In this document: positions 1 to 64,000 of the stretch, one piece after another
How positions within the stretch are numbered: position 1 is the first letter of the stretch
Layout: each line of letters starts with the position of its first letter
Virus genome (UHGV): UHGV-1366123
DNA from: a virus
Strand: one strand, 5' to 3'
Length of the DNA: 64,000 bases
The notes under the pieces: model-generated
Told to the model about the DNA's origin: nothing
Seen by the model: only the letters and a program-made list of their open reading frames with translations
Database searches by the model: none
Program-made: the position numbers and the translations under genes

Positions 1-137
1 ATTGGTCTCCAGAGAAGGCATATGAACAATTCATCACACACTTCTATAAGTACACTTACCTCATCGAAAAGTATAAGGGAAAGGAAGTGTTGACGAAGTT
101 TGGTGTTAACACAGAGAAATAAAAAACCTCCGCACTT

Positions 138-1109
138 ATGATAGATCAGTTATTCGTATCAAAGTTCTCTCCGAAGAAGCTATCCGCATTTGTTCTTCCA
201 CAGAGAATTAAGGACATGTTCAAAGATGAAGATGATCCACTCAGACAGTCTATGATCTTCTATGGTCTTCAAGGATGTGGGAAGTCAAGTCTTGCGAAAT
301 ACCTCGGTAAGAAGTACGTTTTCTTGTACATCAATGCATCGACAAACGGAAGAATTGAAGATCTTCGAGACATGGTCACAGAATTCTGTGATTCTTCCCC
401 ACTTATCTGGGATGATGGGGTGAAATCTGATCGAAAGGTAGTCCTTTTTGATGAGATAAATGGCGCATCCGCACAATTCTTTGAAGGTCTCAAAGGGTTC
501 ATGGAAGAATACTCATCAGTTATCTTCCTTGCAACAACGAACCACTTCCACAAGATACCAGATCCGATCAAGTCAAGAATGGTTTCGGTCGACTTCACAC
601 CTCAGAACAAAGAAGAAGAAGAACAGATCTTGAAAGGATACAAATCAAGAATTGGGAAGATCCTCGAAGGTTGTGGGATCGAGTGCTCGGAAGAAGGATT
701 CGAAATGCTGATGAAGAAGTATTACCCAGATTTTCGATCAACCTTGAACTTCCTGCAGAGCGTCTACAACGGATCGAAGATAGTCGACAAGAACTCGATA
801 TCGTCCTATGGTGACAGATTCTCCGAAATCTACGACATGATTCTTGACAAATCGGCAAATCCTGTCGACATTCATAAGCTCCTCGGTGGTGACTATTCAT
901 CAATGGCTTCCGAAATCATAGAATCGCTAGATACTGACTTCATCGAATACATGACTGGGAAACTCGGTTCTTCGATGACATCTGCAATTCCCACGATTTG
1001 TATTGTGGTCTGTGATCATCTTTACAAACTGCAAATGTCGGTCGATCCTATGATCGTCTTGAAGTCATGTGTATTCACGCTAAACAACTATTATAAATCC
1101 CTGAAATGA
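138..1109 (+). CDS. Sliding-clamp loader large subunit (AAA+ ATPase, T4 gp44/RFC-like)
   Basis: Walker A GLQGCGKSS, Walker B VVLFDEING, sensor-1 LATTNH, SRMV arginine-finger region; domain order as in RFC small subunit/gp44. Confidence 0.75.
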   Translation: MIDQLFVSKFSPKKLSAFVLPQRIKDMFKDEDDPLRQSMIFYGLQGCGKSSLAKYLGKKYVFLYINASTNGRIEDLRDMVTEFCDSSPLIWDDGVKSDRKVVLFDEINGASAQFFEGLKGFMEEYSSVIFLATTNHFHKIPDPIKSRMVSVDFTPQNKEEEEQILKGYKSRIGKILEGCGIECSEEGFEMLMKKYYPDFRSTLNFLQSVYNGSKIVDKNSISSYGDRFSEIYDMILDKSANPVDIHKLLGGDYSSMASEIIESLDTDFIEYMTGKLGSSMTSAIPTICIVVCDHLYKLQMSVDPMIVLKSCVFTLNNYYKSLK

Positions 1110-1408
1110 AAGCCATGGATTCAATAAAAGTGAGACAATCACTTCTCAGTGTTTACAAGAAATACGGATTATCGTGTAAGTATGAAAGTTCATCAATATC
1201 TTCTGGGATTATGAAGATACACCAAGAGACCTGCCATAAGTTAGGAAGTGTCGTCACGAATATCACTTTCGACGACAAGTCCAACATCTGCACCATAACA
1301 CATAACGATGGTGAGAAATGGTCTACGAAGTCATTCAGATTCACGTCATCTGAAGAATTCTTGTCATTGTACGACAAAACGATCGATGAGCTTCTGAACA
1401 AAAAGTAG
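1106..1408 (+). CDS. hypothetical protein (ATGA overlap with upstream gene; could be a clamp-loader partner)
   Basis: ORF with start overlapping the stop of the clamp loader; no recognisable motif. Confidence 0.4.
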   Translation: MKAMDSIKVRQSLLSVYKKYGLSCKYESSSISSGIMKIHQETCHKLGSVVTNITFDDKSNICTITHNDGEKWSTKSFRFTSSEEFLSLYDKTIDELLNKK

Positions 1409-1493
1409 GAAGACAAAAAAGAACGGTAGTTGGAAGATTGGTGATGAGCAATGCCTAAAAAACGTTGCTCATCATCTGTATTATAGAACTTAT

Positions 1494-1832
1494 GTGGAAA
1501 CTAATAATAACAACAAATCAATCAGTCAAACACTTATGGACAAACAAGAACTCGAAAAGATCGTAAAACCACTCTGTTGGAGAAGCTATGACAACGGAAG
1601 AGTTATCACCGCAGAAACAGTCTTGAAGTACAATCTGAAACTTGAAAAGGTAGGTGAATGCTACTTGGTTCACAGAATATACTCGGATAATGACTGCTTA
1701 GAGTATAACAAACCAGTCACGCTTCAAACTGCAAAAGATATCGCATGGACTGCTTATCTTCATACGATAGGTTGTATGATGGAAACTGTAACACAAGACG
1801 ACAACGATAATGGCAAAGGCAAGAGTAAGTAA
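1494..1832 (+). CDS. hypothetical protein
   Basis: ORF only. Confidence 0.35.
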   Translation: METNNNNKSISQTLMDKQELEKIVKPLCWRSYDNGRVITAETVLKYNLKLEKVGECYLVHRIYSDNDCLEYNKPVTLQTAKDIAWTAYLHTIGCMMETVTQDDNDNGKGKSK

Positions 1833-2211
1833 AGGAGCGTTTTCTTTTATCGATAAATTCCTCGATGATTGGCGCAAGGAAAAGGTAAGTGATGTCGATG
1901 AGGTCGTCGCATTTGTGAATGATTGTATTGACAAGCTACAGTCGTTGACAAACTTTGAAGTGTACTCACGAGAAACAAAAGTGTCTGATGGAACGTTCAA
2001 TATAAGTTGCGAAATGGAGGGAGACGAATACGGATTCGTGAGAGTTTATGCAACGCTGTTCGACGATCATAGTTACTACGCATCTTTGACTTATATCGAC
2101 AACGACACCCACGAGATTATCGATGGTCAGATATCAGTAAAGAAGAAGACGACAATGATCCAGAAGATGCAAGAGTTCGTGGAAAGTGTAGAACGTAAAA
2201 TCGGGAAGTAG
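1810..2211 (+). CDS. hypothetical protein
   Basis: ORF only; overlaps previous ORF by 23 nt. Confidence 0.4.
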   Translation: MAKARVSKGAFSFIDKFLDDWRKEKVSDVDEVVAFVNDCIDKLQSLTNFEVYSRETKVSDGTFNISCEMEGDEYGFVRVYATLFDDHSYYASLTYIDNDTHEIIDGQISVKKKTTMIQKMQEFVESVERKIGK

Positions 2212-2214
2212 TTT

Positions 2215-2655
2215 ATGGGATTTTTAAAGGCATTGAAGGATTTCGTGAACAAGAGAGGTGTTGTGAACACGAAAAGATCGTATGTTCACACAGATGATCT
2301 TCGTCTCAATCCTTCTTCTGAGCACCAAATATCAGAGGTCACAAAGTATGACATTGTACCTCATAACATGGTCGTGATAGCCACTCATGGAACTGGCTAC
2401 TTTGTACGTAGTGAAGATTGTCACACATACAAGGAAACAAACACGACGTGCTATGACTTCATACTTGAGAATCAATATGATGGATCGTTTGTGGATATCG
2501 TCATAAACTACGAAAGTGATGGAAATGGAGAAGGGAAGATCTGTAACATTTCCATGGCGTACGAATATGAAAACGACTCATCAATCGAAAACGTATCGAA
2601 AGATGAAGCGATAAAGTTTATGGCTTCATTCCTACAAAGAACTCTGCTATTATGA
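2215..2655 (+). CDS. hypothetical protein
   Basis: ORF only; its stop overlaps the first TATGACA iteron. Confidence 0.4.
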   Translation: MGFLKALKDFVNKRGVVNTKRSYVHTDDLRLNPSSEHQISEVTKYDIVPHNMVVIATHGTGYFVRSEDCHTYKETNTTCYDFILENQYDGSFVDIVINYESDGNGEGKICNISMAYEYENDSSIENVSKDEAIKFMASFLQRTLLL

Positions 2656-2835
2656 CAGAGTATGACACGAACGGATATGACAGACATATGACAAAGATGA
2701 CAGACGTATGACAAAGATGACAGACGTATGACAATTTTGTCATGACAACGATAATTTGGCACGATTTTTGTTATAATTATTATGAAAGATCGATCACTCG
2801 GATCAATCAACTTCAACCCAACATAAACAACAACA
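2651..2835 (+). promoter_or_regulatory. Iteron-plus-promoter cassette, copy A: about nine TGACA/TATGACA repeats at roughly 10-bp spacing, a TTGTCATGACAA palindrome, then a sigma70-like promoter (TTGGCA, ~16 nt, TATTAT)
   Basis: Direct reading; about 130 bp nearly identical to 49478-49641. Confidence 0.6.
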
Positions 2836-3516
2836 ATGACTATGACAACAACGGCAACCATACAAGACAAACTCGACAAGAACGTAGAGTTTGTTTGTTC
2901 ATTGTACAAGGCACGATTCGAAAAGTCGAAGGCTGTACAAGACGAATCGTTATACCACGTAACGTACACGATCACCTGTGAAGATTCCCACACTATCATC
3001 TTCCACGCAAACCTCTTTCCGAAAATGTTCGGGATGGTCATCAATGATCTACTGAATAATAATGAATCTTCAATGATCGTGGAGACACTTGAAAACGAAG
3101 ATGACTACGCAGAAAAAGTCGTGTCGACGCTTTCGGGTCTCATGTCTTACAAGAAATCAGAAGATGAAGAGGATCATTCTTCTGCAGACATGTACGACCT
3201 CGTAGGTTTTGCGGTTGGTGCAACAAAGAACGCCACGTGGGAACACAAATACGGAAAAGACGATATCAAGAAAACCTCATATGATCACTTCATCATCAAT
3301 ATCAACTATGAGGTGACAATGACTATCACACTTGAATATTGGGCAGATGGTCGTCCGTACGTTTCCGAAGTCGATATCCTCACGTTCACCGTACGTACTC
3401 TCAGTGGGACTTATGAGAAGAAGACACTCAACACTACGATATCGGACGCTATGCTTGAATCTGTCGATTTCATCAATCTTGCCAACAGGTTCTCGGGTGG
3501 TAGAATGATAAAATAG
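2836..3516 (+). CDS. hypothetical protein (downstream of iteron-promoter cassette A)
   Basis: ORF begins directly after the conserved leader; no motif recognised. Confidence 0.5.
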   Translation: MTMTTTATIQDKLDKNVEFVCSLYKARFEKSKAVQDESLYHVTYTITCEDSHTIIFHANLFPKMFGMVINDLLNNNESSMIVETLENEDDYAEKVVSTLSGLMSYKKSEDEEDHSSADMYDLVGFAVGATKNATWEHKYGKDDIKKTSYDHFIININYEVTMTITLEYWADGRPYVSEVDILTFTVRTLSGTYEKKTLNTTISDAMLESVDFINLANRFSGGRMIK

Positions 3517-3569
3517 AAACCTCCGTCTCCGTCGAGATCGACATTGACGTTTTTAAATAACACAAGCAA

Positions 3570-3613
3570 GTGAAACCTCGTGATAACAATTATCACGAGG
3601 TTTCACTTTTTTC
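3570..3613 (+). terminator. Rho-independent terminator (17-bp perfect stem GTGAAACCTCGTGATAA/TTATCACGAGGTTTCAC followed by TTTTTT)
   Basis: seen in sequence. Confidence 0.8.
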
Positions 3614-3673
3614 GAAAATATCAATATCAATATCGATCATCGATCATAATCATCATTATCAACATCCATCAAT

Positions 3674-4306
3674 ATGTTAGAGGTAGATTTAGCAAAGCTG
3701 GTAGTCTCTCATTTCTCCAAAGACTGTGAAGTGTATCAAGAAGTGAAAGCTTGTTCTTCACGTGTCATTGATATCGTGGTTCGTAGGAAATCGGGACTTA
3801 TGGCAATAGAAACCAAAGTGACGTTGAATATGAAACTTTGGGAACAGGCATTCAAGAACAAGAAGTGGTGTAATTACTCTTTCATCGCAATTCCCGAGAA
3901 CATCTATAGGAAATCTCGACGAAAGATGATCTCTGGTATATGCAGAGGTCTGAACATTGGTATCATTGTTGTAGATTTTGATGGAAATGTAAGCATTCAG
4001 TACAACCCTGCAGAAGAAATCCCCACACAAACCTTAAAGCTGTACGACGAACAGAAGTCGTTCGCTCTTGCAGGAAGTGGCGGTGTTCCATACTTTACAC
4101 CATTTAAGAAGACCGTCTCCGAGATCAAGAAGTATCTCGAAAAGCATGGGAAGTCAGAACTGGTAACCGTGATCAAGTCTATTGATCATCACTACAAAAC
4201 AGAGCAATCTGCAATACAGTCGATTCGAAATTATGCTTCCAAAGGTGTTTTAAAAGGTATTGTCTCGTCGGAAGACGGTAGGTATTTAGAGCTTTCCCAA
4301 CCTTAA
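3674..4306 (+). CDS. PD-(D/E)xK-fold nuclease-like protein
   Basis: Motif ...VIDIVV...(x13)...AIETKV fits the D-(x)n-E-x-K restriction-endonuclease-like core; C-terminal helical region. Confidence 0.45.
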   Translation: MLEVDLAKLVVSHFSKDCEVYQEVKACSSRVIDIVVRRKSGLMAIETKVTLNMKLWEQAFKNKKWCNYSFIAIPENIYRKSRRKMISGICRGLNIGIIVVDFDGNVSIQYNPAEEIPTQTLKLYDEQKSFALAGSGGVPYFTPFKKTVSEIKKYLEKHGKSELVTVIKSIDHHYKTEQSAIQSIRNYASKGVLKGIVSSEDGRYLELSQP

Positions 4307-4315
4307 ATAAGCAAA
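4304..4315 (+). promoter_or_regulatory. Putative late promoter motif TAAATAAGCAAA
   Basis: Member of a recurring 12-mer 20-30 nt upstream of structural-gene start codons. Confidence 0.5.
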
Positions 4316-4336
4316 CAATTCAAGAAAGACTATCCA

Positions 4337-6292
4337 ATGAGTAACAATAAAAATGTTGTAATCTTTGAGAACCATAGCGTTCCAATGAATCGTGTAAATG
4401 AATCGTTGGAAACCGCAAATGGGGTCAAAGATTACGTCTTTGAGGGTGTCTGTGCTACCTTTAATGGGAAAAACGAAAACGCAAGATTCTACGATAGAGA
4501 CGAGTATCTTCGTCATGTTGAATACCTTCAGAAGGAAATAGAACAGAACTCTCTGGCAGGATCTCTTGATCACCCAGATGGTGATGAAGAGGACGAAACG
4601 AAGGACATCTTCACCCCTAAAATGAAGGATCTGTCCCACCTCATCACAAAGCTTTGGTACAAGCCAGAGACTGATGAAGTCTGGATCAGAATCAAGCTTC
4701 TTGATACTGAATGGGGTAAGGATGCTAAGGCTTGTGTTGATGCTGGTATGCCACTGTTCATTAGCTCAAGATCATCTGGTTTCATTGACAAAGATGGGCG
4801 AGTATGGCTTGCACAAATTCACACATACGATATCGTCTACAGACCTGGGTTTGGTAACGCTAAACTTTCTCCAGTCCTCGAATCATTCGATGGAAAGAGC
4901 ACATATCTCAGCGTCTACTCACGCCAGAAGGAAGTAGACAGCACTGAATCTGAAAATACTAATATGGAAAAAAAGACTTATAAACTAAGCGAACTCACAA
5001 AGGAAGATGTTCTCTCGCTTCTGTTCAATCCTTCGGTGAAGGGAGCTTATGATTTCACGAGTGATGTGATCGAAAAACTCGACGAATTCTTCGATTATCC
5101 AAAGTTTATCGATTACTTCAATGAAAACGATCCAATGCTTTCTGACGCAATCGTGAACTACTTCATGGATTGTGGAAGATACGTTTATGATGATGGTACT
5201 TCTTGTGAAAATATCGCCGACTTCATAAAGATCGAAGTTGGTCGTGCATGTGACGACTATTTCGCAGAAATCAAGCAGACGTTCAAGGACAACTTCGGGG
5301 ATTTTGTTGAAGAAGGTGATGGAAAGGTAGACATCGATCGTTATGCTCGCATCATCGAAGAAAGCAAGAAATCAAAGAGAAATGTTCTGCGCAAGATCCA
5401 GTCGGTGAACGAATGCGAATCTGTGAAGTTGGTAGTTTCTGATTTCTGCAATGATCCTTCTTACGGATATGAAGATAAGTTCGAAGTCGCCAGAGAGTTC
5501 TTCGTCAAGTATCCCGAATATGGCGTAGTTGTCGATGATTGTTCTATGGAAGATGTTGTTCTTATCGCTTGTGATATGAAGAACGACTGCATCTATGACG
5601 AGATCGAGAACTCTGAAGTCAGAACCAAGAACGAAATCGCAGATGTCAAGCGTATTGTCAACAAGCTTTATGCTCAGATCAACCAAGACAGAGCAGAATA
5701 TAAGCAGACGATAAACTCACTCGTTCGAAATGTAAACCAAGTCCTCGAAGAGTACAAGGCAGATATCGAAAGTGCATTCATCACGATTGATGAAATCCGT
5801 GACGATGTTTACAACATAATCTCATGGATCGAATCAAACAACAGTGCACTTGACAAGTCAGAGGAAGTTGCACAGATCTCCAAGAAGCTGGATGATGCTA
5901 CCCAGAGCTTTAGTCAGAAGATTGGTGAAATCGAAGCATCACAGGATGCGGTAATGTCTCACGTAGACAATATCGAAAGTGATGTTTCCCTTATTGCCGA
6001 ATCTGCAAACAGAACGAAGCAGATGGTGAAGGAATCTGCAACGGCACGAAAGATTGAAGATGCGACAAGCATTGGTTCAAGAATCAACAACGTCATCGAG
6101 ACGATCAAGGCACAAACACCCGCTTTCCGTGTGTTTGAATCTGACGGTTCTCTCTACGTTCCTAACAGATTTGCAAAGAGTTATAACTCGCTCGACGAAG
6201 ACCAGAAGACTTTCGTCAAGTCTGTTTTTGAAACAAAGAATCCGAGATCTAAATCGGAATTCTTCTCCATTTGGGATTCTCTCGGTCTTTAA
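4337..6292 (+). CDS. Prohead core protease (T4 gp21-like) fused to an acidic coiled-coil scaffold-like C-terminal region
   Basis: N-terminal region with LDHPDG resembling the gp21 GHADHP active-site histidine block; long acidic/coiled-coil C-terminus; immediately upstream of the major capsid gene. Confidence 0.55.
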   Translation: MSNNKNVVIFENHSVPMNRVNESLETANGVKDYVFEGVCATFNGKNENARFYDRDEYLRHVEYLQKEIEQNSLAGSLDHPDGDEEDETKDIFTPKMKDLSHLITKLWYKPETDEVWIRIKLLDTEWGKDAKACVDAGMPLFISSRSSGFIDKDGRVWLAQIHTYDIVYRPGFGNAKLSPVLESFDGKSTYLSVYSRQKEVDSTESENTNMEKKTYKLSELTKEDVLSLLFNPSVKGAYDFTSDVIEKLDEFFDYPKFIDYFNENDPMLSDAIVNYFMDCGRYVYDDGTSCENIADFIKIEVGRACDDYFAEIKQTFKDNFGDFVEEGDGKVDIDRYARIIEESKKSKRNVLRKIQSVNECESVKLVVSDFCNDPSYGYEDKFEVAREFFVKYPEYGVVVDDCSMEDVVLIACDMKNDCIYDEIENSEVRTKNEIADVKRIVNKLYAQINQDRAEYKQTINSLVRNVNQVLEEYKADIESAFITIDEIRDDVYNIISWIESNNSALDKSEEVAQISKKLDDATQSFSQKIGEIEASQDAVMSHVDNIESDVSLIAESANRTKQMVKESATARKIEDATSIGSRINNVIETIKAQTPAFRVFESDGSLYVPNRFAKSYNSLDEDQKTFVKSVFETKNPRSKSEFFSIWDSLGL

Positions 6293-6312
6293 TGACCGAG
6301 AGAAATCTCTCC

Positions 6313-6324
6313 TAAATAACGAAA
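6313..6324 (+). promoter_or_regulatory. Putative late promoter motif TAAATAACGAAA (upstream of major capsid gene)
   Basis: recurring 12-mer. Confidence 0.55.
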
Positions 6325-6351
6325 TCAAAATTATAACAAAAGAAGATTTAT

Positions 6352-7974
6352 ATGACTAAGATAAATGAAGGTCTTCTCAACAGAGTGGTCAATGAACACT
6401 CTTCTAAGTTGAGAAAGCTGTTTAAGGACAGAGGTTATTCTGTCAATGAGTCTCGACTTCGTGATATCGCCCTCATGGCTCACACCAGAAAGATTTACGA
6501 AAGTGCTTCTAATGGTGCTAATGTCCCAGGTCGTGGTGCATTCTCATTCGGATCGGCTACTGAGCGTGGTTCTGCAGAAATGTTCGACAGACTCTTCACG
6601 GTGTTCGTAGACACTGCAGCTACTAACGTTGGTTTCGACCTCCTGCACGTAGCTCCTATGACGAAGAGCAACATCACGATGGTTGTCGCAGAACCAGTTT
6701 ATGCTGGTGGTAAGAAGGAATCTGCAAATGGTAATCACCTGCAGGTCTTCCAGATCAAGGCAAAGACCACGACGAGTGCTGATCCTCTGAAGGTAGGTAC
6801 GAAGTACGAAATCAAGGAAACTGGTGGTGCAACGAAGGTTGCTGAAGCCAAGTTCATCGGCATCCATCAGTACAATGGTAACTTCATCTTCGATCTCGTA
6901 AGTGTTGAAGCCACTCATAAGGACAAGGTTCTTGCAGAAATCCTCGAAAACGCAGAAATCACCTCGGGTAGCGGTAAGTGGGTTCTCAGTGGTAACACTG
7001 TAGACTACGTAAACGGCTTCACGAACTTCATCGCTGGTTTCTCGGGTTCTGGTCTTCAGAACAACGATCCTTTCCACGTTGGTCGTAACAACGGTAAGAC
7101 GCTGTTCAAGCCAATGTCACGTGAAGTTGGTGAAACGCAGGGTGCACGTACTCTTGGTACGAAGATGTGGAACAGAACGTTCTCTGCAGAAACCTTCCAC
7201 GTTGACCTCTCTCTGACGACGGAGCAGATTCAGGATGCTCGCATGGATCACGACTTCGACATGCTTGAATTCTCTGAAGAAATCATGAAGAATGACCTCG
7301 ATCAGTCTATCAATGATCACATTCTTTCTATGATCTTCGCTTCGGGTTGGGATCATCACGTTGCTATCAACAAGCTCTCCAACATCAACCTCAACGCAAA
7401 CTTCGGTACTGGTACTGGTGCAACGCAGGAATTTGTTGGTCTTGATGGTGAACTCAAGCAGATCTCTGGTGCAACCTCTGTTCTCCCTGCTGTTGGTGCA
7501 ATCGCAGAAAACCTTTCCACCCTGCAGAAGAGAATCATCACGAGAATGTTCTTCGCTTCTACGATCATCAAGAATCGTGGTCGTGTAGGTGCAGGTAACA
7601 CCGCTGTTGTCAATGGTACGAACTCTACGGCTATCCGTGACGTTCGTGGTTTTGCTATCGCCCCATTTGAAAACACGCTTCAGACGCAGTCATCCCTCGC
7701 CCACCTCGGTCAGTTCTACGGAATTGATGTCTTCGAAGATGGTCTGATGGATCTGAACGACTGCCGTGTGGCTGTCTTCAACAAGGGTGGTGAAAAGACC
7801 CCAGGTCTCGCATTCTGCCCATACATCCTCGGTGAAAAGGTTGAAACCGTCGCTGAAGGTACGATGGAGAAGAAGTTCAGACTTAAGTCTCGCTACGTTA
7901 TCGCTGAACGTGGTTCTCATCCAGAAGCTCAGTACATGACGTTCGTAGTAGAAGGTAGCGACAAGCTCGTCTAA
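6352..7974 (+). CDS. Major capsid protein (T4 gp23-like, HK97 fold)
   Basis: 540 aa; position after protease/scaffold; extreme codon bias (ggt/cgt/gaa/aac) typical of the most highly expressed late gene; overall gp23-like composition. Confidence 0.7.
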   Translation: MTKINEGLLNRVVNEHSSKLRKLFKDRGYSVNESRLRDIALMAHTRKIYESASNGANVPGRGAFSFGSATERGSAEMFDRLFTVFVDTAATNVGFDLLHVAPMTKSNITMVVAEPVYAGGKKESANGNHLQVFQIKAKTTTSADPLKVGTKYEIKETGGATKVAEAKFIGIHQYNGNFIFDLVSVEATHKDKVLAEILENAEITSGSGKWVLSGNTVDYVNGFTNFIAGFSGSGLQNNDPFHVGRNNGKTLFKPMSREVGETQGARTLGTKMWNRTFSAETFHVDLSLTTEQIQDARMDHDFDMLEFSEEIMKNDLDQSINDHILSMIFASGWDHHVAINKLSNINLNANFGTGTGATQEFVGLDGELKQISGATSVLPAVGAIAENLSTLQKRIITRMFFASTIIKNRGRVGAGNTAVVNGTNSTAIRDVRGFAIAPFENTLQTQSSLAHLGQFYGIDVFEDGLMDLNDCRVAVFNKGGEKTPGLAFCPYILGEKVETVAEGTMEKKFRLKSRYVIAERGSHPEAQYMTFVVEGSDKLV

Positions 7975-8003
7975 ACGAAGCCACGAAAATACACTCTCCT
8001 TTT

Positions 8004-8046
8004 TTGAGGGGCTGATGAACCATCTTGAGGTTTGTCAGCCCCTCAA
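8004..8046 (+). terminator. Stem-loop terminator after capsid gene (GAGGGGCTGA...TCAGCCCCTC)
   Basis: 10-12-bp GC-rich stem preceded by TTTTTT; weak U-tract downstream. Confidence 0.55.
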
Positions 8047-8105
8047 AGTGTTTCTAAAATATAAGAAACGTGGAGAAAAATGGTAACATCCATTTATGAA
8101 TTAAT

Positions 8106-9875
8106 ATGGCAAAAACTATCTTTAACGGAAACGCAAAGAGTTTTTCAGAGATCAACCAATTCATAGGAAACTTTGATAAATCTGGTGGTCTGCTCTCTGA
8201 ACACACAACAGCAGAAATCCGAGAATGGGTTCACACAGGTTCTTATGTCCTCAACGCCTGCATATCGGGATCAATCCTCAAAGGTGTACCTTCTGGCAGA
8301 ATCATCACAATATCTGGTGATCCAAAGACTGGGAAATCCTTCGTTCTTCTGTCATGTATGGCACAGTTACAAAAGAAGGGTTATTTCTGCATCTACTTCG
8401 ACACCGAGAACGCCACAAGCTATGACAGATTCATAGCACAAGGTGTTGATCCTCAAGGCGTACGTGTGATTGTACCAGAGACTGTGGCAGACATCACTGT
8501 ACAGCTCACACAGCTCACACAATCACTGCTTGACACCAAGAAGGAATACGAGCAGAAGAACAAGAAGCTTTCCGAAGATGAAAAGCTCGAAATCCCAAAG
8601 GTTGCAGTTTTCATCGATTCACTTTCTGCACTGAACTCATCGAAGCAATTCTCCGATGCTCTAAGTGGTGAAATGAAGCAGGACATGGGGACAGTAGCCA
8701 AGGAAATCAAGCTTCTGTTCAACATGATCACACCTCGTCTTGGGAAGCTCGACATCCCAATGCTCTGTACTGCACATGAATACGAAGCCGATCAAGGGTA
8801 TCAGAAAGTTCGTGTAACAAGCGGTGGTAAAGGGATCACTTACATGGCATCTGTTCTTGTATCTCTTCGTAAGAAGTTCGACCGAGATGAAAACAAGCAG
8901 AAGATGGGTGTCATTGTAACGGCAGGGATCAACGAATCTCGATTCTCGATTCACAGACCAGTAGAGTTTTACATCTCCTTCACAAAGGGGCTTAATGCTT
9001 ACATGGGTTTGCAGGAATTCGTATCATGGAACATCTGTGGGATCGATCGAGGGAGAATGGTGGCGTATATCGACACTGCATCAGAGATATCGAAGAAGAT
9101 CGGTCTTGACAAAACGAAGACTTACTCGACGAAGGAAATAGAACGAGAACTTGCACAGGCAAAGAAGCAAACGTTCTATCAATCTCTGTCATACGACCTC
9201 TACAATGGTCATATTCGAATTGTATCGTCAGATAACACGATCGTACTGCCCGACCTCGTACGTATGATGGAGCAAGATGGGTTTGACTTCACAGAAGATC
9301 TCGAAACAAAGACGATCAAGGACAAACTGATCGTGCACGGCATCTATTCTGATGAAGCAATGGCGAAGATGATCTCGAGCTATATCGACAGCGGTGATGC
9401 TTATATGGTCGGGAATGTGAAACTCGACGTTGCAAAGAATCAGAAACTCAAGTTCAAGAAGTCGATCATCCAGTCGATAAATGATAATTCTTACGAGGAA
9501 AGACTCGTGGAAGTCGAATCTGAACAGACGCAGGAAATCAACGAAAAGAAGGATCAGAAATTCGTATTCACCGAGAAGTTCTTCACAGAAAGATTCGAAG
9601 ATGGAAAGCTTATCCCATCGTCTGTCGAGAAGGTCTGTTTCCCCACACCTACTGGGACTGAATGGGTAGTCCGACATCTCAACAAGTCCTTCAAGAATCT
9701 GGAAATCTTCAACAAACATGTCTTCACTGACGAAATCTTGAAAACGCTTGATGAGAAGGTCATGATTCCTCTGTTCTCTTACAGAGATAAAGAATATGAG
9801 GACATGGACGGTGATCTTTCAAACACCGATATTGAAGAACTTTCCGAAATGGACAAGATTATGAGCGGATTATGA
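8106..9875 (+). CDS. RecA-family recombinase (T4 UvsX-like) with ~200-aa C-terminal extension
   Basis: Walker A GDPKTGKS, Walker B VAVFIDSLSAL, RecA-core order as in UvsX; 589 aa against ~390 aa for UvsX. Confidence 0.7.
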   Translation: MAKTIFNGNAKSFSEINQFIGNFDKSGGLLSEHTTAEIREWVHTGSYVLNACISGSILKGVPSGRIITISGDPKTGKSFVLLSCMAQLQKKGYFCIYFDTENATSYDRFIAQGVDPQGVRVIVPETVADITVQLTQLTQSLLDTKKEYEQKNKKLSEDEKLEIPKVAVFIDSLSALNSSKQFSDALSGEMKQDMGTVAKEIKLLFNMITPRLGKLDIPMLCTAHEYEADQGYQKVRVTSGGKGITYMASVLVSLRKKFDRDENKQKMGVIVTAGINESRFSIHRPVEFYISFTKGLNAYMGLQEFVSWNICGIDRGRMVAYIDTASEISKKIGLDKTKTYSTKEIERELAQAKKQTFYQSLSYDLYNGHIRIVSSDNTIVLPDLVRMMEQDGFDFTEDLETKTIKDKLIVHGIYSDEAMAKMISSYIDSGDAYMVGNVKLDVAKNQKLKFKKSIIQSINDNSYEERLVEVESEQTQEINEKKDQKFVFTEKFFTERFEDGKLIPSSVEKVCFPTPTGTEWVVRHLNKSFKNLEIFNKHVFTDEILKTLDEKVMIPLFSYRDKEYEDMDGDLSNTDIEELSEMDKIMSGL

Positions 9876-10135
9876 AAATCGATGAACTCGTAGATAAGCA
9901 GGATCTGAAGATAAAGCACATCTCTGGTGAATATCTTCACTATACGAACCACTCGATAGATGATGTCGTTTATGCTATCTTATCGAAAGGTAGGAAATCG
10001 ATGAAGTTCAACGATATCGTGAAAGTGTTCGGTGAAGAGAAACGTGATCAACTTTGGTCTCTTGTGGACGATATGGTCTCGCTTGATTATGCTTCCGTTA
10101 TAGGCGAAGAAGACAAGACGATTTCTCTCTTATAA
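9872..10135 (+). CDS. hypothetical protein
   Basis: ORF overlapping recombinase stop (ATGA). Confidence 0.4.
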   Translation: MKIDELVDKQDLKIKHISGEYLHYTNHSIDDVVYAILSKGRKSMKFNDIVKVFGEEKRDQLWSLVDDMVSLDYASVIGEEDKTISLL

Positions 10136-10140
10136 AGAAT

Positions 10141-10180
10141 GTGGGGGCTTTTCTGGAAATAAAAAGCAGAAAGCCCCCAC
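10141..10180 (+). terminator. Stem-loop (14-bp stem GTGGGGGCTTTCTG/CAGAAAGCCCCCAC)
   Basis: seen in sequence; no strong U-tract. Confidence 0.45.
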
Positions 10181-10209
10181 TAACTATCTTCAAAAATTAC
10201 AACAAGAAA

Positions 10210-11607
10210 ATGGCTGTTGGATTTGGTCAGAACTTTGAGAACATAGCTTACGTTTACATAAACTCACAACCTCACCTTTGGAAATCTGTTGATCATGAGT
10301 TCTTCAAATCTCCAACTCTGAAGGCACTATCAAAGCTCACCAAACAATTCTACGAAAGATTCCACGAGCAGATATTCTCTCCCGAAAATCCAAGTGTAGA
10401 GCAGATCGAATATCTCGTAATGGAAGACAAAAAGTCGTTTATGATTGACTTGAACATGTCAGAGGACGACAATGCGAAGACTTTCATTGCGAACGCATCA
10501 TACATCATCAAGACAAACATAAAAGCATTCTCTGAGGAATGGCTTGACGAGACTGTTGGTGCATGGATAATGTGGCAAAACAACCAGCGAGCATATAAAG
10601 AATCAATCTCTTATATGCAGACACAGAATATCACACCCGAGAATGTAAAGGAAGTGATCTCCAAAGCACGAGAGATTGTGGTCAGAGGTTCATCTCTATC
10701 GTTTGGTGATGAGGAGGTCTTTGACTTCTATGATCCTCAATCTCACAAGCAGATTTCCGTGGAAGACTACATCGACACTGGCTACGAGATGCTCAACCAG
10801 ATGCTCACGGAAGACAGACATAACGGATTCATACCTGGTACTCTCAACATGTTCATGGGTTCTACAAACTCTGGGAAATCGGTGATCCTTGGTAATCTTG
10901 CACTCAACATTTCAAGATCGGGTAAAAACGTGTTGTTTGTATCTGTGGAAATGTCAATCCCAAGAACTTTCCGACGAATCGGCTCTAACGCTTTTGACAT
11001 TCCAATATCGGAATATGACACGTTCTCAAACGACGACGCACTTCTATCAGAATCTATACAAAAGTTCAGAGCAAAGAACATGAACATTGGTGTACCACCA
11101 GGCAAGTTCCTCGCCTTGAAGTTCCCAAAGACTGGTGTCTCAAACATTTATGGAACTGCAAAGCGACTGGAAGAGAAGCATGGGATAAAGTGGCATGCAA
11201 TCGTAATTGACTATTTCACGGAACTACAAAACGATCACGGCACGGCACAAGATAAAACGTATCAATACCACAAGCAAAATGCTGATGATCTCTACCAAAT
11301 GGCTTCAGAGACGAATTGGTGTGTGATAACTGCCCATCAGTTAAATCGAGGTGCTTTGAACATGTCCGATATGACACTTTCATCTGTTGCTGAATCTTAC
11401 GGTATTGTTTACAGATGCGATAGTGTTATCGGGATGATTGCCACTGAGAAGATGCAGGTCGAACACACGATGTACATGAAGAATCTGAAATGTCGTGATT
11501 CGAAATACAAGAACTTCTTCGCAAAGTTTGATACAGAATTCTCAAAGATGAGAATCATAGAAACTGGGGAACTCATAAGCCCAGAAGATTATCAGATCTT
11601 CACATAG
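10210..11607 (+). CDS. Replicative DnaB/gp41-family helicase
   Basis: C-terminal RecA-like domain with Walker A GSTNSGKS and Walker B IVIDYF; start moved to ATG 10210 because the annotated GTG start lies inside a hairpin. Confidence 0.65.
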   Translation: MAVGFGQNFENIAYVYINSQPHLWKSVDHEFFKSPTLKALSKLTKQFYERFHEQIFSPENPSVEQIEYLVMEDKKSFMIDLNMSEDDNAKTFIANASYIIKTNIKAFSEEWLDETVGAWIMWQNNQRAYKESISYMQTQNITPENVKEVISKAREIVVRGSSLSFGDEEVFDFYDPQSHKQISVEDYIDTGYEMLNQMLTEDRHNGFIPGTLNMFMGSTNSGKSVILGNLALNISRSGKNVLFVSVEMSIPRTFRRIGSNAFDIPISEYDTFSNDDALLSESIQKFRAKNMNIGVPPGKFLALKFPKTGVSNIYGTAKRLEEKHGIKWHAIVIDYFTELQNDHGTAQDKTYQYHKQNADDLYQMASETNWCVITAHQLNRGALNMSDMTLSSVAESYGIVYRCDSVIGMIATEKMQVEHTMYMKNLKCRDSKYKNFFAKFDTEFSKMRIIETGELISPEDYQIFT

Positions 11608-11705
11608 GTCTCCGAACTCAAGGAAGGTACTTTCCTTGCACTCTGATGGTATTGGTGGTACTTACATAGCATCGAAGGCAAGAAAGCCCAAGGAAAAGGC
11701 AAAGA

Positions 11706-11750
11706 GAAAGCCCAACAACTTCTATCAAGTTGTTGGGCTTTCTCGTTATT
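11706..11750. terminator. Bidirectional terminator hairpin between convergent genes (14-bp stem)
   Basis: GAAAGCCCAACAAC/GTTGTTGGGCTTTC. Confidence 0.6.
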
Positions 11751-11780
11751 AATCAATGATTATTGGTTGATGGATGGTTT

Positions 11781-13127
11781 TTATTTCCCACTTCCTTCTT
11801 CTTCATCGTCTCCTTTCCAAAAGTCACGTTTTACACACTTTAGTCGTGTATAAAAACCTCTATCAGACCTGTAAACGTAAGAAAGATCATCAGAGACGTA
11901 TTGGCCAGATAGCATGTTGTCGAATCTGATCCCTTCTTCTCTGTCTCCTGCTCTGTCTCTCTCTTCTCTTTCTCTTTGGATAAAAATTGGGATCTGTTGA
12001 CATACACGAACGTAGTTGTTTATGTCCATCAAGTGACACTCAAGACCAAATCGTGAAGATGACTTTCTTTGTAGGAGGTTTGACATCTTTGAGAAGTAAT
12101 AGTTCTTGTGAACATTTTCGGAATATTGCTCGATGAAGTTCACTGATTTATGAACCGTTCGATCGGTGAGTTTGTGGCTATCACCTTCAGTTTCCAAGCT
12201 CTTTTGGAAGAACTCTTTATATTCCGAGGAATCGTGATCATAATAATGACAGCTTATTTTGTTACCGTCTTCTGTCATATCTCCGATAGAGTTCACAACA
12301 CGATAATACGAGATTCCGTTCTCTGTCAAGAGCTTTATGTTAGCATTTGACAAGAAGAATGGTGTCATCTCAGATTTTTCCTCATCACTCGTATCGAAAT
12401 CACGATCACCATACTTCAGTGATTCTCTTACTTTTCGAAGATCGATATCAATATCAAAAAGCTCGTTGACCTCGACAACATTTAAGTAGTAATACTGATC
12501 AACAAAAACTCTGAAGAAAGATTTATCGTCTTTGTACATTGAAGGTATGAGATCAGTCTGCAGGAACTCTTGAATGGTGATGTTCGGACAGATCCTCGTC
12601 ATCACGTCATCAGTTTTCGTGTCGTTTGATGCAAATCCAAGACCGAACATTTTTGCAATATCTTGAAGTGTATCAAACGAAGATTTCTTCCCGAACGATT
12701 TCACAAGATCATGGTGGAAATCTTCTATTTCAAGAATACCAAAGATCGTGATTCTCGCATTTTCTGATCCAGATGAAGATGACGAGTTTATGATTCTGAA
12801 GTTCTGTCTTATTGGTTTGAAGTCTTTGTTATCGGAACGAATGAACAACTTTAATACATCATCTGTCAGAGTTCCATAATATCTCATCACCCCGAAAGTG
12901 TCTTGGAGAGTACAAGAAATCGTAGGTAAAAAAGACTTACCAATTGAAAGTTCAAAGCTCTCAATTGAACCGTGGTCAAATTGGAATCCATTGATATCAA
13001 TAAACGGAGCGTATCTACCGACACGCTTCTTTGTTTCTACTGGGATATCCTTGATATCTGGGATTTTTATATCACCATGCTTCTGGATATCAATGGAAGG
13101 ATCAAAAATAACGACTACTTCTTTCAT
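11781..13127 (-). CDS. hypothetical protein (448 aa), co-oriented with the downstream WYL-like gene
   Basis: ORF; 4-nt overlap with upstream gene; acidic C-terminus. Confidence 0.5.
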   Translation of the reverse strand: MKEVVVIFDPSIDIQKHGDIKIPDIKDIPVETKKRVGRYAPFIDINGFQFDHGSIESFELSIGKSFLPTISCTLQDTFGVMRYYGTLTDDVLKLFIRSDNKDFKPIRQNFRIINSSSSSGSENARITIFGILEIEDFHHDLVKSFGKKSSFDTLQDIAKMFGLGFASNDTKTDDVMTRICPNITIQEFLQTDLIPSMYKDDKSFFRVFVDQYYYLNVVEVNELFDIDIDLRKVRESLKYGDRDFDTSDEEKSEMTPFFLSNANIKLLTENGISYYRVVNSIGDMTEDGNKISCHYYDHDSSEYKEFFQKSLETEGDSHKLTDRTVHKSVNFIEQYSENVHKNYYFSKMSNLLQRKSSSRFGLECHLMDINNYVRVCQQIPIFIQREREERDRAGDREEGIRFDNMLSGQYVSDDLSYVYRSDRGFYTRLKCVKRDFWKGDDEEEGSGK

Positions 13128-13588
13128 CTCTTCTCACCCTTGAATTCGCTCTTGGGAATCTGTTCGATTATGGTCGACATTGCGATATCGGTCGTACCGT
13201 TATAACCTTTACGGAAGTATGAGAACTTTCGACGATGAACGTACATGTTCGACATAGAATCGACCCTATAAAGTCTCCAGCCCGATTCGGCAGACCATTC
13301 ACGTCTCCCACGTCTTCCAGATTTTGAAACAGATCGAATCTTCACTTTTCCTCGGAGGTTATCTTCTTTGTCTGTCGATGCCACCATCCACGCACGGAGA
13401 TATTGACGAATCTTGCCGTCGACAACTGAATAACCATAACAATAGGGTTCTACAAATCTGGGACCTGGGAGCACACCGTCGTCATCTCGAGAATAGTAGA
13501 ATTGTACGTAGTATCTTTGCCGTATAGCAGATTGTAGAACACTTCCGTTTATCTCTCCAATCCCCTCAAAGATCTTCAATTTCTTCAT
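13124..13588 (-). CDS. WYL-domain-like protein (stand-alone, no HTH)
   Basis: Blocks R-R-YYV-F-Y ... PRFVEPYCYGYS ... YLRAWMVAS ... WRLYRVDSMSNM fit the WYL-domain conserved pattern. Confidence 0.45.
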   Translation of the reverse strand: MKKLKIFEGIGEINGSVLQSAIRQRYYVQFYYSRDDDGVLPGPRFVEPYCYGYSVVDGKIRQYLRAWMVASTDKEDNLRGKVKIRSVSKSGRRGRREWSAESGWRLYRVDSMSNMYVHRRKFSYFRKGYNGTTDIAMSTIIEQIPKSEFKGEKR

Positions 13589-13604
13589 ACCTGTCGAATA
13601 TACA

Positions 13605-13616
13605 TTTCGTTATTTA
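13605..13616 (-). promoter_or_regulatory. Putative late promoter TAAATAACGAAA (minus strand, drives WYL-like gene)
   Basis: recurring 12-mer, 16 nt upstream of ATG. Confidence 0.5.
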
Positions 13617-13650
13617 CAAATGTTTCCGAAATACGGTCAGAACGAAACTC

Positions 13651-13662
13651 TAAATAACGAAA
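13651..13662 (+). promoter_or_regulatory. Putative late promoter TAAATAACGAAA (divergent partner, drives 13672 gene)
   Basis: recurring 12-mer 9 nt upstream of ATG. Confidence 0.5.
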
Positions 13663-13671
13663 CTCGTTCTG

Positions 13672-15252
13672 ATGAATATCAAGAAACTATACGACAATAT
13701 AGCCGACGGCAATCTTACAACAGGTATTGTCGATGATCTCTTATGGAAAGATGCAGAGAGGATCAAGACTGGGAAAGACAGACCACAAGACCTTGATTCA
13801 CTGCTGGAGATGTACTCAAAGTGGTATCTTTCGAAGAAATCACTGATCAGAATCGAAGATCCAACATTCCTCTCTTTTAAGATAATCATCGATTGGACAT
13901 CACCACTTTTTAGGAACAACGACAAGCGTGTTCAAGTGAGGAAAGAGAAAATGGGAGGTGGTGAAAGTCTGTCGTATTACTTAGAATCGGTAAACCAGAC
14001 TTGGAGAAAGGAAAAACTTCTGAGTTTCCAAGGAAAGATGCGAGAACTGATGACCAATCGATTCCACTACATGAAGTCAATGGATGGTCTTGGAAGTTTT
14101 TGGAAGATACAGCCAAAAGTCGCATTTCTCCCACAAGAGATAACGATTAGCACGATAGAATCGATGGACATGTTCATATCTTCGATGGCAGATGACTATC
14201 TTCATGCAACGTACGACTATCAGAACATGAAGAATGTTGCACCGATCAATCTTCGACGGTTTGATATGATTATTGTTATCCACGAAGTCAGAAATATAAA
14301 GTCGCTCCTCTCTAACTATTTCAATAATGATGAGAAGTACAAGAAGACAATGGAAGAACATGGCGGTGAATCTGAGAGATTCATAAAAGACAAAGATGGG
14401 ATGGTCTTCCTCAATCCTTACCTCGGAACTCATGCCTACAAGTTCACAGATTGTGAGTTCGACTTTTCAGAAACTTTCTCCTATCTTTCCAGTGTCTCCA
14501 ATGAAGGAGGTAAAGAAGTGTCCACAAAGTTCAAGATATCGCTTGGTCGTATGGACTTCAGATATCACGACCTTGATGTCTTCTCAGAATCGGCAAGAAA
14601 GAAGAGATTCCTTGAGGAAGTAGAACCACACGTTTATCAGAGATCAGACAAACAATCTGAAATCTCGAGAGAGGTCAGAAGATTTACCGTCGGTGGAGAA
14701 AAATCTTCATCTTCGGGGATTGGTGATATTCTCAAGAAGGTAGCAATTGAAGAAGCTCGCAAAACATCAGAAGCTATTACAAGAGCAATTGATAATCAGA
14801 TCAAGGGGACTGTTTCACATGCAACAAAAGCTCTGAAGAAGAAGCTTGATGAACTTGAGACCGAGTTCAGACCTTCCAACGTTGCAGGAAGATTCGCAAA
14901 CAAACAAGCAAAGAAAGCAGGTGACTCGGCAAAACGTGCAATCGATAAAGTAGAATCGGGAGCAGATACCGCAATTTCGAAGTTGAAGGCTTTTATGGGT
15001 GACACAGGTAGTGCAGGGAATGATAGTGAACAAGGTGGGCAGATCATCAAGAGCCATAACGATCAGTTCGGCACATCAAAGGAAGAGACTGCAAAAGCAC
15101 TGAAGTCGATAAAGGAGAGTTCCGAATTCGAATTCCCAAGACACCAAGAAGATGATACTCGTGAACAGCTCCGTGAAATAATAACCGAGAATAAATCGAA
15201 GTTTGAATATGTTCGATCTGTTCTTGAAGAATCGATGAGACAAAATGGATAA
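13672..15252 (+). CDS. hypothetical late protein with C-terminal coiled-coil
   Basis: late-promoter motif upstream; KAxxxA heptad-like region. Confidence 0.5.
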   Translation: MNIKKLYDNIADGNLTTGIVDDLLWKDAERIKTGKDRPQDLDSLLEMYSKWYLSKKSLIRIEDPTFLSFKIIIDWTSPLFRNNDKRVQVRKEKMGGGESLSYYLESVNQTWRKEKLLSFQGKMRELMTNRFHYMKSMDGLGSFWKIQPKVAFLPQEITISTIESMDMFISSMADDYLHATYDYQNMKNVAPINLRRFDMIIVIHEVRNIKSLLSNYFNNDEKYKKTMEEHGGESERFIKDKDGMVFLNPYLGTHAYKFTDCEFDFSETFSYLSSVSNEGGKEVSTKFKISLGRMDFRYHDLDVFSESARKKRFLEEVEPHVYQRSDKQSEISREVRRFTVGGEKSSSSGIGDILKKVAIEEARKTSEAITRAIDNQIKGTVSHATKALKKKLDELETEFRPSNVAGRFANKQAKKAGDSAKRAIDKVESGADTAISKLKAFMGDTGSAGNDSEQGGQIIKSHNDQFGTSKEETAKALKSIKESSEFEFPRHQEDDTREQLREIITENKSKFEYVRSVLEESMRQNG

Positions 15253-15478
15253 CTACAAGGTACTTCATAGAAGAAAGACAAAGCTGAAGAATCTCGGGTA
15301 CGATTATCGAGGAAAGATCATGCAAAGATCGCTTTCGTCGATAATCTACCTTAATGAAAACGTCGAAGGATTCTTGGGGTATATCGAAGACATAATGACG
15401 CATCTGGTCTATTCAGTGAAATCTATCAAGAAGAGAGTGAACTTCCTTGTCGATAAAGATGAAGACCACATCAATTAA
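15245..15478 (+). CDS. hypothetical small protein
   Basis: ORF fills the gap between neighbours, overlapping starts and stops. Confidence 0.3.
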   Translation: MDNYKVLHRRKTKLKNLGYDYRGKIMQRSLSSIIYLNENVEGFLGYIEDIMTHLVYSVKSIKKRVNFLVDKDEDHIN

Positions 15479-16865
15479 AGACATCCTCGGTGAGGATCTT
15501 TTCAAGGAATATGAACGTGTGATGAGGAGCACGGCAGAAGTCGACATGTGTAAGATACACTTCGATGAGATTCCTGCATGTCCTCTGGAAGGATGTCACT
15601 TGACGATACCTTCCGACATAAAGCCTGTGATTGACAAGTCGTTATTAGACGCTGTCGACAAACTCACAAAGCAAGAAGAACCACCATTTTCAATTGATGA
15701 ATGTTTGTCTTCGATTAGTTCTACTATAAGTAACGTATCTACAAGAGTAGAGAAAGATAAAGGAACAATTCGAAGAATACTTGAACTTTCCAAAGATCTG
15801 TCTTTGATTTATGCTTGCTCTTTTATCCACGAGAAATCTTTAAAAGATAGATCGAAGATAACTGGTCTTGAAGCGGGTATCCCTTCGAGAGTTTATGATG
15901 TGATTAAAAATGCCCATCAAAAATCATCATCACCAATAGAGAGAGTTGAAGATCTCTCTCGAAAACTCAACTTTGAGAGTTTGGAGAAACTTCTCGAATC
16001 TCTTGATTATGCTCTTCGTATATTCAACAATTGTACAAACAGCAAGAGGAAGTACGATTCGAAGAATGCGATAAAGATCTTCGGGAAGAAGGATGGTAAA
16101 AAACTGAAGTCGAGAATCTTCCATCAGTCTTACGTAGAACACTTCATTATAGACTTTTGTAACAAGTTCGTAGTTTTCGATACAGAACTCAAAGAGAAAC
16201 AGATCGTGGATGATCTTCGAGCGGTGAAATGTGTAATACAGTCAATGATCGGTGACGAAGGTGTTAAAGATCAATCGAACATCAACACTAACACTAATCA
16301 AGATGCTGATATGTCTTTACGTGAAATCTCCAGAAATCCAAAGGCTTATGACATCACAAAGCCTGCATATTGGAGAAAGTTCACGAGTTTCTTGAACATT
16401 GTCTCGGTGATCCCTACGTATTGGACAACTGGTATAATCCTTCCACCTTCCACACCTATCAAGCTTCCGATCATCCACAAGTTCATGGTGGTCATTCCTG
16501 CAGTCATAATTGGGAAGATCTTCGTGATATGGCTAACTATCAATGGTGTTGTGGTTTTCCCCACGATGCTTGAAATAGACCTTAATCGAAAAGTCTCGTC
16601 CACATGGAGGATTCTCTTCCGTGGAGGATCTGTGAAGATAAAAGACAATGGAGGATCGATTGTTATAAACACAAACTTAAAGACGGAGACGGAAAATGGA
16701 GGATCTGCAATAGTCGACACGAATCCTTCCGAATTCCAATCTCTTGCTATACAATCTGACGATTTCCCACCTTTTGAGAGAATGGGAATGAATAATTTAC
16801 AATTCATAGCTTTCCTCAACGAAATGATGAGGAAGCAAGTGCCTTATATGGGCTTCCCTGTGTAG
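15447..16865 (+). CDS. hypothetical membrane-associated protein
   Basis: two hydrophobic segments in the C-terminal third (IPTYWTTGIILPP..., FMVVIPAVIIGKIFVIWLTINGVVVF). Confidence 0.5.
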   Translation: MSIKMKTTSIKDILGEDLFKEYERVMRSTAEVDMCKIHFDEIPACPLEGCHLTIPSDIKPVIDKSLLDAVDKLTKQEEPPFSIDECLSSISSTISNVSTRVEKDKGTIRRILELSKDLSLIYACSFIHEKSLKDRSKITGLEAGIPSRVYDVIKNAHQKSSSPIERVEDLSRKLNFESLEKLLESLDYALRIFNNCTNSKRKYDSKNAIKIFGKKDGKKLKSRIFHQSYVEHFIIDFCNKFVVFDTELKEKQIVDDLRAVKCVIQSMIGDEGVKDQSNINTNTNQDADMSLREISRNPKAYDITKPAYWRKFTSFLNIVSVIPTYWTTGIILPPSTPIKLPIIHKFMVVIPAVIIGKIFVIWLTINGVVVFPTMLEIDLNRKVSSTWRILFRGGSVKIKDNGGSIVINTNLKTETENGGSAIVDTNPSEFQSLAIQSDDFPPFERMGMNNLQFIAFLNEMMRKQVPYMGFPV

Positions 16866-16883
16866 TTAGAAAGAAAACAGAAG

Positions 16884-17360
16884 ATGCTTCAAAATCCTAA
16901 TCCGAATAACGTCAGAGGTTATAAACAAGGTTACTACATTCCAATCAATAAGGACAAGTTTGTTGGTCATTTGAATAAAGAAGGTGTTCCGTACAGATCA
17001 TCTTTGGAACTCAAGTTCATGAGACTTATTGATTCGAATCCGAATGTAGAAAAGTGGACATACGAACACCCCGACACAAAGATCTCATATTTCGATCCAA
17101 TGATGCAAAAACAGAGGACTTATTACCCAGATTTTTGGATGCAGATGAGAGTGAAGGGAGAACTTAAAACGTTCCTCATAGAAGTAAAACCCTACTCTCA
17201 AACCCAGATTCCGAAGAAATCTACAAGGAAATCGAAATCGACATATAGTAGAGAACTACAGACAAATCTGAATGTTGAAGTAAAGAGAAGATCTGCAGAA
17301 AAGTTCTGTGCAGAGAGAGGTTGGAAATATCTCTTTGTGACAGAGAAGTTCTTCAAGTGA
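16884..17360 (+). CDS. Head completion protein (T4 gp4-like, nuclease-like fold)
   Basis: SSLELKFMRLIDSNPNVEKW ... YYPDF ... LIEVKP ... AEKFCAERGW aligns block-for-block with T4 gp4. Confidence 0.65.
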   Translation: MLQNPNPNNVRGYKQGYYIPINKDKFVGHLNKEGVPYRSSLELKFMRLIDSNPNVEKWTYEHPDTKISYFDPMMQKQRTYYPDFWMQMRVKGELKTFLIEVKPYSQTQIPKKSTRKSKSTYSRELQTNLNVEVKRRSAEKFCAERGWKYLFVTEKFFK

Positions 17361-17386
17361 AGGATACCTCTTCTGATTAAAGAGAG

Positions 17387-17470
17387 GTACTTTCCTTGAG
17401 CTTGGAGGTACTTGGAGGTACTTTCACCCCACCGATAATTCTCGAATGCAAGGAAAGTACCTCTCTTTAA
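17387..17470. repeat. MITE-like hairpin element, 22-bp perfect TIRs TTAAAGAGAGGTACTTTCCTTG / CAAGGAAAGTACCTCTCTTTAA
   Basis: seen in sequence; family recurs at 10 or more loci. Confidence 0.7.
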
Positions 17471-17527
17471 TTCGACAAACCAGAATAACTTCGAAGGTTG
17501 ATCTAAAGACAATCCCGATATACAGAA

Positions 17528-17563
17528 AAGGCGACAACTCTCTAAATCGAGTTGTCGCCTTTT
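17528..17563. terminator. Bidirectional terminator (13-bp stem AAGGCGACAACTC/GAGTTGTCGCCTT plus U-tracts on both strands)
   Basis: seen in sequence. Confidence 0.65.
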
Positions 17564-17708
17564 CAACAACAAAAAGTGGTATCACATACGATGTTGTCCC
17601 TCATTGATTCGAACAAAGACTAACAGAGCCAAGGTCTGTTGTGCTACCATTACACCAAAGGACAATTCGAATGTCCCTCCGCCGTCTACTACGTTCAAGG
17701 GACTGATG

Positions 17709-17783
17709 GGTGATGGATGGGACTTGAACCCACAACCAATAGAACCACAACCTATTGCTCTAACCAATTTGAGCTACCATCAC
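17709..17783 (-). tRNA. tRNA-His (anticodon GTG)
   Basis: Hand fold: acceptor GTGATGG/CCATCAC, D stem GCTC/GAGC, anticodon stem ATAGG/TCTAT, loop TTGTGGT, T arm GTGGG-TTCAAGT-CCCAT. Confidence 0.7.
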
Positions 17784-17871
17784 AGACGTAGTGAGAGGTT
17801 TCGCTCCTCTGAATATCTTCATCAAGAAGCACTACGTTTGATAAAAAGGTGGCGAGTTGTCCATACTCTTC

Positions 17872-17944
17872 TCAGTCTGGTAGGATTCGAACCTACATCA
17901 TCTAAGAACCACCTTATAGGAATTTCCGATTATTCTACAGACTG
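17872..17944 (-). tRNA. tRNA-like sequence with canonical acceptor, D and T arms but a non-canonical anticodon arm (probable pseudo-tRNA)
   Basis: T arm GTAGG-TTCGAAT-CCTAC, acceptor CAGTCTG/CAGACTG, D stem GAAT/ATTC; no 5-bp stem with 7-nt loop can be drawn in the anticodon region. Confidence 0.4.
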
Positions 17945-18310
17945 AACAACAAACGATAATGAAGATTCAAAATGCTGAATATCTGCAAATCGGAAACTAT
18001 GATTGATTCATCTTTTAGACAGCTATGGACAATACCGAATGGGGTATCAAACCAGTAACTTGAAGATTTTTATAGATTGCTGTAAGTCCATAATCTAAAA
18101 GACGTTTTTTCTATCTTTTTCGTCGAAATCTTTACTGCAGACGTTATCTATGAGCCAATTATGAAGATTCTGTTTGCTGTGTGTCTACAGATCCCGACAT
18201 TAAGAATTCTTTAAAAGAACGCTTTGTGAATGATGACTTCCCAGTGGACTACGTAGTTTTAGGAGCAATTGCATAGTAATTTGCTGTGAATCCAATAGAT
18301 CATCATTTTG

Positions 18311-18395
18311 AGGAAGAACAGGGATTCGAACCCTGGGAACCTTGCAGTTCAACGGTTTTCAAGACCGTCGCAATCGACCACTCTGCCACTCTTCC
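18311..18395 (-). tRNA. tRNA-Ser (anticodon TGA), class II with long variable arm
   Basis: Hand fold: acceptor GGAAGAG/TTCTTCC, anticodon stem ACGGT/ACCGT, loop CTTGAAA, long variable arm, T arm AGGG-TTCGAAT-CCCT. Confidence 0.7.
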
Positions 18396-18740
18396 AATAT
18401 TGAGAAAACGATGGAAATCAGACTTACACTATAATCCCGAAACGTCACGATCTCGATCATCCAACCCCGTGGAAATCAGTACCACTTAGAGATTTAGCTT
18501 TAGAAAGTTGGACGACTTTCATCGATTTTCTCAAGCACCTTTTTTGTTGACAACCAGCAACTTAGGAGATAACACCCATTAGAGCAATGACCTTCCCATA
18601 TTCATAGGTCTTCTCTGGATAGAGTTGATGTTCAATATTGCGATGCCTTCTCAAAATCCCAACCCTATGAAAGACTTCTCAAAGACAACCGTTGTATATC
18701 GTTTCAAACGGTACTAAGTCGCTTTTTCTTTTTATTTTTG

Positions 18741-18810
18741 CGAAGAGAAGAGGGATCGAACCTCTCTGATCTTTATGGCTAGATCATCAGACCTTTTTCT
18801 GAATCTCTTC
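18741..18810 (-). tRNA. Atypical tRNA-like: canonical acceptor, D and T arms but an 8-nt anticodon loop AGCCATAA (contains CAU) on a 6-bp stem and a 1-nt variable region
   Basis: Acceptor GAAGAGA/TCTCTTC, T arm AGAGG-TTCGATC-CCTCT; anticodon arm TGATCT-AGCCATAA-AGATCA. Confidence 0.4.
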
Positions 18811-18853
18811 ATAAGTCTTATTATTTGATCTTCTTATCGGTTTCGTTTCTTTT

Positions 18854-19321
18854 TTATGTCCGTACAATATAAGCATCATAACCATACTGCAAACCATCAA
18901 AATAAGAGCTTATGTATTCATAACAACCTCGTAATGTTAGATATGCGTAATAGTCTGATCTTGAATTGTAGTTGCCATTTTGATAGCTATAACAAGCATT
19001 GGAGAAGTTGCTTATAAGCCGTTCCAATTTGGCAATGGTTTCATCAACCTCTTCAGACGACTTCCAACGTAAGTGACTTAGTTTCACTCCTATAATGAAA
19101 TCATCGATTTCTCGTTGATTTCTTTTTATCGTGAGCTTAAACTCATAGGGGCTGTCATAAGGATCGTCTTTGATATGTTCACGTGTCTTTGTTGTTGTTA
19201 TTTCAACTTCAAACATCGGTTCTCCATCGTAATATATCGTCTGTACAGATTGGAATATCTTGATGTTTGTCTTGTACACACCTCTATCAAGACCTTCATA
19301 AAACTCTGTAGGGCTAATCAT
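18854..19321 (-). CDS. hypothetical protein
   Basis: ORF only; Tyr-rich C-terminus. Confidence 0.45.
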   Translation of the reverse strand: MISPTEFYEGLDRGVYKTNIKIFQSVQTIYYDGEPMFEVEITTTKTREHIKDDPYDSPYEFKLTIKRNQREIDDFIIGVKLSHLRWKSSEEVDETIAKLERLISNFSNACYSYQNGNYNSRSDYYAYLTLRGCYEYISSYFDGLQYGYDAYIVRT

Positions 19322-19340
19322 TGATCTCTGTTTGATCAGT

Positions 19341-20294
19341 TCATTTAGTCGTAGTTTGTTTCTTCTTGATGATCATTCTAAAATAAGTCTGCTCGCCATT
19401 CACAGACAAATATTTCCCGTCGTTTCCCCTTCTGGATGTCACAATCTCAAATTGTTGAGGATTGAATTTATACAAGAATGTTATCGGAACCCCCATGCAA
19501 CCATTGTAATCTCGTGGTATATCCTTGACCCTATCGACATTTATACCATCATAATTGTCGTATTTGGGATATTCATGTTCGTGTCCATAGTAGTTTTTTG
19601 TAAGCGGAATATCTTCATGTCGCATAGAGTGGTTCAAATTCGTAAACCACAGACAATTATTGGTGGGCGTGATCATATTACCAGATTCGTCCATCCATGT
19701 TTTTTTCATGTAGGGTTCATAATGGGCTGGTATGATAAACCCAGAAAATTCGTTCCCACGATTTACACCAAGCCATGCCTTACCATCTTGAACGGATTTG
19801 AAGATTTCTTTGTTGGTGATAGAATTGATATTCCCAATAATGAGAAAGAGCTTATCGTATCTGATCAGTTGTGTCATATATTCACGGAACAACGAAAATG
19901 GTGGATTTGTAACAACTATGTCAGATTGTTCCAGCAAATCGATACTTTCTTGACTACGAAAGTCGCCATCACCATTGAAGTAAACAACATCAGCTGTCTT
20001 TGGATCTGTATCGACGAGTTCTGTCCCTGTGTATTCAAAGAAAAAACCACGACTGTTTTCCTTATAACAAGATGCAATCACCTTCCGAAGTCCCAATTCT
20101 TTGAAATTGGAAACGAAGTATTTGAAAAAGTTACTCGTCAGAGGATCATCACAATTGCAATACACAACTTTCCCTTTAAAATGGCTTTCATAATGTCGCA
20201 ATTCTCTTTCGATATCAATAAGTTGCGTATAGAACTCGTCGTTCTTTTGCTTTCTAGCATTACGAAGTAACTTGCTGGTTGTTGCCCTTGCCAT
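19341..20294 (-). CDS. N6-adenine DNA methyltransferase, EcoRI-methylase family (orphan)
   Basis: N-terminus MARATTSKLL..KNDEFYTQ..VVYCNCDDP..SNFFKYF..LGL.K.IASCY closely parallels M.EcoRI; motif IV IVVTNPPF present; no restriction enzyme gene adjacent. Confidence 0.8.
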   Translation of the reverse strand: MARATTSKLLRNARKQKNDEFYTQLIDIERELRHYESHFKGKVVYCNCDDPLTSNFFKYFVSNFKELGLRKVIASCYKENSRGFFFEYTGTELVDTDPKTADVVYFNGDGDFRSQESIDLLEQSDIVVTNPPFSLFREYMTQLIRYDKLFLIIGNINSITNKEIFKSVQDGKAWLGVNRGNEFSGFIIPAHYEPYMKKTWMDESGNMITPTNNCLWFTNLNHSMRHEDIPLTKNYYGHEHEYPKYDNYDGINVDRVKDIPRDYNGCMGVPITFLYKFNPQQFEIVTSRRGNDGKYLSVNGEQTYFRMIIKKKQTTTK

Positions 20295-20419
20295 ATTTCC
20301 GTCTTTTAATATAAATCTTCAGAATAGAGAATCGTCTTATCTTTTACATCTTCTATTTGATCAGCTTCTTTAGCTATCTTACAAACTTCATACCTATCAA
20401 CAAATATCACTTTAGAAGT

Positions 20420-20595
20420 GTAGAAGCCTTATCGTATGTGAAAAATCTGCGTTTTATCCAGTTCTCACTTCTTGTTTCAACCTGCCATTACTTTTTAGGA
20501 ACACGAGGTTCGGTCATCCATAAGAGGGCAGTCCGCAAGCGTAAATTCGGTGCTACGAACACCTACTCGATTTTTTATATGTTAGACAGTTTGAA
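20420..20595 (-). ncRNA. Putative TnpB omega-RNA (reRNA) scaffold region at and beyond the 3' end of tnpB
   Basis: Inferred from IS200/IS605 biology; locally GC-rich, structured segment (GGAACACGAGGTTCGGTCATCC...GGTGCTACGAACACC) immediately 3' of the tnpB stop. Confidence 0.35.
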
Positions 20596-21724
20596 GTTTT
20601 CTTTGTCCTTCAATGAGAATGTTCTTCGAAGCGTTTATATCTCTGTCGTGATATTCACCACATTCGGGACAAGTCCAAAACCTATCACCGAGTTTCAAGT
20701 CTTTCTTCTTGTAACCACAACATAAACAAGTCTTTGAACTTGGATAGAACCTATTGATAAGAACAACTCGCTTATCATTCATAAGAGCCTTATATTGCAA
20801 TATCGACTTGAACCGATAAAATCCAGACTCTTGGATAGCATTCGCAAGATAACGATTTCCAAGCATCCCTTTAATATTCAAGTCTTCCATGAACACCACG
20901 TCGTATGATTTGAGGATCTCGTTCACAACTGAGTGGATGTAGTTCTCTTTCTTGTTCGTTATATTCGCAATCACTTTTGCAAGTCTGATTCTCTGTTTGT
21001 TCCTATTGTTTGAACCTTTGACCTTTCTGGATAGTTGACGATGAAGTCTTGTGATCTTCTTTTCCTCCTTCTTGAAGAAGTGTTTGTTTTCAAACACAAA
21101 TCCATCAGAGGTTATGACGAAATCTTTCACACCAAGATCAATACCGACTTGCTTGTTGGTCTTTTCAAACTTTACAAATTCTGCTTCGGGAATGTCGATA
21201 AGGATTGATAAGAAGAAATTCCCACTCTTGGTTTTCGAGAGAGTTGCACTTCTTATGTTATCTTTGTACTTCTGTAAGCGTTTGTGATACAAGTCAGAAC
21301 AACGGAATCTGAGTTTTTGAAGAGAAGTGATTAGTGTTATATGTTTCGTTTCGAAAGTGTTCCTCTTTGAAATAGCATTACGAGGAAACAATGCTGATTG
21401 TTTGTCTTTCTTTGATTTAAACTTTGGAAAGCCTTTATGATGATTGAAGAAGTTTTGATAAGCACCGACCATCTGTTTGATTGCTTGGTTCATCACCTTT
21501 GTGTTCTGTTCTCTCAACCAAGCATATTGTTCATCTTTCAACAATGATCCGTGGAAATATTTCGATAGATCGCTTTCGCTTAGGTTTGTCTTGTCCGTTT
21601 CATAAGCCTTTTGTTTTCTATCGAGCATGTGATTATAGACAAAACGATAAGCACCAAGAACCTTGTTGAGTTCTTGTTCCTGCGCTTTGTTTGGATATAA
21701 CCTTATTTTAATCGCTCTAAACAT
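20582..21724 (-). mobile_element. tnpB: TnpB (IS200/IS605 OrfB-family RNA-guided nuclease), intact, no tnpA present
   Basis: N-terminal IRLYPNKAQ..YRFVYNH; RuvC-I GIDLGVKD, RuvC-II FMEDLNIKGM, zinc finger CLCCG...CPECG, RuvC-III DRDINASKNIL; all catalytic residues present. Confidence 0.8.
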
Positions 21725-21743
21725 GCCTATGATTGATTATCCA

Positions 21744-21968
21744 TTACAGATCTTTTTCTTCTGCTAATATCCTATCGAATTCCAATCTCAGACAGCGAAG
21801 ATAGCCGTTCATGTATTCATACTTAGTCTGCTGGAAGAACTTCTCATCTGGTGTCAACTTCTCAAACTCTAAAGATTGGATGAAATCGAGTTGCTTCAAA
21901 GTGACTTCTTTGAACCTTTCATAGCTCTTTAAAGCTTTCCGTCTCCTCTGTCCAAATTCTTCAAACAT
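21744..21968 (-). CDS. hypothetical protein
   Basis: ORF only. Confidence 0.4.
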   Translation of the reverse strand: MFEEFGQRRRKALKSYERFKEVTLKQLDFIQSLEFEKLTPDEKFFQQTKYEYMNGYLRCLRLEFDRILAEEKDL

Positions 21969-21974
21969 AACCTA

Positions 21975-22187
21975 TTAATCATTAGAGATTTTTGTAACAG
22001 CACCGAACTTCTTCAACTTTTCTGCAAGATCAAGGACATCTTGATCGTTCTCTGATTCATATAGAACTGGTTCATTCTGACGGACAAGTTCCATGGCATA
22101 ACTCAAAGAAATCTTTCGATAATCCATCAAGCACTTTATAACTTGAAGAGGTGCTTGACCTTTGTCTATGAGAATCAGCTTATACAT
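21975..22187 (-). CDS. Ribosomal protein bL12 (L7/L12) C-terminal-domain-like protein, stand-alone 70 aa
   Basis: LILIDKGQAPLQVIKCLMDYRKISLSYAMELVRQNEPVLYESENDQDVLDLAEKLKKFGAVTKI aligns with the bL12 CTD (..[47 protein letters not shown]). Confidence 0.6.
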   Translation of the reverse strand: MYKLILIDKGQAPLQVIKCLMDYRKISLSYAMELVRQNEPVLYESENDQDVLDLAEKLKKFGAVTKISND

Positions 22188-22212
22188 TTTGCTTGTTTTT
22201 ATTTTTAAAAAG

Positions 22213-22279
22213 TGCTTCGTGAAGGATTCGAACCTTCATCAATTCCGTCGAATCGCTCTGGCCATTGAGCTAACGAAGC
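22213..22279 (-). tRNA. Short (67-nt) tRNA-like element: perfect acceptor, D and T arms, anticodon arm collapsed (pseudo-tRNA)
   Basis: Acceptor GCTTCGT/ACGAAGC, D arm GCTC-AATGGCCA-GAGC, T arm GAAGG-TTCGAAT-CCTTC; only 17 nt between D and T arms. Confidence 0.35.
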
Positions 22280-22481
22280 CCTCATAGATTCCCAGTTTTA
22301 ACGGAAACTGTGGCGGACTATGAACCCCTGCGTGAAACCGCACTTGAACTTCAACCAAGATCTGTACGTACTTTAACCCAAGTGATAGGTTTTGAACCCT
22401 AATTGAAGCAGAACTATTCCCATTCTGAGAGGGGACGTTATCAACTTAAAAATTGGTGAAACGTCCTAAAGTCAACATCGG

Positions 22482-22554
22482 TACGCCATGAAGGATTTGA
22501 ACCTTCGACCGCCAAGGTATAAGCTTGGAACTCTAACCACTGAGTTAATGGCGC
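22482..22554 (-). tRNA. tRNA-Ile (anticodon TAT, decodes AUA)
   Basis: Acceptor GCGCCAT/ATGGCGT, D arm ACTC-AGTGGTT-AGAGT, anticodon stem CCAAG/CTTGG, loop CTTATAC, T arm GAAGG-TTCAAAT-CCTTC. Confidence 0.65.
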
Positions 22555-22589
22555 ATTTTCATCTTTCTATTTTCTTATTGATGGATCTT

Positions 22590-23135
22590 TTAGAACGTTT
22601 TACTGTATCCAAAAACGTCGGAAAGATCTCTCAGAGAATCATTCATAAGTATCTCGTGGACATTGTTGTAAACCGTACCAAGAAGATTCGATCCTCTCCA
22701 TTTCGATTTATCAACTATACGAATATCAGTTTCAGAAAGTCCACATCCCCAGATTTTGTCATAAGGACTGGCTTCTACAAACTCATAACCTTCATTAATT
22801 AGTTGTGTGTAGTGATCTCTGATTTTCTTTGAAGATCTTAGTTTCATCAGTACCACAAAGAGCATCACATCATATCTGACAGATGACCAACGACCATCAT
22901 TGTAGTTTCGAACAAGTCTTCCAAGCTCTTTACAAAAACGTGGGTTATCAGAATTCTTGAGGATCTGCATTGCGATATCTTCGTCTCCGAAGTACTTTGC
23001 TTTCAAGAACATGAACAATGATTCACCGCAATGGAAAACAAGACCATTATAGTTGATCTCGGATTTATAGAAGTTGCTGTAAAAATCCGAACCAGTGAAG
23101 AAAGTCACCAATTTATGATCTTTGAAAATCTTCAT
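22590..23135 (-). CDS. NADAR-domain protein (YbiA/DUF1768 family; ADP-ribose N-glycosidase-like)
   Basis: FFTGSDFYSNFY ... GESLFMFLKAKYF ... RWSSVRYDVMLFVVLMKLRS ... LINEGYEFVEASPYDKIWGCG matches YbiA blocks (F-SNF, SEHYFQAQKF, W..V...VM...L..KF, LL.T....LVE.S..D..WG.G). Confidence 0.75.
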   Translation of the reverse strand: MKIFKDHKLVTFFTGSDFYSNFYKSEINYNGLVFHCGESLFMFLKAKYFGDEDIAMQILKNSDNPRFCKELGRLVRNYNDGRWSSVRYDVMLFVVLMKLRSSKKIRDHYTQLINEGYEFVEASPYDKIWGCGLSETDIRIVDKSKWRGSNLLGTVYNNVHEILMNDSLRDLSDVFGYSKTF

Positions 23136-23157
23136 CGTGTCTCTTGTTCTTTTTTTG

Positions 23158-23230
23158 TGATTCCAGTGGGGCTTGAACCCACAACCCCTGCATTAAAAGT
23201 GCAGTGCTCTACCTGTTGAGCTATGAAATC
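23158..23230 (-). tRNA. tRNA-Lys (anticodon TTT)
   Basis: Acceptor GATTTCA/TGGAATC, D arm GCTC-AACAGGTA-GAGC, anticodon stem CTGCA/TGCAG, loop CTTTTAA, T arm GTGGG-TTCAAGC-CCCAC. Confidence 0.7.
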
Positions 23231-23370
23231 TAAACCATTGTTCTAAGCGAATCTCTTCAAGTGAATGATTAATCGCTTCGGTATTCTTATTGTGAATGTC
23301 AAGATATTAGTTTCAATGATAGTTACCAACAGCTATTGGAGATTATCAACAAATATTAGCAGTTCCCATG

Positions 23371-23446
23371 CCAAGAAGACCCCCCCCCGATGAATTGATT
23401 CTTTTTTATCAAAAAGAATCAATTCATCGGGGGGGGGTCTTCTTGG
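23371..23446. repeat. 76-bp perfect palindrome: 36-bp stem (CCAAGAAGA-C9-GATGAATTGATTCTTTTT) around a TATC loop, with C9/G9 homopolymer tracts
   Basis: seen in sequence; every position pairs. Confidence 0.9.
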
Positions 23447-23464
23447 AGATTATCGTTTATGGGT

Positions 23465-23520
23465 GAAGATTGAAGATTGAAGATTGAAGATTGAAGATTG
23501 AAGATTGAAGATTGGCTTCC
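23465..23520. repeat. Microsatellite (GAAGATT)x8
   Basis: seen in sequence. Confidence 0.95.
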
Positions 23521-23573
23521 GCATATTGAAGAAATGTGTTAAAGTGTATTATCAACTGATACGCTTTAAAGGA

Positions 23574-23657
23574 AGGTATTTTCCTTGCGCTCTGAGAGGT
23601 TCAAGAATATGAAAATAGCGGAGAATAGATCAGAGCGCAAGGAAAGTACCAAGGAAA
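23574..23657. repeat. MITE-like hairpin element copy (TIRs GGAAGGTATTTTCCTTGCGCTCTGA / TCAGAGCGCAAGGAAAGTACC; loop carries GAAAATAGCGGAG core)
   Basis: seen in sequence. Confidence 0.7.
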
Positions 23658-24060
23658 GCCAAGGAGACATATCCTTTGGAATGATGGGTTTCTGTCGGGA
23701 GACAATGACTATTTCCAAGGATTATGAGAAGACTATGACAATAATGGAGGACAATGGAAGATTATCAATGACTTGAAAGACAATGGTTGGAAAATGACTG
23801 ATTTTTAGAGGATTATCAGAGGACTATCTTTTGGAAAATGGTTGGTGATTATCGAATTAAAGGAAGGTACTTTCCTTGTCCTCGAAGCTATTCGAGAATA
23901 TGAAAATAGCGGAGACCATACTCGAGTTCAAGGAAAGTACCAAGGAAATCCAAGGAGACATATTTTCGAGGATTATGGTCTCTGTGGCTAATGGGAGGAA
24001 TATCTTGGAAAGAGAATATCAGTTTAAAGGTGTTAAAAGGTGTTAATCTGTTCGGGGATT
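23640..24060. repeat. Left iteron array: GACAATG / TGACAAT / GACTATGACAAT repeats (reverse complement of the right arrays)
   Basis: seen in sequence. Confidence 0.7.
23867..23941. repeat. MITE-like hairpin element copy
   Basis: TTAAAGGAAGGTACTTTCCTTG ... CAAGGAAAGTACC; loop GAGAATATGAAAATAGCGGAGACCATACTCGAG. Confidence 0.7.
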
Positions 24061-24070
24061 TAGTGAAGGT

Positions 24071-24170
24071 CTTTTTTAAAGTTTTACGCATGCGTTTTTT
24101 AAAGTTTTACGTGCGTGCGCTTTTTTTTGGAGTTTCACGCATGCGTTTTTTAAAGTTTCGCAACACGCAC
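24071..24170. repeat. Four tandem ~25-bp repeats TTTTTTAAAGTTTTACGCATGCG (each with a GCATGC or GCGTGC palindromic core); a fifth variant lies at 24376-24405
   Basis: seen in sequence. Confidence 0.85.
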
Positions 24171-24236
24171 CTGGTACTTTTGGTTTAAACTGGAGATTTA
24201 AAAACATGCGCACGACATGTTTCTGCGCTCAATGTA

Positions 24237-24289
24237 TGGTTTGGGGCAGCCTGGCTTGGCACTATCGTGCCAAGGCTGACCCCAAACCA
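24237..24289. repeat. Imperfect 26-bp palindrome TGGTTTGGGGCAGCCTGGCTTGGCAC-TATC-GTGCCAAGGCTGACCCCAAACCA, same TATC centre as the 36-bp palindrome
   Basis: seen in sequence. Confidence 0.8.
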
Positions 24290-24420
24290 GTTGTAAATAC
24301 TTTGTATTTACGATAAAACTGGAAAAAAATAACGCATGCGTATACGGGTATACACGGGAATTCGCGCGTTTTTTCAAAGTTTCGTGTATACGCACGGTTT
24401 GTCGGCAAATTCCGAGATTA

Positions 24421-24720
24421 GTCTGATTATCTTTCAATTTCAGTCTTTCAATTTTCAACTTTCCATTCAAAATCAGTTAACAATTCTTAACAATTCTCTG
24501 TTCTTGGAATGATTATCTTTCAATTTCAATCTTTCAATCTCTCTTTGAATAATCATCCATTGTCTTTCCAAGAATCATAGTCTTTCCAAGAATCATAAAT
24601 ATCTCGGGAATCATCAATGGTCTCTTTCAATTGTTCTGGTCTGTTCTGGGATTAAAAAGACTAATTTTGATTTTCAACTTTCCCTTTCCACAATAAAACC
24701 ATTTAGTGATTGTCTTTTGT
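24421..24720. repeat. AT-rich block of short direct repeats (TCTTTCAAT, TTCAATTTCA, TCTTTCCAAGAATCATA x2)
   Basis: seen in sequence. Confidence 0.7.
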
Positions 24721-24839
24721 CTTCAAAACGATTATCATTAAAGGGGCGGAAATCTATGATTCAGACAAAAGTCATCTTCTATTAACAAATCTTTAGAGAA
24801 TTCTTTCAATCTTTAGAGAAATTTTTCAAAGAGACTATG

Positions 24840-25017
24840 ACTTTTTCTATTGTCTTTGATAATCTTTTCACGATCCTCTATTGTCTTGGTGATTCTTTGA
24901 TGATCAGTCATTGTCTTTGATTATGGTTGATTGTCTTCCATAGTCTTCTGATAATCACTGACAATAGTCATTGTCTTCCGACAATCATACCACCATTCAA
25001 CAGAATACCTCTTCTGA
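24840..25017. repeat. Right iteron array 1: (A/C)(G)TCATTGTCTT(T/C) and GATTGTCTT repeats
   Basis: seen in sequence; three segmental copies follow. Confidence 0.75.
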
Positions 25018-25112
25018 TTACAGGAAGGTACTTTCCTTGCGCTCTGATCCATTTTCCGCTATTTCTATCCCACCGAATGTCTTCGAGGACAAGGAAAGTA
25101 CCTTCCTTTAAT
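25018..25112. repeat. MITE-like hairpin element copy with its loop inverted relative to the 23574 and 23867 copies
   Basis: TTACAGGAAGGTACTTTCCTTGCGCTCTGA ... TTCCGCTATTTC ... CAAGGAAAGTACCTTCCTTTAA. Confidence 0.7.
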
Positions 25113-25159
25113 TCAACCATTCTCAACCATTTTCTGGTAGATCATCTTCATAATCATTC

Positions 25160-25356
25160 AAAGAACCAGTTGTGAAGACGGTCATCATTGTCTTTCCATA
25201 ATCCTTTGATGGTCAGTCATTGTCTTTGATTGTTTTCCATAGTCAGTCATTGTCTTTGATTATGGTCGATTGTCTTTCCATAGTCTTCTCATAATCCTTC
25301 GAAATAGTCATTGTCTCCCGACAGAAACCCATAATCCTCGAGAATATGTCTCCTGA
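25160..25356. repeat. Right iteron array 2 (GTCATTGTCTTTGAT / GATTGTCTTTCCATAGTC units)
   Basis: seen in sequence. Confidence 0.75.
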
Positions 25357-25450
25357 TTACAGGAAGGTACTTTCCTTGAACTCGAGTATGGTCTCCGCTA
25401 TTTTCATATTCTTGAATATCTCAGAGCGCAAGGAAAGTACCTCGTCTTAA
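25357..25450. repeat. MITE-like hairpin element copy; loop is the inverted form of the 23867 copy
   Basis: loop AACTCGAGTATGGTCTCCGCTATTTTCATATTCT is the reverse complement of the 23867-copy loop. Confidence 0.7.
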
Positions 25451-25454
25451 TTAA

Positions 25455-25695
25455 TGAATCAGAACTATTGTCTCTTCATAGTCTTCTGATAATACTTCAA
25501 TAATCGTCCATTGTCTTTCAATAATCAGCCATTGTCTTCCGATTATGGTCGATTGTCTTTGATGATTGTTGATTGTCTTTGATGATTGTTGATTGTCTTC
25601 CATAATCAGTCATTATCTTGGATAGTCTTCCATAATCCTTCGAAATGGTCTATTGTCTTCGGATGATGACCCATAGTCCCCGAGAATACCTCTCC
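25455..25695. repeat. Right iteron array 3, including GATGATTGTTGATTGTCTTT x2
   Basis: seen in sequence. Confidence 0.75.
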
Positions 25696-25699
25696 TTGG

Positions 25700-25792
25700 C
25701 TCTCCTTGGTACTTTCCTTGCATTCTGATACACTTTCCGCTATTTTCATATTCTCGGGCTATTTCGAGGACAAGGAAAGTACCTCTCTTTAA
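25700..25792. repeat. MITE-like hairpin element copy
   Basis: CCTTGGTACTTTCCTTGCATTCTGA ... CAAGGAAAGTACCTCTCTTTAA. Confidence 0.65.
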
Positions 25793-25927
25793 TTCACAAC
25801 TCTGTGACCATTTCTCCAGCCAATTTTCTGATTATTGCTGGAAGGTCAATGTTTGGATACAGATGTGGGGAGAAGAAATCAAACTTCTCCCCACATTCTT
25901 CTTTTTGATTTGTAGGTTTCTTTTCTT

Positions 25928-27577
25928 TTAGTGAATGGTTCTTCTTTTAAGGAAACTTTCGTTGATTTCTCTGAAAAGTGATCTTGATTTCTTGTCCAAG
26001 TTCAATGGATCACGACAATCGTCGATTATGAAGAACTTCGAAGGTGTCTTCACAAGGGATTTCGACATGATGTAAGAATGATAAGTTTCATCAACTTCGT
26101 GATTTGCGACACGGATCTGTCGAATTGCGTATTTCCCAGTGATAAGTGAAACCTGTCCATCAATCTCCAAAACAGATGATCTTTCTCTATAAAGAAGTTT
26201 CATGACCTTCTCCAATGGTTCTGTATGATTAAGCAAACTCTTGAGAATTGTTGAATCGTTATCATTTACAGAGTAAACGTTGAACCTCATGAATCCGTGC
26301 TCATTGTTGATCCCTACGACAACACAATAGAACTTTCTCTTCTCAAGATCAACGTTCAAAGAGAATGAATATTCACCACTGACGACTATGTTCTTTGTCG
26401 ATATAGAAATTGAGAATGGTTTCCCATCAACTTCGATCACCTTCGAAAGACTCTCGTCGAGAAGTTCTATCCAGAACATGAATGACAATCCCTGCTTTGA
26501 GGAAACTCTCTGTTGATACTTGATAGCTGTTTCTCCAGTTTTCCCTACTGACATGTCGTAGATGAACTTCCCAAGTGAATTTCCATTGTTATCATAGTCA
26601 CATCTTTCAGATTTTACAAGACTTGGATCGAACTCTGAGTGCAAGAGATCATCGATACCTACGTTGTCCAGATTTTGTTTCGTGTTCTGTATGTCTTCCA
26701 TTTCGTCCAGCTGTTCATCTGAATAGTCGTCGATTTTCACGTTTTCTTTTAAAAACTGGAGATCATCGTCTCTTTTGTCGACATTCGTCATGTCCTCATA
26801 CTTCTTGATTGTACAGACATAGAAGCTTCCATGTTCACCTATCCCATGATTCAGATAAACGTCTTGGATCATGTACATTCTGTTAATCTCTGAGAAGTAA
26901 AGGTAGTCCATTCTTCTTGGTTCTTCTCGGACACCAAACACTTCTTCGAAATAGGTCTTCTCAAAGTAAACTTCCAGTTTTTCAAACTCGATCCCCCATT
27001 GTGAAAATTCGTGCCGAGGTTCTGGGATCTGGTTGTCTTTCAAGACAACTTTGAGAATCTTCATCGCCACAACATTGTGCAACGAATATTCTCTTAAGAA
27101 TTCATCTTTGGACTTCAAATCTGGATTTGTGTGCCAATACTTAACACTCACCGCTGAATGTTGCTGGATGTAATAGTTCATGTCGATCTCCAGCTTCTGA
27201 AGACCTATCGACATTCGAGCATAATCTTGAAGAGAATCCACACCAGACAGCAGGAACGATTCTCCTTGATCTATAAAAGTCGTCTGTGGAGATTTGTACT
27301 TAATAAGTGGCTTCTCGATCTCTATTTTTGATCCTAAGAAGTTCTCCACGAGGACATATCTGACTTTGATGTATTTTCCGTGGATTCCAACAAGAGAATC
27401 TCTGTTATACGCTTTCCACGTATCCCAATTTTTCCCATCGGAAGATGTTGTATAATCTCGAAGAAGCAAGGAAGATGAGTTTTCACCTTCCACTTTCTCC
27501 ATGACATATTCGATCTCTCTTGCGGATTTCTCTATATCGAATATAGCAACAGAACCTACGGTCTCCAGTTTTTTCAT
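25928..27577 (-). CDS. hypothetical large protein (possible structural protein)
   Basis: Long ORF; start placed at the internal Met (MKKLETVG...) to avoid overlap with the convergent phosphoesterase gene. Confidence 0.45.
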   Translation of the reverse strand: MKKLETVGSVAIFDIEKSAREIEYVMEKVEGENSSSLLLRDYTTSSDGKNWDTWKAYNRDSLVGIHGKYIKVRYVLVENFLGSKIEIEKPLIKYKSPQTTFIDQGESFLLSGVDSLQDYARMSIGLQKLEIDMNYYIQQHSAVSVKYWHTNPDLKSKDEFLREYSLHNVVAMKILKVVLKDNQIPEPRHEFSQWGIEFEKLEVYFEKTYFEEVFGVREEPRRMDYLYFSEINRMYMIQDVYLNHGIGEHGSFYVCTIKKYEDMTNVDKRDDDLQFLKENVKIDDYSDEQLDEMEDIQNTKQNLDNVGIDDLLHSEFDPSLVKSERCDYDNNGNSLGKFIYDMSVGKTGETAIKYQQRVSSKQGLSFMFWIELLDESLSKVIEVDGKPFSISISTKNIVVSGEYSFSLNVDLEKRKFYCVVVGINNEHGFMRFNVYSVNDNDSTILKSLLNHTEPLEKVMKLLYRERSSVLEIDGQVSLITGKYAIRQIRVANHEVDETYHSYIMSKSLVKTPSKFFIIDDCRDPLNLDKKSRSLFREINESFLKRRTIH

Positions 27578-27673
27578 ACTTTTTAAAGAAACGTTTTGTT
27601 GTTTATCTTCTATAAGACGTTGCAGATGGTGCATAAAGCCGAAAGATTTACAATAAACAACGATTAGGTAAAA

Positions 27674-28399
27674 ATGAAGATTCTCATAATTGGTGACGTT
27701 CACGAAAGCGACTTCTGGATAGACCACGTTCAAAAAAACAAAGATCGTGTCGAGAAGATCGTTTTCATGGGGGACTATTTCGATTCATTCAAGAAAGTCT
27801 CTGCGCAGGTGGCTTTCGAGAACTTTAAGAAGATCCTCGCTCTTCGTCAGACTTTAGGAGAAGAGAAGGTCATCCTCCTTATTGGCAACCACGACTTCCA
27901 TTATACAAAGTTCTGTATGGGAAGATATAGCGGATTTTCAACCACGACTTTTGTCCTTGTAGGGAGCTTCCTTGATGAACTGGTTGATAATGGAACTTTG
28001 GTTCTCTCCTATGAATCTGGCGGTTATCTTTTCTCTCATGCTGGGGTCTCCGAGACTTGGTTTAAGGAGATGACTGGTGAAGATTCAAGTGTCGAAGATA
28101 TCAACCCATTGTTCAAGCAATCTCCAAGAATCGTCGAATTCCGAAATGATGAACGAACCACGTCGCAATATGGCGACAACGAGCATCAGTCTCCGATTTG
28201 GATTCGACCAAATGCTCTCTCAGAGAATCCTTACGGAGATTATCATCAAATAGTTGGTCATACTGCTTTCGATTTCTCGAATATCGATTCTAATCGTGTG
28301 ACTATGGACAATGGTAAGAACCTCTATTTCACAGATTCTAATCAACACGAAGCATTCATCTTGGATACCGAGACTGGAGAGTGTGAAATCCTAAGATAA
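27674..28399 (+). CDS. Calcineurin-like metallophosphoesterase (Ser/Thr phosphatase-like)
   Basis: GDVHE, GDYFD, GNHD and GHTAF metal-binding motifs in canonical order. Confidence 0.7.
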   Translation: MKILIIGDVHESDFWIDHVQKNKDRVEKIVFMGDYFDSFKKVSAQVAFENFKKILALRQTLGEEKVILLIGNHDFHYTKFCMGRYSGFSTTTFVLVGSFLDELVDNGTLVLSYESGGYLFSHAGVSETWFKEMTGEDSSVEDINPLFKQSPRIVEFRNDERTTSQYGDNEHQSPIWIRPNALSENPYGDYHQIVGHTAFDFSNIDSNRVTMDNGKNLYFTDSNQHEAFILDTETGECEILR

Positions 28400-28417
28400 A
28401 ACAATAATCCGAACACA

Positions 28418-28470
28418 GATTGGGCGTAACAACTTTCTATTTTTGTTGTTACGCCCAATCTTTATTTTTA
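28418..28470. terminator. Bidirectional terminator (16-bp stem GATTGGGCGTAACAAC/GTTGTTACGCCCAATC plus T-tract)
   Basis: seen in sequence between convergent genes. Confidence 0.75.
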
Positions 28471-29064
28471 ATCGATAAACTCGTAATTGTCGGGATTGTT
28501 CACAATGTAGCAACCTACATCAATGTAGTAAAACTCACCACCACTTTTTATAACGTTTGATTCTCGAACGTCATCTATTAAGTAATAACCATCAAAGTAG
28601 ATGTTTCGAGAATAACCAGTTTCTTTGTTTTTACATGGTCTAAAACCTCTCTTGCGAAGATCTCTTCTTATTTCTTCTTCTGTAGCATCAACACCTTCGA
28701 TGAACTTCTGAGTGGTCATAAAGTAACTGCTGTCGTTCTCGATTATGCAGAAAGCTATCGGTGTTATCTTACTCTCGGGGAAAACTTTGTTATAAGTTTT
28801 AAGAGATCTGCACCAGAAATCAGCGTTTACTTCATAGTCGCAAGATACACCAAGAAGTCTTGTGGATGTGCTTTTGACAACCTTGTCTCCGTCGATATGC
28901 TTCCAAACGAAACTTTCACCACCTGTGTTTAATGGTTGCATAATGTCACCATCAATCACCGAAGCGAGTATTTCGTCATAGATATCAACATCATAGCCAC
29001 AATCAATAACCCTTGTGAAATCTGATCTCCAACTTTCAAAGATTGGTTTTATTAGGCGGTTCAT
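28468..29064 (-). CDS. hypothetical protein, possibly an atypical kinase-like fold
   Basis: YYLIDDVRESNVI ... YYIDVG resembles a catalytic-loop and DFG-like arrangement; weak. Confidence 0.3.
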   Translation of the reverse strand: MNRLIKPIFESWRSDFTRVIDCGYDVDIYDEILASVIDGDIMQPLNTGGESFVWKHIDGDKVVKSTSTRLLGVSCDYEVNADFWCRSLKTYNKVFPESKITPIAFCIIENDSSYFMTTQKFIEGVDATEEEIRRDLRKRGFRPCKNKETGYSRNIYFDGYYLIDDVRESNVIKSGGEFYYIDVGCYIVNNPDNYEFID

Positions 29065-29127
29065 GATGATTTTTCCGTTTCTTTATGTAAAATAAAGAAA
29101 CGTTTCCGTCGGGCAAATATACCACCT

Positions 29128-29139
29128 TAAATAAGCAAA
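29128..29139 (+). promoter_or_regulatory. Putative late promoter TAAATAAGCAAA
   Basis: recurring 12-mer. Confidence 0.5.
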
Positions 29140-29166
29140 ATATCTAAAAGAAAGACGAATTAAAAT

Positions 29167-29751
29167 ATGAGTAACAATACAAGAGATTATCACTTCTCCA
29201 AGAGTAGAGTGAATAATTCGCTGGATGAACCATTGTTCCTTACGAAGTTCTCTGCCAACATCATACTTCCAGACATCCTCAAAGAAAAGTACGGTACTGC
29301 AGAACTTCTCCATGAACAGATGCTGAAAATTGGTGGTCTTGATCTCGATAAGGTACCAGGTACTGTCACACAGAAGTTCCGCTATAACGATAGATCGTTC
29401 ATTGGTACTATTCTTGATACTAAGGTCGAACTATCGTTTGACTTTGAAGTAAACGTCGATTCAGAAACGAACGTTCCTTATCCTTACAACCTCCTGCAGG
29501 ATTGGCTTCGTCTATGCTATGACCCTAACACTGGCTTCCAATCTCTCAAGAAAGACTATGCAGGGAAATGTACGATAGATGTCACTGACAAGATCGGCAG
29601 ACTTATCAGACACGTCGACGTTGGTATCATGTTCCCAAAGTCAAATCTACCTGCATGGGAACTGAACAACACACAGGAAGCGATCTATAAGATCACTGGT
29701 TTTAAGTTCCAGTGTGAAAATGTGAAGTCATACAGAGCAGAAGACATCTAA
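29167..29751 (+). CDS. hypothetical late (structural?) protein
   Basis: late-promoter motif upstream. Confidence 0.45.
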   Translation: MSNNTRDYHFSKSRVNNSLDEPLFLTKFSANIILPDILKEKYGTAELLHEQMLKIGGLDLDKVPGTVTQKFRYNDRSFIGTILDTKVELSFDFEVNVDSETNVPYPYNLLQDWLRLCYDPNTGFQSLKKDYAGKCTIDVTDKIGRLIRHVDVGIMFPKSNLPAWELNNTQEAIYKITGFKFQCENVKSYRAEDI

Positions 29752-29782
29752 AAACGTCTCAGATTTCATAATTACCATTTAT

Positions 29783-29823
29783 CAGATTGGGCTGTCGGGG
29801 AGAAATCTCGACAGCCCAATCTG
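29783..29823 (+). terminator. Terminator hairpin (15-bp stem CAGATTGGGCTGTCG/CGACAGCCCAATCTG)
   Basis: seen in sequence. Confidence 0.6.
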
Positions 29824-29854
29824 TATAAGAACAAAAAACCAATCACTCTTAACA

Positions 29855-30205
29855 ATGAAAGTCTTAGAATTAGTACAGAATCTGAATCACGAGGTCATAA
29901 CACTCTTTCACGATTCTATAAGCTCATCACTGATATCCAACAACTTCCCTTTTGATGCTTTGAAGGTGTCAGTGTCCTTGCATGAAGGTAAGTCCACTCA
30001 TGTCGATTGCGAAATATCTCAAGAAAACATGGAGAAGACGTACACGATCTGTGTCGTAGAAGATGGTGTTCTCTATGCTCTGTGTGACACATCGATCTAT
30101 GGGAAATACCACGATGAAAATCAGAGTGTCATGGAAATCGTGGATGAATCTACAACTGTAGATGATGTAGTTGAGAGATTTTTACGGTACATCACTCACA
30201 GATAG
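29855..30205 (+). CDS. hypothetical protein
   Basis: ORF only. Confidence 0.45.
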   Translation: MKVLELVQNLNHEVITLFHDSISSSLISNNFPFDALKVSVSLHEGKSTHVDCEISQENMEKTYTICVVEDGVLYALCDTSIYGKYHDENQSVMEIVDESTTVDDVVERFLRYITHR

Positions 30206-30234
30206 CTTATAGGTTGTTTTCTGATAAGTTTTAA

Positions 30235-30285
30235 CGTGTCGTGTTGATGGGTTTCCGTGCCACATCAACACGACACGATTTATAA
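30235..30285 (+). terminator. Terminator hairpin (15-bp stem CGTGTCGTGTTGATG/CATCAACACGACACG)
   Basis: seen in sequence. Confidence 0.6.
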
Positions 30286-30290
30286 GAAAG

Positions 30291-31517
30291 ATGGAAAATC
30301 AAAAAGTGATGGAAAATATAACAACAAATCTGACAACAATAGACGACAACAGATTAAAAAGGTATCTTCTACTGATTGGTGACTTACACTTTGGTCGTGC
30401 TTCTAATGATCAGTCCGAACTCGATGAAAGTGTGAGATATTTTCATGAGTTTTTGTTCCCACTTCTCGAGAGAATGAATGAGAAATGCGGAGGGAACATG
30501 TCGATCATTCAGATGGGTGATGTCTTTGATAATAAGTCATCTGTTGGAACACTGACTGGTAACAACGTCATCGATATCTTCCTAAGACTTGCGTCAAAGA
30601 ACGACGTTTATGTTCTTGTTGGAAACCACGACACTGTTTATAAGGACATCCGTCATATCAACAACAACAAATCGATCTCCTTGATCCCAAGAGTGAATGT
30701 CATCCCGAACATCACAAAGATCCTCACAGAATCTGGGACACCTGCTTTCCTCTTACCTAACTATGGGAACAAGGAACTGTTCAAGAAGGCAGTTGATCTT
30801 TGTGAAGATTCTTCTTACATCTTTGGTCATGACGAGATCTCTGGCTTCCATTATGAAGGTAAGGAAGTTTCTGAGATTCACTCTTTACCAATGTCTGAGT
30901 TTGAAAGGTTCAAGCATGTCTTCATGGGTCATATTCACAAGCCACAAGACAGTGCAAATATCACCTACGTTGGAAGTGCTTATCACACAAGAGTCAACGA
31001 ATGGAGAAATGTCCCACAGATCGTGATTCTTGACACAGAAACTGGGAAGATTCAGAAGATCGAGAACAAGGTATCTTCGAGATACGTGAAAATAGACCTC
31101 TTCAAGTTCCTCGACATGAGGAGATCAGAAGCCTTGGAATTCGTCAAAGGAAACAAGGTCGTTATCCAATGCCCTAACGACACCATTATGCGATTCCAGA
31201 CACCAAAGATCACCCAGTCCGTTGAAGGTTATAAGAAGATCGACTACAAACAGGTGTTCGATAAAAATCAAAGGATTGGTGATGGTGGTGAAAGTGTTGA
31301 CTTGGATGAAGACGAAGATCTTCAAGATATCTCTGGTGTGGAACTATCTTCTGACATTTTTAGCTACATCAATGACTACATTGAAAGCATCGATTCAGTT
31401 GTTATCCAAGGCACGCTGATCCCCTTGTCTGAAAAATCGAAGTTGAAGATTTCGGAATCACTCAAAAAGGTCTACGATTCAGTCTCCGAAAAGTCAAAGC
31501 CCGAAGATCAAGAATAA
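30291..31517 (+). CDS. Recombination nuclease subunit, Mre11/SbcD family (T4 gp47-like)
   Basis: Metallophosphatase motifs GDLH, GDVFD, GNHD, GHIH; directly precedes the Rad50-like gene. Confidence 0.7.
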   Translation: MENQKVMENITTNLTTIDDNRLKRYLLLIGDLHFGRASNDQSELDESVRYFHEFLFPLLERMNEKCGGNMSIIQMGDVFDNKSSVGTLTGNNVIDIFLRLASKNDVYVLVGNHDTVYKDIRHINNNKSISLIPRVNVIPNITKILTESGTPAFLLPNYGNKELFKKAVDLCEDSSYIFGHDEISGFHYEGKEVSEIHSLPMSEFERFKHVFMGHIHKPQDSANITYVGSAYHTRVNEWRNVPQIVILDTETGKIQKIENKVSSRYVKIDLFKFLDMRRSEALEFVKGNKVVIQCPNDTIMRFQTPKITQSVEGYKKIDYKQVFDKNQRIGDGGESVDLDEDEDLQDISGVELSSDIFSYINDYIESIDSVVIQGTLIPLSEKSKLKISESLKKVYDSVSEKSKPEDQE

Positions 31518-31520
31518 GCA

Positions 31521-34145
31521 ATGAAAATTAAAAAGATAGAGTTTCAGAACATCTTCTCGTTTGGTAATAAGAAGATGGTCGTCGATTATGACAATCTTGG
31601 TGATGGTTCTCTCAACATGATCCTTGGGAAGAATGGTTGTGGGAAGTCATCTTTTATCAAGCTCCATAAGTTAGCTCTTTATTTCGATGCCGATGGTGTC
31701 ACAATGGACAGTATCGCAAACGACATAAACGGCAACGGATTCCTCTCGATCGATATCGAATCGAGAGGAAACGACTGGAGGATCGAATCGGAATACACTC
31801 GTACAAAGCTGTCCACGATCCGTGTTTACAAGAACGGAATAGAGCAAGACTGGGGGAAGATTCCAGATACAAAGAAGATGATAAAGTCGGAGGTTGTTGA
31901 CATTCCTTATCACATCTTCTCCAACATCCTCAGTCTCTCGGTCAATGACTTCAAATCATTCCTGTCAATGTCTCCAAAGGACACGAGAAACATTCGTGAC
32001 AGAATCTTCGGCTTCTATGTCTTGAATGACATGATGGAAAGTTTGAAACTTTCTCTGAAGTCTCAATCGGAAATCCACAAGACCAATCTTCTCTCGCTTC
32101 AATCTCTTGAAGAAACTCGTGATGATCTACGTGCAGAGATTGAAGAGATTGAAGCAAATAGCGATTCTCGAGAGAAGATCGATGAACTTGAAGGAAAGAT
32201 CGAAGAGAAGAAAGAGGAAATCAAGGAAACCGACGAGACTATTTCTGACCTCGAGAACAAGCGTCATCGTCATCTCTCGTATGAGAATAAGAGGAAGAAC
32301 GAGAAGCTCAAGGAAGATATACAAAGATTATCGGAAGAGATATTGAAGATGAACGAAGATAAAGATTCGCTCGAATCCGAATCTGAAGAATCAAAGAAGA
32401 AACTTTCGGAGGTATCTTCAAAGATCGCTTTACATTCTAAGCATAGAGAATATGCAAGGAAAGTGAAAGCAATGGAGGAAGCAGAAAAGTTGCAGGGAGA
32501 AATCGACACTTTGAAGTCGGAGATTTCCGAACATGAGGAGAGACTTTCCGAACTGATCTCCGAGAGATCTGTCTATCACGTAAAGCAAGACATCCGATCA
32601 AAGATTAATGAATCCGATCATCTTCGTGAAACGATCGATTCCCTTGTAAAGGAAAAGGAAGATCTTGAGAAAGATAAAGATGATGCTGTGCAGAAGCGTG
32701 ATGACGCTCAAAAGACCGTCGACGATCTTTCTACGAAAATTGCAGATCTTCACGTTTCATACAAATCTATAAAGAGAAAGAAGGAGACTTATGAATCTGG
32801 CCATTGTGATCAATGTGGATCAGAATTCAAAGATCCTCAGTCTCTGTCGAAGATCAGTGAATTCGAGGATGAACTTGAGAATATCGAATCTCACATCTCA
32901 GAACTTGAAGAGAGCAAGAAAGAATACAGATCGATTGTTTCTGAGTATAACGAGAAGATCACGAACCTGACATCGAGAATAAGAAACACCGACACAGACA
33001 TCGAAGATTCGAAGATTGGTGTTGAAGACATTGATAAGGAAATCTCCACACTTCTTCTTCAGAACGACCTTTCTCAAGAGGATATTCTCGGATCTTCGGA
33101 AAATGTCGACTATGACACACCGATCGATGAGTTGAAGTCGAAGATCTCTGAAAAGAAGTCTTTAAGAGATTCACAGATTTCTAAGATGAACTACATCATT
33201 GATCAAGTCTCCGACGTTGAAGATTCTGATGTGGAAATCCCCGAAGAATCTGAAGAAGAACTCATAGGCGAGAAGTCCTATCTTGAATCTATGAGAGAGA
33301 AGTACAACGAGGACATCCGTCAGAAGATCGAGGACATCTCTCATAAAAACCTCGCAATGGAGAATGCGAAGATGAGACTGATCGATGGAGACTTCGAAGA
33401 TTTCACAGAATCTGACCTTCTCCCAGATTCCGAGTTCTCTGCAATTGATCAGACAATCCGTGATTTTTCCAAGAAGATCAACACTTTGAAGTCAGAGATT
33501 TCGGAGATCAAGATCGAGATCTCCAAGATCAATGTTGCAGAAGAATCTCAGATCGAAGCGAAGAAGTCTGTGATAAAGAAGTATGATGACAAACTTGAGG
33601 AAACTCGAGAGAATATCAAGCGTTGCTACAAGTCTATCAGATTTTACAACGTCATGGAGAACATCATCTCCGACGATGGTGTGAAGTCTTACATTATCCG
33701 CAACGTAGTCCCTTACATCAACAAATCAGTCAACGACATCCTCTCCAATCTTGAGATACCTCTCGTTGTCAGATTCGATGACAACTTCAAGCCTTCGATT
33801 TACAGATTTGGGAAGCAGGTTTCAACATCATCAATCTCCACTGGACAGACAAAGATGATCGATTCTGCCATTATCTTCACTATCACGAAGTTCTTGATTT
33901 CGAAGTGTGGTGGTATTAACATCGTGTTCTATGATGAGATCTTCTCGTCGCTCCACACATCTGCCGTTTCTCAGATGATGGAAATCATTCACCGTGAACT
34001 CAAGGCGGAGATGAAACTGCACGTGTTCCTTGTCAACCACTCTTTTATCTCATCCTCGTTCTTCGATAACATCTTTGAACTTGAGATGGTTGACCACTTC
34101 TCACGTCTTCAGATTCGATCAATTGATGAGTACAACCAGAAGTAG
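31521..34145 (+). CDS. Recombination ATPase, Rad50/SbcC family (T4 gp46-like)
   Basis: N-terminal Walker A GKNGCGKSS, long coiled-coil, zinc hook CDQCG, C-terminal signature/Walker B region (IVFYDEIFS). Confidence 0.75.
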   Translation: MKIKKIEFQNIFSFGNKKMVVDYDNLGDGSLNMILGKNGCGKSSFIKLHKLALYFDADGVTMDSIANDINGNGFLSIDIESRGNDWRIESEYTRTKLSTIRVYKNGIEQDWGKIPDTKKMIKSEVVDIPYHIFSNILSLSVNDFKSFLSMSPKDTRNIRDRIFGFYVLNDMMESLKLSLKSQSEIHKTNLLSLQSLEETRDDLRAEIEEIEANSDSREKIDELEGKIEEKKEEIKETDETISDLENKRHRHLSYENKRKNEKLKEDIQRLSEEILKMNEDKDSLESESEESKKKLSEVSSKIALHSKHREYARKVKAMEEAEKLQGEIDTLKSEISEHEERLSELISERSVYHVKQDIRSKINESDHLRETIDSLVKEKEDLEKDKDDAVQKRDDAQKTVDDLSTKIADLHVSYKSIKRKKETYESGHCDQCGSEFKDPQSLSKISEFEDELENIESHISELEESKKEYRSIVSEYNEKITNLTSRIRNTDTDIEDSKIGVEDIDKEISTLLLQNDLSQEDILGSSENVDYDTPIDELKSKISEKKSLRDSQISKMNYIIDQVSDVEDSDVEIPEESEEELIGEKSYLESMREKYNEDIRQKIEDISHKNLAMENAKMRLIDGDFEDFTESDLLPDSEFSAIDQTIRDFSKKINTLKSEISEIKIEISKINVAEESQIEAKKSVIKKYDDKLEETRENIKRCYKSIRFYNVMENIISDDGVKSYIIRNVVPYINKSVNDILSNLEIPLVVRFDDNFKPSIYRFGKQVSTSSISTGQTKMIDSAIIFTITKFLISKCGGINIVFYDEIFSSLHTSAVSQMMEIIHRELKAEMKLHVFLVNHSFISSSFFDNIFELEMVDHFSRLQIRSIDEYNQK

Positions 34146-34375
34146 AAGCTTTATTGTCCCAGATTCCTTTGATGACCTCGAGGATGAATCTGGGACAATA
34201 AAACTCAAAGTCGGCTTTGATCTGTCAACGGATGTTATAGAATCGAAGTCAATCGACAAAGAAATGGACATCGACTTCGAGAAAAGTGTAAAACAAGAAG
34301 ATGCTACTGAAAGTGTTATAAGAATAATAGAAACAAAGAAGAAGAATAGCAATCCACTTTGGTGAAGATCTATCA

Positions 34376-34897
34376 ATGGAGAAAGAAATAAACCTTGAAG
34401 AATTCTCACATTCCGTAAGATATCTTCTCACAAACGGCATACTTCAAGACACCTCGGAAATCTACGAGTATTCTTGTGGTAGAAAGACAAAGGATGTCTC
34501 ATCCATATCGAACGCTATCTCATCATTCTCCAAGTCGATGGTTTCCATTGGTGATCTTTCGAAGATAAGTTCTAAGTTCTACAATTATAGACAAAAGCTC
34601 ATCACAAGAAAGCAACTTATCCTTGATGATCAATCTTTCATTGTTGCAGAAATGGCAAAAATGAAAAAGAAGGAGATGATCTCGTATAAGGTGGGTAGCA
34701 ATGAAGATGGGATTCGCCCTTCAAATGACACAGAGCGCAGGATGATTCTTGATGGAAATCTTTCTGACATGCAACTCGTTGTGGACACACTTGACAACCA
34801 CATCCAGTTTATAACTGATTCAGTAAAGAACATCACTGACATGATCTACGGCTTCACGTACGTCATCCAGTTTGAAGAATATCGTAAAAACTACTAA
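34376..34897 (+). CDS. hypothetical protein
   Basis: ORF only. Confidence 0.45.
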   Translation: MEKEINLEEFSHSVRYLLTNGILQDTSEIYEYSCGRKTKDVSSISNAISSFSKSMVSIGDLSKISSKFYNYRQKLITRKQLILDDQSFIVAEMAKMKKKEMISYKVGSNEDGIRPSNDTERRMILDGNLSDMQLVVDTLDNHIQFITDSVKNITDMIYGFTYVIQFEEYRKNY

Positions 34898-34939
34898 CTA
34901 ATCATCAATCAATAAGCAACTTTTAACAACAACGAACAA

Positions 34940-35485
34940 ATGAAGAAATCTGGGTACACAAAAGCACGTAACAACTATTACACATGGTTGGGGAAAATGT
35001 TCTTCGATCTCCTATGTCTCGCCATCATTCTCTACCTCGTGTTCTATGCAGTTGATCGTGATCATTCGTCTGTGTACAGACTGAGATTTGTCATATCAGT
35101 GAGTGTCGTTGCAATGTTCTATGTTCATGCAATCACTTACAAGAACTTCCTCGATTCAAGGACAAAATACAACTTCTATAAGTCTGTGATGAAGGCTTAT
35201 GAGTTCAACCTCGAAAACTATGAAAATGTGATCGAGGTCATCCGTCGACATGAGTACAAATCAGAAGAATACAAGGCAGATATTAATAGCTTGATGAATG
35301 CCGAAGATGAAGAAACGTTCTTCATTGTTGGTGAGAAGATCTTCAAAAATCTGACAGATGGTGTTTATGTCGATGAGATTGATTTCATCTATGAGCTTCT
35401 TGAATCCACCTCTTACATTGTCAAGTACGTCGATGAAGACTTCTTGAAGAAGACTTTCTTGAAAGAAAAATATAAGTGTAAGTAA
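34940..35485 (+). CDS. hypothetical membrane protein (two predicted TM helices)
   Basis: FFDLLCLAIILYLVFYAV and FVISVSVVAMFYVHAI hydrophobic segments. Confidence 0.45.
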   Translation: MKKSGYTKARNNYYTWLGKMFFDLLCLAIILYLVFYAVDRDHSSVYRLRFVISVSVVAMFYVHAITYKNFLDSRTKYNFYKSVMKAYEFNLENYENVIEVIRRHEYKSEEYKADINSLMNAEDEETFFIVGEKIFKNLTDGVYVDEIDFIYELLESTSYIVKYVDEDFLKKTFLKEKYKCK

Positions 35486-35582
35486 ATAAACAGGTTCATA
35501 GTAAATAACTGTTTATAGATTCGTTGCGTATCTACAGAATATAAGAAAGTAGGTACGCAACGATATCTGTTTAAATGACAAT

Positions 35583-37190
35583 ATGAAAGCAATACTTTCT
35601 GAAGACAAGATGTTTATCGACCTTCATTATGAAAATGAAGGAGAAATGTTACAGACAAACGACTACTTCCATAGGAAAGTAAAAAACTACCATTTCATGA
35701 AGAAGAAATTCAAAGGATGGAATGGTATTGTTGCTTATATCTACAAAGGGAAACGTATAAGATCGACGATGTGGTCGAAGCTTATCGAAATGTGTGAGAA
35801 ATATCACTTCCCACTTGAGTTTGAGAACTTTGATGGTTTTATCCGTGAGGAGATCACCTACGAATTTGTAGAAAAGTTCTGTAAGAAGCTTCTCTCTTGT
35901 CATCCAAAGATCAGACCATACGACTATCAGATTGACACTGTCTATAAAGCAATCAGGTCTCGTTTCAGTTGTGTAGAGGTCGCAACGAGTGGTGGTAAAA
36001 CGTTGATAATGTACATGTACATGATGCTTCTGAGATACTTGAAAATCTCGAAGAACATCCTTATCATTGAACCCGACCCAGGTCTTGTTATTCAGTCTTA
36101 TGATGAATGGCGAGATTATGCTTGTGGAAAATACAACCTCAATGTTGCAATGATCCATGGTGGTTCTAAGGACAAGCTCTCGGCAAACGATTTCCCACAC
36201 GCAATAGGAAACTTTGCATCACTTATAAATCTTCCCGATGAGTTCTTTGAGAAGTTTGACACTGTAATCTGTGACGAAGCACACAGATCCGTTGCCACAA
36301 CCATCAAGCAGATTCTTGCGAGATGTGGTGCAACAGAAAACCTTCTTGGATGTTCGGGATCATTCTACAAAGGAAAAGGCGATGCCGATGAGTTCACTGT
36401 AGAAGAGAACTTCGGACCAGTTGTGAGAGTTATCAAGAAAACTGATCTGATCAATAGAGGTGCAGCGACTAACATAACGATCAGAATGATAAACGTCAAG
36501 TTCTGTAGTAGACAAGAACTCATCCATTTAGCATCAGAAAAAGACTATATCGAAGATGGTGAGAAGTCGCTGAGATATGAACAACAGTTCATCCGAAATC
36601 ATAAACGTCTTCTTGAATGGAAATGTCAGTTCATCTGCTCCTTGAAAGGTAACACCCTTGTCTACTTCAATGACAAGAAGGGTGGTTATGGTCGAAAGAT
36701 CTATGAAAGACTTCAAGAGATCTCCTTCCAAAGAGGACTTTCTAAGAAAGTGTTCTATATTGATGGCGACATTTCTGCCACGGAGAGAGAAGTGATTAAA
36801 GACTACATGAGAAACGACACCACAGGTCAATCGATTCTCGTGGCGAATTATTCAGTTTTCTCTACTGGTCAATCGATTAAAAACCTTGTGAATGTTGTCA
36901 CTGGTGAAGCAATTAAGAGTGATATTCTTCTTAACCAGTCATCTGGTCGACTTTTGAGACTTTCTGATGGTAAGGAGATGTCATACTTTTACGATATAAC
37001 AGAAGATACTACTGTAGTTCGTTCAAATCCGATGACTGGACAAAAGGAAACCAAGAAATGTTTCATGGTGAATTGGTCAAAGTCGAGACTTGAATACTAC
37101 AGATCTGAAGATTTGATCGTAGAATCCTACAATGTTGATATAACAAAGGAAGGTTCTATGGAAATCAAAGAATCAGAGACTATCTTTTAA
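35583..37190 (+). CDS. SF2 DEAD/DEAH-box helicase (T4 UvsW-like)
   Basis: Motif I ATSGGKT, motif II ICDEAHR, Q-motif-like PYDYQ, C-terminal helicase domain (VANYSVFSTGQSIKNL). Confidence 0.65.
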   Translation: MKAILSEDKMFIDLHYENEGEMLQTNDYFHRKVKNYHFMKKKFKGWNGIVAYIYKGKRIRSTMWSKLIEMCEKYHFPLEFENFDGFIREEITYEFVEKFCKKLLSCHPKIRPYDYQIDTVYKAIRSRFSCVEVATSGGKTLIMYMYMMLLRYLKISKNILIIEPDPGLVIQSYDEWRDYACGKYNLNVAMIHGGSKDKLSANDFPHAIGNFASLINLPDEFFEKFDTVICDEAHRSVATTIKQILARCGATENLLGCSGSFYKGKGDADEFTVEENFGPVVRVIKKTDLINRGAATNITIRMINVKFCSRQELIHLASEKDYIEDGEKSLRYEQQFIRNHKRLLEWKCQFICSLKGNTLVYFNDKKGGYGRKIYERLQEISFQRGLSKKVFYIDGDISATEREVIKDYMRNDTTGQSILVANYSVFSTGQSIKNLVNVVTGEAIKSDILLNQSSGRLLRLSDGKEMSYFYDITEDTTVVRSNPMTGQKETKKCFMVNWSKSRLEYYRSEDLIVESYNVDITKEGSMEIKESETIF

Positions 37191-37201
37191 TTAATAGAAG
37201 A

Positions 37202-37825
37202 ATGAAACAGAAAAAAACAATCTATCTTGTAGGTGCTGTAGTACTTTTGTTTGTGATTACAGTCATCTGTGTAAAAAGCTGTAATGGTAGTTCTGGTAAA
37301 TCTATCACTGACACTACCGCTCTTGAATCGACTGTTGTAGATTCTCTACCACAGGATTCATTAGAATCTGTAATCACGATCGAACAAGAGATCGAAGCTC
37401 CCTTGAAGGTCGATTCTTCAAAGTTCCCCGACTACGTTTATTCTTATGAATACATCGAAGTCTATGAAAAATTCAAGCCACTACTTTCCGCAATAGCACA
37501 TGTTGAATCTCGTGGGATTCCAAACATGGTCTCCAAGAGTGGAAAGTATCAAGGTCTTCTCCAACAGTCAATCATCAATGTTGATGATTGTAACCAATCG
37601 ACGAACTCTGCGTTCAAGTACGAAGATCGAAAGAATCCCAAGAAGGCGGTGCAGATGTTCCTCATAACTCAGAAGAAGTACAATAAGAAGATGTCTTACG
37701 AAATGGCTTGTAGAATCTGGTCACGTCACGACATCAGTGGGACAGACCCCGAAGCTGGGAGATACTGGGAAAGAGTAAAACAAGAACTCGATAAGCACGA
37801 TTATTCCCCACTTTGGGAGAACTAA
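37202..37825 (+). CDS. Lytic transglycosylase-like (SLT-domain) protein with N-terminal membrane anchor or signal
   Basis: N-terminal hydrophobic LVGAVVLLFVITVICV; AIAHVESRG (catalytic Glu-Ser) ... GLLQQS resembles the SLT E-S ... GLMQ motifs. Confidence 0.55.
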   Translation: MKQKKTIYLVGAVVLLFVITVICVKSCNGSSGKSITDTTALESTVVDSLPQDSLESVITIEQEIEAPLKVDSSKFPDYVYSYEYIEVYEKFKPLLSAIAHVESRGIPNMVSKSGKYQGLLQQSIINVDDCNQSTNSAFKYEDRKNPKKAVQMFLITQKKYNKKMSYEMACRIWSRHDISGTDPEAGRYWERVKQELDKHDYSPLWEN

Positions 37826-37849
37826 TAACCAAGAGATAAATCGAAAAGT

Positions 37850-37892
37850 GTCGGAGGTATCTGAAAAAGGTATCTCCGACATTTCTCTTTTT
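37850..37892 (+). terminator. Stem-loop plus U-tract terminator
   Basis: GTCGGAG ... CTCCGAC then ATTTCTCTTTTTG. Confidence 0.45.
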
Positions 37893-37921
37893 GAAAATAT
37901 AAAGAAAAAACCGAGAGACAT

Positions 37922-38383
37922 ATGGCGAAGAAGGTTGTAGAGAACATGCTGTGGTCTACAGAACGTGTAGAGAAGCTCATACAGGAATTCAACGACAAGG
38001 GTGTACTTCCCAAGAAGAATCCGTTTTATAGTGGTGATGTTCGCTTGAGGAAACCACGTATCAACTTCTCATACACAGAGGATGAACTTCTTGAACTTGC
38101 AAAGGTTCAAGATTCTGTCTTGTACTTCTCAGAAAATCTGGCCAAGGTAAAAACTGATGATGGTATCAAGCATATCAAACTGAGACCATATCAGACAAGA
38201 ATCATCCAACAGCTTCAGTATTACAGACACAACGTCATCCTTGCTTCACGTCAGATTGGGAAAAGTAAAGGCTGGGGATCTGTTATAAATGGACTCGAAG
38301 GTGACTTCAAGATTTCTGACCTCTTCCCTCGAACACTCATCAATAGACTAAGATCAAAGCTGTATTCGACGATCTATGGGTAA
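37922..38383 (+). pseudogene. Large terminase (T4 gp17-like) N-terminal fragment, truncated just after the Walker A P-loop
   Basis: SVLYFSENLAKVKTDDGIKHIKLRPYQTRIIQQL..VILASRQIGKS aligns with gp17 (DIVYFAETY...VQLRDYQRDMLKIM..VCNLSRQLGKT); the ORF ends 30 codons later, directly abutting a MITE-like hairpin element. Confidence 0.6.
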
Positions 38384-38390
38384 ACGACTT

Positions 38391-38483
38391 CACGGAAGGC
38401 ACTTTCCTTGCGCTCTGAAGATTTCGGTGTTGTTCTCATAGCTCTTTGATATACAGAGCGCAAGGAAAGCACCTCGTCTTTAT
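38391..38483. repeat. MITE-like hairpin element copy abutting the truncated terminase ORF
   Basis: CACGGAAGGCACTTTCCTTGCGCTCTGA ... CAGAGCGCAAGGAAAGCACCTCGTCTTTAT. Confidence 0.7.
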
Positions 38484-38497
38484 CCGAAGATATATTC

Positions 38498-38551
38498 GAA
38501 AACCGATTGGGGTCATCTGATGCTATTTTCAGATGACCCCAATCGGTTTTC
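38498..38551. terminator. Bidirectional terminator (22-bp stem GAAAACCGATTGGGGTCATCTGA/TCAGATGACCCCAATCGGTTTTC)
   Basis: seen in sequence between convergent genes. Confidence 0.75.
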
Positions 38552-38567
38552 TTATTTCTCTTTCCTT

Positions 38568-39374
38568 TTAAGGAGAAACTTTACACGTGCCACTGAGCAC
38601 GGACTGTTCCATAGATTGAACAAGCGTTGATGCACTTGGATCGATCGGCAGTTTAGTGCCTATTATCTGCGCCAGACCCTTCAGAAGAATCATAAGTGGT
38701 TCACCATTCACCATTTTGTAGGAAGGATTCGCACCTGCCATGTACTCAGAACCATTGTCGTGTATCTTCTGTGAGTTCACGGTGACGCTATTCTCTGAAG
38801 AGATGTTGATCTGATTCTTGGAGACAATGTCGATATCGTCACCTCTGAGTTCTATAACTGCAGATCCTCCACGATGCGTGATCACTATCGACCCATCTGG
38901 CTTGATGTTTACGTTTGATTCGTTATAATCGATCATCATACCTTTCTTTTTACTGTAGAAGATCTTCATCTTCTCATCAGTATCGAACAGAAGTGAATGG
39001 AAGTTCTCGGGATCATTCTTGATCTCCTGCCGAAGTTCCTCGTCTAACCATTCAATAGAAAAGTAACGAGGGTGATAAATGTCGTCCTTGAACACCACTC
39101 TTACAACACTTCCCACCTTTGGTGCAGAATACGCACCTGCACCACTTTTGCTACCAAATGAAAGGGTTTCTATTGGATAAGCGTATGGAAGATCTTCATC
39201 TGGTATGCTTCCGAGATCTTTGGAATCGAATACACCAAAGACCCTAATCTTCACTCTGCCTGGGTCTTTGTCTGTTCCCTCAAGAGAGACGATTTCTCCA
39301 AGATGACTGCATGACATCATCTCCTTGAGTTCACCAAAAAGGTCTCTGTGGATTATTTCACTTCTATTAGACAT
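38568..39374 (-). CDS. Baseplate central spike/hub protein (gp5 / Phage_base_V-like OB-fold N-terminus)
   Basis: PKVGSVVRVVFKDDIYHPRYFSIEW matches the G-x-V-V-x-V-x-F-x-D-G/D-x-x-x-P-x-W/Y OB-domain motif of gpV/gp5. Confidence 0.5.
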   Translation of the reverse strand: MSNRSEIIHRDLFGELKEMMSCSHLGEIVSLEGTDKDPGRVKIRVFGVFDSKDLGSIPDEDLPYAYPIETLSFGSKSGAGAYSAPKVGSVVRVVFKDDIYHPRYFSIEWLDEELRQEIKNDPENFHSLLFDTDEKMKIFYSKKKGMMIDYNESNVNIKPDGSIVITHRGGSAVIELRGDDIDIVSKNQINISSENSVTVNSQKIHDNGSEYMAGANPSYKMVNGEPLMILLKGLAQIIGTKLPIDPSASTLVQSMEQSVLSGTCKVSP

Positions 39375-39930
39375 TTTCCAGTTTGTATTGTACTTCTCTT
39401 ATGTCTTGAGGTCTTACAACGTCAAGACCGTAGTAGATCGCTTTCCTTTTGAATTCGTCTGCTTCTTTTCTCACCTTTATATTTGTCGATATCACAACTA
39501 CAACATTGTCTTGGAATCTCGAGAACTCGTTCGTCTCTGTCATCGATCCATAATTCGTCGATCGGATTCCATAGTTGAAGATTCTCGGGATTTCGTCTAT
39601 CGCTCTTTTTGGAAGGTACATGTAGAAAATCGTCTCCCCTCCTTCATCTTCATAGTTTGGATTCTTCTCGATCTTGTAGCCATTCGTGATAATCGTCTGA
39701 TTACCATTATCACCACGGACTATTGCAGATGTTGACTTTTCGAGAATATGCTCCATAGAAATCTTCCCTTGGTAGTACCTCTCGACGATGTTCTTGACAC
39801 CATAGTACTTCTTTTGTGGAACATCTTGAAGTCTCATTCCGCCTTTGATAACTTTCAAGCACAATGCGAAAAGTTCACGCTGTTTTGAGCTTGTGGTGAA
39901 TTGTCGCCCATCTATTCTTGCCGAAGTCAT
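39367..39930 (-). CDS. hypothetical baseplate-module protein
   Basis: co-oriented and overlapping with the gp5-like and gp25-like genes. Confidence 0.4.
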   Translation of the reverse strand: MTSARIDGRQFTTSSKQRELFALCLKVIKGGMRLQDVPQKKYYGVKNIVERYYQGKISMEHILEKSTSAIVRGDNGNQTIITNGYKIEKNPNYEDEGGETIFYMYLPKRAIDEIPRIFNYGIRSTNYGSMTETNEFSRFQDNVVVVISTNIKVRKEADEFKRKAIYYGLDVVRPQDIREVQYKLENV

Positions 39931-39973
39931 AAAGAATCGTTATTAGTTGTTTTTAACACTTCCTTTATGATTC

Positions 39974-40315
39974 TTATCGTATAACGAATGACAGTTTTTT
40001 AGTATAGTTTATTGTTATGTCAATTATGCAAGTATCTCGCTCCTCGGTTTCCATGAAGCTAACTTCAACCTCAGTGTGGAACATGTCGTAATAAGTAGAA
40101 TATTCTCTTATCTTCGTCATTATCTCACGTTCCAGCGCCTTATTATCGATGTTTGTCTCATAAACCAGTCTTTCAAGATCAAGTGGCATTCCAAAAGATC
40201 CCATGACTTCATGGGGTGAAGTGTTGAGGATCATGACAATTTCTTGGATGTATTTGTTGATATTGTCATTTATGTCCATTTTTGTTGCACTTGGATCGAT
40301 GTTGATATCTTTCAT
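39974..40315 (-). CDS. Baseplate wedge protein, gp25/GPW family
   Basis: NTSPHEVMGSFGMPLDLERLVYE...REYSTYYDMFHTEVEVSFMETE parallels T4 gp25 (TRKGSRPFDPEFGCDLSDQLFEN...RNYEPRI...); size 113 aa. Confidence 0.55.
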   Translation of the reverse strand: MKDINIDPSATKMDINDNINKYIQEIVMILNTSPHEVMGSFGMPLDLERLVYETNIDNKALEREIMTKIREYSTYYDMFHTEVEVSFMETEERDTCIIDITINYTKKLSFVIR

Positions 40316-40371
40316 CTTTTTGTTTTTATCTACAGCCTTTATTTAAAGATATACGTCGGGAAAAGATATCG

Positions 40372-40383
40372 TAAATAACGAAA
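40372..40383 (+). promoter_or_regulatory. Putative late promoter TAAATAACGAAA
   Basis: recurring 12-mer 13 nt upstream of ATG 40397. Confidence 0.5.
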
Positions 40384-40396
40384 TCGCTGACGGAAG

Positions 40397-40990
40397 ATGC
40401 TTTCTAATCCAGTTTTTAACAGATTTCACTTATACTTTTCGAGACAATTTCTCATACCTTCTGTGAGGAAGAAGTTTCAGAGATGGTTTGATAGACAGAC
40501 ACCAGTCTTTGATTCTATGATTGCATATGTCAACGATTCAATATACGGTGTTGACATCCCTCAGATGTCTACACAAATAGTTGATCAAACATCCAGAGAC
40601 GGATCAAAGAGACATTACGCAGGTTCTCTGTCTGCTACATCATCAATCAAAAAGTCGATCACTGTTAGTTTCAAGATAAGGAACAACTTCTTCACTTACT
40701 TTCTCATGAGATCAATGTTTGTCGAGTTCATAGATCGTCGTGATAAGAACACTGACTTTATACTCCCCCACATTACGCTCGACATTATCGACCAGTACGG
40801 CTATGTGATCTTCACCCAGAACTATCACGGTGTTGTCTTTGAGAGCATTTCTTCGATTTCCTTGAAGAAAAATGAGAATGGCTTTGGTTACAGAGAGTTT
40901 ACCTGCACTTTCAGATACAACTCAATCGAAGAAGTCTCACCTCTCGAAGAAATGACCCCACTAAAACTTTCGTCTGAAAATGTCTATTAA
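40397..40990 (+). CDS. hypothetical late protein
   Basis: late promoter upstream. Confidence 0.45.
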   Translation: MLSNPVFNRFHLYFSRQFLIPSVRKKFQRWFDRQTPVFDSMIAYVNDSIYGVDIPQMSTQIVDQTSRDGSKRHYAGSLSATSSIKKSITVSFKIRNNFFTYFLMRSMFVEFIDRRDKNTDFILPHITLDIIDQYGYVIFTQNYHGVVFESISSISLKKNENGFGYREFTCTFRYNSIEEVSPLEEMTPLKLSSENVY

Positions 40991-42068
40991 AATCGCCAAT
41001 AAGCCTTATTATGTGACATGTTCACAATCTTACACACTTGGTAAAAATCAACCTTATCAAGTGAACAAGTTTATAGATGGACGGAAATCGACAAAGATAG
41101 TCGAAAAGTTTAAAAGCAAGAAGGAAGCCGATAAGTATCGTGAAAAATTCAACGACAAATGGATCGTGACTTTCTGCACGACAGATGGTGAAGAACTTGA
41201 AGATATCGAAGTGTTCTCAACAAAACAAGATGCCGAGAAGTTCTTCGGGGACAACATACTCTCCAACAAAGAGCATATCAAGAATGAAGAGGATGAGGAA
41301 GATGATCGTCTGATTCATATGCTTGAAACCTCCTTGATGGACGGTTATCTTCCGTCGACCATTCTTGGAGATGATGCTTCCGATGAGGAACGTGAAAGAC
41401 TTCAGAGACTTCAAGAAGCAGAACTGGCAGATGGTGAGTATGATGAAAACACGACGATGGCACTTGCGAGAGCCAATGATCTCCTCAGATCTGTCGCTGA
41501 ACTCTACCTTGATAAGGGAACGATCGAGAAGCATAAGTTCATCCTCAACAAACTTGCTTTTGAACAGCAATCGATCTCATCGATCACTCTCCAGATTGTC
41601 ATCTCTAACAGACTTCTCAAGAAGATCTACAAAGAGATAGTGAAGAATCCTTCACCGAAGAATATCGATTCACTGGTAAAACTACAGAAGATGATCCTTG
41701 ACCTTTCGAAGTATCAAAGAGAATACATCGATTCGGTACAATCATCATTCAAGAATCTGAAGAAGGATAGTGAAGAAGAGATCTTTGCTCAAGATGAGGT
41801 GATGGATGTTGATGTTGTTGATGTCACACACGAAGATGGATCACTTTCGACAAACTCAAGATCGGAACTCATCAAGAAGCTTGCTGAATTCCGATCTGCT
41901 TCTTCTGATATGAAAATACCAAAGTCACCGAATACGAAACTCGTGACCGATGACCCACTCGTGGAAACGGAAGCCAAGATCTACGTTCCAAATGCTGATC
42001 CTTCTGATGGTGTGGATTCACTTACGGAAGCTGAAGATGATGGACTTTCCTCGTCTCTCAACTACTAA
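40980..42068 (+). CDS. hypothetical acidic protein (D/E-rich; possible internal or scaffold-like)
   Basis: composition only. Confidence 0.4.
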   Translation: MSIKIANKPYYVTCSQSYTLGKNQPYQVNKFIDGRKSTKIVEKFKSKKEADKYREKFNDKWIVTFCTTDGEELEDIEVFSTKQDAEKFFGDNILSNKEHIKNEEDEEDDRLIHMLETSLMDGYLPSTILGDDASDEERERLQRLQEAELADGEYDENTTMALARANDLLRSVAELYLDKGTIEKHKFILNKLAFEQQSISSITLQIVISNRLLKKIYKEIVKNPSPKNIDSLVKLQKMILDLSKYQREYIDSVQSSFKNLKKDSEEEIFAQDEVMDVDVVDVTHEDGSLSTNSRSELIKKLAEFRSASSDMKIPKSPNTKLVTDDPLVETEAKIYVPNADPSDGVDSLTEAEDDGLSSSLNY

Positions 42069-42098
42069 TCATTGATCAGCAGATAACCGTCGTTTTTT

Positions 42099-43904
42099 AT
42101 GAAGAAAAAACAAGTTAGAAAAACAACAAAGAATTCCCCTGCAAAATCTGTGAAAGATGGGAAATCTATAATAAAAACTGGTGTTAATCCAAATGTGAAA
42201 AATGGGGAGAAGTCATCAGATAGTGAAGCTATAAATTCTGCCGACCCAGATGCTCACATGATCGACGAGGTCACGGTGTCTGCACCAGCAGGTCTTGAGA
42301 GGAATAGTCAGCTTGTCTATGCCGAACACGATTCTGATGATGACAATGCCGAAGCGGATGAATATTTCACTGGTGGTGTCCAATCCAAAGGTGTTCCGTC
42401 AATCTTTAATGATTATTCGATTATGATTCATCCTCTTGCTTCTGGTGCACGTGACTTCCTCGATCGAAAAGGTGATCGAGGAATCTTTGGTCATAAGAAG
42501 AATGCTGGTGAACCTACAATTGAACAACTTCTTATCGATTTCAAGGTCAATAACAAGGAGGAAATCACTCAGATGCCTTACTACGCCAACGACTTCCTTT
42601 ATTGTAAGTGGTATCGCATGCTCCCTTTGAACAGACTTATCACACTTCGTCGTTATCCTTATCCGACTTATGATAACCTTGAGTTCTCTGAAAGAAAGAA
42701 CATAAGACCAGTTGCACAAGCCGTCACTTACTTTGGAGAACCGACAGAGAACAATCTGTCTGATATCCTCAAGATCAATGGTAAGATCAATTGGAAGGCA
42801 GTTTCTTCTCAGATATGGGATGCTCAAGCCCAAAGTCAACCAGGTCTTGAAGAATCGGCAAAGGTCAACAAGATCGGTCAACTTGGAAGACTTTCTGGTA
42901 CTGGTCGTGTTGCAGGTGCTCTCAATGCGACATCAAAGACTGCCAACAATCTCACGTCAACGGTGAATAACAACTACGTCGGTATTGGTAAGTACCTCTC
43001 TGCAATAACTGGTAAAGGTGATATAACTGGTCGTCAAAATGCAAGTATAAGTGCAGCTCGTGCTTCGATGGACTTTAGTTACACGCATAAGGTCTACGGA
43101 CCAGTCAACGTTGTCAAAGACACAATGACACGTGACACTGGGATTGGTGGCGAGTTCAAGTTCACTCTTGTCTTTGATTATCAGTTGAAATCTTATGCTA
43201 ACATGAACCCAAAGCTCGTCATGTTAGACCTCATTAACAACCTCCTTGCACTCACCTTCTTCCATGCGAAATGGTGGGGTGGTGCTAACCGATTTATGCC
43301 AGCTACTCAGAAGCAATTCGGATTCCTCGGTGATGCCAGCAAGTTCTACAGTGGTGACTATGGTGGTTACTTTGGTAGCATTATGGATCAGTTCAAGAGC
43401 GCATTTAGCGTTGTGGGTGATGCTTTCAAACAGCTTATGGGTGGTATACTTTCGGGAGACCTTAACGCAATCAAAGGTGTCCTCGGTAAGGGCTTTGGAA
43501 CGATAATGGATATGCGAAGTGCGCAATCTCGCCCACAATCAGTAGCTGTCCATTCACTGGTAAGTGGTGCACCAGTGGGAGAATATCACATGGTCATCGG
43601 TAATCCTTACAATCCGATAGCTTCCGTGGGTAATCTCATAATGGAATCGTTTGATATCACGTTCCCCGACGGAACTCTTGGATTCGATGATTTCCCCGAT
43701 ACATTGAGGTTGCGTGTGAACATGAAGAAAGCTCGTGCGCTTGATTCTGGGGACTGGCAGTCTATGCTTGCTCTTGGTTATGGTCGTACTTACGTTCCCG
43801 AAAAAGGAATCATCAACAAAGATGGTAGTAAGCCAGTTATTGATATGTCAAAGAGAAAGAAGACGAGAGCGAAGACAGCTCAAGAAGCAGGTATCGAATA
43901 CTAA
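42099..43904 (+). CDS. hypothetical large virion protein (Gly-rich central region; portal not excluded)
   Basis: WYRMLPLNRLITLRRYPYP loosely recalls the T4 portal WY...RRLDP segment; weak. Confidence 0.3.
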   Translation: MKKKQVRKTTKNSPAKSVKDGKSIIKTGVNPNVKNGEKSSDSEAINSADPDAHMIDEVTVSAPAGLERNSQLVYAEHDSDDDNAEADEYFTGGVQSKGVPSIFNDYSIMIHPLASGARDFLDRKGDRGIFGHKKNAGEPTIEQLLIDFKVNNKEEITQMPYYANDFLYCKWYRMLPLNRLITLRRYPYPTYDNLEFSERKNIRPVAQAVTYFGEPTENNLSDILKINGKINWKAVSSQIWDAQAQSQPGLEESAKVNKIGQLGRLSGTGRVAGALNATSKTANNLTSTVNNNYVGIGKYLSAITGKGDITGRQNASISAARASMDFSYTHKVYGPVNVVKDTMTRDTGIGGEFKFTLVFDYQLKSYANMNPKLVMLDLINNLLALTFFHAKWWGGANRFMPATQKQFGFLGDASKFYSGDYGGYFGSIMDQFKSAFSVVGDAFKQLMGGILSGDLNAIKGVLGKGFGTIMDMRSAQSRPQSVAVHSLVSGAPVGEYHMVIGNPYNPIASVGNLIMESFDITFPDGTLGFDDFPDTLRLRVNMKKARALDSGDWQSMLALGYGRTYVPEKGIINKDGSKPVIDMSKRKKTRAKTAQEAGIEY

Positions 43905-43931
43905 CATTCGACTTTATTCTAATATTACTAA

Positions 43932-43983
43932 CAAGAGAGCCACATCTGGAAGTGTCCCAGATGTGGCTCTCTTGCTTTTTCTT
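43932..43983 (+). terminator. Strong terminator (18-bp stem CAAGAGAGCCACATCTGG/CCAGATGTGGCTCTCTTG followed by CTTTTTCTT)
   Basis: seen in sequence. Confidence 0.8.
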
Positions 43984-43984
43984 A

Positions 43985-44046
43985 TACTTTCCGCTATGAA
44001 ACTATTCTTCGATATCTTCGAGTGCAAGGAAAGTACCTCTCTTTAA
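43985..44046. repeat. MITE-like hairpin element, right half only (loop core TTCCGCTAT plus CAAGGAAAGTACCTCTCTTTAA)
   Basis: seen in sequence. Confidence 0.55.
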
Positions 44047-45551
44047 GTCGTAATGTTCAAGACATCGATCACATTTTCGACATCGTTCTCTATTATGACG
44101 AAATAGAGCTTACGATTCGCATTTTTAAGAATCGTAACAGACGTGTTTTCTTCCATTATGAACATGTACTCACGAGCCGACAGCTCTTCACTCACCACGT
44201 TCTTCATATAGTGCTTCTGCCCATAGTCATCAACATAGACGAGGAAAGCACGATGATTGTTGTTCTGTGATTCTACACCTTTCAGATTTATCCTGTAGGT
44301 CGATCTAAATGGCGTGACGTGGATGTCCTTCTTGTCGGTTGTGATATCGGTAACGTTTACGTACTTTGTGATATACTTCGTCTTTATGACATCGTTTGAC
44401 ACCTCACGTATGTTCTTATCTGAAGATCTCGCAATTTTCTGCACAACTCTTATGTTTTGTAAAGGTGCTTGAAGTTTTACCAGTTTCCCTTGGAAGGCTT
44501 GGATATCTCTTGTGCTTATTGATGCTTCAACGCTCATACCATTTGCGTTATAAGCATTCATCAAAGTCATCTTGTAGTCGATACTGACCGAGATCACACC
44601 CTTGTTCTCTATCACTGGTCTGAACTTGAAGATCTTGTCAAAGTCAGTGTTCTGTACAGTTACCCACGTATCCTGCTCAATGAAAGAGTTACCAACCTGT
44701 TCAACAACTCTTATCTCGTGTTGTACAAAATAAGAGTTCTTTGACATCGAGTTTAGTCTGTACATGAAGTCCTCGAAACTCATACCTTCAAAACTTCCCG
44801 AGAACTCAACACAAGTCTTGTCTTCCGAAAATCTCAGTTCTGCGCTTAACGATTTGTATTCGTTCCCAATCGGAAATGATGACCGATGCTTGTTGTATGT
44901 TTGGAATACCTTGAATCCGTTCTCTACGTGAAGATTTCGGATTTCATAAGTCTCGACATGTAGAACACTGTCAATAACCATGTCCTGACCGAACACTCTC
45001 TTTACCATTTCTTCATCTGTTCGAGAATATTCGAGAATATCGTCAATGCTTATTATGTCAAACTCGATGTATCTGTCAAAGACTGATTCTGTGATTCTCT
45101 TGGGAGATTTTGCGTACGTCACATCACCTATTCGTGGAGAGAAGACGACAATATCTGCCAAATTGAAAACTTTCTCGGTGTCTCTGATGAAAAGGTTTAT
45201 TCCAATACCTTCTATGTTCTGCAGGTTATATCCACAAAGAAGATGAAGACGAACCTTGTTGTATTTCATCTTGTCATAAAACCTAAGATCACATTTCTCA
45301 TCTTTGAATATGGTGTTGTGATCGGATAGTTTCTGACCCTGTTCATCGATAGCCATTGTGTCATGCCTGTCTGTGATGAGGTGTACTTTGTCGATACTGT
45401 TCCCAGTTCCCTTCTCGTTATACAGAGTACATGTGCCGTCATATTCCGAAGTTATTCTACGAAGTCGAACATCGGTATCGTGTTTTTCTGACGCACTTGC
45501 AACGAATTCAAGTAGAAGTTCTGTACTTATTCGTATGTATCGTGAATTCAT
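44043..45551 (-). CDS. hypothetical late structural protein (502 aa)
   Basis: late promoter motif upstream (minus strand). Confidence 0.5.
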   Translation of the reverse strand: MNSRYIRISTELLLEFVASASEKHDTDVRLRRITSEYDGTCTLYNEKGTGNSIDKVHLITDRHDTMAIDEQGQKLSDHNTIFKDEKCDLRFYDKMKYNKVRLHLLCGYNLQNIEGIGINLFIRDTEKVFNLADIVVFSPRIGDVTYAKSPKRITESVFDRYIEFDIISIDDILEYSRTDEEMVKRVFGQDMVIDSVLHVETYEIRNLHVENGFKVFQTYNKHRSSFPIGNEYKSLSAELRFSEDKTCVEFSGSFEGMSFEDFMYRLNSMSKNSYFVQHEIRVVEQVGNSFIEQDTWVTVQNTDFDKIFKFRPVIENKGVISVSIDYKMTLMNAYNANGMSVEASISTRDIQAFQGKLVKLQAPLQNIRVVQKIARSSDKNIREVSNDVIKTKYITKYVNVTDITTDKKDIHVTPFRSTYRINLKGVESQNNNHRAFLVYVDDYGQKHYMKNVVSEELSAREYMFIMEENTSVTILKNANRKLYFVIIENDVENVIDVLNITT

Positions 45552-45566
45552 TATTGTTCTTTGAGA

Positions 45567-45578
45567 TTTCGTTATTTA
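45567..45578 (-). promoter_or_regulatory. Putative late promoter TAAATAACGAAA (minus strand)
   Basis: recurring 12-mer 15 nt upstream of ATG at 45551. Confidence 0.5.
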
Positions 45579-45596
45579 CAATATTCACGAAAATCA

Positions 45597-45630
45597 AAAG
45601 CCCCGACGAGAACGATCTCGTCGGGGCTTT
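45597..45630 (-). terminator. Terminator (14-bp stem AAAGCCCCGACGAG/CTCGTCGGGGCTTT; U-tract on minus strand)
   Basis: seen in sequence. Confidence 0.65.
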
Positions 45631-45658
45631 CTACTTAACCCGTAAACATTTATGAATT

Positions 45659-45958
45659 CTAATCCACGTAGATCTCGAACCCATGTTTCTTATAAAAGTC
45701 GAAGTGTCTGGTTTTCCCACATTGGGGGACAATGTTAAACGTTCGCTCAAGATTTCTCTTGTTATCTGGGAAAATCCGATGATAATCGTTATACGTCATC
45801 TTGAAAGCGTATGAGACATCTTCGAAGATGTCTTTAACGTCATCATTGTCTCGGATCTTCTCTGTGAACTCTTCGTACGTGCAAACCTGCCCAAGTGGGT
45901 TCACAACACCACTCTCTGTGAACTTTATATTACCGTGTAAAACAAACTCTTCTTCCAT
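45659..45958 (-). CDS. hypothetical protein
   Basis: ORF only. Confidence 0.45.
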   Translation of the reverse strand: MEEEFVLHGNIKFTESGVVNPLGQVCTYEEFTEKIRDNDDVKDIFEDVSYAFKMTYNDYHRIFPDNKRNLERTFNIVPQCGKTRHFDFYKKHGFEIYVD

Positions 45959-46358
45959 TTCTTGTGCAAATTATCGATGCTCTCATCTTTTTTATATCTT
46001 CTGCCATATCTTCAGCACTTCCGTAGATTCCACTAAGTGAATAAACCCAGATTCCTTCGTCAGTTTTCTTGAAGTCAACATCTGCAGTCCCACAACCTGC
46101 TGAATAATAGTCTTCTATCGTCTTGCAAAGCTTGCGATTCCCCGAGGTCATCGTTTTCCCTGCAGAGAAATAGAACGAACAAATCTCTCGAGCAGATTCA
46201 AGAAGATCAATATTCTCCGCAACGTATACAGATGCGGTCTGCTTCTTGAAACCGATATGTTTAAGTTCATCGATGAATGGTTGGATTGGTTCATCAACAG
46301 TCACTTTCACACAACCATTCTCAACTTCTACCTTTGTTAAAGCTCCAAAAACTTCCAT
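45930..46358 (-). CDS. hypothetical protein
   Basis: ORF only. Confidence 0.45.
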   Translation of the reverse strand: MEVFGALTKVEVENGCVKVTVDEPIQPFIDELKHIGFKKQTASVYVAENIDLLESAREICSFYFSAGKTMTSGNRKLCKTIEDYYSAGCGTADVDFKKTDEGIWVYSLSGIYGSAEDMAEDIKKMRASIICTRNGRRVCFTR

Positions 46359-46378
46359 ATTATAAGAATAATAAAAGT

Positions 46379-47083
46379 ATGATTTACATCTCGATAGACT
46401 TTTCTCTTAATAGCACTGGTGTGACGTTCTACAAAGATGGAGAATATCACTTCATGAGCTATATCAACTTCGATAAATCATCGAAGAAAACCAAGGAAAT
46501 CATAGACAAACTTTCTGAATTGTCTAACTTTTCCTACCATTCTTATTATCGTTCCCCAGTTACGTCTCCAAACCTCAGAGAAGACGGTCTCTATGGTTGG
46601 GAACGTGAACATGTCGAAAACTGCATCTACTATGGAGAAGATCTCTGTCAGAAGATTTCGAGAACTCTTCTCGAGCTTTATGGAGGTTATGAGAAGCAAT
46701 CCGTAGCTTGTATCATAGAAAACTACTCATACTCGTCACAATCTTCCACTCTTATCCAAATGGTGGAAAACACGTTCTCCCTCAAAAGATCACTTATCGA
46801 GCGTGTTTGTAATCTTGAGAACTTTTACATAATCCCTGCACCAAAGGTGAAAGCGTTTGTTGGTAAAGGTTCATTCGACAAATACGACATGCTTAGATCT
46901 TACATTAATAACGGAGCAGTGAATGCCTTCCATAAGTGCATCTCTGAAAATGAAAATCAGTTCATAAAAAAGCGTATAAAGAAAGGGAAGGAATTCAACG
47001 AGGTCTTATGTCCTGTACAGGATATCATCGACTCGTACTGGATGTTAGAATACTTTTTAAAACAAGAAAATATCAATAACTAA
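46379..47083 (+). CDS. RuvC/RNase-H-fold Holliday-junction-resolvase-like protein
   Basis: MIYISIDFSLNSTGV (N-terminal Asp), ACIIENYSYS (Glu), C-terminal VQDIIDSYWM (Asp-Asp) in RuvC/A22-like order; start moved to ATG 46379. Confidence 0.45.
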   Translation: MIYISIDFSLNSTGVTFYKDGEYHFMSYINFDKSSKKTKEIIDKLSELSNFSYHSYYRSPVTSPNLREDGLYGWEREHVENCIYYGEDLCQKISRTLLELYGGYEKQSVACIIENYSYSSQSSTLIQMVENTFSLKRSLIERVCNLENFYIIPAPKVKAFVGKGSFDKYDMLRSYINNGAVNAFHKCISENENQFIKKRIKKGKEFNEVLCPVQDIIDSYWMLEYFLKQENINN

Positions 47084-47090
47084 TTAGTAA

Positions 47091-47597
47091 ATGAGTACTA
47101 CGAAGGTAATCAGCGTCGATGTTGTCGAGATATCGAGCATCATCTCGGAACTTGAGTTCGTACAGAAGATCCCATCAATTCATCTTGCTGTGTTCTCAAA
47201 CAAGAATCTTCAGAAGCTACAAGAGATAATCTCCAACATTCGAAAGGGCTACAATGAAGCGATGCAGAATGTCGAGAAGCACGAAGAATATAGACAGAAA
47301 CTAAGAGAGCTTGGTATCAAGTACGGCATTCTCGATGAAAATGGAGAATCGAAGATGGTCGACGGTAAGCTCGACATTTCCGACGAAGATCTTCAGAAGG
47401 TCGAAGAAGAAACAAAGAAGGTCGATGAAGAATTCTCGGAAACCATAAAGAAGATCAACGAGATTAACAGTGAATATGAGGAAATCATCTCATCAAAGAT
47501 GAACGTTGAGGTAGATGTTGCAAGTATTCAGCATTTCCCCCAAGAGATCACTGGCGAAAGCATTAAGAACATAGTCACGTTTGGTCTTATTGAATAG
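47091..47597 (+). CDS. hypothetical coiled-coil protein
   Basis: ORF; E/K-rich. Confidence 0.45.
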   Translation: MSTTKVISVDVVEISSIISELEFVQKIPSIHLAVFSNKNLQKLQEIISNIRKGYNEAMQNVEKHEEYRQKLRELGIKYGILDENGESKMVDGKLDISDEDLQKVEEETKKVDEEFSETIKKINEINSEYEEIISSKMNVEVDVASIQHFPQEITGESIKNIVTFGLIE

Positions 47598-47624
47598 TCA
47601 TCTTGTCGTTTCGTAAACTGAAGA

Positions 47625-47668
47625 TTTGGGGATGTCTCTGGTATCCGAGACATCCCCAAAGCCTTTTT
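47625..47668 (+). terminator. Terminator (14-bp stem TTTGGGGATGTCTC/GAGACATCCCCAAA plus T-tract)
   Basis: seen in sequence. Confidence 0.7.
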
Positions 47669-47680
47669 AAATAAACGAAA
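47668..47680 (+). promoter_or_regulatory. Putative late promoter variant TAAATAAACGAAA
   Basis: recurring motif 10 nt upstream of ATG 47691. Confidence 0.45.
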
Positions 47681-47690
47681 TTGATAACAA

Positions 47691-48401
47691 ATGGATATTC
47701 AAATACTCAGAACATTAGTCCAAGAGTTTGGTTTGTCGATCGCCATTTCCGTTATATTCGTCACTATTGCTGTTAAATTCATAAAGAATACGATCGATCA
47801 GAATAACAAACTCATGAAAATGATACTCGAAGATCATCGCAAGAAAGATCAGATCGAAGTATCAGAAAAACACAAAGAATCCATAAATCTAAGACTTGAG
47901 ATTAACAAAAGAATATCAAGACTGATTGATGATTTCCGTAGGGATCATGAAGCCGATCGTGTTTATATCTTCGAATATCACAATGGTGAATCAAACTTAA
48001 ACGGTCTTGCTTTCGCAAAAATGTCTGAGACTTATGAAACTTCAAAGCCTGGGTTCACATCTCACAAGACTGCAATGCAGGGTATTCCAACTGGGATGAT
48101 GATCAATCTCAATCAAGAGGTTCTTATCAATGAGCAGGTTTGTGTAAGATCCGTTGCAGATTTCCGTCGTGACAATCAAGACCAATCTCTCTTGAATATC
48201 ACCAAGTATGATACGAAGTCGCTGTATATTAAGCTTATAAAGAACTCTAAAGATTATCCAATCGGCTTTATTGGTGTTGATTTTGTAAAGGAGGAGATGA
48301 GTGAAGAGAGCGAGTTTGATCTTATGGATGAACTTGAAGCACTCTCCTATAAGATCTCATCACTTCTCGAAATTGAAGATTCTAAGAAACTAAACGAATA
48401 A
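47691..48401 (+). CDS. Membrane protein with a single N-terminal TM helix and large C-terminal domain (T-type holin-like topology)
   Basis: FGLSIAISVIFVTIAVKFI hydrophobic segment at residues ~13-31; topology recalls T4 gp t; no sequence match claimed. Confidence 0.35.
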   Translation: MDIQILRTLVQEFGLSIAISVIFVTIAVKFIKNTIDQNNKLMKMILEDHRKKDQIEVSEKHKESINLRLEINKRISRLIDDFRRDHEADRVYIFEYHNGESNLNGLAFAKMSETYETSKPGFTSHKTAMQGIPTGMMINLNQEVLINEQVCVRSVADFRRDNQDQSLLNITKYDTKSLYIKLIKNSKDYPIGFIGVDFVKEEMSEESEFDLMDELEALSYKISSLLEIEDSKKLNE

Positions 48402-48405
48402 ATCA

Positions 48406-48612
48406 ATGAACAACAAGGAAAAGATCGCCTATTACAGAAATCTGGCCATAGCACTTAGAACTATCGGTTTGCAGGTAACGCAGGAAGATGCTGTTCTCAT
48501 TTCGAACATTGTAAAGCTCATAAACGAGAACAAAGATGCGAAGGTCTCAGATCTCTATGATGTGGCGGAACAATCAAAGAAAGAAATAGAAGAAATACAA
48601 AAGATCGGCTGA
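48406..48612 (+). CDS. hypothetical small protein
   Basis: ORF only. Confidence 0.4.
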   Translation: MNNKEKIAYYRNLAIALRTIGLQVTQEDAVLISNIVKLINENKDAKVSDLYDVAEQSKKEIEEIQKIG

Positions 48613-48623
48613 AAAAGATAACC

Positions 48624-48699
48624 GATTGACACTAATATTCATTGGGCGATATCAACCATAAACTTGGAAGATATCGCCCAATGAATATTAGTGTCAATC
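48624..48699. terminator. Bidirectional hairpin with a 30-bp perfect stem (GATTGACACTAATATTCATTGGGCGATATC / GATATCGCCCAATGAATATTAGTGTCAATC)
   Basis: seen in sequence between convergent genes. Confidence 0.75.
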
Positions 48700-48712
48700 G
48701 TCTATCAACGAG

Positions 48713-49447
48713 TTAATCAAAGAAGTCCATAAAGTCACCAGTTCTCTTTTCTTGTAGTTCTTGTAGGACATCCTTTACCAGTTCCTTTCCTTCATTCTTT
48801 ATTGATGCGTGGTCGATCTTATAACCAGCGATCAGTTTCTGATCTGTAAATCCAAAGATCGATGCAATCGATACCTTACATTGACCACAAACGTATCTGA
48901 AGAAAAGTTCGTGTTCAAACATTGCTTCATCGGGGACTTTCACTGAGACATGAGCTACACAACTTGCTTTTGGATCTACACCAATGACAGTGAGCATGTT
49001 TGATATTGATGAATAGTCGTATTGAACGTCACTTATGCAGAACTTTTCGATCTGTTGATAAAAGTAAGATGATGCGATTGCCGTGAGATATGCTTCAGAA
49101 TCGCCATTTATCGCCATTCTTAAGTTATAATTCGTTCCTCTGAAATCTCCTCCCATCAGATAAGAATTCCCCATAAAGCTGTTCTGACGGGTTTGACGGA
49201 ATCTCATCACGGCATGAACATTCTTTGGGAAAGCAATCTGTCTCTTTAATCTGAACAAATCAGTGTTGAATGCGCTTGGTGAAACCACCAAGTACTGATA
49301 TTCATGAGAATCGTCATCGTGATCATAGAAATAGGCGAGTGATTTGTCTATGATCTGGTTGATTCTCGTTATGCTCGGACTTGCTGGGATAACACCACCC
49401 TCTGTGAGTTCGTCTGTTATATGCTTTATAAACGCTTCTCTTGTCAT
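48713..49447 (-). CDS. hypothetical protein
   Basis: start placed at internal Met (MTREAFIKH) because the annotated N-terminal 34 codons overlap the TGACA iteron array. Confidence 0.45.
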   Translation of the reverse strand: MTREAFIKHITDELTEGGVIPASPSITRINQIIDKSLAYFYDHDDDSHEYQYLVVSPSAFNTDLFRLKRQIAFPKNVHAVMRFRQTRQNSFMGNSYLMGGDFRGTNYNLRMAINGDSEAYLTAIASSYFYQQIEKFCISDVQYDYSSISNMLTVIGVDPKASCVAHVSVKVPDEAMFEHELFFRYVCGQCKVSIASIFGFTDQKLIAGYKIDHASIKNEGKELVKDVLQELQEKRTGDFMDFFD

Positions 49448-49477
49448 CGCTTTTTCGTTTATGTACCTTCCGAGAAG

Positions 49478-49641
49478 TATGACAGCGTATATGACACGAG
49501 TGACATGACAGAATATGACAAAGATGACAGAATATGACAACTTTGTCATGACAGTGATGATTTGGCACGATTTTTGTTATAATTATTATGAAAGATCACT
49601 CGGATCAATCAATCAACCCAACATAAACAACAATTCCAATC
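49478..49641 (+). promoter_or_regulatory. Iteron-plus-promoter cassette, copy B (about eight TATGACA/ATGACAG repeats, TTTGTCATGACA palindrome, sigma70-like TTGGCA-N16-TATTAT, conserved leader)
   Basis: about 130 bp at roughly 90% identity to 2687-2830. Confidence 0.6.
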
Positions 49642-50508
49642 ATGGCAACTCAGATCCTCAACCTCAAGCCCTGCTCCGAACTTCTCGTTCATAACTCATG
49701 CACTAAGCGTGGGCAAGTCCACTCAATCTACAACAATGGAGTCAAGTTCCTCGTAGATGAGAACGCAAACCATACCGAAGAAGACGGATACGTTCAGTTC
49801 ATAGCTTGGTCAGACGACTTCATCTCGTTCAAGCCACGTCAGGCAAACGAGATATATAACGGTCATCAATCTGTGATGACAATCAAGCAGATGGAATTCA
49901 TCTGCAACACGCTCAACAAATTTGATGATGAAGGTGTGGAAATCATCGAGATATCGATCAACTTCGACGAAGATCACCGAAAGAATGAAGATGATCTCAT
50001 CTACGCCCCTAACATGAAAACGTTCGTTCGCTATAGTCTTGATGGTGAAGAATACGATTGTAGTTTCATCAGCGCATATGACAACGACGAAGTTGTCCCT
50101 GCGGTTAGTGATGAACAAGAACAAGAAAAAGAAAAGATAGTTCTTATTAACGAGAAGGTGTCTCGTAGTCGTCGTCGCAAGATGCTCAAGACCAACAGCA
50201 TCAAGTATGGTCTTGCGAGCTATGAGTTCGTAGAAGAACTCACGGAATCCAACGAACCATGTCTCCAGTTCCTCACCGAGAATGAGTGGATCGTTTACAA
50301 GGCAATAGTCAGAGCAATGGAACAACAAATGCGTGATGTCATCCGTGCATCTGACGTTGTCCAAGGTGATCACGCTATCGCTGGGACTATTTCCACCCTA
50401 AATATGAAGGGGTTCGTTCGCTGTCGTGTCGGAGGTGATAAGCATGGGAAAGGATTCATCTCTGCAGTGACAACAAAGAACTATAACGATTTTAGTCTTA
50501 ATCGATGA
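49642..50508 (+). CDS. hypothetical protein (downstream of iteron-promoter cassette B)
   Basis: ORF begins right after the conserved leader. Confidence 0.5.
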   Translation: MATQILNLKPCSELLVHNSCTKRGQVHSIYNNGVKFLVDENANHTEEDGYVQFIAWSDDFISFKPRQANEIYNGHQSVMTIKQMEFICNTLNKFDDEGVEIIEISINFDEDHRKNEDDLIYAPNMKTFVRYSLDGEEYDCSFISAYDNDEVVPAVSDEQEQEKEKIVLINEKVSRSRRRKMLKTNSIKYGLASYEFVEELTESNEPCLQFLTENEWIVYKAIVRAMEQQMRDVIRASDVVQGDHAIAGTISTLNMKGFVRCRVGGDKHGKGFISAVTTKNYNDFSLNR

Positions 50509-51185
50509 GGAAATTTTTAGCATCTCTACTTCTCTACATTTTAGAATCTTTAGAAAGGGTTCTGAAGTTCAGAAATGTCTCCAAAGATGAAACTTTGGAG
50601 ACATTTCTCGTATCTTCCAATTTTCGTGTTCTCTCACACGAATGTAAAAATGACAAATCGGGATGCATGAACAGCAGACTTCACCCACATAACACAAGAC
50701 AGCTTCAGAAAGTTCATAGATGCCAAATGGAGCATCTTTATGAACTCTGGTTTGAAGATGGTAGAAAGACCGTGATATCCAAAGATCATCCACTAATCAC
50801 GGAAACTTACGGAATCTTCACTCTTGAGAAGTTTGGGATATCTTCTTGTTTGTCTTTCTTCAGAAGGAAGATTGATGTTTCTCACAGACACATTTACATC
50901 ATAAACTTAGAAGGTGGTGTTTCAAAGCTCATAAGTGTGGAACGTTCCTACTTCCCACATATGACTTATGATGTCTCGGTGTCGTGTGACAGGCTTTACT
51001 TCTCCGATGGACTTCTGAATCACAATTGTGTAACTTCCGACACAAAGGTGGAAGTAAAAATCAAAGATGAAGAAAGCCACGGATCAGTGCCAATCTTTGA
51101 ACTTTTCTATAGGAATAAAAGGACGAAGACATTTCTCGATCGTTTGATATACTTTCTGTTCCGTCAGAAACAGAAATTTAAATAA
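50505..51185 (+). CDS. Hint/intein-domain-containing protein (mini-intein-like blocks B, F and G)
   Basis: GRKTVISKDHPLITETYG (block B T-x-x-H) and MTYDVSVSCDRLYFSDGLLNHN|C (blocks F/G with terminal His-Asn followed by Cys). Confidence 0.45.
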   Translation: MRKFLASLLLYILESLERVLKFRNVSKDETLETFLVSSNFRVLSHECKNDKSGCMNSRLHPHNTRQLQKVHRCQMEHLYELWFEDGRKTVISKDHPLITETYGIFTLEKFGISSCLSFFRRKIDVSHRHIYIINLEGGVSKLISVERSYFPHMTYDVSVSCDRLYFSDGLLNHNCVTSDTKVEVKIKDEESHGSVPIFELFYRNKRTKTFLDRLIYFLFRQKQKFK

Positions 51186-51190
51186 CGAAA
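51179..51190 (+). promoter_or_regulatory. Putative late promoter TAAATAACGAAA
   Basis: 13 nt upstream of ATG 51204. Confidence 0.5.
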
Positions 51191-51203
51191 TATTCTCGAG
51201 AAC

Positions 51204-52652
51204 ATGTCTTATACACCTCTTCTTCCACTTCTGAAAAGGGGAACATTCATAACTTTCAAATCGTCTGGTGAAGATGTAAAGACGATTTCATCTGGGAATG
51301 ATGCGAACGGATTTAAGTTTTCAAAGTTTGCACTTCTCAATCTTCCTCCTATCGTTGCATCTAAAACAAACACCTCTCAGAGAAATACGCTTGATGCACG
51401 AAGAATAGAAGGTTTTTACACCTCGGATTATAGTCAGAAGACGCTCCTTATCCATGACCGTGCAAGGAAGATTCTCTCAGAATCTTTCCAGAACTACATC
51501 CTCAACATGGAAAGCATTCTCCTTGAATCTGACACTTATGACCGTGCCACTCTTCGGAATGCATCAGAGAGAATCTTCTTCAAGTGGCTCAAGGAAACTG
51601 GAGCGATCCGCTTTGAAGAACAGCCCGAAGTGTCACAGTTTAAAGCGGATAAAGACAAACGTTTCATCGAGGAAAAATCTGAGATATACGACAAAGTTGT
51701 TCAATACATCGGTGACATTGACATTTCTGTAAGAGAGAACATCGTCGACGGTGATTCATATTCAGAAGCTTATATCAACATTCCTTCTGATCACGGTTCT
51801 ACCCCAGAAGTGATGTTCAGATCAATATCCGATAAGAACTATAACGAACAGACTGTAGTAAGACATCGTGCGCAATCAGAACTGATAAATGGTAGAAGTT
51901 CGAGAGATATAACTGATATGGGACTTTCTGTGGAAGCGGTTTATGACTGTGACACACAACCAGGTACACTGACCTATTCTCAGCAGTGGATGCAAGAGAA
52001 ATCGACGTTGTATCCAAATGGTTACTATACTGATAAAGAGTTCGGAAATGCCACGAATGTAGAAATCACGAGATCATACGCAGATGGTTCTGATCCAGTC
52101 ACTTTCAAAAGATCATCACTTGATGGTATTTCGATCGACTTCGATATCTCTTCATATAAGCAGATCGAAGAATATAACAAGACACATTCTGATAGAATAT
52201 CCACGCTCGGTGATTTTAATACGAAGTCTGGTGCACGAAGCTTTGATTTCAATTGCATCCTCGTCTACTATGACGTAGAAGATTCTTCTGGGGAAACAGT
52301 GACCAATCTTTATGGTGTTCTGTTCCTTGGTGATGTAGTCCCATATAACACGGAATCTGCTGTTCTCTCGACAGTAAGAAAAATAAGACATGATAACGTC
52401 ACATATCAGCAGGGTAATTCGCTGTCATATAAACTGAACTTTAAGACCGATTTCCACTATGGTGACGCAGTTTCTCATCACTCTGTAAATGACGATTCAT
52501 CGAGAATAATGGCGACAATGATGCAAATCATCGACAGATACAACGCACTCTCGTCCAAGTTTGATGAAGCACTCGTGTTGAACAAGAAGCTCATAGAACA
52601 TATTAAGAAAAACGATAGAAAACTCGAAGATGGAAGAAAAATCAATGATTAG
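51204..52652 (+). CDS. hypothetical late structural protein (482 aa)
   Basis: late promoter upstream. Confidence 0.5.
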   Translation: MSYTPLLPLLKRGTFITFKSSGEDVKTISSGNDANGFKFSKFALLNLPPIVASKTNTSQRNTLDARRIEGFYTSDYSQKTLLIHDRARKILSESFQNYILNMESILLESDTYDRATLRNASERIFFKWLKETGAIRFEEQPEVSQFKADKDKRFIEEKSEIYDKVVQYIGDIDISVRENIVDGDSYSEAYINIPSDHGSTPEVMFRSISDKNYNEQTVVRHRAQSELINGRSSRDITDMGLSVEAVYDCDTQPGTLTYSQQWMQEKSTLYPNGYYTDKEFGNATNVEITRSYADGSDPVTFKRSSLDGISIDFDISSYKQIEEYNKTHSDRISTLGDFNTKSGARSFDFNCILVYYDVEDSSGETVTNLYGVLFLGDVVPYNTESAVLSTVRKIRHDNVTYQQGNSLSYKLNFKTDFHYGDAVSHHSVNDDSSRIMATMMQIIDRYNALSSKFDEALVLNKKLIEHIKKNDRKLEDGRKIND

Positions 52653-53016
52653 TCCAGTACCAGTAGAATATGCCTCGTTCGATGCAAAGATTCTAAATGT
52701 CACCTTGCAAAAGATTTACTCTTGTATTCAAGATATGAACGTGGAGGATGAGTTGACTGTCGACGCATATGAGCTTGAACAACTTGAAAAATCTCATCGA
52801 CTTCTGTGGAATCTGGCGCAGGTCATGTCCCAATTCTCAAATGAGGATAAGGTGAACGAACTTATAAAGGTTTGTGATAACCATATACTCGATCTCGATA
52901 ACATGCTCGAAACCGAACAATCAGTAGACGTTATCGAAACCATCAAGAAGAATAAGAAATCTTGGGAAAGACAGAAATCTCACGTAGAAGCAGTGAAATC
53001 TCTGTTCGAGTACTAA
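52630..53016 (+). CDS. hypothetical protein
   Basis: ORF overlapping the upstream stop. Confidence 0.4.
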   Translation: MEEKSMISPVPVEYASFDAKILNVTLQKIYSCIQDMNVEDELTVDAYELEQLEKSHRLLWNLAQVMSQFSNEDKVNELIKVCDNHILDLDNMLETEQSVDVIETIKKNKKSWERQKSHVEAVKSLFEY

Positions 53017-53052
53017 CATTTCGAAATAAAACACAATCTTTAATCTATGATT

Positions 53053-53097
53053 GATGACCTCAAGAGAACCTCTCTCTTGAGGTCATCGCTTATTTGC
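53053..53097 (+). terminator. Terminator (15-bp stem GATGACCTCAAGAGA/TCTCTTGAGGTCATC)
   Basis: seen in sequence. Confidence 0.65.
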
Positions 53098-53165
53098 CCT
53101 ACTTTCATCCCAAAAGATTGATCAGAGAGCAAGGAAAGTACCTTCCTGTGATAAGGAAAGTATTC
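53095..53165. repeat. MITE-like hairpin element, degenerate or half copy (TCAGAGAGCAAGGAAAGTACCTTCC)
   Basis: seen in sequence. Confidence 0.5.
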
Positions 53166-53215
53166 TTCTGTGATAAGAATCACAGAGGACACTAAAAAGA
53201 TAGATCACAAAACTT

Positions 53216-55177
53216 ATGAACATTGACGACATTCTCTCCCTCGATCTTGATTCTCTCCGAGAATGGTTACGTGAGAGAAACGATGAATATCGATCGGGAT
53301 TTCCCACTGTCTCAGACGATGATTATGACAAGGCGTACAATCATTATTCTCAAGAGACGTGTACAAGACTGTTTGATGGTCGTGTTTCACACGAACGTGT
53401 AGAAAACTCGATCCCAATGTACGGTCTCGAGAAGATAAAGACAATCGAAGAATTCCGTGAATGGGTTATTAAAAATGGGCTTCAGTCTCAGAAGTTCATC
53501 ATCACACCAAAGTATGATGGCGTGTCTTGTGGCGTGACAACAGATGAAAATGGGCAAGTTACTGCACTCGTGAAAGGTCGTGAGAATATGAGCTTCTCGA
53601 TTTCTCACCATTTCTCACTTATAGAACCACTTTTCAAAGATGATGAAGAGATAGTCGGTGAACTTATCATTCCACAGAGCGTATTCTCAGAGAAGTACTC
53701 ATCAGAATACAAGAATGTGAGAAACATGGTCGCAGGAAAGCTCAATCCACGATCAAGGTCTTCGGAGGAGCTTCGAGACTTTGTCTTTATGAAGTACACC
53801 AGTTATGCTGGTTCTTATAAGACAAAGCAGGAGATGATCGACAGGTTGAACACTCTCAACAAGATACCTGTTAGGTACATTCTCGTCGACTACGAAGACA
53901 TAACCGAAGAGTTCCTATCAACAACTTATCAAGAGTTTATCCTTGAGTTTGAAATCGATGGTCTTGTTATTGATGTTAATGACCTCTCTGTTGCAGATTC
54001 TCTTGGTCGCAACTCTATCGGAAATCCAAAGTTCGCCATTGCTTATAAAGGATCATTTGGTGACACAAAGAAGGTGATTATCCGATCTTTGAATTGGTTC
54101 ATCGGGAAAGATGGAACGTTTAACCCCACCATTTCGACCGACAAAGTCCTCATTGATGGTGCTATGTGTGGCAACAACATCTACGTCGACAATGCAAGTT
54201 ATGTCCGTGATAATGGCTTGAGACCTGGACAAGAAATCTTCATCAAGAGATCTGGGAAAGTGATACCAAGAATCCACTCTATTCCCGAGAAAGAAAGATG
54301 GAAGTCTTACGGAGAAATGGTGGAAAACAGTCACCTCTTCCGAGAATGTCCCCATTGTTCAAGTCCGATTGTCCTTGATGATTCTCTCGTGGATGTTTAT
54401 TGTCCAAATGAGAAATGCTCTGGGAGAAATCTCCAAGAGTTCATCTTCTTCTTCAAAGTGTTCGGTGTTGAAGGGATGTCAGATGTGACATATGAGAAGA
54501 TCTTCGACAAGAATTCTTTATACACTGACGAAATAGTAAGAGTCATCAGAGATCGTGCGAGTGTGTTCTCAGAGTTTGGAGACAAGCGTTCTTCCAACAT
54601 TGTCCGTTCGCTTGAAAAGTGTATATCCGACATCACCATTTCTCGTCTTATGCACGCATCAAACATGTTCCAAAGTCTTGGATCAGTCAAACTTCAATGG
54701 ATCGTCGATGAGTATTCTCTCACGTGGGAAAACTTAGAAGATTTCTACCCCTCATCCACAGACATTCTCAAAATCAACGGATTCGGGGATATCCAAGCAG
54801 GTATCTTTGTGGAAAACTATAAGAAGTTTATCGATTTCTATAAGTCCTTGTCCTCGGTACTCACTTTCAAGACAAAGGTAGAAACCACAGAATCCGACAT
54901 TTATCAAGGGAGAGTTTTCTGTTTCACTGGTTTCAGAAACAAGGCGATGGAAGACACTATTGTTAAAAATGGTGGGAAAGTGTCTGCAACATACACGAAG
55001 GTAGTTACTGATCTTGTCATTAAGGAGAAGGGAAGTGGATCATCGAAGGAACAAAAGGCGATGAGTGCAGGGATTAGGATTTATAGCGAATCAGAGTTTA
55101 GAGAACTGTTGGGAATGGAGACGATCATTGAGGAACAGCAAAAGTCGTTGATAGATCCTTCAAAAGCACTCTTCTAA
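53216..55177 (+). CDS. ligA: NAD-dependent DNA ligase (LigA family)
   Basis: Adenylation motif KYDGVSCG (KxDG), Zn-finger CPHCSSPIVLD...CPNEKC, C-terminal BRCT-like GRVFCFTGF...; 653 aa. Confidence 0.75.
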   Translation: MNIDDILSLDLDSLREWLRERNDEYRSGFPTVSDDDYDKAYNHYSQETCTRLFDGRVSHERVENSIPMYGLEKIKTIEEFREWVIKNGLQSQKFIITPKYDGVSCGVTTDENGQVTALVKGRENMSFSISHHFSLIEPLFKDDEEIVGELIIPQSVFSEKYSSEYKNVRNMVAGKLNPRSRSSEELRDFVFMKYTSYAGSYKTKQEMIDRLNTLNKIPVRYILVDYEDITEEFLSTTYQEFILEFEIDGLVIDVNDLSVADSLGRNSIGNPKFAIAYKGSFGDTKKVIIRSLNWFIGKDGTFNPTISTDKVLIDGAMCGNNIYVDNASYVRDNGLRPGQEIFIKRSGKVIPRIHSIPEKERWKSYGEMVENSHLFRECPHCSSPIVLDDSLVDVYCPNEKCSGRNLQEFIFFFKVFGVEGMSDVTYEKIFDKNSLYTDEIVRVIRDRASVFSEFGDKRSSNIVRSLEKCISDITISRLMHASNMFQSLGSVKLQWIVDEYSLTWENLEDFYPSSTDILKINGFGDIQAGIFVENYKKFIDFYKSLSSVLTFKTKVETTESDIYQGRVFCFTGFRNKAMEDTIVKNGGKVSATYTKVVTDLVIKEKGSGSSKEQKAMSAGIRIYSESEFRELLGMETIIEEQQKSLIDPSKALF

Positions 55178-55246
55178 TCATCCTCCCCAGAACATTAATG
55201 AGAGAGCCGACAGATCTTTTTCTATCGGCTCTCTCGACATATTTGT

Positions 55247-55258
55247 AAATAACGAAAC
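55247..55258 (+). promoter_or_regulatory. Putative late promoter TAAATAACGAAA
   Basis: 13 nt upstream of ATG 55271. Confidence 0.5.
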
Positions 55259-55270
55259 TTTGTCCGAAAT

Positions 55271-58200
55271 ATGTCTAAAAGATCATCAGCAATTGTTAGA
55301 ACAAACCCATTATTAACTGGTAATATCAAGTTTGTAGTGAAATCAGACGGAGATTTCCAGATTTCCACAATACCAGTTAATGATACATTGTCGAGCATAG
55401 CTTATACGAAACCACTTAGTGTATCATCAGCACCTTTTGATGATATCTCGAAAGTTTTCGCTGATGTTCCGAAGAACATATTCTACGAAGCACCTTCCAA
55501 ACCCGATGGTTATGTCTATGAGAAGTATGCGGACATGGTTGATCAAACCTATCTTTACAAAGTTCAGAGATGTACGTCGATGCTGTACGATGAGGAATTT
55601 TCGATTTTTGCCCCACTTTACATTGGTGAAAAACTTCCGAAATACTTCATCATTTATAAGTCCGATGGAAAGAAGGACAGACTTCGTGACTGTCAAATCT
55701 TGAAGATAATCGATCTCCATAAGTCCCCTATTGGGAAGTATTTCCAAAAACTCACTGATTTCCCACTTTTTAAAAATTCCCACCTACAATGTGACTTTAT
55801 ACAAAAGCATGTCACTTACACTGGGATATCCATCGACAAATCATCAATTGTGCAGATATCCGAATCGATTGAAGACTTTGTGGATGGTGGGAAAAGTGTC
55901 TACGAGTTTGATAAATGGGTCACGGAAGGTTACAAGAGACATTCGCTCGTCTCCCACAAGCTCTTCAACTTCGAGTTCCTTTTTGATGATCCTTCCCGAG
56001 AGATCAAGTATGAGAATTACTTCGGTCTTTATGCCGATGACATAAATCTCACAACCTATCTGTATTCAGACATAAATGATGTCGTAATATCGAAAATACA
56101 AGACAACTTCAAAGATGTCGACCTTTGTCTTATGAAGACTGATGATGCAGTTGTCGATATCAAGAACTTCAAGAAGAAAGATTTCCCACAATACACAACA
56201 ACGAACATTTTCAACATACGCCTTCAAGGAGATGAGGAGCAAGAACCTGCTTACAACGAGATTATCTACGACGCTTCACGTAAGCCGATGATCAACACGT
56301 CGATAAAGATCTTCATTGATGGGAAAGAATCAGAAACGATACTCTCCAACACCCTCTTGAATCTTGAGCAAGGTGACTATGGTTATGAGAAATGGTCTCG
56401 TGATGGTTGGTTCTTGACATATTACAACCCATTCGGATCTAAAGAAGAAGTCCTGCAGAGAATTGCGTCGTGTCTTGAATGGGTCGTTGATGCTCTCCGT
56501 CTGTATGGTGTGAAAGTCTTCGTGGATAATGACCACGACAGAATAATCGTCGAAAACTCAACAAGACCTTCTATTGAGTTCGAGATAACTTCTGCTGATG
56601 GAACACTTTCGCTCTTGTATGAGAAATTCTCAAGAAGTGATAACAACTTCATGATGTCCCATTCTAATGCTCTCAACTGTGTAGACAAGTACGTAAAGAA
56701 TGGGAATCACTTTGAACGTGTCAAGCACGTCAAGAAGAGACGACACGTTGATATGTTCGACATAATCTCGGACACACCAATCTATCAGACAAAGAACGTC
56801 ATACAGGTTTATGATCAGACCGAATTCACCTTGTCCGTCGTGAACTTCATCGATATCTGTGACTTCGACTTTATGATCAAGACAAAGACAAAGAGAAACG
56901 ACATACTCATTGAACTTGAACAATACACTCCCGAAGAACAGAAGACTGATCCCGATCTGTCCAAGTTCCTCGGTTATGATACGATTTCGATTGATGAGAA
57001 GAGACCTCTTGTTTCTCTGCAATCAGTGTGCAAGTGGGTTTCTGAGTTTAAAGATGTCCGTCTGGATGAGTATCGTTTGAATGTATCGGAAGAGTTCGGT
57101 TCGGATAACTTCTCTCCTTCGTTCAACATTTCTTATCCTAATCCGAAGTATTACACCCACGAGTTCTTCCCAATTTCGAGACATCCACTGGTGGAGAAAG
57201 ATGGGAAAATGTCTGCGTATTTCTCTGAACCATTCAACGAACTGAAGTATTGCTTCTCGAGTTATGACTACTTCCAAGAATACTTCACTGTCTTTGGTTA
57301 TAGCTTTAGAGACGGATCGTACTCGAAAACTGATCCTTCTGAAAATTGGTCAATCATTTCGAAGAACAACGTCGGTGACTTCGTTACAATGTTTAGGGGT
57401 GTGCTCATAAGTATCCATTCCAAGAACGATATCGACGGCTACAAGTTCTCCTCGATTCTCAATGTCAATCCTAATGGTCAGTCTTCCATACGCATTGTGA
57501 GAAATAGACGGTTTAAGAGCATTGTTATGATCTGTACCATTTCTTACAATGACTATAAGATATCGAAAAACAATCTCTCCTTCCTCAATCTTTATACAAT
57601 GGGGTCTCAATCCACAAAGTCTAAAGATGGGAAGATAATCGATGGCAACCGTATCGACTTCGAAGGTGTAAGTGGTCTTCTGAAAATTGGTATTGATTCT
57701 TCCAACAATGACACTGTCAAGATGCAGGAATATGACCAGATGTTTGGTATAGAACTCGATATGCGATTTGTCTCTTACACTGATAGTTCTATTGAAATCG
57801 ATGCTATGATCAATGGTAGTCCACGTAAACTTCACGAATGGTACTCATTGAAAGATGATAAAACGTTCATGGAGATAATCGGCATCGAAGAAGATCTGGA
57901 GACTAATAGAAAGAATCTCGTAATGTTCAGATCCTTGAAGTGTGATTCTCTTGGGATTTACCTCAAACACGGATCTCTGACAATCAAAGACTATAACCAC
58001 AATTCGATCGTTATCGGAAAGTCGGTCAAGAAATGGGACAACTCGCACGAATTCTTCACGATTGATGACGGTGTTGTTTACATTGAAGCAAACAAGCCAT
58101 CAATGGAAGCCATCACCACACTTACGCCAAAGTCTCTCGTACAACATATCCAATCGTTAGATCCTAAGAAGAAGTCTTTGAAGTGGTATCTCGTCGGTGG

Positions 58201-59017
58201 TGGTAAAAACTTCCACAATTTCCAACACGAGTTTGTCAACTTCTCTCTTCTTCGTGAGATTGTAGAAAACAACAACTTCTCATATACAGAAGATAGAAGA
58301 CAAGATGACCTACAGTTTAAGTTCCACAGACCTATTGATCTCGGTTCTATGAAGAGGTATGGCGGAAAGTATGATCCAAAGATCAGTAAACTATCGACTG
58401 CTATCAATCCGAAAGTCTCTTCTATGATCGACCATTATCGAATGTCTTATAATGACTCTAAGGACACGTTCGACAAGACGATCAATTACGATATTCGAAA
58501 GGAGAATACTGCATTTGTGCTCGGAGATATCCGAATCCCAGAGTTCGTATACAACGACCATAAGTCATTAAAGGTCACAAGTCTCCCACTTTTTGGCGAC
58601 ACGTCTATCCCTTATGACAAATCTAAGCACTTTGCAGATTTCACGAGTATGTTCTCATCGAAGATCCTCAACTTGCCCAATTCGTTCGAGATAACTGTTG
58701 GGAAGTGGAATGTTGATGATCAAGGGAACTATTCTTCCGAGATTAACCTCATCGATTCTTTCTTGGAAAAGTTCAAGCAGGAGATGATTGATGCCGTTGA
58801 TCATCTTGGTACAATCGATGATCCTCGTGTCTATGTGGAAGAATATTGTAAGAAGAATATCGGAATGCTCTACAAGATCTCGGATTCGAAGATGCTCTCA
58901 AATGGTGAAGTCGTCAAAGATTTCTCAATTTCTCTCGATCAGAACGTCATAAAGATTCATCACCATACGATAGAAAATGTTCATCTTGAGATGACCATTT
59001 CCGTGGGTCTTGTGTAA
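55271..59017 (+). CDS. Large virion structural protein (1248 aa; baseplate wedge or fibre-like)
   Basis: size, late promoter; no enzymatic motifs. Confidence 0.5.
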   Translation: MSKRSSAIVRTNPLLTGNIKFVVKSDGDFQISTIPVNDTLSSIAYTKPLSVSSAPFDDISKVFADVPKNIFYEAPSKPDGYVYEKYADMVDQTYLYKVQRCTSMLYDEEFSIFAPLYIGEKLPKYFIIYKSDGKKDRLRDCQILKIIDLHKSPIGKYFQKLTDFPLFKNSHLQCDFIQKHVTYTGISIDKSSIVQISESIEDFVDGGKSVYEFDKWVTEGYKRHSLVSHKLFNFEFLFDDPSREIKYENYFGLYADDINLTTYLYSDINDVVISKIQDNFKDVDLCLMKTDDAVVDIKNFKKKDFPQYTTTNIFNIRLQGDEEQEPAYNEIIYDASRKPMINTSIKIFIDGKESETILSNTLLNLEQGDYGYEKWSRDGWFLTYYNPFGSKEEVLQRIASCLEWVVDALRLYGVKVFVDNDHDRIIVENSTRPSIEFEITSADGTLSLLYEKFSRSDNNFMMSHSNALNCVDKYVKNGNHFERVKHVKKRRHVDMFDIISDTPIYQTKNVIQVYDQTEFTLSVVNFIDICDFDFMIKTKTKRNDILIELEQYTPEEQKTDPDLSKFLGYDTISIDEKRPLVSLQSVCKWVSEFKDVRLDEYRLNVSEEFGSDNFSPSFNISYPNPKYYTHEFFPISRHPLVEKDGKMSAYFSEPFNELKYCFSSYDYFQEYFTVFGYSFRDGSYSKTDPSENWSIISKNNVGDFVTMFRGVLISIHSKNDIDGYKFSSILNVNPNGQSSIRIVRNRRFKSIVMICTISYNDYKISKNNLSFLNLYTMGSQSTKSKDGKIIDGNRIDFEGVSGLLKIGIDSSNNDTVKMQEYDQMFGIELDMRFVSYTDSSIEIDAMINGSPRKLHEWYSLKDDKTFMEIIGIEEDLETNRKNLVMFRSLKCDSLGIYLKHGSLTIKDYNHNSIVIGKSVKKWDNSHEFFTIDDGVVYIEANKPSMEAITTLTPKSLVQHIQSLDPKKKSLKWYLVGGGKNFHNFQHEFVNFSLLREIVENNNFSYTEDRRQDDLQFKFHRPIDLGSMKRYGGKYDPKISKLSTAINPKVSSMIDHYRMSYNDSKDTFDKTINYDIRKENTAFVLGDIRIPEFVYNDHKSLKVTSLPLFGDTSIPYDKSKHFADFTSMFSSKILNLPNSFEITVGKWNVDDQGNYSSEINLIDSFLEKFKQEMIDAVDHLGTIDDPRVYVEEYCKKNIGMLYKISDSKMLSNGEVVKDFSISLDQNVIKIHHHTIENVHLEMTISVGLV

Positions 59018-59031
59018 CCGCTCTCGGAAGG

Positions 59032-59043
59032 TAAATAAGCAAA
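59032..59043 (+). promoter_or_regulatory. Putative late promoter TAAATAAGCAAA
   Basis: 16 nt upstream of ATG 59060. Confidence 0.5.
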
Positions 59044-59059
59044 TATCCTCCGAAAAAGC

Positions 59060-62000
59060 ATGGGAAAATATAGCGGAACTGACATCCAAGATATGACACT
59101 GTTCAGCATAGAACAAGACGATTCTGTACTGAATCTTGTAGAAAAACTGAACCACAACTTTGATCAGATACTCAGGCATGAAAGAACTGATCTTGTTGAT
59201 TTCATGACTACTTTGATCCTTAGAAACATAGCAGATGGGAAATATTCCGAAATTCTCGGTGCTGAAGGGTCTCGTATAAAGATGATCGGTAAACCTGGGC
59301 GTGATGGTAGCGATGGGCGTGATGGGAACACTGTGGTACAAGCATCACAGTCCGTCAAGTTCCTACAGATGAACACCAGTGATCTTCGTGAAATACAGTA
59401 CAATTCATACTCGATTTCTATTCCTAACACACCAGAAAAGGAAAATGAAAGAATCGAACTTCTGAAGTATCGTGTGGGTGATGTTATATTCACGAAAAAT
59501 GGTGACCTGCTTACTGTCGAATCGGTGACTGATTCTGAGATATTTGTTACAAGAAAGATAAACTACTCAGCACTGAGCGGAGGTGGTGGTGGTGGAGGAA
59601 CATCACCAGGCACTGGAGGAGGTGGAAGTGGATCAACTGGCGGAGGTGGATCTGCTTTCCATATAAACACCGATATTGAAAACTCTACAGTCCGTGACCA
59701 TATTTTACAAACTGCCGATCGTATACTTCTTGGTCAGTTCATTCCTTCATCTGGGGAATCGAATAACAGCACGAGATATTACAGATTTGGTCTTGGTATT
59801 GGGAAGCATGCTTATGGAGATCCAACTCTGGCCATTGCAAACATACCACAGACTTTAACTGCAGATGCTAATGCTGTCGATTCTGATATAAAGGATCAAG
59901 TAAGGTTGTACTTCCGTAAGAATTCCCAGCAATCGTTCGACTTTGTAAGTCCACGTCATTGGGCATCGGCCAGATATGTTGATCTTTACGAGAACGACAA
60001 ATCGAAGGGACTAGTAACTGGTCAACGTCTTCGTCTCTCTCTTGAGAACAGTGATGGTGAAGATACTAACCAACCATTCATAGAACTTCTCACTAACAAG
60101 AGAACAAGCGATTCTCATTCTACGATTTCCACGCATACCTTATCAGTAATTGATCGCCACAACAAGAGGGCAGTCGTTATTGATAATCGTCAGCGGTTTG
60201 TTATAAAGTCCATGATTGCCGATTTCTCAAAGTCTATCCTTTACACGAACGAGAGAAATGATGTCTTGGCAACCGAATATGAAACGTTCTCTGCCCCATC
60301 TATCAAGACCAACACGATCTCTCCTAACAGTGGAACTATGGTTTCCATTGGATCTGGGAATGGACTCTCGGCAGATATCCTCAAAACGAAGAAGTTACAA
60401 GGTGTCAGTGGTGCAATGTCACTTTCTGACAACACTGTTCTGACTGTTGATGCGGGAAGTGATATCCGCATCGGTGACACTTACATTCGTCAGTGGATTT
60501 CTGATACTAATTCAAAAGTTGGTGAACTTGATAGAAAGAGTATAAAATCGAACACTCTCTTCTCAGATATCTTCGTCGATGTTCGAGAGCAGAAGTTAGA
60601 TCTCCGTACTCTTGGGTTTGGTCTGTTCTCTCCGTCTGATGGTAAGAACATGACGATCTCCACCAACACTCTTCAAAAGACTGGTGAAGGGACTTCGTCG
60701 AACATCTACGTTTCGACATTCATCAAGGGTGATGCTGGTGTGTTCCATAACAAATACTCTCCTATTCACAGGTTGTTCGGTGTGTTTGCTATTGGTGACA
60801 CTGACGTTCTTGCAGATACTCATTATGATACCTCTGAAAGTGATAAAAACACGCTCATTGGTATGGGTGCTTGGGGACATGGAAAGTTCGCATCTTCACA
60901 ATCGGTAAGTGTTGAATCAGTCAAATCCAAGAAGATTGCAGATTATGAAGACTACGTGAAGATACCTGCTTTCAATCTTAGTGGTGGTAGCATTGACTAT
61001 TCTACGATAACGTTCCCTTCTCAAAACAAAGACGAAGGTTGGAAGAAAGCAGGTAACGTTATCGTGATGAAGCCATCGACGAACCTCATCAGTCAATCTG
61101 AGAAGTACGTTTTCGAATCTGAGAAGAAGGTGAAGACGTACTACGTGAAGTTGCACAATGAGATCTATGATGACACACGTGACACACGTAAACCGATAGG
61201 TTTCAAAGTTCAAGACGGTTGGTCATGTTTCGAATACGATATCAATGATGTCTCAACTTATCAGAAGACGATATTCGACAAGGTGAGAGTAGATGTCAGT
61301 GATCAAACGAAGAATCACATCGCAGGTAATCGTAGAGGTGCTGGGGTTCCTTATGGTGAAGGTAACATTTTCTCGACCATTATCAACTACGACGCAGAAG
61401 GAAGACCAATAAAGAGAAAACCTGGTGGGAATTCTGCAAACAACTTCATGCTCAATGCGACATCATTTATGGCGTTCATTGGTCATTATCAGATGAAAGG
61501 TCATAGTTCTGAACTACTGGAATATGAAGACATACAACCTGCAGTTTATCAAGACTTTGTACACGAGGTTCAGAGGAATTTCTACTACATGAACGCTATG
61601 GACTTGATAGCAGAAGGTATGAATTCAAACACAAATCCGATAACCTTCGAAAAATTCCAGAGAGTGCTCACGAATGGTGGTACTAAGTGTGAAACGTTCG
61701 ATTCATATATCGAATCAAAACAGAATGGGAGATCGAGGAAGACAGCGTTTGTGTTCTCTCCTATCAAGACGAGATCGATCGTAAAGATGTCACCATTCTC
61801 TGACAGATCTCTCAATCACGTTCCATGTGTTATGACGACATTCATAAAAGATCATAGCGTGACTGATGAATCACAGGAACTCTTGTCAAACGACATGTTC
61901 TCCCTCAAAGTTGTTGGTGATGTTGTTCATATGGACATTTATGTTGAATGTTCAGTGTTGCAGGTGAAGAAACCGAATGTAGACAACTTCTACGCATATC

Positions 62001-62842
62001 AAAGACATGTTTACTCTTCTGGCGCATATGAACCCAACACTGATTCATCAACAGCTTTGAAGACTATTCTCTCCAATACAAGGCTCACGGAATGTTTAAC
62101 TGATGACATTTCATCAAGTCCTATGAGTTTATGGGCAGGGCGTATTCTGTCTAATGCGGAAGGTTATAATGCGGTGTATAAGAAGTCACATGTGCATAAT
62201 ATAAAACTGTCAGATCAAACTCCTTTACAAGAATCGTATGGGTTCTCGATGTCTATGCTGATTCCTTCTGTCTTCATACCAGTGACCGATATCATGTTCT
62301 CTGATAACACAACTCTCTACACGGATGGTATGTGCAGAATATCTGTAACACCATTCAGAGCAGGAAGAAAATCTCTTCAGGGTTCTATGATGAAAGACGC
62401 TATCCCAAATAGAAAAGCGAATATTGATTCAAATCGTCGATTTAACAACGTGGTGTTTGATGATAGACTTGTCGAGTTCAGCGGTTATACATCACTTTAC
62501 AAGAAAGGTGTTGGTTATACACAAGGATACTCTGCCGATTGTGGTTTCGCTCCAAACAAACAATCTTACACCTCGATCGTTGTAGAATTCGAAAATCCTA
62601 ACTACATTGACAAATATTCTCTTTCGTCGAATCTTGTAGAGCCACAGAGCGGTGTGAAGTTCAAGAAGATCTCTCTGACGTGGGTAAAACCTGGTATCTC
62701 AGAAATACTTGAAAGAATGCAGATGTCAGATAGAACAAGAACTGGTGGATTCTCGCTTGATAACGAAATCTCGGTAGAAACCCAGAAGATCTATGGAGAA
62801 GAGATGTACAAGCAGATGCAGAAGTATCTCGATAATGAGTAA
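59060..62842 (+). CDS. Tail-fibre-like protein (1260 aa) with collagen-like Gly-X-Y run and poly-Gly linker
   Basis: GKPGRDGSDGRDGNT collagen-like triplets and SGGGGGGGTSPGTGGGGSGSTGGGGS linker near the N-terminus; late promoter. Confidence 0.55.
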   Translation: MGKYSGTDIQDMTLFSIEQDDSVLNLVEKLNHNFDQILRHERTDLVDFMTTLILRNIADGKYSEILGAEGSRIKMIGKPGRDGSDGRDGNTVVQASQSVKFLQMNTSDLREIQYNSYSISIPNTPEKENERIELLKYRVGDVIFTKNGDLLTVESVTDSEIFVTRKINYSALSGGGGGGGTSPGTGGGGSGSTGGGGSAFHINTDIENSTVRDHILQTADRILLGQFIPSSGESNNSTRYYRFGLGIGKHAYGDPTLAIANIPQTLTADANAVDSDIKDQVRLYFRKNSQQSFDFVSPRHWASARYVDLYENDKSKGLVTGQRLRLSLENSDGEDTNQPFIELLTNKRTSDSHSTISTHTLSVIDRHNKRAVVIDNRQRFVIKSMIADFSKSILYTNERNDVLATEYETFSAPSIKTNTISPNSGTMVSIGSGNGLSADILKTKKLQGVSGAMSLSDNTVLTVDAGSDIRIGDTYIRQWISDTNSKVGELDRKSIKSNTLFSDIFVDVREQKLDLRTLGFGLFSPSDGKNMTISTNTLQKTGEGTSSNIYVSTFIKGDAGVFHNKYSPIHRLFGVFAIGDTDVLADTHYDTSESDKNTLIGMGAWGHGKFASSQSVSVESVKSKKIADYEDYVKIPAFNLSGGSIDYSTITFPSQNKDEGWKKAGNVIVMKPSTNLISQSEKYVFESEKKVKTYYVKLHNEIYDDTRDTRKPIGFKVQDGWSCFEYDINDVSTYQKTIFDKVRVDVSDQTKNHIAGNRRGAGVPYGEGNIFSTIINYDAEGRPIKRKPGGNSANNFMLNATSFMAFIGHYQMKGHSSELLEYEDIQPAVYQDFVHEVQRNFYYMNAMDLIAEGMNSNTNPITFEKFQRVLTNGGTKCETFDSYIESKQNGRSRKTAFVFSPIKTRSIVKMSPFSDRSLNHVPCVMTTFIKDHSVTDESQELLSNDMFSLKVVGDVVHMDIYVECSVLQVKKPNVDNFYAYQRHVYSSGAYEPNTDSSTALKTILSNTRLTECLTDDISSSPMSLWAGRILSNAEGYNAVYKKSHVHNIKLSDQTPLQESYGFSMSMLIPSVFIPVTDIMFSDNTTLYTDGMCRISVTPFRAGRKSLQGSMMKDAIPNRKANIDSNRRFNNVVFDDRLVEFSGYTSLYKKGVGYTQGYSADCGFAPNKQSYTSIVVEFENPNYIDKYSLSSNLVEPQSGVKFKKISLTWVKPGISEILERMQMSDRTRTGGFSLDNEISVETQKIYGEEMYKQMQKYLDNE

Positions 62843-62878
62843 AGATATAAGAAAGGTGGAATATAACATTTTTGTATA

Positions 62879-63862
62879 ATGAGTAGCTACGACGAATTAG
62901 AAGAAAAAGCAAAAGAAAACCTCCTCCGAGAGACAGAAGGAACACCTTTTGGTGGATTCAAACCTATGGATAGAGAACAGCTTGAATCAGAGTTTGTGAC
63001 GAAGCATAACTTCGTGCCTATTCCTGCCGATGAATTACCATCAAGGTCTTTCTTCTATGACAAGGGCACTCAAGTTCTTGTCAAATCTGCAAGCGTTCAA
63101 GAAGTCAAGCATTTCTCATCGATCAATGATGAGGATTTCTTTGACATTCAAGACAAGATGTCCACACTCTTCAACGTTTGTGTGAGAATCTCAAAGAACG
63201 GAAATCCTATAAGTTACAGAGATCTTTCCGAATTCGACAAGATTTACGTCTTCTTCGCTGTTCGTGAGAGAACTTTCCTTGCTGATGGTCGCCAATCCAC
63301 GATTTCTCACAAGTCTCCATGTCCCAGTTGTGGTGAGGAAATCTCGGTAGAAATCGAAAAGGGGAATCTTGGTTATTACAGCATTCCAGATTCTATAATG
63401 AAGTTCTATGATGATGAACGCAGATCATTCGTTATTAATCACGAGAAATTCGAATCTCCGCTTGAAATCTTTGTTCCTACTGTTGGTGTGACGGAGAAGA
63501 TCTTCCAATACATCAAAGAAGCAGAAATCAAGAAGCAGAGAGGTGAAGGTGGTTATTACGACCTTGCTGATCTTACGATCATCATGTACATTACCAAGGA
63601 TTGGAGAGATATCGACGACAGTGGTAAGTACATCAAGCGCAAACTTGAAGAAATCAAGCGTTGGTCAGTCGATAAGTACAAGGTCGCTACTCATGTCACT
63701 AAGACACTCAAAGTTGGTGTTGATCCTATGATGGAAGTACACTGTTCAAAGTGTGGAAAGGAGAACAAGGTACCAGTCCGATTTCCAGAGTGGTCAACTC
63801 TACTCTCTGATGAAAGTATCATTGGAGAACTTTTCGGAGATAGTTCATCGTCTGATCTTTGA
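62879..63862 (+). CDS. hypothetical protein with two CxxC zinc-ribbon pairs
   Basis: CPSCGEE and CSKCGKE. Confidence 0.45.
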   Translation: MSSYDELEEKAKENLLRETEGTPFGGFKPMDREQLESEFVTKHNFVPIPADELPSRSFFYDKGTQVLVKSASVQEVKHFSSINDEDFFDIQDKMSTLFNVCVRISKNGNPISYRDLSEFDKIYVFFAVRERTFLADGRQSTISHKSPCPSCGEEISVEIEKGNLGYYSIPDSIMKFYDDERRSFVINHEKFESPLEIFVPTVGVTEKIFQYIKEAEIKKQRGEGGYYDLADLTIIMYITKDWRDIDDSGKYIKRKLEEIKRWSVDKYKVATHVTKTLKVGVDPMMEVHCSKCGKENKVPVRFPEWSTLLSDESIIGELFGDSSSSDL

Positions 63863-64000
63863 TAAGATACTGTCGTGGTCAGAGATTCATCAGATGCCAT
63901 ATGTTGAACTGCAATCTCTGATCTTGGCTTACAAGAAGAGACTTGAGGAAGAAGAGGAAGAAAGACTAAGGCGAGAAGCTCTGCAACAACAAGAGTATGA

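Follow-up and report, generated by a model that had tools for sequence, protein, structure and literature searches.

Three tRNA-like genes that lack a normal anticodon arm, lying among the canonical tRNA genes of a phage, raise the question of whether such genes still take part in decoding, are tRNA genes in decay or are kept for another purpose. The three elements, here termed A (18741–18810), B (17872–17944) and C (22213–22279), are all on the minus strand of the 64-kb stretch of DNA that was analysed (the window), which is part of a ~150-kb T4-like phage (GC ~40%) with homologues of a Gp23-type capsid protein, RecA/UvsX and DnaB upstream of the tRNA region. Between 17.6 and 23.3 kb all features are on the minus strand, and A, B and C share one common orientation with the flanking genes and tRNAs. 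ARAGORN and Rfam identified five canonical tRNAs in this interval, namely tRNA-Gln(UUG) (17593–17664), tRNA-His(GUG) (17708–17783), tRNA-Ser(UGA) (18310–18395), tRNA-Ile(UAU) (22480–22554) and tRNA-Lys(UUU) (23157–23230); the earlier note on this DNA had counted four, having overlooked tRNA-Gln(UUG). The accessory genes between the tRNAs comprise an EcoRI-type adenine methylase, an IS605-type TnpB, a NADAR-domain protein and several small ORFs; ORF70, ORF74 and ORF155 gave no Pfam or PHROGs annotation. A search for a 7/7 acceptor stem combined with a 5/5 T stem and a TTCRANN loop returned seven sites in the 64-kb window, every one of them on the minus strand and within 17.7–23.2 kb, corresponding to A, B, C and four canonical tRNAs (tRNA-Gln, with a 4/5 T stem, being left out), and none in shuffled sequence, so that A, B and C exceed chance. 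The ARAGORN tmRNA search and the Rfam tmRNA families revealed no tmRNA within the window, and sigma-70 promoters and terminators predicted between 17.3 and 23.6 kb were as numerous as in shuffled sequence.

The reverse complement of A reads, as DNA, GAAGAGA TT CAGA AAAAGG TCTG A TGATCT AGCCATAA AGATCA G AGAGG TTCGATC CCTCT TCTCTTC G. The acceptor stem has 7 bp and the D stem 4 bp with a loop of 6 nt, a further stem of 6 bp closes an 8-nt loop (AGCCAUAA), and a single nucleotide forms the variable region before a canonical T arm. This fold, proposed by hand in the earlier note with textbook acceptor and T arms, is exactly the RNAfold centroid, and the 8-nt loop is present in the minimum free energy structure as well (−23.2 kcal/mol, z = −2.2). 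A departs from a canonical tRNA in its variable region (the norm being at least 4 nt), in its D loop (at least 7 nt being the norm for an L-shaped fold) and in its anticodon arm, where the 6-bp stem and 8-nt loop come without U33. Default ARAGORN made no call for A, and there was no Rfam tRNA match even at E ≤ 10; the sole Rfam match in a search with 151 nt was to tRNA-Sec (21.7 bits against a gathering score of 47), and ARAGORN relaxed to 80% reported a “tRNA-???” with a 2-nt anticodon.

B has perfect acceptor, D and T stems, and its anticodon region folds as a 6-nt loop (GUGGUU) on an imperfect stem; it scored 42.3 bits with the Rfam tRNA family (RF00005, gathering threshold 29 bits) and was called by ARAGORN as “tRNA-??? 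(gg)”, with a 2-nt anticodon in the 6-nt loop. C, as defined from Rfam, RNAfold and six variants, is a 67-nt tRNA body without an anticodon arm and reads GCUUCGU UA GCUC AAUGGCCA GAGC (G)AUUC-GACG-GAAU(U) GAU GAAGG UUCGAAU CCUUC ACGAAGC A, the arm being reduced to a 4–5-bp mini-stem with a GACG tetraloop, (G)ATTC-GACG-GAAT(T) in DNA letters. Its Rfam tRNA score was 56.3 bits against the same threshold of 29. Both B and C have normal D loops and variable regions of 3–4 nt. The description of these two elements as keeping perfect acceptor and T arms without a normal anticodon arm was therefore correct, and it holds for the D arms as well. No 7-nt loop was obtained for A, B or C with Rfam at gathering or permissive settings or with ARAGORN at 100, 90, 80 or 70% with introns allowed, in agreement with the hand folds. 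On these folds none of the three has a usable anticodon loop, and none is predicted to read a codon.

No close relative of the region was found among deposited phages. Using the neighbouring 472-aa protein and DNA patterns, 16 distinct related loci were recovered from IMG/VR, ENA, Logan and JGI, with marker protein identities of 76–98%, and the tRNA island proved strongly mosaic among them. For example, tRNA-Gln and tRNA-His are present only in some related genomes, and a tRNA-Tyr(GUA) located 4–8 nt 3′ of A in 11 loci is deleted in the window (18722–18740, compared with 5180–5264 of locus L001). The same tRNA is also deleted in L005, L037, L039 and L150, apparently between repeated CAAAAAUAAAAAG trailers. 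The slot occupied in the window by tRNA-Ile(UAU), a rare isoacceptor in bacteria, contains in most relatives an unrelated CAU tRNA called as Met and possibly Ile2; since the two share at most 73% identity or none detectable, the tRNA-Ile(UAU) reflects gene replacement and not point mutation. Locus L041 likewise carries a UAU tRNA.

The accessory genes show further rearrangement. The TnpB gene (20582–21724, minus strand), inserted in the tRNA island, belongs to the IS605 family and encodes HTH_OrfB, OrfB_IS605 and Cas12f1-like TNB domains; it is found at other positions in L040, L041 and L048 or is missing in relatives, and is thus apparently mobile. The ~290 nt of non-coding sequence 3′ of TnpB, extending to 20295, could hold a guide (omega) RNA. 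The order of the methylase gene (19341–20294, minus strand) and the adjacent 155-aa ORF is swapped in L001, and a 312-codon open frame on the plus strand (19332–20270) runs antisense to nearly all of the methylase gene. Beyond tRNA-Lys, an ORF-poor 2.7-kb stretch (23231–25927) is dense in repeats, with three ~340-nt tandem units, inverted copies at 23566–23978, 10-nt periodic UGAUUGUCUU-like iterons, a (TGAAGAT)n run at 23450–23525 and a perfect 36-nt inverted repeat with G9/C9 at 23371–23446; it looks like an origin or regulatory region.

Orthologues of A were present at 16 related loci, 11 of them full-length and five retaining only the 5′ half as a result of two independent 3′ deletions (one in L003, L159 and L040, the other in L008 and L048). 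Four of the 11 full copies (L041, L045, L037 and L039) have mismatches in the acceptor, D or T stem, compared with 34 of 40 distinct genuine tRNA sequences from the related loci that are free of acceptor and T mismatches, and the anticodon stem is broken in L005 and L037. Three pairs show compensatory change, namely the fifth stem pair in L039 (C-G to U-A), the sixth in L150 (U-A to C-G) and one D-stem pair in L002. Overall 94.9% of cells were paired (11 unpaired), the covariation score of 0.081 was reached by 3 of 500 shuffles, and 8 of 500 shuffles matched the three pairs changed on both sides, a weak signal that, by the caveat attached to the tool, could arise on a tree without constraint. 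As judged by pairing, the compensatory changes point to partial maintenance of the fold with its 6-bp stem and 8-nt loop, yet the element is dispensable and eroding in many relatives.

The 8-nt loop had been taken in the earlier note as the signature of a +1 frameshift-suppressor tRNA. Apart from their 8-nt anticodon loops, suppressors of this kind (sufD, sufA6, sufB2) are tRNAs of canonical form that can be charged, with U33 retained and a purine on the 3′ side of the anticodon. A resembles them in carrying an 8-nt loop on a stable stem, now confirmed, and quadruplet decoding is further favoured by the two compensatory changes within the 6-bp stem and by the retention of NNCCAUAA in 9 of the 11 full-length copies, the first two loop bases being variable (AG, AA, GG, CG). 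However, suppressors keep U33 and a canonical body, and the equivalent of U33 before CAU is found in none of the A copies, which have a D loop of 6 nt and a variable region of 1–2 nt. The loop itself changes to CACCAAAA in L037 and to GAUCAUAA or GAUUAUAA in the L005/L008 lineage, so that the CAU triplet becomes CAA in L037 and UAU in L008 and L048. A is moreover rejected by tRNA models, is truncated or mismatched in the nine relatives described above, and the standard code reads the long ORFs of the window without interruption. A suppressor should be a canonical, chargeable tRNA with U33, and A is neither canonical nor equipped with U33, so the suppressor reading is unsupported and a functional quadruplet-decoding tRNA is highly improbable here. 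A is best described, from its predicted fold and its copies in relatives, as a non-decoding tRNA-like RNA.

The only intact copy of B is that of the window. Its orthologues in L150, L003/L159 and L006 have two to three acceptor mismatches together with broken D stems, and in L039 only the 5′ half is left. As a separate observation, the segment 17862–17910 (minus strand), covering the 3′ half of B and ~30 nt downstream, is nearly invariant in relatives, even though divergence and loss of pairing are seen in the 5′ half of B. The spacer between B and tRNA-His contains an 8-bp long-range stem (ACGUAGUG...CACUACGU) enclosing a hairpin, and a T-arm-like hairpin, GGACA-UUCGAAU-UGUCC, at approximately 17655–17671 (minus strand) overlaps the 5′ end of tRNA-Gln and is possibly a tRNA relic.

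C presents a different picture. Only six variants were available (the window, L003/L159, L150, L008, L040 and L037), and in all six the acceptor, D and T pairs were 100% paired, with no unpaired cell. Five pairs were compensated (acceptor pair 6:67, D pair 13:22 and three T-stem pairs), and the covariation score was reached in 0 of 500 shuffles. The mini-stem also covaries (AUUC/GAAU, AUCA/UGGU, AUCU/AGAU) with the GACG loop constant; the L037 variant has no hairpin, its D and T stems being only 12 nt apart. Gene conversion from neighbouring tRNAs was considered as a source of the perfect stems and excluded, since the stems of C are unlike those of all tRNAs of the same genomes. This pattern of pairing marks C as a selected RNA, a tRNA body that lacks the anticodon arm and is maintained by purifying selection, and hence not one in decay. 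C is nonetheless accessory despite selection: it is missing in about half of the relatives, where its slot is filled by a ~325-aa ORF with no Pfam or PHROGs annotation.

The 3′ end of C lies 25 nt before the ORF 22187–21975 (minus strand). This 70-aa ORF, directly 3′ of C, weakly resembles the ribosomal protein L7/L12 C-terminal domain at a level below threshold (E = 0.0016; score 19.2 bits, cut-off 25.9). On the other side, 13 nt upstream of C, a hairpin CAGUUU-CCGUUA-AAACUG (22293–22310, minus strand) is present in all C-bearing relatives and in L037 reads CAGUUC...GAACUG, which amounts to one compensated pair. In the spacer between tRNA-Ile and C (22377–22456, minus strand), a T-arm-like motif (UAGGGUUCAAAACCUA), for which ARAGORN called a “tRNA-Leu(cag)” only at 80%, is another possible tRNA relic.

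The architecture of C was then searched for in other phages with a filter that demanded a 7/7 acceptor stem, D and T stems of 4 and 5 bp separated by no more than 19 nt, and a T loop of the form UUCRANN. Applied to 1.7 Mb of loci, the filter gave two further independent cases (L096 and L077), both in tRNA arrays, and none in shuffled sequence. A scan of the viral collection for the commonest D arm followed by a T arm placed too close gave at least 21 distinct arm-less elements among the 120 matches listed. For a second D-arm type the listing was complete at 27 loci and contained at least 17 arm-less elements. Taken together, about 40 distinct arm-less elements of 58–69 nt were found, among the matches listed, in unrelated viral contigs (IMG/VR) and cultured phages, including one unannotated element in Lactococcus P335-group phages. 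In 185,579 genomes of bacteria and archaea, the first of these patterns gave 120 listed matches, all of them canonical tRNAs and none an arm-less element. Among the matches listed for this pattern, arm-less elements thus accounted for 0 of 120 in bacteria and about 30 of 120 loci in viruses, an indication only of virus enrichment since the figures come from listed matches and are not normalised per tRNA.

With Rfam the arm-less elements score as plain tRNA (44–60 bits), and annotation pipelines either miss them or label them as tRNA or “tRNA-OTHER”. Their acceptor stems are diverse and always perfect. All are located outside ORFs, most point in the same direction as the next gene, and for several the distance from their end to its start codon is 13–25 nt. 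No conserved partner protein was found beside them by all-against-all BLAST and Pfam. A protective upstream hairpin of the MALAT1 kind was rejected as a general feature, a minimum free energy of −10 or lower occurring in 30% vs 24% (Mann–Whitney p = 0.64). Four otherwise unrelated IMG/VR contigs (L216, L313, L245 and L308) have, 5–7 nt upstream of the element, a hairpin whose loop is always GAAAGA and whose stems covary (CCGG/CCGG, CCCG/CGGG, ACG/CGU, CUG/CAG), which suggests that some arm-less elements are part of a larger conserved RNA motif. A search of the literature returned no description of anticodon-arm-less tRNA-like genes in phages. We tentatively propose that C belongs to a widespread, virus-enriched and undescribed class of ~58–69-nt arm-less tRNA genes kept by selection for a non-decoding function of the tRNA top half. 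Such elements may hijack tRNA processing, CCA addition or EF-Tu binding, or may act as a decoy for host factors that recognise the acceptor end.

These results bear on the other explanations for such elements, one of which is that A, B and C are neutral, decaying tRNA pseudogenes without function, the debris of turnover in a recombination-prone island. The wide variation in tRNA content among relatives with 76–98% protein identity, the movement of TnpB, HNH and methylase cassettes within the region, the visible degradation of B and of many A copies and the possible extra relics at 22377–22456 and ~17655–17671 are all consistent with decay. Mobile-element integration is known to generate tRNA fragments and pseudogenes, which tools mislabel or report with an “undetermined isotype” (PMC9897764), and A, B and C resemble such fragments in being non-canonical tRNA-like sequences. 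Integration-derived fragments are, however, partial and typically 3′ portions, whereas in A, B and C the two acceptor strands, the D arm and the T arm are all kept and only a normal anticodon arm is missing. The complete pairing of C in six variants, with its five compensated pairs and covarying mini-stem, argues against neutrality, as do the three compensated pairs in A and the occurrence of analogous perfect-stem elements in many unrelated phages. The view that these are decaying CAU or pseudo-tRNAs, raised in the earlier note, is thus apt for B with its broken orthologues and in part for A, where truncations stand against compensated pairs, but not for C; as an account of all three elements, neutral decay is unlikely.

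A functional alternative is that the arm-less elements are stable decoys or sponges that mimic the acceptor end and elbow and titrate host factors such as 3′-end-modifying toxins or tRNA-binding enzymes. The apparent virus enrichment among the matches listed and the combination of diverse sequence with invariably perfect pairing in the acceptor stems are in line with this, as is the location of the elements in an accessory-gene island adjoining tRNA-Lys and, in relatives, tRNA-Tyr, types that two papers link to counter-defence (PMC11464382, PMC13096335). Against it, the all-against-all BLAST and Pfam comparisons gave no conserved partner gene, and an RNA that has no anticodon loop would not serve as a decoy for anticodon nucleases, which are the best known of the defences that target tRNAs; dedicated decoys therefore seem rather improbable, more so than decay. 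Least convincing, along with frameshift suppression, is the derivation of the elements from host tRNA genes as attP or recombination sites. It finds some footing in the Lactococcus P335-group phages, where the element lies between the lysin gene and the lysogeny module and the sequences of prophage TP712 and free phage D3906 diverge right after its 3′ end. This coincidence makes attP plausible in those phages and implies that some arm-less elements may double as attP. In the present case a tRNA-derived attachment site, as the earlier note had envisaged, is to be doubted, since the phage is T4-like, encodes homologues of Gp23, UvsX and DnaB, and showed no integrase among the proteins scanned around the tRNA region. 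Nor did integrases feature among the families that recur in the 90 ORFs neighbouring 38 arm-less elements, on which ground attP was rejected as a general explanation, and an attP needs only the 3′ part of a tRNA and not a paired 5′ acceptor strand and D arm. The probability that the elements are attachment sites is accordingly very low.

The explanation that we favour, to which we would give an even chance, is that A, B and C are non-decoding tRNA mimics that arose from tRNA genes, kept the top half and are excised by tRNA-processing enzymes. Under this explanation the elements would have lost the decoding part of the tRNA and kept the acceptor–T minihelix and the D/T elbow, which, from established enzymology, are the parts expected to be recognised by RNase P, by RNase Z or 3′ trimming, by the CCA-adding enzyme and by T-loop modification enzymes. 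Because the retained parts match those recognised in tRNA processing, the elements should be cut from the minus-strand polycistronic transcript as tRNAs are. Excision would make them processing punctuation that sets the ends of flanking mRNAs and tRNAs, for example at C, 25 nt before the next ORF, and the excised elements may persist as stable mimics of the tRNA top half. Punctuation is probably the most economical role by analogy with plant mitochondrial t-elements and mascRNA. The absence of C from about half of the relatives means that punctuation at this site is not essential. The proposal of the earlier note that the elements act as processing punctuation or regulatory tRNA-derived elements is thus partly supported, being the best available reading for C, which is under selection and not decaying.

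MALAT1 mascRNA is a non-decoding tRNA-like cleavage signal with a reduced anticodon arm at the end of a lncRNA. Plant mitochondrial t-elements are non-decoding tRNA-like signals for RNase P and RNase Z cleavage that form mRNA ends (PMC1920247). In all six variants C has the features shared by such elements, the acceptor–T minihelix and elbow being kept, the anticodon arm reduced or absent and decoding not predicted. T-elements and mascRNA are organellar or nuclear with cleavage proven experimentally, whereas the elements described here are phage-encoded, would act in a bacterial host and are expected to be processed on the grounds given above. Closer to the present phage, the T4 species 1 RNA (rnaC) is a small stable RNA inside the T4 tRNA cluster, co-oriented with the tRNAs and with no function annotated. 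Like C, it has a perfect T arm (CCGGG-UUCGAAU-CCCGG), an acceptor-like closing stem and no anticodon arm; unlike C, compact at 67 nt and matching the Rfam tRNA family at 56 bits, it is 139 nt long with large internal hairpins and gives no Rfam tRNA match; the likeness drawn here is one of architecture. A “tRNA-OTHER / Undet(NNN)” annotated in Polaribacter phage Danklef_1 (MT732458.1, 43546–43603) has the architecture of C in 58 nt, with a 7-bp acceptor stem, D and T arms and 8 nt (UUUAGGUC) replacing the anticodon arm and variable loop, and it ends 13 nt before the next gene. It differs from C in being unrelated in sequence, in having no mini-hairpin, in standing alone outside a tRNA cluster and in belonging to another phage family.

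For the annotation of phage genomes, the case of A calls for caution, as an 8-nt “anticodon” loop in a phage tRNA-like gene is no evidence of quadruplet decoding. A itself is of modest interest, and C with its counterparts in other phages is the part worth following. If the arm-less elements do form a functional class, they would represent a new kind of small phage RNA that exploits the tRNA-processing or tRNA-binding machinery of the host, and they might illuminate the long-unexplained stable RNAs of the T4 tRNA cluster.

Follow-up and report, generated by a model that had tools for sequence, protein, structure and literature searches.

TnpB is the ancestor of Cas12, and its natural role is to cut the empty site so that the element is copied back. 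ISDra2, an IS200/IS605 element, has a Y1 TnpA, hairpin ends, and the TAM TTGAT. T4-like phages carry free-standing homing endonucleases (SegF, SegB, and Mob), which act by intronless homing or localized marker exclusion and whose genes lie between or inside conserved phage genes. Cut-and-copy by TnpB has been established in bacteria and plasmids (PMC10055086, PMC10690162, PMC11870625) and has been proposed in phages (PMC13565253). In multicopy plasmids, IS605 TnpB works as a gene drive, spreading independently of TnpA by cutting the empty homologous site (PMC11870625). The IS607 IStron of C. botulinum (CboIStron, with CboTnpB) combines the TAM TGGG with a scaffold ending in UCGG (Zedaveinyte et al., PMC10690162). 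ISFba1-type IS607 TnpB uses a RAGATH-18-derived RNA guide and a G-rich TAM, AGGAG/GAGGG (PMC11061315). TldRs are nuclease-dead, TnpB-derived, RNA-guided repressors, some of them prophage encoded, which have lost the RuvC residues and carry a conserved guide against a promoter (PMC10705468). Here, a solo tnpB gene in a large phage genome was compared with these systems.

The window, i.e., the whole 64,000-nt stretch of UHGV virus genome UHGV-1366123 that was analyzed, comes from an uncultured phage with a virulent-type genome of ~150 kb. It encodes a head maturation protease, a UvsX-like recombinase, an SbcC-like nuclease subunit, and an NAD ligase, and it has seven tRNA matches. The UvsX protein was ~33% identical to those of T4-like cyanophages, cultured phages were only distantly related, and a near-identity DNA search against the INPHARED phages gave no match. 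In the following, WIN is the window copy, and L plus a number designates a related locus or contig. The locus is very likely an IS607-derived TnpB/omega-RNA cassette without transposon ends, which replaces most of a phage gene, orfX, in part of an uncultured clade. Its features, listed from upstream to downstream, are as follows.

21741..21744, minus strand: ATGG, start remnant of orfX, overlapping the TAA stop of the 74-aa upstream ORF, as in the empty loci L081 and L103
21725..21740, minus strand: the 16 nt upstream of the tnpB ATG, ATAATCAATCATAGGC, not a transposon left end
20582..21724, minus strand: tnpB, 380 aa, RNA-guided RuvC nuclease family (from the ORF, its domains, and the alignment to structural relatives)
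21137-21139, minus strand: codon of D196
20885-20887, minus strand: codon of E280
20639-20641, minus strand: codon of D362
20566..20581, minus strand: A-rich linker from the stop codon to the scaffold, variable among relatives (74 aligned 3' regions)
20431..20565, minus strand: predicted omega-RNA scaffold, which is also the transposon right end (RE), 135 nt, ending in ...UUCACAUACGAU (from covariation and a covariance model)
20411..20430, minus strand: predicted guide, AAGGCTTCTACACTTCTAAA, the first ~16-20 nt past the scaffold, reading into the orfX remnant
20306..20430, minus strand: 3' remnant of orfX with its last 40 codons (20428-20306; GFYTSK...YSEDLY*), stop codon at 20306-20308
19341..20294, minus strand: downstream neighbor, an EcoRI-like adenine methyltransferase gene (PF13651, E 1.7e-116)

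The window protein matched HTH_OrfB_IS605, OrfB_IS605, and Cas12f1-like_TNB (PF12323, PF01385, and PF07282) in this order, all above the gathering cutoffs, which is the HTH/WED-REC, RuvC, and zinc-ribbon order of a TnpB. It scored 314.7 bits against the NCBIfam model guided_TnpB (NF040570; cutoff, 100). The best relatives of solved structure were an AI-designed TnpB-like nuclease and ISDra2 TnpB, and the alignment with the latter (8EXA/8BF8) covered 369 residues (E 3e-55). In this alignment, the RuvC triad D196 (GIDLG), E280 (FMEDLN), and D362 (DRDINAS) fell on D191, E278, and D361 of ISDra2, and both CxxC pairs of the zinc finger were present (CLCCG, residues 333-336; CPECG, residues 352-355). 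The domain order, DED triad, and zinc finger are thus those of ISDra2 TnpB (8EXA/8BF8/8H1J). As proposed in the first-pass annotation, which had noted all RuvC catalytic residues and the zinc finger, the window TnpB looks intact and active; degeneration of the catalytic residues in orthologues, which would have spoken against this, was looked for, and the residues were kept. An identical protein occurred on at least nine public contigs, with the same neighbors at the one place displayed. Relatives of 52-93% identity were found at 78 loci in IMG/VR, often several per contig, and 425 INPHARED records matched the window TnpB; TnpB genes are common among phage records.

Affiliation of the element with the IS605/IS1341 family and its Y1 TnpA had been proposed, but the relatives carry an IS607 serine transposase instead. 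This transposase lay directly upstream of tnpB in L014, L029, L037, L071, and L042/L045; it consisted of 198 aa with a MerR-HTH and a resolvase domain, and the L014 protein scored 195 bits against the NCBIfam model IS607 family transposase (NF033518; cutoff, 110). Fragments of the transposase were retained in L039 and L047, and related phage contigs do contain complete IS607 copies that include TnpA. Because relatives carry the IS607 serine transposase upstream, the lineage was taken to be IS607, despite the higher score of the window TnpB against the IS200/IS605-type model NF038281 (340 bits, below the cutoff of 425) than against the IS607_TnpB model (167 bits). In this last respect the window protein differs from the CboIStron system, with which the lineage shares a serine TnpA linked to TnpB (here in relatives). 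The window system resembles ISFba1 in being IS607 associated and in having a TnpB of ~380-390 aa with a 3' reRNA. The IS200/IS605 reading, for which LE/RE hairpins and a fixed TAM had been sought, was dropped once the IS607 TnpA was found in relatives.

The full-length relatives have a common left end, ...GGG followed by T(T/A)AT(T/G)AAC(A/T)GTT(A/C)A(A/T)TAAAA..., located ~90-320 nt upstream of the first gene and preceded by GGG in 14 of 17 different contexts, and their RE ends in ...ACGG(T). When the window was searched with this motif in strict form, no left end was found. A looser regex was discarded for its more than 1,200 chance matches. There was no IS607 TnpA anywhere in the window and no transposase among the five neighboring ORFs (70 aa, 74 aa, NADAR, methylase, and 155 aa), which were also the scope of the Y1 TnpA search, so the description of the tnpB gene as solo stands. 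Homology to relatives began at the tnpB ATG (21724), except for the syntenic L001, for which it extended 16 nt farther upstream, to 21740. At the other end, the RE core had changed from GG to GA (ACGAT, not ACGGT), and 10 nt of the terminal hairpin had been deleted, while the closing helix of the RNA was preserved. The window copy has neither the adjacent serine TnpA nor the LE/RE with matching GG core of an IS607 insertion sequence, and neither a Y1 HUH TnpA at the neighbors nor the LE of an IS200/IS605 (including IS1341-type) element. It is of IS607 lineage without being a complete IS, and it has lost the parts for transposition while keeping all parts for RNA-guided DNA cutting. CboIStron differs in having a TnpA, a left end, and a group I intron, all missing from the window copy, whose RE core is mutated and which resides in a virulent-type phage genome.

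In related genomes, orfX is an intact gene of 92 aa (MERILCSAIKR...YSEDLY) that matches phrog_839 (function unassigned). Eight contigs carried such an empty allele (L079/L102, L080, L081, L103, L104, L105, and L106), which represent seven distinct alleles because L079 and L102 are apparently one phage, recovered in two collections. The cassette was present in five contigs (WIN, L013, L065, L001, and L107), and empty and filled alleles co-occurred in one series of assemblies. A search for empty-site alleles, as recommended in the first-pass annotation, was thus successful, and since such alleles exist, the flanks mark an insertion or a replacement when compared with those of related phages. The cassette replaces the first ~185 nt of orfX; relative to the closest empty allele, L103, 149 nt are replaced, and the left flank of L103 is ~98% identical to that of the window, while the right flank is identical beyond ~70 nt. 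The tnpB ATG occupies the exact place of the orfX ATG in related genomes, and the preceding 16 nt (21740-21725) match sequence of L080-type genomes, namely, the 3' end of the 70-aa gene upstream together with the region of the orfX ribosome site. Within the phage clade of the window, there was one TnpB copy per genome, at one locus. As for a homing gene, presence or absence is polymorphic at a conserved locus, with a guide-matching site in the empty alleles.

WIN, L013, and L065 share a common junction with orfX. The same cassette in L001 and L107 meets orfX 50 nt farther upstream and consequently has another guide; this shift might stem from a recombinase that acted on the RE. Because a TAA stands in frame at the RE junction, the orfX remnant is not translated from upstream. 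A group I or group II intron or an IStron was also considered as the nature of the insertion, but there was no intron, and splicing could not restore orfX because 149 nt of it are missing. The tnpB gene is probably expressed with the flanking phage genes, since it has the same orientation.

The region downstream of tnpB was aligned for 74 relatives. A conserved block starts ~17 nt past the stop codon and ends in ...TTTCAYATACG(G/A/T)N, with the last base mostly T, and every locus diverges immediately 3' of TACG(G/A/T)N. For the window, DNA similarity to nearly all relatives ends between 20469 and 20431. Judged by ORF length, the tnpB ORF of some relatives extends into the scaffold. The structure, obtained with RNAalifold plus one guide-proximal helix added by hand (GUGAAA/UUUCAY), contains 27 pairs; among 56 nonidentical relatives, 98.9% of the cells were paired and 17 of the 27 pairs had compensatory changes. 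None of 500 shuffles reached the covariation value of the scaffold, and no slid register came close. An Infernal covariance model (R1) had a single match in the window, the scaffold itself, with 134.3 bits (E 7e-25). The 56-sequence alignment therefore has a structured RNA 3' of tnpB followed by a variable flank, and a conserved omega-RNA scaffold is present at 20565-20431 on the minus strand, near the span of 20420-20590 where it had been expected.

The reasons originally given for this RNA did not hold. The region had been called conspicuously GC rich, but the GC content of the scaffold was 0.437, compared with 0.402 for the window on average, and 19% of the 135-nt windows reached or exceeded the scaffold's value. 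It had also been called conspicuously structured; folded as a single sequence, the scaffold had an MFE z of +0.26 versus shuffles, i.e., no extra stability, and such a lone-sequence fold is unusable as evidence for an RNA because it is no more stable than the shuffles. Comparison with known omega-RNA covariance models had been suggested as well, and the Rfam search gave no omega-RNA family (e.g., RAGATH-18), either at the gathering threshold or at E <= 10. Since GC content, the single fold, and Rfam give no support, the putative omega-RNA is established through comparative covariation only. In contrast to the shared protein architecture, the omega-RNA of ISDra2 is unrelated in sequence to the window scaffold, without an Rfam or covariance model cross-match. 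The scaffold is also of another family than that of ISFba1, with no RAGATH-18 or other Rfam match at E <= 10. Similar to CboIStron, the predicted omega-RNA overlaps the RE, and the scaffold of the lineage ends in ...CGG(N), one position off the G-rich target motif.

In the window, the sole match of the guide AAGGCTTCTACACTTCTAAA at up to three mismatches was its own locus. A guide derived from about 20300-20420, taken to be upstream DNA of the methylase, had been envisaged; the guide is orfX coding sequence rather than methylase regulatory DNA, and it would start at 20430, not at or below 20420. A guide-matching site was present in all empty orfX alleles. A near-perfect natural pair was the guide of L065 with the empty allele of L079/L102, with one mismatch (position 14) in 30 nt, beside GATC. 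The window guide had two to four mismatches to each of the close empty alleles, several at seed position 5 or 8 (positions 14 and 17 for L105; 5, 17, and 20 for L103), and over 21 nt it matched perfectly only a distant orfX homologue, that of L094, with GCTC before the site. Between WIN and L065, the guides differed at 4 of 21 positions.

The bases before the target in the empty orfX alleles were GATC, GACC, TGTC, or GATG, and GGG in none. At the L001-type junction, the context was CATC/CACC, with poor likeness to a TAM. Among the relatives, 13 independent filled/empty pairs had R at -4 in 12, R at -3 in 11, G/T at -2 in 10, and C at -1 in 9 of the 13 empty sites (P = 9e-5 for C at -1), with a pyrimidine at -1 in 12; no empty site of L029 was found in a pattern scan of IMG/VR. 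The element's own end always had C at -4 (CGGT/CGAT/CGTT). This fits a loose RRKY motif with GGGY as its best form, in which one position may provide self-protection, a parallel to the C. botulinum element. RRKY accommodates GATC but not the L001-type CATC. A TAM of NGGG, read from the left junctions, seemed decisive against homing; this was softened by the RRKY-like motif of the 13 pairs, and the GGG at the left junctions may be element sequence and not target sequence.

Four same-locus copies of tnpB (WIN, L013, L065, and L001) were compared. All four ORFs were full length, with dS of 0.25-0.58 and dN/dS of 0.11-0.17, similar to the flanking phage genes, i.e., as low as the NADAR gene and below the methylase. 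The window scaffold was 96.3%, 97.8%, and 91.2% identical to those of its same-locus orthologues, and the changes preserved pairing; the adjacent orfX remnant was 81% and 74% identical, versus 91-98% for the scaffold. The TnpB/omega-RNA module is thus maintained by selection although it would be unable to transpose. Such purifying selection is also compatible with a function that benefits the phage. The right flank of the window is mosaic: its first 37 nt equal those of the filled L013, and from about nt 71 it equals the empty L103, up to and into the methylase. Recombination has therefore occurred beside the cassette. Where the crossover lies does not count as separate evidence for a nuclease break, because the homologous sequence between the cassette and the methylase indel is limited to a 126-nt stretch, and the mosaic flank could also arise by ordinary recombination.

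The methylase gene and the ORF at 18854-19321 (155 aa) form one variable indel cassette. It was absent from L013, L001/L107, L104, and L106 and present in WIN, L103, L079/L102, L080, and L081, with the order reversed in L065. Presence and absence of TnpB and of the methylase occurred in all four combinations in related genomes. A regulatory link between TnpB and the methylase, implied by the first-pass annotation, was rejected because the two assort independently, and the supposed methylase upstream DNA at 20306-20430 is the disrupted 3' remnant of orfX.

A transposase-independent, RNA-guided, free-standing homing (or competitor-cutting) endonuclease is in our judgment the most likely role of the cassette, with about an even chance of being correct. 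We infer its expression, TAM, cleavage, and homing. TnpB would bind the 135-nt scaffold (20565-20431), and the RNA would run on for ~16-20 nt into the remaining orfX sequence (from 20430 downward). The complex would recognize and cut the intact orfX of co-infecting relatives, where the site is preceded by GAYC, versus CGAT of the element. With the TnpB-bearing genome as template, UvsX-type recombination would then repair the break, so that the cassette would be copied along with a short tract of flanking DNA. The outcome would be an RNA-guided free-standing counterpart of the T4 Seg and Mob homing endonucleases ('transposon non-restorative homing'). With these, the locus shares a nuclease gene between or inside conserved phage genes, polymorphism among relatives, mosaic flanks, and UvsX-type recombination in the phage, and some relatives of the window TnpB target tRNA gene regions, as in the case of SegB. 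Unlike for Seg and Mob, recognition would be by a guide RNA instead of protein, and the distinction of self from nonself would depend on the element's RE replacing the TAM. The proposed cut-and-copy is common to CboIStron and, without TnpA, to the IS605 drive, but the plasmids in the latter carry an intact IS, whereas spread of an end-less cassette between phage genomes is inferred here. Homing is plausible on circumstantial grounds, namely, the presence/absence polymorphism, the purifying selection without ends, and the near-perfect L065 guide/target pair. The non-GGG target context, the mismatches of the window guide, the poor L001-type context, and the forced crossover are points against it.

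Other explanations have to be weighed against homing. An inert relic, i.e., an old, decaying insertion that is intact by chance, would account for the degenerate transposon ends, and premature stops do occur in some relatives elsewhere (L041, L049, L055, L056, and L074). However, all four orthologues were full length at dS of 0.25-0.58 with dN/dS of 0.11-0.17, and the scaffold was far more conserved than the adjoining remnant, with changes that preserve pairing. We thus consider a relic very improbable, because the module is under selection without transposition. Selection would also fit a TnpB that had been domesticated for the benefit of the phage, to cut host or competitor DNA or, independently of a TAM, single-stranded DNA, or to shape downstream expression by processing the operon transcript. 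The constant orthologous location, seen in at least five contigs from at least four distinct genomes, the absence of transposon ends, dN/dS as low as that of core phage genes, the fusion of tnpB to host-gene translation signals, and an orfX target without a canonical TAM are all in line with domestication. A transposase-less TnpB-derived module with an omega-like RNA, selected at a fixed phage locus, is reminiscent of TldR. Nevertheless, the triad is intact, unlike in TldR regulators, and the guide is derived from the flank and variable, with two junctions and guides (WIN type and L001 type) and the 4 of 21 differences between WIN and L065. Furthermore, no second match of the guide was found in the window, there is no methylase linkage, and the cassette is dispensable, because it is absent from seven close relatives. 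In general, domestication seems unlikely to us.

The cassette might also be a nonautonomous IS607 element that is mobilized in trans by a serine TnpA of the phage, a co-infecting phage, or the host, with TnpB in its customary retention role. Full IS607 copies with TnpA are available in related phage contigs, the RE boundary was exact in every copy, and the two junctions of the cassette with orfX, which lie 50 nt apart and both keep the RE end, could be the work of a site-specific recombinase acting on the RE. On the other hand, mobilization in trans has to contend with the missing left end, for which only 16 nt of phage-derived sequence is present before the ATG, an RE core of GA instead of GG, the deletion of 10 nt of the terminal hairpin, the lack of an IS607 TnpA in the window, and the single copy per genome at one locus in the phage clade. 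It is therefore quite improbable, though we would not place it as low as the relic.

The free-standing homing endonuclease may be part of a larger picture, which we put forward tentatively and think somewhat more likely to be wrong than right. Large phages may harbor an IS607-derived TnpB/omega-RNA lineage that is independent of transposase and spreads purely by RNA-guided homing. The RE, with its C at -4, would mask the TAM and so protect the element from itself, guides would be reset by rearrangements of the flank, and the target duplications in L004, L034, and L043 would be footprints of one-sided, nuclease-initiated repair.

The locus provides a compact natural test case, with an end-less but selected cassette, defined empty and filled alleles, the L065 and L079/L102 pair, and T4-like recombination genes. 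It would add a new pair of a 380-aa TnpB and an omega-RNA, with a TAM that is possibly relaxed. Should the cassette bias inheritance in its own favor when phages co-infect, RNA-guided homing would be able to persist after transposition has been lost. If true, this would also explain why solo TnpB genes are common and multicopy in large phages.

One and the same TnpB cassette (tnpB with its omega-RNA scaffold) met the phage gene orfX at two positions separated by 50 nt, one in L001 (position 6291) and L107 and the other at 20431 in the window. The left junction was identical in the L001/L107 and window cassettes, and the right end was exact. The two orfX junctions thus give two different guides in sister phages. 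In L080, one of the related loci with an "empty" orfX allele (3990-4268), codon 18 was an in-frame TGA; therefore, decay or recoding of orfX may affect some TnpB-less genomes as well.

Beside tnpB, a variable cassette at 18854-20294 comprised the EcoRI-like methylase gene and an adjoining 155-aa ORF. It was missing in four related genomes (L013, L001, L104, and L106), in which the orfX stop was fused directly to a point corresponding to approximately 18848 of the window. In L065, both genes were present in reversed order.

For some TnpB relatives, the target matching the guide was directly duplicated on both sides of the element, as follows.

L034, 1764-3216: perfect flanking target duplication of 11 nt
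L004, 4915-6340: diverged flanking target duplication of ~29 nt, with the upstream GGG altered to GGT
L043/L044, 4610 and 6296: target duplication of at least 77 nt at 87% identity, 391 nt upstream of the ATG

These duplications may have been left behind by repair that a nuclease initiated, or they may reflect the carrying of a replacement gene end. On the reverse strand of L026, a left-end-like motif, TATTTTAACTATAAC...TAAATTAAAG, was still found at 480-680, at a site lacking the tnpB that L020 has at the corresponding position, which suggests deletion derivatives retaining only the left end.

Several relatives adjoined tRNA genes or lay within them (L049:5056, L055:6305, and L060:6308 versus L074:4640-4800 and L010:6303). 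The L049 guide was the 5' half of a tRNA, and that of L055 was a tRNA T-arm, where the terminal GGT of the transposon right end completed GGTTCGAATCC. This arrangement is reminiscent of T4 SegB, which targets a tRNA gene region.

The window also carried a non-coding repeat family (~80-120 nt, common core AAGGAAAGTACC), with direct and inverted copies of 63-91% identity flanking the tRNA/small-gene region that contains tnpB. These and neighboring features were located as follows.

17361-17476, 23566-23978, and 25002-25456: members of the repeat family
17871-17945: tRNA-like gene (Rfam, 42.3 bits) with an anomalous 2-nt anticodon in the ARAGORN call
22213-22279: tRNA detected by Rfam and missed by ARAGORN
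23371-23446: inverted repeat with perfect 36-nt arms around a 4-nt loop, containing C9/G9 runs
23450-23525: (TGAAGAT)n tandem array following the inverted repeat

The inverted repeat and the tandem array (23371-23525) sat in a stretch of strong positive GC skew.

In large phage genomes, relatives of the window TnpB were multicopy, at three to five per contig, as in a 133-kb contig (L040/L044/L066/L078), a 222-kb contig (L014/L020/L024), and Lak megaphage records; in L049, three tandem copies lay inside 6 kb (1718-7743). Because only 2 matches were obtained in 185,579 species genomes, versus 78 loci in IMG/VR, the lineage of the window TnpB appears to be phage restricted.

Follow-up and report, generated by a model that had tools for sequence, protein, structure and literature searches.

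A free-standing homologue of the ribosomal bL12 C-terminal domain and a coupled gene for a predicted helical-hairpin partner in the tRNA cluster of an oral phage

ORF70, a 70-residue protein encoded in the 64,000-nucleotide stretch of viral DNA that we analysed (UHGV virus genome UHGV-1366123, referred to here as the window), is almost certainly a homologue of the C-terminal domain (CTD) of ribosomal protein bL12. Together with its neighbour ORF74, it appears from the sequence to form a translationally coupled two-gene unit. We propose that ORF70 and ORF74 may together serve the infecting phage as a two-part adaptor or modulator acting on host translation, and we give this reading, taken as a joint package, a probability of about 0.5. 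The features under discussion are collected in Table 1.

Table 1. Positions of ORF70 and of the neighbouring features in the window
Feature	Position	Strand	Description
TnpB	20582..21724	-	Lineage-specific insertion
ORF74	21744..21968	-	74 aa; predicted helical hairpin; same frame as ORF70
ORF70	21975..22187	-	ATG start; 70 aa; highly probable stand-alone bL12 CTD homologue
tRNA-like gene	22213..22279	-	Rfam tRNA, 56.3 bits; shortened anticodon loop
tRNA-Ile (UAU)	22480..22554	-	ARAGORN; Rfam 68.3 bits; member of the tRNA cluster
tRNA-Lys (UUU)	23157..23230	-	ARAGORN; Rfam 71.4 bits; upstream in the tRNA/NADAR/ORF70 block

Against the Pfam family PF00542 (Ribosomal_L12), ORF70 scored 19.2 bits (E = 0.0016; gathering score, 25.9), with its residues 4-67 placed on profile positions 3-66/67. 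In a phmmer search of the PDB with ORF70 alone, bL12 chains ranked first with an E value of 0.15. These borderline values indicate that the similarity to bL12 is real, yet that a test with a single sequence is insufficient. Two divergent members of the family, P0087 and P0089, exceed the PF00542 gathering score with 27.6 and 28.1 bits, respectively; membership in PF00542 is reached at the family level, but the window protein taken singly stays below the gathering score. A profile of the narrow family (A1) gave no better bL12 signal in the PDB (E = 0.43). The signal rose to E = 2.2e-5 because divergent members were added in profile A2, which consists of nine sequences spanning the diversity of the ORF70 family. 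The 12 best matches of A2 were all bL12, and the alignments were full-length and, in most of the 12 including E. coli, ungapped. Comparison of A2 by hhalign with Bacteroides bL12, whose sequence came from genome contigs, gave a probability of 96.3% (E = 2e-9) over bL12 residues 59-124, which is exactly the CTD.

The predicted structure agrees with these searches. An AF2 model built from family sequences only, without templates, has a pLDDT of 91.4 and the topology beta-alpha-alpha-beta-alpha-beta (beta1, residues 2-8; alpha, 13-24; alpha, 28-36; beta2, 41-45; alpha, 48-60; beta3, 64-69). The top Foldseek match of this model was the E. coli L7/L12 CTD (1ctf), with TM scores of 0.86/0.88, rmsd of 1.5 Å and 25% identity, and the top bL12 chains, from E. 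coli, T. maritima and M. tuberculosis, had TM scores of 0.83-0.88. The bL12 CTD fold is therefore present in the predicted structure. A first-pass annotation, made from the sequence, had called ORF70 a free-standing bL12 CTD homologue that aligns along its full length, and had named superposition of a predicted structure on the bL12 CTD as a check. The Pfam, family-profile, hhalign and AF2/Foldseek results all bear out the homology, the alignment proved to be gapless over the full length, and the superposition, now carried out, gave the TM scores to 1ctf quoted above.

The ORF70 protein, as given by the 70 codons in the ORF list, reads MYKLILIDKGQAPLQVIKCLMDYRKISLSYAMELVRQNEPVLYESENDQDVLDLAEKLKKFGAVTKISND, and human oral metagenome assemblies contain exactly this protein. 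In a word-indexed search of 5.8 billion proteins, homologues fell into 85 clusters with 73-100% identity, nearly all of them 70-72 aa long and many on contigs of 146-151 kb. The close relatives number about 90 and are all found in human-oral phage contigs of ~147-151 kb; divergent family members (46-58% identity) are likewise on phage contigs, of ~147-151 kb. Pairwise dN/dS ratios (Nei-Gojobori, pairs with unsaturated dS) range from 0.07 to 0.28, and thus the protein is under purifying selection. Conservation in related phages, another check named at the outset, was confirmed by these ~90 relatives and by the selection acting on them. By these comparative measures, ORF70 is a real gene.

The family is narrow. 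When 1.84 billion representatives were searched exhaustively with HMMER and the family profile, just 11 matches were obtained at E <= 0.001, and a second, word-indexed profile search added two members. The family is therefore confined to one group of ~150-kb phages; no wider family appeared at the sensitivity of the exhaustive and word-indexed profile searches. ORF70 and ORF74 had no tblastn match among 50,697 phage records even at E = 1, and ORF70 had no match in PHROG and no significant match in NCBIfam. In BFVD, a family member 80% identical to ORF70 is named '50S ribosomal protein L11 [Ackermannviridae sp.]', which is a mislabel, and one family member in NR bears the same L11 name. The BFVD predicted structures also include several phage proteins named as 'bL12 C-terminal domain-containing'.

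The chance that ORF70 is a spurious ORF, or a ClpS-type N-degron adaptor instead of a bL12 homologue, is negligible. A spurious ORF would be in keeping with the single-sequence Pfam score below the gathering threshold, but not with strong purifying selection and ~90 homologues. ClpS is a small stand-alone adaptor with a related alpha/beta fold, and ClpS structures form the second-best class of structural matches (TM ~0.75). However, their rmsd to the ORF70 model is 2.3-2.5 Å with 15% identity, as compared to a TM of 0.86-0.88, rmsd of 1.3-1.5 Å and 25% identity for bL12. ORF70 is also ~10-15 residues shorter than the ClpS cores, and no ClpS Pfam match to ORF70 was found at E <= 1. We rejected the ClpS reading because bL12 is the better match in TM, rmsd and identity and because the ClpS Pfam match is lacking. 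ClpS homologues do exist in phages.

The start of ORF70 falls within the bL12 sequence at a position which leaves no room for the N-terminal part. M1 corresponds to E53/F54 in E. coli bL12, in-frame stop codons lie upstream of the ATG in the window, and the tRNA-like gene on the same strand ends 26 nt before the ATG. In Pfam, neither ORF70 nor ORF74 matched a family of the N-terminal domain. As predicted from the DNA, ORF70 is without the N-terminal domain and the hinge, and the earlier claim that it has no uL10-binding N-terminal domain is upheld by the position of M1, the upstream stops and the nearby tRNA-like gene. Cellular bL12, in contrast, has an N-terminal dimerisation/uL10-binding domain and a flexible hinge, and its gene belongs to the rplJ-rplL(-rpoBC) operon, whereas ORF70 lies in a phage between tRNA genes and ORF74. 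Variants of ORF70 annotated with 89-90 aa (P0009, P0039, P0044, P0061 and P0067) were considered as a genuine extension and rejected as gene-calling artefacts. Their extension of ~20 N-terminal residues, e.g. MTEVRILHEALSKKIDNNKQ in P0061, results from translation of the T-arm and acceptor stem of the tRNA-like gene upstream, where the window has in-frame stops. It had also been stated that ORF70 cannot join the stalk. This ignores the coupled ORF74, which one lineage has fused to ORF70 and which might act as a tether.

The start of ORF74 lies 6 nt past the ORF70 stop (junction ...AAT GAT TAA TAG GTT ATG...), and the pair with this tight junction is found in the window, in related loci L001-L005 and in L009. 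The dN/dS ratio of 0.08-0.09 for ORF74 indicates that it is under purifying selection too. AF2 predicted an antiparallel helical hairpin (helices 2-30 and 40-73) with a pLDDT of 93. A fold search with ORF74 returned generic helical hairpins alone (best E = 0.44), and sequence searches gave no Pfam match, a weak match to phrog_774 (E = 0.017) and noise in NCBIfam. ORF74 as a homologue of the bL12 N-terminal domain was rejected, with an hhalign probability of 0.2%.

In a sister lineage with genomes of similar size, the two proteins are joined in one chain. P0088, present in three contigs, is a 193-aa ORF70-ORF74 fusion with an ORF70-like domain at residues 1-67, a linker of ~38 residues rich in S, A, P and E, and an ORF74-like region at 108-171. 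The latter region is 36% identical to ORF74 (E = 2e-13), and a tblastn search of the window with P0088 gave a single colinear HSP over both ORFs (E = 1.9e-27). Two MAFFT alignments were unusable, since they matched the first half of ORF74 with the bL12-like domain of P0088. This Rosetta-stone fusion is the best available evidence that ORF70 and ORF74 work together; from the fusion and the adjacency of the genes, we infer that the two proteins interact. ORF74 was undetected in the L007/L008 lineage, where the ORF70 gene is present. The domain can thus persist alone, and this counts against the two-part reading.

We examined which bL12 residues are kept in ORF70. The alpha4-alpha5 face of the CTD is the one used by bL12 for EF-G, EF-Tu, IF2 and RF3. 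The bL12 residues that contact EF-G are V66-V68, K70, L80 and E82 (PMC5887453). As host-type comparison, we used full-length bL12 (115-135 aa) from 72 of 80 genome loci, nearly all of Bacteroidales. The consensus CTD of Bacteroidales bL12 includes GLGLKEAK; the window protein reads MYKLILIDKGQAPLQVIKCLMDYRKISLSYAMELVRQNEP. The bL12 signature motif is eroded in ORF70 to ISLSYAMELV and reduced to its buried residues. At bL12 positions 66, 67, 68, 70 and 80, the ORF70 family has L, Q, V, K and L, respectively, which is the Bacteroidales state, and thus five of the six reported EF-G-contact residues in ORF70 match Bacteroidales bL12. L66 and Q67, which are V and A in E. coli, hint at a Bacteroidota origin of ORF70. 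The exception is E82, which is E in all cellular bL12 compared and is lost in ORF70: the window has Y, the family I, F, Y, D, E or L, and the position, with an entropy of 1.69, is among the most variable family columns. Also lost are K65 (P in the family), K/R73 (M), G79 (S), K81 (S) and K84 (M), and K70 is changed to N in two lineages of the family.

In spite of these changes, residues 10-37, covering alpha4, the loop and alpha5, are the most conserved part of the ORF70 family, with a mean column entropy of 0.45 vs. 0.73 for residues 38-68. Hardly any variation is seen at the equivalents of K65, A67, K70, A71, R73, G74, K81 and K84, where the family has P, Q, K, C, M, D, S and M, respectively. 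Judged by these columns, the alpha4/alpha5 face appears to be under the strongest constraint and yet chemically rebuilt at its charged rim. Because E82 and four basic residues are lost, any factor binding by ORF70 would probably not be canonical. The loss of E82, the K70N changes and the erosion of the motif count against a role as translation adaptor. Taken as a whole, ORF70 resembles the bL12 CTD in fold, buried core, G62 and the Bacteroidales state of L66/Q67/V68/K70/L80, but it is only 25-34% identical to cellular bL12. Among bacterial bL12, its nearest sequence type is Bacteroidales rplL.

The window is clearly phage DNA by its predicted gene content, which includes a head maturation protease, major head protein, UvsX-like recombinase, SbcC-like protein, helicase and NAD-dependent ligase. 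None of its 45 long ORFs has a Shine-Dalgarno-like motif, the leaders being A-rich, and among the nearest relatives of the capsid, phages of Flavobacterium, Tenacibaculum, Chryseobacterium and Prevotella predominate. These two observations indicate that the phage very probably infects a bacterium of the Bacteroidota. A scan for sigma-70 promoters and terminators showed no enrichment and is probably uninformative for a Bacteroidota host.

The ORF70 gene keeps a constant place relative to tRNA genes. In each of the six lineages examined (the window, L003, L005, L006, L007 and L009), it either follows closely on a tRNA gene or has tRNA genes on both sides, and tRNA-Lys also precedes the ORF70 module in L003, L005, L006 and L007. 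An ORF with a NADAR domain lies a few hundred bases upstream in the window, L001, L003-L005 and L009. The tRNA-like gene next to ORF70, which probably belongs to the same transcription unit, has 4 nt where the Rfam model has 9 and was not called by ARAGORN; its counterpart in L005 is tRNA-Gln(ctg). The first-pass annotation had placed ORF70 between TnpB and the tRNA genes. The tRNA side of this description stands, but ORF74 separates ORF70 from TnpB, and TnpB is not conserved in the relatives: L003/L004 have a T4_Y16D-family gene in its place, and in L005 TnpB is split into two ORFs. From this comparison, TnpB appears to be an incidental insertion and not a conserved neighbour. The constant placement in the tRNA cluster fits a translation-related role of ORF70. 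This evidence is circumstantial, since tRNA clusters of phages collect many unrelated small ORFs.

bL12 domains in phages are not new. They have been acquired repeatedly and are under purifying selection (Mizuno et al. 2019, PMC6375957), and the published set comprises Ralstonia phage RSB3 ORF10, N4-like roseophages and Salmonella FSL SP-058/076 (PMC6375957). Some of these proteins consist of the domain throughout (RSB3, 98 aa), but more often it is part of a larger protein, and the published examples were stated to retain the residues contacting uL11, EF-G and EF-Tu (PMC6375957). One such protein was found in 70S preparations, the tagged protein was unusable for ribosome purification, and the role of these proteins was unknown as published in 2019 (PMC6375957). 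To call ORF70 an unusual phage factor, as the earlier annotation did, was therefore an overstatement, because phage bL12-domain proteins, including stand-alone ones, had been described (PMC6375957).

ORF70 shares with the published set its place in a phage genome, the PF00542 domain, the absence of the N-terminal domain and purifying selection, and some of the published proteins are essentially stand-alone. Unlike them, it is paired with or fused to a hairpin partner of its own and sits in a tRNA cluster, and it retains the factor-contacting residues only in part. The published phage proteins keep GLK[ED]AKD[LI]V, with 30-50% identity to cellular bL12. LK[ED][AS]KD[LI]V, which the ORF70 family does not have, is kept in RSB3 ORF10, Streptomyces phage Anedea gp3 and crAss-like cr126_1 QOR59567. 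In RSB3 and Anedea it is mainly the beta1-alpha4-alpha5 half that is preserved, whereas the ORF70 family has the complete fold without the signature. A special kinship between ORF70 and cr126_1 was considered and rejected; M73 and S79 are common to both, but the hhalign E value was 0.002 over 34 columns.

The domain is also reused in cells. Of the five matches of the exhaustive profile search from outside the family (P0090-P0094), the three examined are cellular non-ribosomal proteins with tandem bL12 CTDs: P0091 with a signal-peptide-like N-terminus, P0093 with a zinc ribbon and P0094 with a TIR domain. Unlike ORF70, they carry two tandem domains, keep GLKEAKDLV, score 92-126 bits in Pfam and have other modules attached, and they are evidence that the domain can be reused outside the ribosome. 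Free mitochondrial MRPL12 binds the phage-type RNA polymerase POLRMT, which sets a precedent for a bL12 homologue acting off the stalk. This protein of a eukaryotic organelle is full-length and has its N-terminal domain, whereas ORF70 is the head only. No link of ORF70 to an RNA polymerase was found in the window, and our literature search found no characterised free bL12-CTD protein acting as a decoy or in anti-defence. Thus, the general phenomenon is known, and the ORF70 family was already deposited but never analysed. What is new is a complete CTD with an eroded signature, the coupled or fused hairpin partner, the constant tRNA-cluster site, and the occurrence in just one clade of oral ~150-kb phages that probably infect Bacteroidota.

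What might a phage do with such a protein? As the first-pass annotation suggested, a free head could bind EF-G, EF-Tu, IF2 or RF3 in the manner of stalk-bound bL12 and titrate them from host ribosomes. ORF70 is homologous to the factor-binding CTD, its hydrophobic patch and K70 still follow the host-like pattern L-Q-V-x-K...L, and the alpha4-alpha5 face is its most conserved region, all of which suit a decoy. But E82 is lost and unconstrained, the basic residues at 65, 73, 81 and 84 have become P, M, S and M, and the conserved partner gene and the fusion are left unexplained. Single contacts between a CTD of the stalk and a factor are weak and transient, and a monomeric decoy would thus need either a very high concentration or a new high-affinity interface. 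Since it would in addition have no need for a dedicated hairpin partner, we consider a pure titrating decoy unlikely. A somewhat unlikely alternative is that the scaffold has been retargeted as an adaptor outside translation, binding another host or phage protein (e.g. of defence or a protease) with ORF74 as co-subunit in an accessory or counter-defence island. The exposed signature residues have been replaced and are yet strongly conserved in the family, which suggests a new specificity. The neighbours of accessory or anti-defence type (NADAR, an EcoRI-type methylase, TnpB, and T4_Y16D in relatives), the cellular non-ribosomal proteins in which the domain is fused to TIR or a zinc ribbon, and the fold held in common with the adaptor ClpS point the same way. 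Against this, five of the six EF-G-contact positions still match bL12 of the probable host, the gene is always within the tRNA cluster in the lineages examined, and no search indicates another partner, ORF70 and ORF74 being without significant PHROG or NCBIfam match.

ORF74 might also replace the bL12 N-terminal domain; its hairpin would then dimerise and dock on uL10, and the ORF70 heads thus placed on host ribosomes would alter factor recruitment. The fused form has the three-part layout of bL12 in permuted order, head-flexible linker-hairpin, and a phage bL12-domain protein has been detected in 70S preparations (PMC6375957). We regard such an alternative stalk subunit as very improbable, because ORF74 has no similarity to the bL12 N-terminal domain by hhalign (0.2%), its fold matches are generic (best E = 0.44), the window proteins are separate chains without a linker, and ORF74 is dispensable in one lineage. 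It is also quite improbable that ORF70 and ORF74 make up a split, circularly permuted mimic of the bL12 dimer. In such a mimic, the hairpin would dimerise to a four-helix bundle and display two re-specified stalk heads, and the bundle might dock on uL10 or else on some machinery of the phage or the host; P0088 would be its single-chain version.

We therefore return to the two-part adaptor or modulator of host translation. The comparison with Bacteroidales rplL suggests that ORF70 was most likely captured long ago from an rplL gene of a Bacteroidota-type host, stripped of its N-terminal domain and hinge, and then remodelled. In the adaptor reading, the ORF70 head would bind a protein partner through its alpha4/alpha5 face. 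Because the hydrophobic patch and K70 are retained in host-specific form, the likeliest class of partner would be a translational GTPase or another stalk client, bound in an altered mode. The ORF74 hairpin would oligomerise the complex or dock it. ORF70 and ORF74 would then be a small adaptor or modulator of translation and not a stoichiometric sponge for GTPases.

All translational GTPases use the head of the ribosomal stalk as their common landing pad. Phages have repeatedly acquired genes with a bL12 domain, whose role has stayed unexplained since these genes were described in 2019. The ORF70 family offers a minimal, head-only version of 70 residues, a defined partner with a natural fusion, and a binding face re-engineered by selection, and these three advantages make it tractable for asking what a virus gains from a stalk head taken off the ribosome. 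The gain may be modulation of GTPase recruitment, a surrogate stalk, or reuse of the scaffold for another target. If the dimer mimic were true, the stalk would be remodelled or counterfeited, such that factor recruitment is biased to phage translation or stalk-dependent toxins or defence effectors are intercepted. With this family, Bacteroidota-infecting oral phages join the viruses that carry fragments of the translation machinery.

The block of tRNA genes around ORF70, the 70-aa stand-alone homologue of the bL12 C-terminal domain (CTD), is flanked by a gene for a NADAR-domain protein and a gene for an EcoRI-type adenine methyltransferase. Because of these two neighbors, the tRNA/ORF70 region resembles an island of accessory or counter-defence genes. 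The TnpB gene beside the module formed by ORF70 and the coupled helical-hairpin gene ORF74 is a lineage-specific insertion. A T4_Y16D-family gene stands in its place in relatives (locus L003, 3787-4065), and TnpB is split into ORFs of 109 and 269 aa in one related phage (locus L005, 1741-2883). Related phages (loci L006 and L007) also have a Sequestin-family gene, which follows their bL12-like gene at a distance of a few kb downstream. The coordinates of these and the other features are collected in the table.

Coordinates of the features (window positions, except for the two related loci L006 and L007)
Feature	Position	Strand	Remarks
Atypical tRNA	17871-17945	-	Two-base 'anticodon' (gg); Rfam 42 bits; identity not assigned by ARAGORN
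EcoRI-type adenine methyltransferase gene	19341-20294	-	E 2e-116
TnpB gene	20582-21724	-	IS605 OrfB / Cas12f-like; adjoins ORF70/ORF74 module
tRNA-like gene	22213-22279	-	Rfam 56 bits; directly before ORF70
NADAR-domain protein gene	22590-23135	-	E 1e-31
ORF-poor, repeat-dense stretch	23200-25900		~2.6 kb
11-mer AAATAACGAAA copies	6314, 13605(-), 13652, 40373, 45567(-), 51180, 55247		
Giant ORF, 1248 aa	55271-59017	+	
Giant ORF, 1260 aa	59060-62842	+	Adjoins 1248-aa ORF
Sequestin-family (PF21825) protein gene	L006 11178-11666; L007 9203-9691		

Two members of the phage tRNA cluster are atypical. The tRNA-like gene preceding ORF70 has an anticodon loop of 4 nt versus 9 in the Rfam model and received no call from ARAGORN; its L005 ortholog was called as tRNA-Gln(ctg) of 68 nt. 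The window gene possibly encodes a tRNA of degenerate or unusual form. The other member, with the two-base 'anticodon', lies in the same cluster.

The repeat-dense stretch contains about eight copies of the 7-nt unit TGAAGAT (23450-23525) and units of ~10 nt of the TTGATTGTCTT type, which are arranged as higher-order repeats of ~320-340 nt in families of 3-9 copies each. An iteron-containing replication origin or a regulatory array could account for this stretch. The 11-mer, a candidate promoter or leader motif of the phage, occurs seven times in the window versus 0.14 expected; every copy precedes a gene start by ~10-25 nt and has the same orientation as that gene. Neither giant ORF had a match in Pfam or PHROG.

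None of the 45 long ORFs of the window is preceded by a Shine-Dalgarno-like motif, and their leaders are A-rich. A Bacteroidota host is indicated by these features, by the GC content of 40% and by the relatives of the capsid protein, most of which come from phages of Flavobacterium, Tenacibaculum, Chryseobacterium and Prevotella (Lak).

Three cellular proteins among the matches of the ORF70 family profile contain a tandem pair of canonical bL12-CTD domains together with a further module. In P0094 this is a TIR domain, in P0093 a zinc ribbon at the N-terminus, and in P0091 a signal-peptide-like N-terminus. These fusions show that the head of the ribosomal stalk is reused off the ribosome in cells too, and the proteins concerned are possibly of a defence type.

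What the first reader, a model, noticed from the sequence alone, without database searches (positions are those of the whole stretch)
22590..23135. Phage-encoded NADAR (YbiA-family) protein, a candidate counter-measure to DNA ADP-ribosylating defence toxins
NADAR enzymes hydrolyse ADP-ribose N-glycosidic linkages, and family members reverse guanine ADP-ribosylation of the DarT type. This ORF has all the YbiA-like blocks (F-SNF, E-S..F..K, W..V..VM, D..WG-G). It sits in the island among other candidate anti-defence genes, right next to tRNA-Ile.
Basis: partly seen in the sequence, partly recalled or inferred. Interest (0 to 1): 0.7.

Follow-up and report, generated by a model that had tools for sequence, protein, structure and literature searches.

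The report
Phage NADAR enzyme inside tRNA array
This is a genuine, intact phage gene for a NADAR enzyme that removes ADP-ribose from nucleic-acid bases, probably to undo a bacterial defence toxin, but this kind of phage counter-defence gene was described experimentally in 2025, so it is a new member of a known class.

Summary
The ORF is real: 22590-23135, minus strand, 181 aa. It is a NADAR-domain protein (Pfam PF08719, 110.8 bits against a cutoff of 35.1; AlphaFold pLDDT 92.7; TM 0.74 to P. nicotianae NADAR 8BAU). The catalytic residues E38, K45 and E121 are conserved. dN/dS is about 0.1 across seven lineage relatives.

The gene sits between tRNA-Lys(UUU), 21 nt upstream, and tRNA-Ile(UAU), 35 nt downstream. 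All three are on the same strand. The phage is an uncultivated one of about 150 kb, probably infecting Bacteroidota.

Phage NADARs ('AdfN') were shown in 2025 to neutralise the DarTG1 defence by removing ADP-ribose from guanine in DNA. This protein is in the same PHROG (phrog_1017) as the tested AdfN-Bas60, at 31% identity. It matches no PADLOC DarG model or solved DarG1-type structure. It is closer to the general NADAR family than to E. coli YbiA.

Not shown: its real substrate (DNA, RNA/tRNA or a soluble metabolite), and whether the host carries a guanine ADP-ribosyltransferase. tRNA adjacency recurs in this clade but is not universal.

Verdict: a correct call, a new member of a known kind, low interest.

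The parts
22590..23135 (-). NADAR-domain CDS, 181 aa, ATG start, TAA stop
   Evidence: ORF list. Pfam PF08719 110.8 bits. phrog_1017. AlphaFold pLDDT 92.7. Foldseek match to 8BAU, TM 0.74. dN/dS 0.06-0.15.
23022..23024 (-). Codon for E38. It aligns with the catalytic Glu E43 of PnNADAR, E88 of E. coli C7 DarG1 and E36 of AdfN-T4.
   Evidence: Invariant in 47 relatives and in the alignment with three tested AdfNs, PnNADAR and YbiA. The role of this residue comes from PMC11543638 and PMC11825919. Codon read: ttc on the + strand, GAA in the gene.
23001..23003 (-). Codon for K45, seven residues after the Glu, as for K95 of C7 DarG1 and K43 of AdfN-T4
   Evidence: Invariant. The K43A mutant of AdfN-T4 is impaired.
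22773..22775 (-). Codon for E121, in the VEAS motif. It aligns with E125 of PnNADAR, the second acidic residue that contacts the distal ribose.
   Evidence: Alignments. Invariant. Role of the residue.
23157..23230 (-). tRNA-Lys(UUU), whose 3' end lies 21 nt upstream of the NADAR start codon. It is probably co-transcribed with the NADAR gene.
   Evidence: ARAGORN. Rfam tRNA 71.4 bits. The same tRNA lies 17-21 nt upstream in all six IMG/VR lineage relatives and in L002 and L003.
22480..22554 (-). tRNA-Ile(UAU), starting 35 nt downstream of the NADAR stop codon
   Evidence: ARAGORN. Rfam 68.3 bits. About 91% identical over 58 nt to a Lak megaphage tRNA.
22213..22279 (-). A further 67-nt tRNA-like gene in the same array, missed by ARAGORN, with an atypical anticodon arm
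   Evidence: Rfam tRNA 56.3 bits. RNAfold gives a cloverleaf with a 4-nt anticodon loop.
19341..20294 (-). Context: orphan EcoRI-type N6-adenine DNA methyltransferase in the same variable island, a likely anti-restriction gene
   Evidence: Pfam PF13651 389.8 bits. Split into three pieces in relative L003 and absent in L010 and L011.
20582..21724 (-). Context: TnpB (IS200/IS605 OrfB) insertion, not part of the NADAR function
   Evidence: Pfam PF07282, PF01385 and PF12323. Present in only 3 of 7 lineage relatives.

Best explanation
The gene encodes a stand-alone, catalytically competent NADAR N-glycosidase (an ADP-ribosylglycohydrolase). It is probably transcribed as part of a tRNA-Lys / NADAR / tRNA-Ile polycistron and released by tRNA processing. 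That would leave a short, A-rich, Shine-Dalgarno-free leader, which suits a Bacteroidota host.

During infection it most likely removes ADP-ribose that a host ADP-ribosyltransferase (DarT1-like or pierisin/ScARP-like) has attached to the N2 amino group of guanine in phage DNA, and possibly to cytosine or to RNA. This would restore replication and transcription. In other words, it is an AdfN-type enzymatic counter-defence.

Shown here:
- family membership, fold and intact catalytic residues;
- purifying selection;
- conservation in every member of the phage lineage examined;
- membership of the same PHROG and PADLOC model as the experimentally validated AdfN-Bas60.

Inferred:
- the substrate;
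- the existence of a cognate toxin in the host;
- co-transcription with the tRNAs.
For: Family and fold:
- Pfam NADAR 110.8 bits against 35.1.
- AlphaFold2 pLDDT 92.7.
- Foldseek hits only 8BAU (TM 0.74, E=4.5e-9) and 2B3W (TM 0.67).

Active site:
- E38, K45 and E121 are invariant in 47 relatives.
- They align with the mutationally validated residues of PnNADAR, DarG1 and AdfN-T4.

Functional precedent:
- All NADAR families tested hydrolyse G-ADPr on DNA and RNA (PMC11125620; PMC12945103).
- AdfN-T4, AdfN-Bas32 and AdfN-Bas60 restore phage plating on DarTG1 hosts (PMC11825919).
- bas60_0111 is AdfN-Bas60. It is 31% identical to the window protein (E=9e-23), lies in phrog_1017 like it, and hits the same PADLOC model PDC-M42C.

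Maintenance:
- dN/dS is 0.06-0.15.
- The gene is present in 7 of 7 lineage relatives, while the neighbouring methyltransferase, TnpB and small ORFs come and go.

Expression context:
- Only 21 nt and 35 nt separate the CDS from same-strand tRNAs.
- 0 of 44 window genes have a Shine-Dalgarno core, and their leaders are A-rich.
Against: - No enzymology or genetics exists for this protein.
- Identity to the nearest tested AdfN is only 31%.
- In-vitro G-ADPr hydrolysis does not guarantee in-vivo protection. E. coli YbiA and T4 gp30.3 failed to rescue DarT1 toxicity in uninfected cells.
- I could not show that the presumed host clade (Prevotella/Bacteroidota) carries DarT1 or any guanine-specific ART. 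The literature searches were uninformative.
- The protein lacks the features of true DarG1 antitoxins: no long N-terminal extension, F119 rather than Asp at the position two residues before E121, and no adjacent ART.
- Iyer et al. 2022 argued that most phage NADARs act on soluble ADPr derivatives rather than on macromolecules.
Confidence: 0.5

Rival explanations
1. RNA/tRNA-directed de-ADP-ribosylase. The enzyme removes ADP-ribose from guanine or cytosine in RNA, for example tRNA or mRNA modified by a host RNA-targeting ART. Its fixed position beside tRNA-Lys(UUU) would reflect a shared role in protecting the translation apparatus.
For: - The CDS is embedded in a tRNA array in the window, in L003 and in the 52%-identical relative L004.
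- tRNA-Lys(UUU) lies 17-21 nt upstream in all six IMG/VR lineage relatives.
- Eight of 74 more distant clade members also have a tRNA within 500 nt, and 35 of all 80 loci have one within 10 kb.
- General-family and YbiA-type NADARs remove G-ADPr and C-ADPr from ssRNA, and ScARP/Scabin modify G in tRNA (PMC12945103).
- The AdfN authors themselves suggest that some phage NADARs may counter RNA ADP-ribosylating defences.
Against: - tRNA adjacency is not a clade-wide property. Forty-five of 80 loci have no tRNA within 10 kb.
- AdfN-Bas60 has no annotated tRNA within 2.5 kb on either side. AdfN-Bas32 lies 5.5 kb outside its phage's tRNA array.
- tRNA arrays in large phages commonly contain unrelated small accessory ORFs, as the Bas32 array shows.
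- No base-directed RNA ART with a NADAR-reversible product is yet known as a phage defence. CmdT modifies adenine N6 and is listed with CmdA as its reversing enzyme, not a NADAR.
Confidence: 0.15
2. Small-molecule N-glycosidase. The enzyme degrades soluble ADP-ribose-derived immune signals or by-products of NAD+ and RNA-repair chemistry, or acts like YbiA on reactive riboflavin-pathway intermediates.
For: - TIGR02464 ('riboflavin biosynthesis intermediates N-glycosidase') scores 124 bits against a cutoff of 73.7.
- E121 is the Glu that characterises YbiA-type and general NADARs.
- Iyer et al. 2022 proposed soluble ADPr derivatives as the main substrates of phage NADARs.
- The window encodes an NAD-dependent DNA ligase (53216-55177).
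Against: - The protein is closer to the general NADAR family than to YbiA: 138 bits against 72 bits with the family profile. A single-sequence phmmer search finds 8BAU but not 2B3W.
- The AdfN study found only one phage NADAR near the YbiA housekeeping group.
- No riboflavin, NAD-salvage, Macro, Nudix, SLOG or KptA genes were detected among the 40 window proteins scanned with Pfam.
- No soluble ADPr-signal substrate has been demonstrated for any NADAR.
Confidence: 0.15
3. Partner of a phage-encoded ADP-ribosyltransferase. The NADAR limits or reverses modifications made by the phage's own ART, as suggested by the co-expression of NADARs with Alt/Mod-type ARTs in T4-like phages.
For: - Iyer et al. 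note that in T4-like phages NADARs are expressed early together with ARTs.
- In T4, gene 30.3 lies about 3 kb from alt.
Against: - No ART domain was found among the 40 window proteins scanned. Many of those proteins have no Pfam hit, and about 85 kb of the genome lies outside the window.
- The immediate neighbours are tRNAs, not an ART.
Confidence: 0.05

Closest known systems
AdfN-Bas60 (bas60_0111, Escherichia phage PaulScherrer, phi92-like), an experimentally validated anti-DarTG1 phage NADAR (PMC11825919)
   Same: - A stand-alone NADAR of about 180 aa in a ~150 kb myovirus-type phage.
- Same PHROG (phrog_1017) and same PADLOC model PDC-M42C.
- The E, K and E catalytic positions and the VEASPYD motif are conserved.
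- No DarG1-type N-terminal extension.
   Different: - Only 31% identity.
- Bas60 has an 11-residue and a 6-residue insertion.
- No tRNA is annotated within 2.5 kb on either side of the Bas60 gene.
- The hosts differ: E. coli for Bas60, a probable Bacteroidota host here.
- Activity has been tested for Bas60 only.
Staphylococcus Kayvirus NADAR (e.g. phage K PhageK_028, 'YbiA-like protein')
   Same: - The closest cultured-phage homologues, at 44-46% identity, also in phrog_1017.
- The gene lies in an early or accessory region, with a metallophosphatase two genes away and a tRNA-Met 2.7 kb away.
- The window also has a Metallophos gene about 4.5 kb away.
   Different: - Function untested.
- Gram-positive host.
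- Not flanked directly by tRNAs.
Phytophthora nicotianae NADAR (PDB 8BAU), the general NADAR family
   Same: - The best structural and sequence match among solved structures: profile 138 bits and TM 0.74.
- The ADP-ribose-contacting residues E43 and E125 align with E38 and E121.
- It hydrolyses guanine-ADPr (PMC11543638).
   Different: - Eukaryotic protein with a 16-residue insertion after the WG.GL motif.
- Its physiological role is unknown.
AdfN-T4 (gp30.3) and DarG1 antitoxins (BC4488-type NADARs)
   Same: - Same superfamily, with the same Glu and Lys.
- Same chemistry (G-ADPr hydrolysis) and the same biological logic of undoing DarT1.
   Different: - T4 gp30.3 is in phrog_652 and is 19% identical.
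- DarG1 structures are not retrieved by the profile or fold searches, and no PADLOC DarG model hits.
- DarG1 uses an Asp two residues before the conserved Glu and has a long N-terminal extension. This protein has F119 at that position, and its catalytic Glu is at residue 38.
E. coli YbiA (PDB 2B3W)
   Same: - Same fold (TM 0.67).
- Glu at the E121 position.
- TIGR02464 is passed.
   Different: - 26% identity, and the profile score is half that to PnNADAR.
- YbiA lacks the 'ETD..vDKSKW' segment.
- YbiA is a housekeeping gene in a LexA-controlled operon and did not rescue DarT1 toxicity.

Membership tests
NADAR superfamily (Pfam PF08719 / DUF1768) | Sequence scores above the curated Pfam gathering threshold over the whole domain | tested here: met
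   110.8 bits against 35.1. Residues 13-163 match profile positions 16-162 of 163.
NADAR superfamily (Pfam PF08719 / DUF1768) | YbiA-like alpha+beta fold: a helical core flanked by two small beta sheets | tested here: met
   AlphaFold2 pLDDT 92.7 and pTM 0.88. The only significant Foldseek PDB hits are 8BAU (TM 0.74) and 2B3W (TM 0.67).
NADAR superfamily (Pfam PF08719 / DUF1768) | Catalytic Glu and the Lys seven residues later (E88/K95 in E. coli C7 DarG1; E36/K43 in AdfN-T4) | tested here: met
   E38 and K45 are invariant in 47 relatives and in the alignment with the reference proteins.
NADAR superfamily (Pfam PF08719 / DUF1768) | ADP-ribosyl N-glycohydrolase activity | not testable with these tools
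   Requires a biochemical assay on G-ADPr or C-ADPr oligonucleotides.
General NADAR / YbiA-type (as opposed to DarG1-type or T4-type) | Glu at the position of PnNADAR E125. This position is Asp-x-Glu with a functional Asp in DarG1, and is reported as His in T4-type phage NADARs. | tested here: met
   E121 in the VEAS motif aligns with PnNADAR YEAS and YbiA VEHT. The residue two positions earlier is F119, not Asp.
YbiA subfamily sensu stricto (housekeeping riboflavin-intermediate N-glycosidase) | Closest to E. coli YbiA or the plant RibA/RibD-fused domains, in a housekeeping genomic context | tested here: inconclusive
   TIGR02464 is passed (124 bits against 73.7). However, the family profile scores 138 bits to PnNADAR and 72 bits to YbiA, and single-sequence phmmer misses YbiA. 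The context is a phage tRNA array. No formal phylogeny was built.
DarG1 antitoxin (DarTG1 toxin-antitoxin system) | Encoded next to a DarT1 (DUF4433/BC4486-type) ADP-ribosyltransferase | tested here: not met
   The neighbours are tRNAs, two small ORFs, TnpB and a methyltransferase. No ART domain appears in the Pfam or PADLOC scans.
DarG1 antitoxin (DarTG1 toxin-antitoxin system) | N-terminal beta1-beta2-alpha1 extension and a catalytic Asp (D171 in E. coli C7) | tested here: not met
   The catalytic Glu is at residue 38, against 88 in C7 DarG1. F119 occupies the Asp position. No DarG PADLOC model hit. No DarG1 structure was retrieved. No DarG1 sequence was in hand for a direct alignment.
AdfN (phage orphan NADAR counter-defence, functional class) | A stand-alone NADAR encoded by a lytic-type phage without a cognate toxin | tested here: met
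   The phage context is shown by a head protease, major-head-like protein, UvsX, DnaB and SbcC/D-like genes, and by ~150 kb IMG/VR relatives. The protein has a single domain.
AdfN (phage orphan NADAR counter-defence, functional class) | Homology to an experimentally validated AdfN | tested here: met
   31% identity and E=9e-23 to AdfN-Bas60, in the same PHROG. AdfN-Bas32 scores 46 bits against the family profile.
AdfN (phage orphan NADAR counter-defence, functional class) | Restores phage replication, or rescues toxicity, in the presence of DarT1 | not testable with these tools
   Requires plaque or toxicity-rescue assays.
AdfN (phage orphan NADAR counter-defence, functional class) | The host clade encodes a guanine-directed nucleic-acid ART | not tested
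   Host inferred as Bacteroidota/Prevotella-like. The literature searches were uninformative.

The most novel reading that the evidence does not exclude
The fixed tRNA-Lys(UUU)-NADAR unit is conserved from 52% to 100% protein identity in this phage group. It could be a functional module in which the NADAR repairs ADP-ribosylated tRNA or other RNA, or clears an ADPr-derived by-product of tRNA damage and repair. That would make it a translation-protecting counter-defence distinct from the DNA-directed AdfN activity described so far.
Probability: 0.1. Interest if true: 0.55.

Novelty: new member of a known kind. Interest (0 to 1): 0.2.

Why it matters
If the inferred function holds, AdfN-type enzymatic counter-defence would extend to large uncultivated gut phages that probably infect Bacteroidota. 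It would also imply that these hosts use guanine- or cytosine-directed ADP-ribosylation of nucleic acids against phages, which has not been documented for that clade. That would be a modest extension of a published concept (Johannesman et al. 2025; Schuller et al. 2023; Cihlova et al. 2024), not a new principle. The only element that could add something new is the conserved tRNA-Lys/NADAR juxtaposition.

Tried and rejected
- **Lak synteny.** I checked whether the Lak-B1 tRNA cluster that matches the window's tRNA-Ile also carries the NADAR. It does not. Lak phages carry a 34-37% identical NADAR elsewhere.
- **AdfN paper supplement.** I tried to obtain its alignments and accessions, but none are held. 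I recovered AdfN-Bas60 and AdfN-Bas32 from the BASEL GenBank records instead.
- **DarG1-type structure for residue comparison.** I queried the PDB with T4 gp30.3 and found nothing useful. The D171 comparison therefore rests on the paper's description.
- **Literature on DarTG in Bacteroidota/Prevotella.** One search was badly built and returned irrelevant microbiome papers. The repeat gave nothing specific.
- **Bacteroidota -7 promoter motif.** I looked for TAnnTTTG upstream of tRNA-Lys and found no exact match.
- **Obligatory link between tRNA arrays and this NADAR clade.** Rejected: 45 of 80 loci have no tRNA within 10 kb.
- **DarG1-like antitoxin reading.** Rejected: no toxin neighbour and no DarG model hit.
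- **Membership of the 'DS32_2 NADAR family anti-phage protein' family.** Rejected: 37 bits against a cutoff of 240.
- **Wrong-end trim.** My first alignment (A1) trimmed the wrong end of the minus-strand ORF, so its numbering was off by one. It was redone as A2.

Full report
**1. The observation**

An ORF of 181 codons runs from an ATG at 23135 to a TAA at 22590 on the minus strand.
- FYSNF at residues 18-22
- E38-SLFMFL-K45
- W83-SSVRYDVM91
- D126-KIWG-C-G132

Profile searches leave no doubt about the family:
- Pfam PF08719 (NADAR) scores 110.8 bits against a gathering cutoff of 35.1, covering positions 16-162 of the 163-position model.
- NCBIfam TIGR02464 scores 124.1 bits against 73.7.
- PHROG phrog_1017 scores E=4e-40.
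- The only solved structure found by single-sequence search is the Phytophthora nicotianae NADAR, 8BAU (E=3e-15).

**2. Structure and active site**

An alignment of 47 relatives (A2) has these invariant residues: E38, K45, A46, F49, G72, W83, K98, E121, S123, D126, I128, W129, G130, G148, N150 and G153.

AlphaFold2 run on this alignment gives a confident model (mean pLDDT 92.7, pTM 0.88). Its only significant Foldseek matches in the PDB are 8BAU (TM 0.74) and E. coli YbiA 2B3W (TM 0.67).

According to Schuller et al. 2023 (PMC11543638), the distal ribose of ADP-ribose is held by E43 and E125 in PnNADAR. In E. coli C7 DarG1 the residues that catalyse guanine de-ADP-ribosylation are E88, K95 and D171. 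In AdfN-T4, the E36A and K43A mutants lose most activity (PMC11825919).

I aligned the window protein with its 52% relative, phage K NADAR, AdfN-Bas60, AdfN-Bas32, AdfN-T4, PnNADAR and YbiA. E38, K45 and E121 are invariant across all eight.

**3. Which NADAR family?**

Recent work divides the superfamily into four families: general NADARs, YbiA-type, T4-type phage NADARs and DarG1 antitoxins (PMC12945103). The evidence here places the protein as follows:
- The family profile scores 138 bits to PnNADAR (general family) and 72 bits to YbiA. It does not retrieve any DarG1 structure.
- PADLOC gives a hit to PDC-M42C and none to DarG models.
- T4 gp30.3 is in a different PHROG (phrog_652) and is 19% identical.
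- The protein has Glu at the E125-equivalent position and Phe, not Asp, two residues earlier.
- Its catalytic Glu is at residue 38, so it lacks the long N-terminal extension of DarG1.

It is therefore a general-family NADAR. 'YbiA-family' is acceptable only in the loose, superfamily sense.

**4. The genome it sits in**

The window encodes a head maturation protease, a major-head-like protein, UvsX, a DnaB-type helicase, an SbcC-like protein and an NAD-dependent ligase. It is only remotely similar to any deposited phage; the best match is about 33% protein identity to Lak megaphages in the SbcC-like gene.

The exact NADAR protein occurs on seven metagenomic contigs. Relatives at 86-92% identity lie on contigs of 145-150 kb, so the genome is probably about 150 kb.

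Three lines of evidence point to a Bacteroidota (Prevotella-like) host:
- None of 44 window genes has a Shine-Dalgarno core, and their leaders are A-rich.
- The TnpB gene's nearest relatives in reference genomes are a Prevotella sp. (64%) and a MAG labelled Mycoplasmatota (66%).
- tRNA-Ile is about 91% identical to a Lak (Prevotella phage) tRNA.

This host assignment is an inference.

**5. Local context**

The CDS is sandwiched between same-strand tRNA genes. tRNA-Lys(UUU) ends 21 nt before the ATG, and tRNA-Ile(UAU) begins 35 nt after the stop. A further tRNA-like gene follows at 22213-22279. With so little spacer, the mRNA is most likely made as part of a tRNA-containing transcript and released by tRNA processing. 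This is inferred, not shown.

tRNA-Lys(UUU) lies 17-21 nt upstream in all six IMG/VR lineage relatives. The 52%-identical relative L004 also has the gene inside a tRNA array, with tRNA-Lys(UUU) just downstream.

Beyond the lineage the association is recurrent but not general:
- 8 of 74 more distant clade members have a tRNA within 500 nt.
- 35 of all 80 loci have a tRNA within 10 kb, and 45 have none.
- AdfN-Bas60 has no annotated tRNA within 2.5 kb on either side.
- AdfN-Bas32 lies 5.5 kb outside its phage's large tRNA array.

The stretch between the NADAR and the conserved TnsA-like/head-closure gene is a variable island:
- The EcoRI-type methyltransferase is intact in the window, split in L003 and absent in L010 and L011.
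- TnpB is present in 3 of 7 relatives.
- A 155-aa ORF is present in 2 of 7.
- The NADAR is present in 7 of 7.

Its dN/dS is 0.06-0.15. The gene is thus a stably maintained resident of an accessory-gene hotspot. Only the orphan methyltransferase can be called a plausible anti-defence neighbour. The Kinase-PolyVal and metallophosphatase genes about 4.5-6 kb away are of unknown role.

**6. What it most likely does**

All NADAR families tested so far hydrolyse guanine-N2-ADP-ribose on DNA and RNA in vitro. General and YbiA-type members also remove cytidine-ADPr.

Johannesman et al. 2025 showed that three unrelated phage NADARs (T4 gp30.3, Bas32 and Bas60) restore phage replication on DarTG1 hosts. 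The Bas32 and Bas60 enzymes also neutralise DarT1 without any other phage factor. They further noted that most non-T4 phage NADARs cluster with non-YbiA, non-DarG1 bacterial NADARs, the group represented by Bas60.

I identified AdfN-Bas60 as bas60_0111 of phage PaulScherrer. It is 31% identical to the window protein (E=9e-23). It lies in the same PHROG and hits the same PADLOC model.

The best-supported mechanism is therefore an AdfN-type enzymatic counter-defence: removal of ADP-ribose from guanine, and possibly cytosine, in phage nucleic acid modified by a host ART. I put this at about 0.5.

The rivals are:
- an RNA/tRNA-directed role (about 0.15), suggested by the tRNA context;
- a small-molecule N-glycosidase role (about 0.15), suggested by TIGR02464 and by Iyer et al. 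2022;
- a partner of a phage-encoded ART (about 0.05).

The scores sum to 0.85, leaving room for other outcomes. No ART, Macro, Nudix or NAD-salvage gene was found among the 40 window proteins scanned with Pfam.

**7. What was not established**

- There are no activity data for this protein.
- I could not test whether the presumed host clade carries DarT1 or another guanine-directed ART.
- In-vitro activity does not guarantee in-vivo protection; YbiA and T4 gp30.3 failed to rescue DarT1 toxicity in uninfected cells.
- No formal phylogeny was built.

**8. Novelty and score**

Phage NADARs are abundant:
- Iyer et al. [quoted passage not shown]
- tblastn with this protein hits 719 of 50,697 phage records.
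- 246 IMG/VR stretches were confirmed from a single motif scan.

Their anti-DarTG1 role was published in 2025. This is a new member of a known kind, from an uncultivated phage that probably infects Bacteroidota. Interest is about 0.2. The only mildly unusual feature is the conserved tRNA-Lys/NADAR juxtaposition, which supports a low-probability (about 0.1) RNA-directed reading.

Noticed in passing
window 23370-25900: A 2.5-kb ORF-poor, repeat-dense stretch lies next to tRNA-Lys. It contains a perfect 36-nt palindrome with C9/G9 runs (23371-23446), (TGAAGAT)x7 (23464-23514), three ~340-nt direct repeat units (25002-25794) with inverted copies at 23566-23978, and many short CATTGTCTT-like iterons. 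It could be a replication origin or a regulatory or packaging region.
   Followed up: partly
window 22213-22279 (-): Rfam calls a 67-nt tRNA at 56 bits that ARAGORN misses. RNAfold gives a cloverleaf with only a 4-nt anticodon loop. It resembles the 68-nt 'tRNA-Gln(ctg)' that ARAGORN calls in relative L003. It may be a degenerate or non-canonical tRNA.
   Followed up: partly
window 17871-17945 (-): ARAGORN reports a 'tRNA-???' with a two-base anticodon (gg). Rfam scores it 42 bits as a tRNA. The same call is made on the second contig carrying the identical NADAR (L002). It is an odd tRNA in the Gln/His/Ser cluster.
   Followed up: no
window 20582-21724 (-): A TnpB (IS200/IS605 OrfB, Cas12f-like TNB domain) element is inserted in the island. 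It is present in only 3 of 7 lineage relatives. Its nearest relatives in reference genomes are Prevotella sp. CAG:1092 (64%) and a MAG labelled Mycoplasmatota (66%). It is useful as a clue to the host.
   Followed up: partly
window 19341-20294 (-); L003 7531-8474: An orphan EcoRI-type adenine methyltransferase is intact in the window. In relative L003 it is called as three fragments, and it is absent in L010 and L011. The gene appears to be decaying or turning over in the lineage.
   Followed up: partly
window, upstream of genes starting at 13672, 13588(-), 40397, 45551(-), 47691, 51204 and 55271: A recurrent motif containing ATAACGAAA (often TAAATAACGAAA) lies within about 25 nt of the start codon of at least seven genes. 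It is a candidate phage promoter or leader element.
   Followed up: no
whole window: None of 44 long ORFs has a Shine-Dalgarno core (AGGA/GGAG/GAGG) upstream. The leaders are A-rich, with 498 A among 1100 leader bases. This is consistent with a Bacteroidota-type host.
   Followed up: yes
window 27674-28399 (+), 28468-29064 (-); phage K locus L007: A calcineurin-like metallophosphatase and a Kinase-PolyVal gene lie about 4.5-6 kb from the NADAR. Kinase-PolyVal is 98-99% conserved in the lineage. Staphylococcus phage K also has a metallophosphatase two genes from its NADAR. This may be a recurrent early-gene neighbourhood.
   Followed up: no
window 55271-59017 and 59060-62842 (+): Two very large ORFs (1248 and 1260 aa) have no PHROG hit at E<=1e-5.
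   Followed up: no
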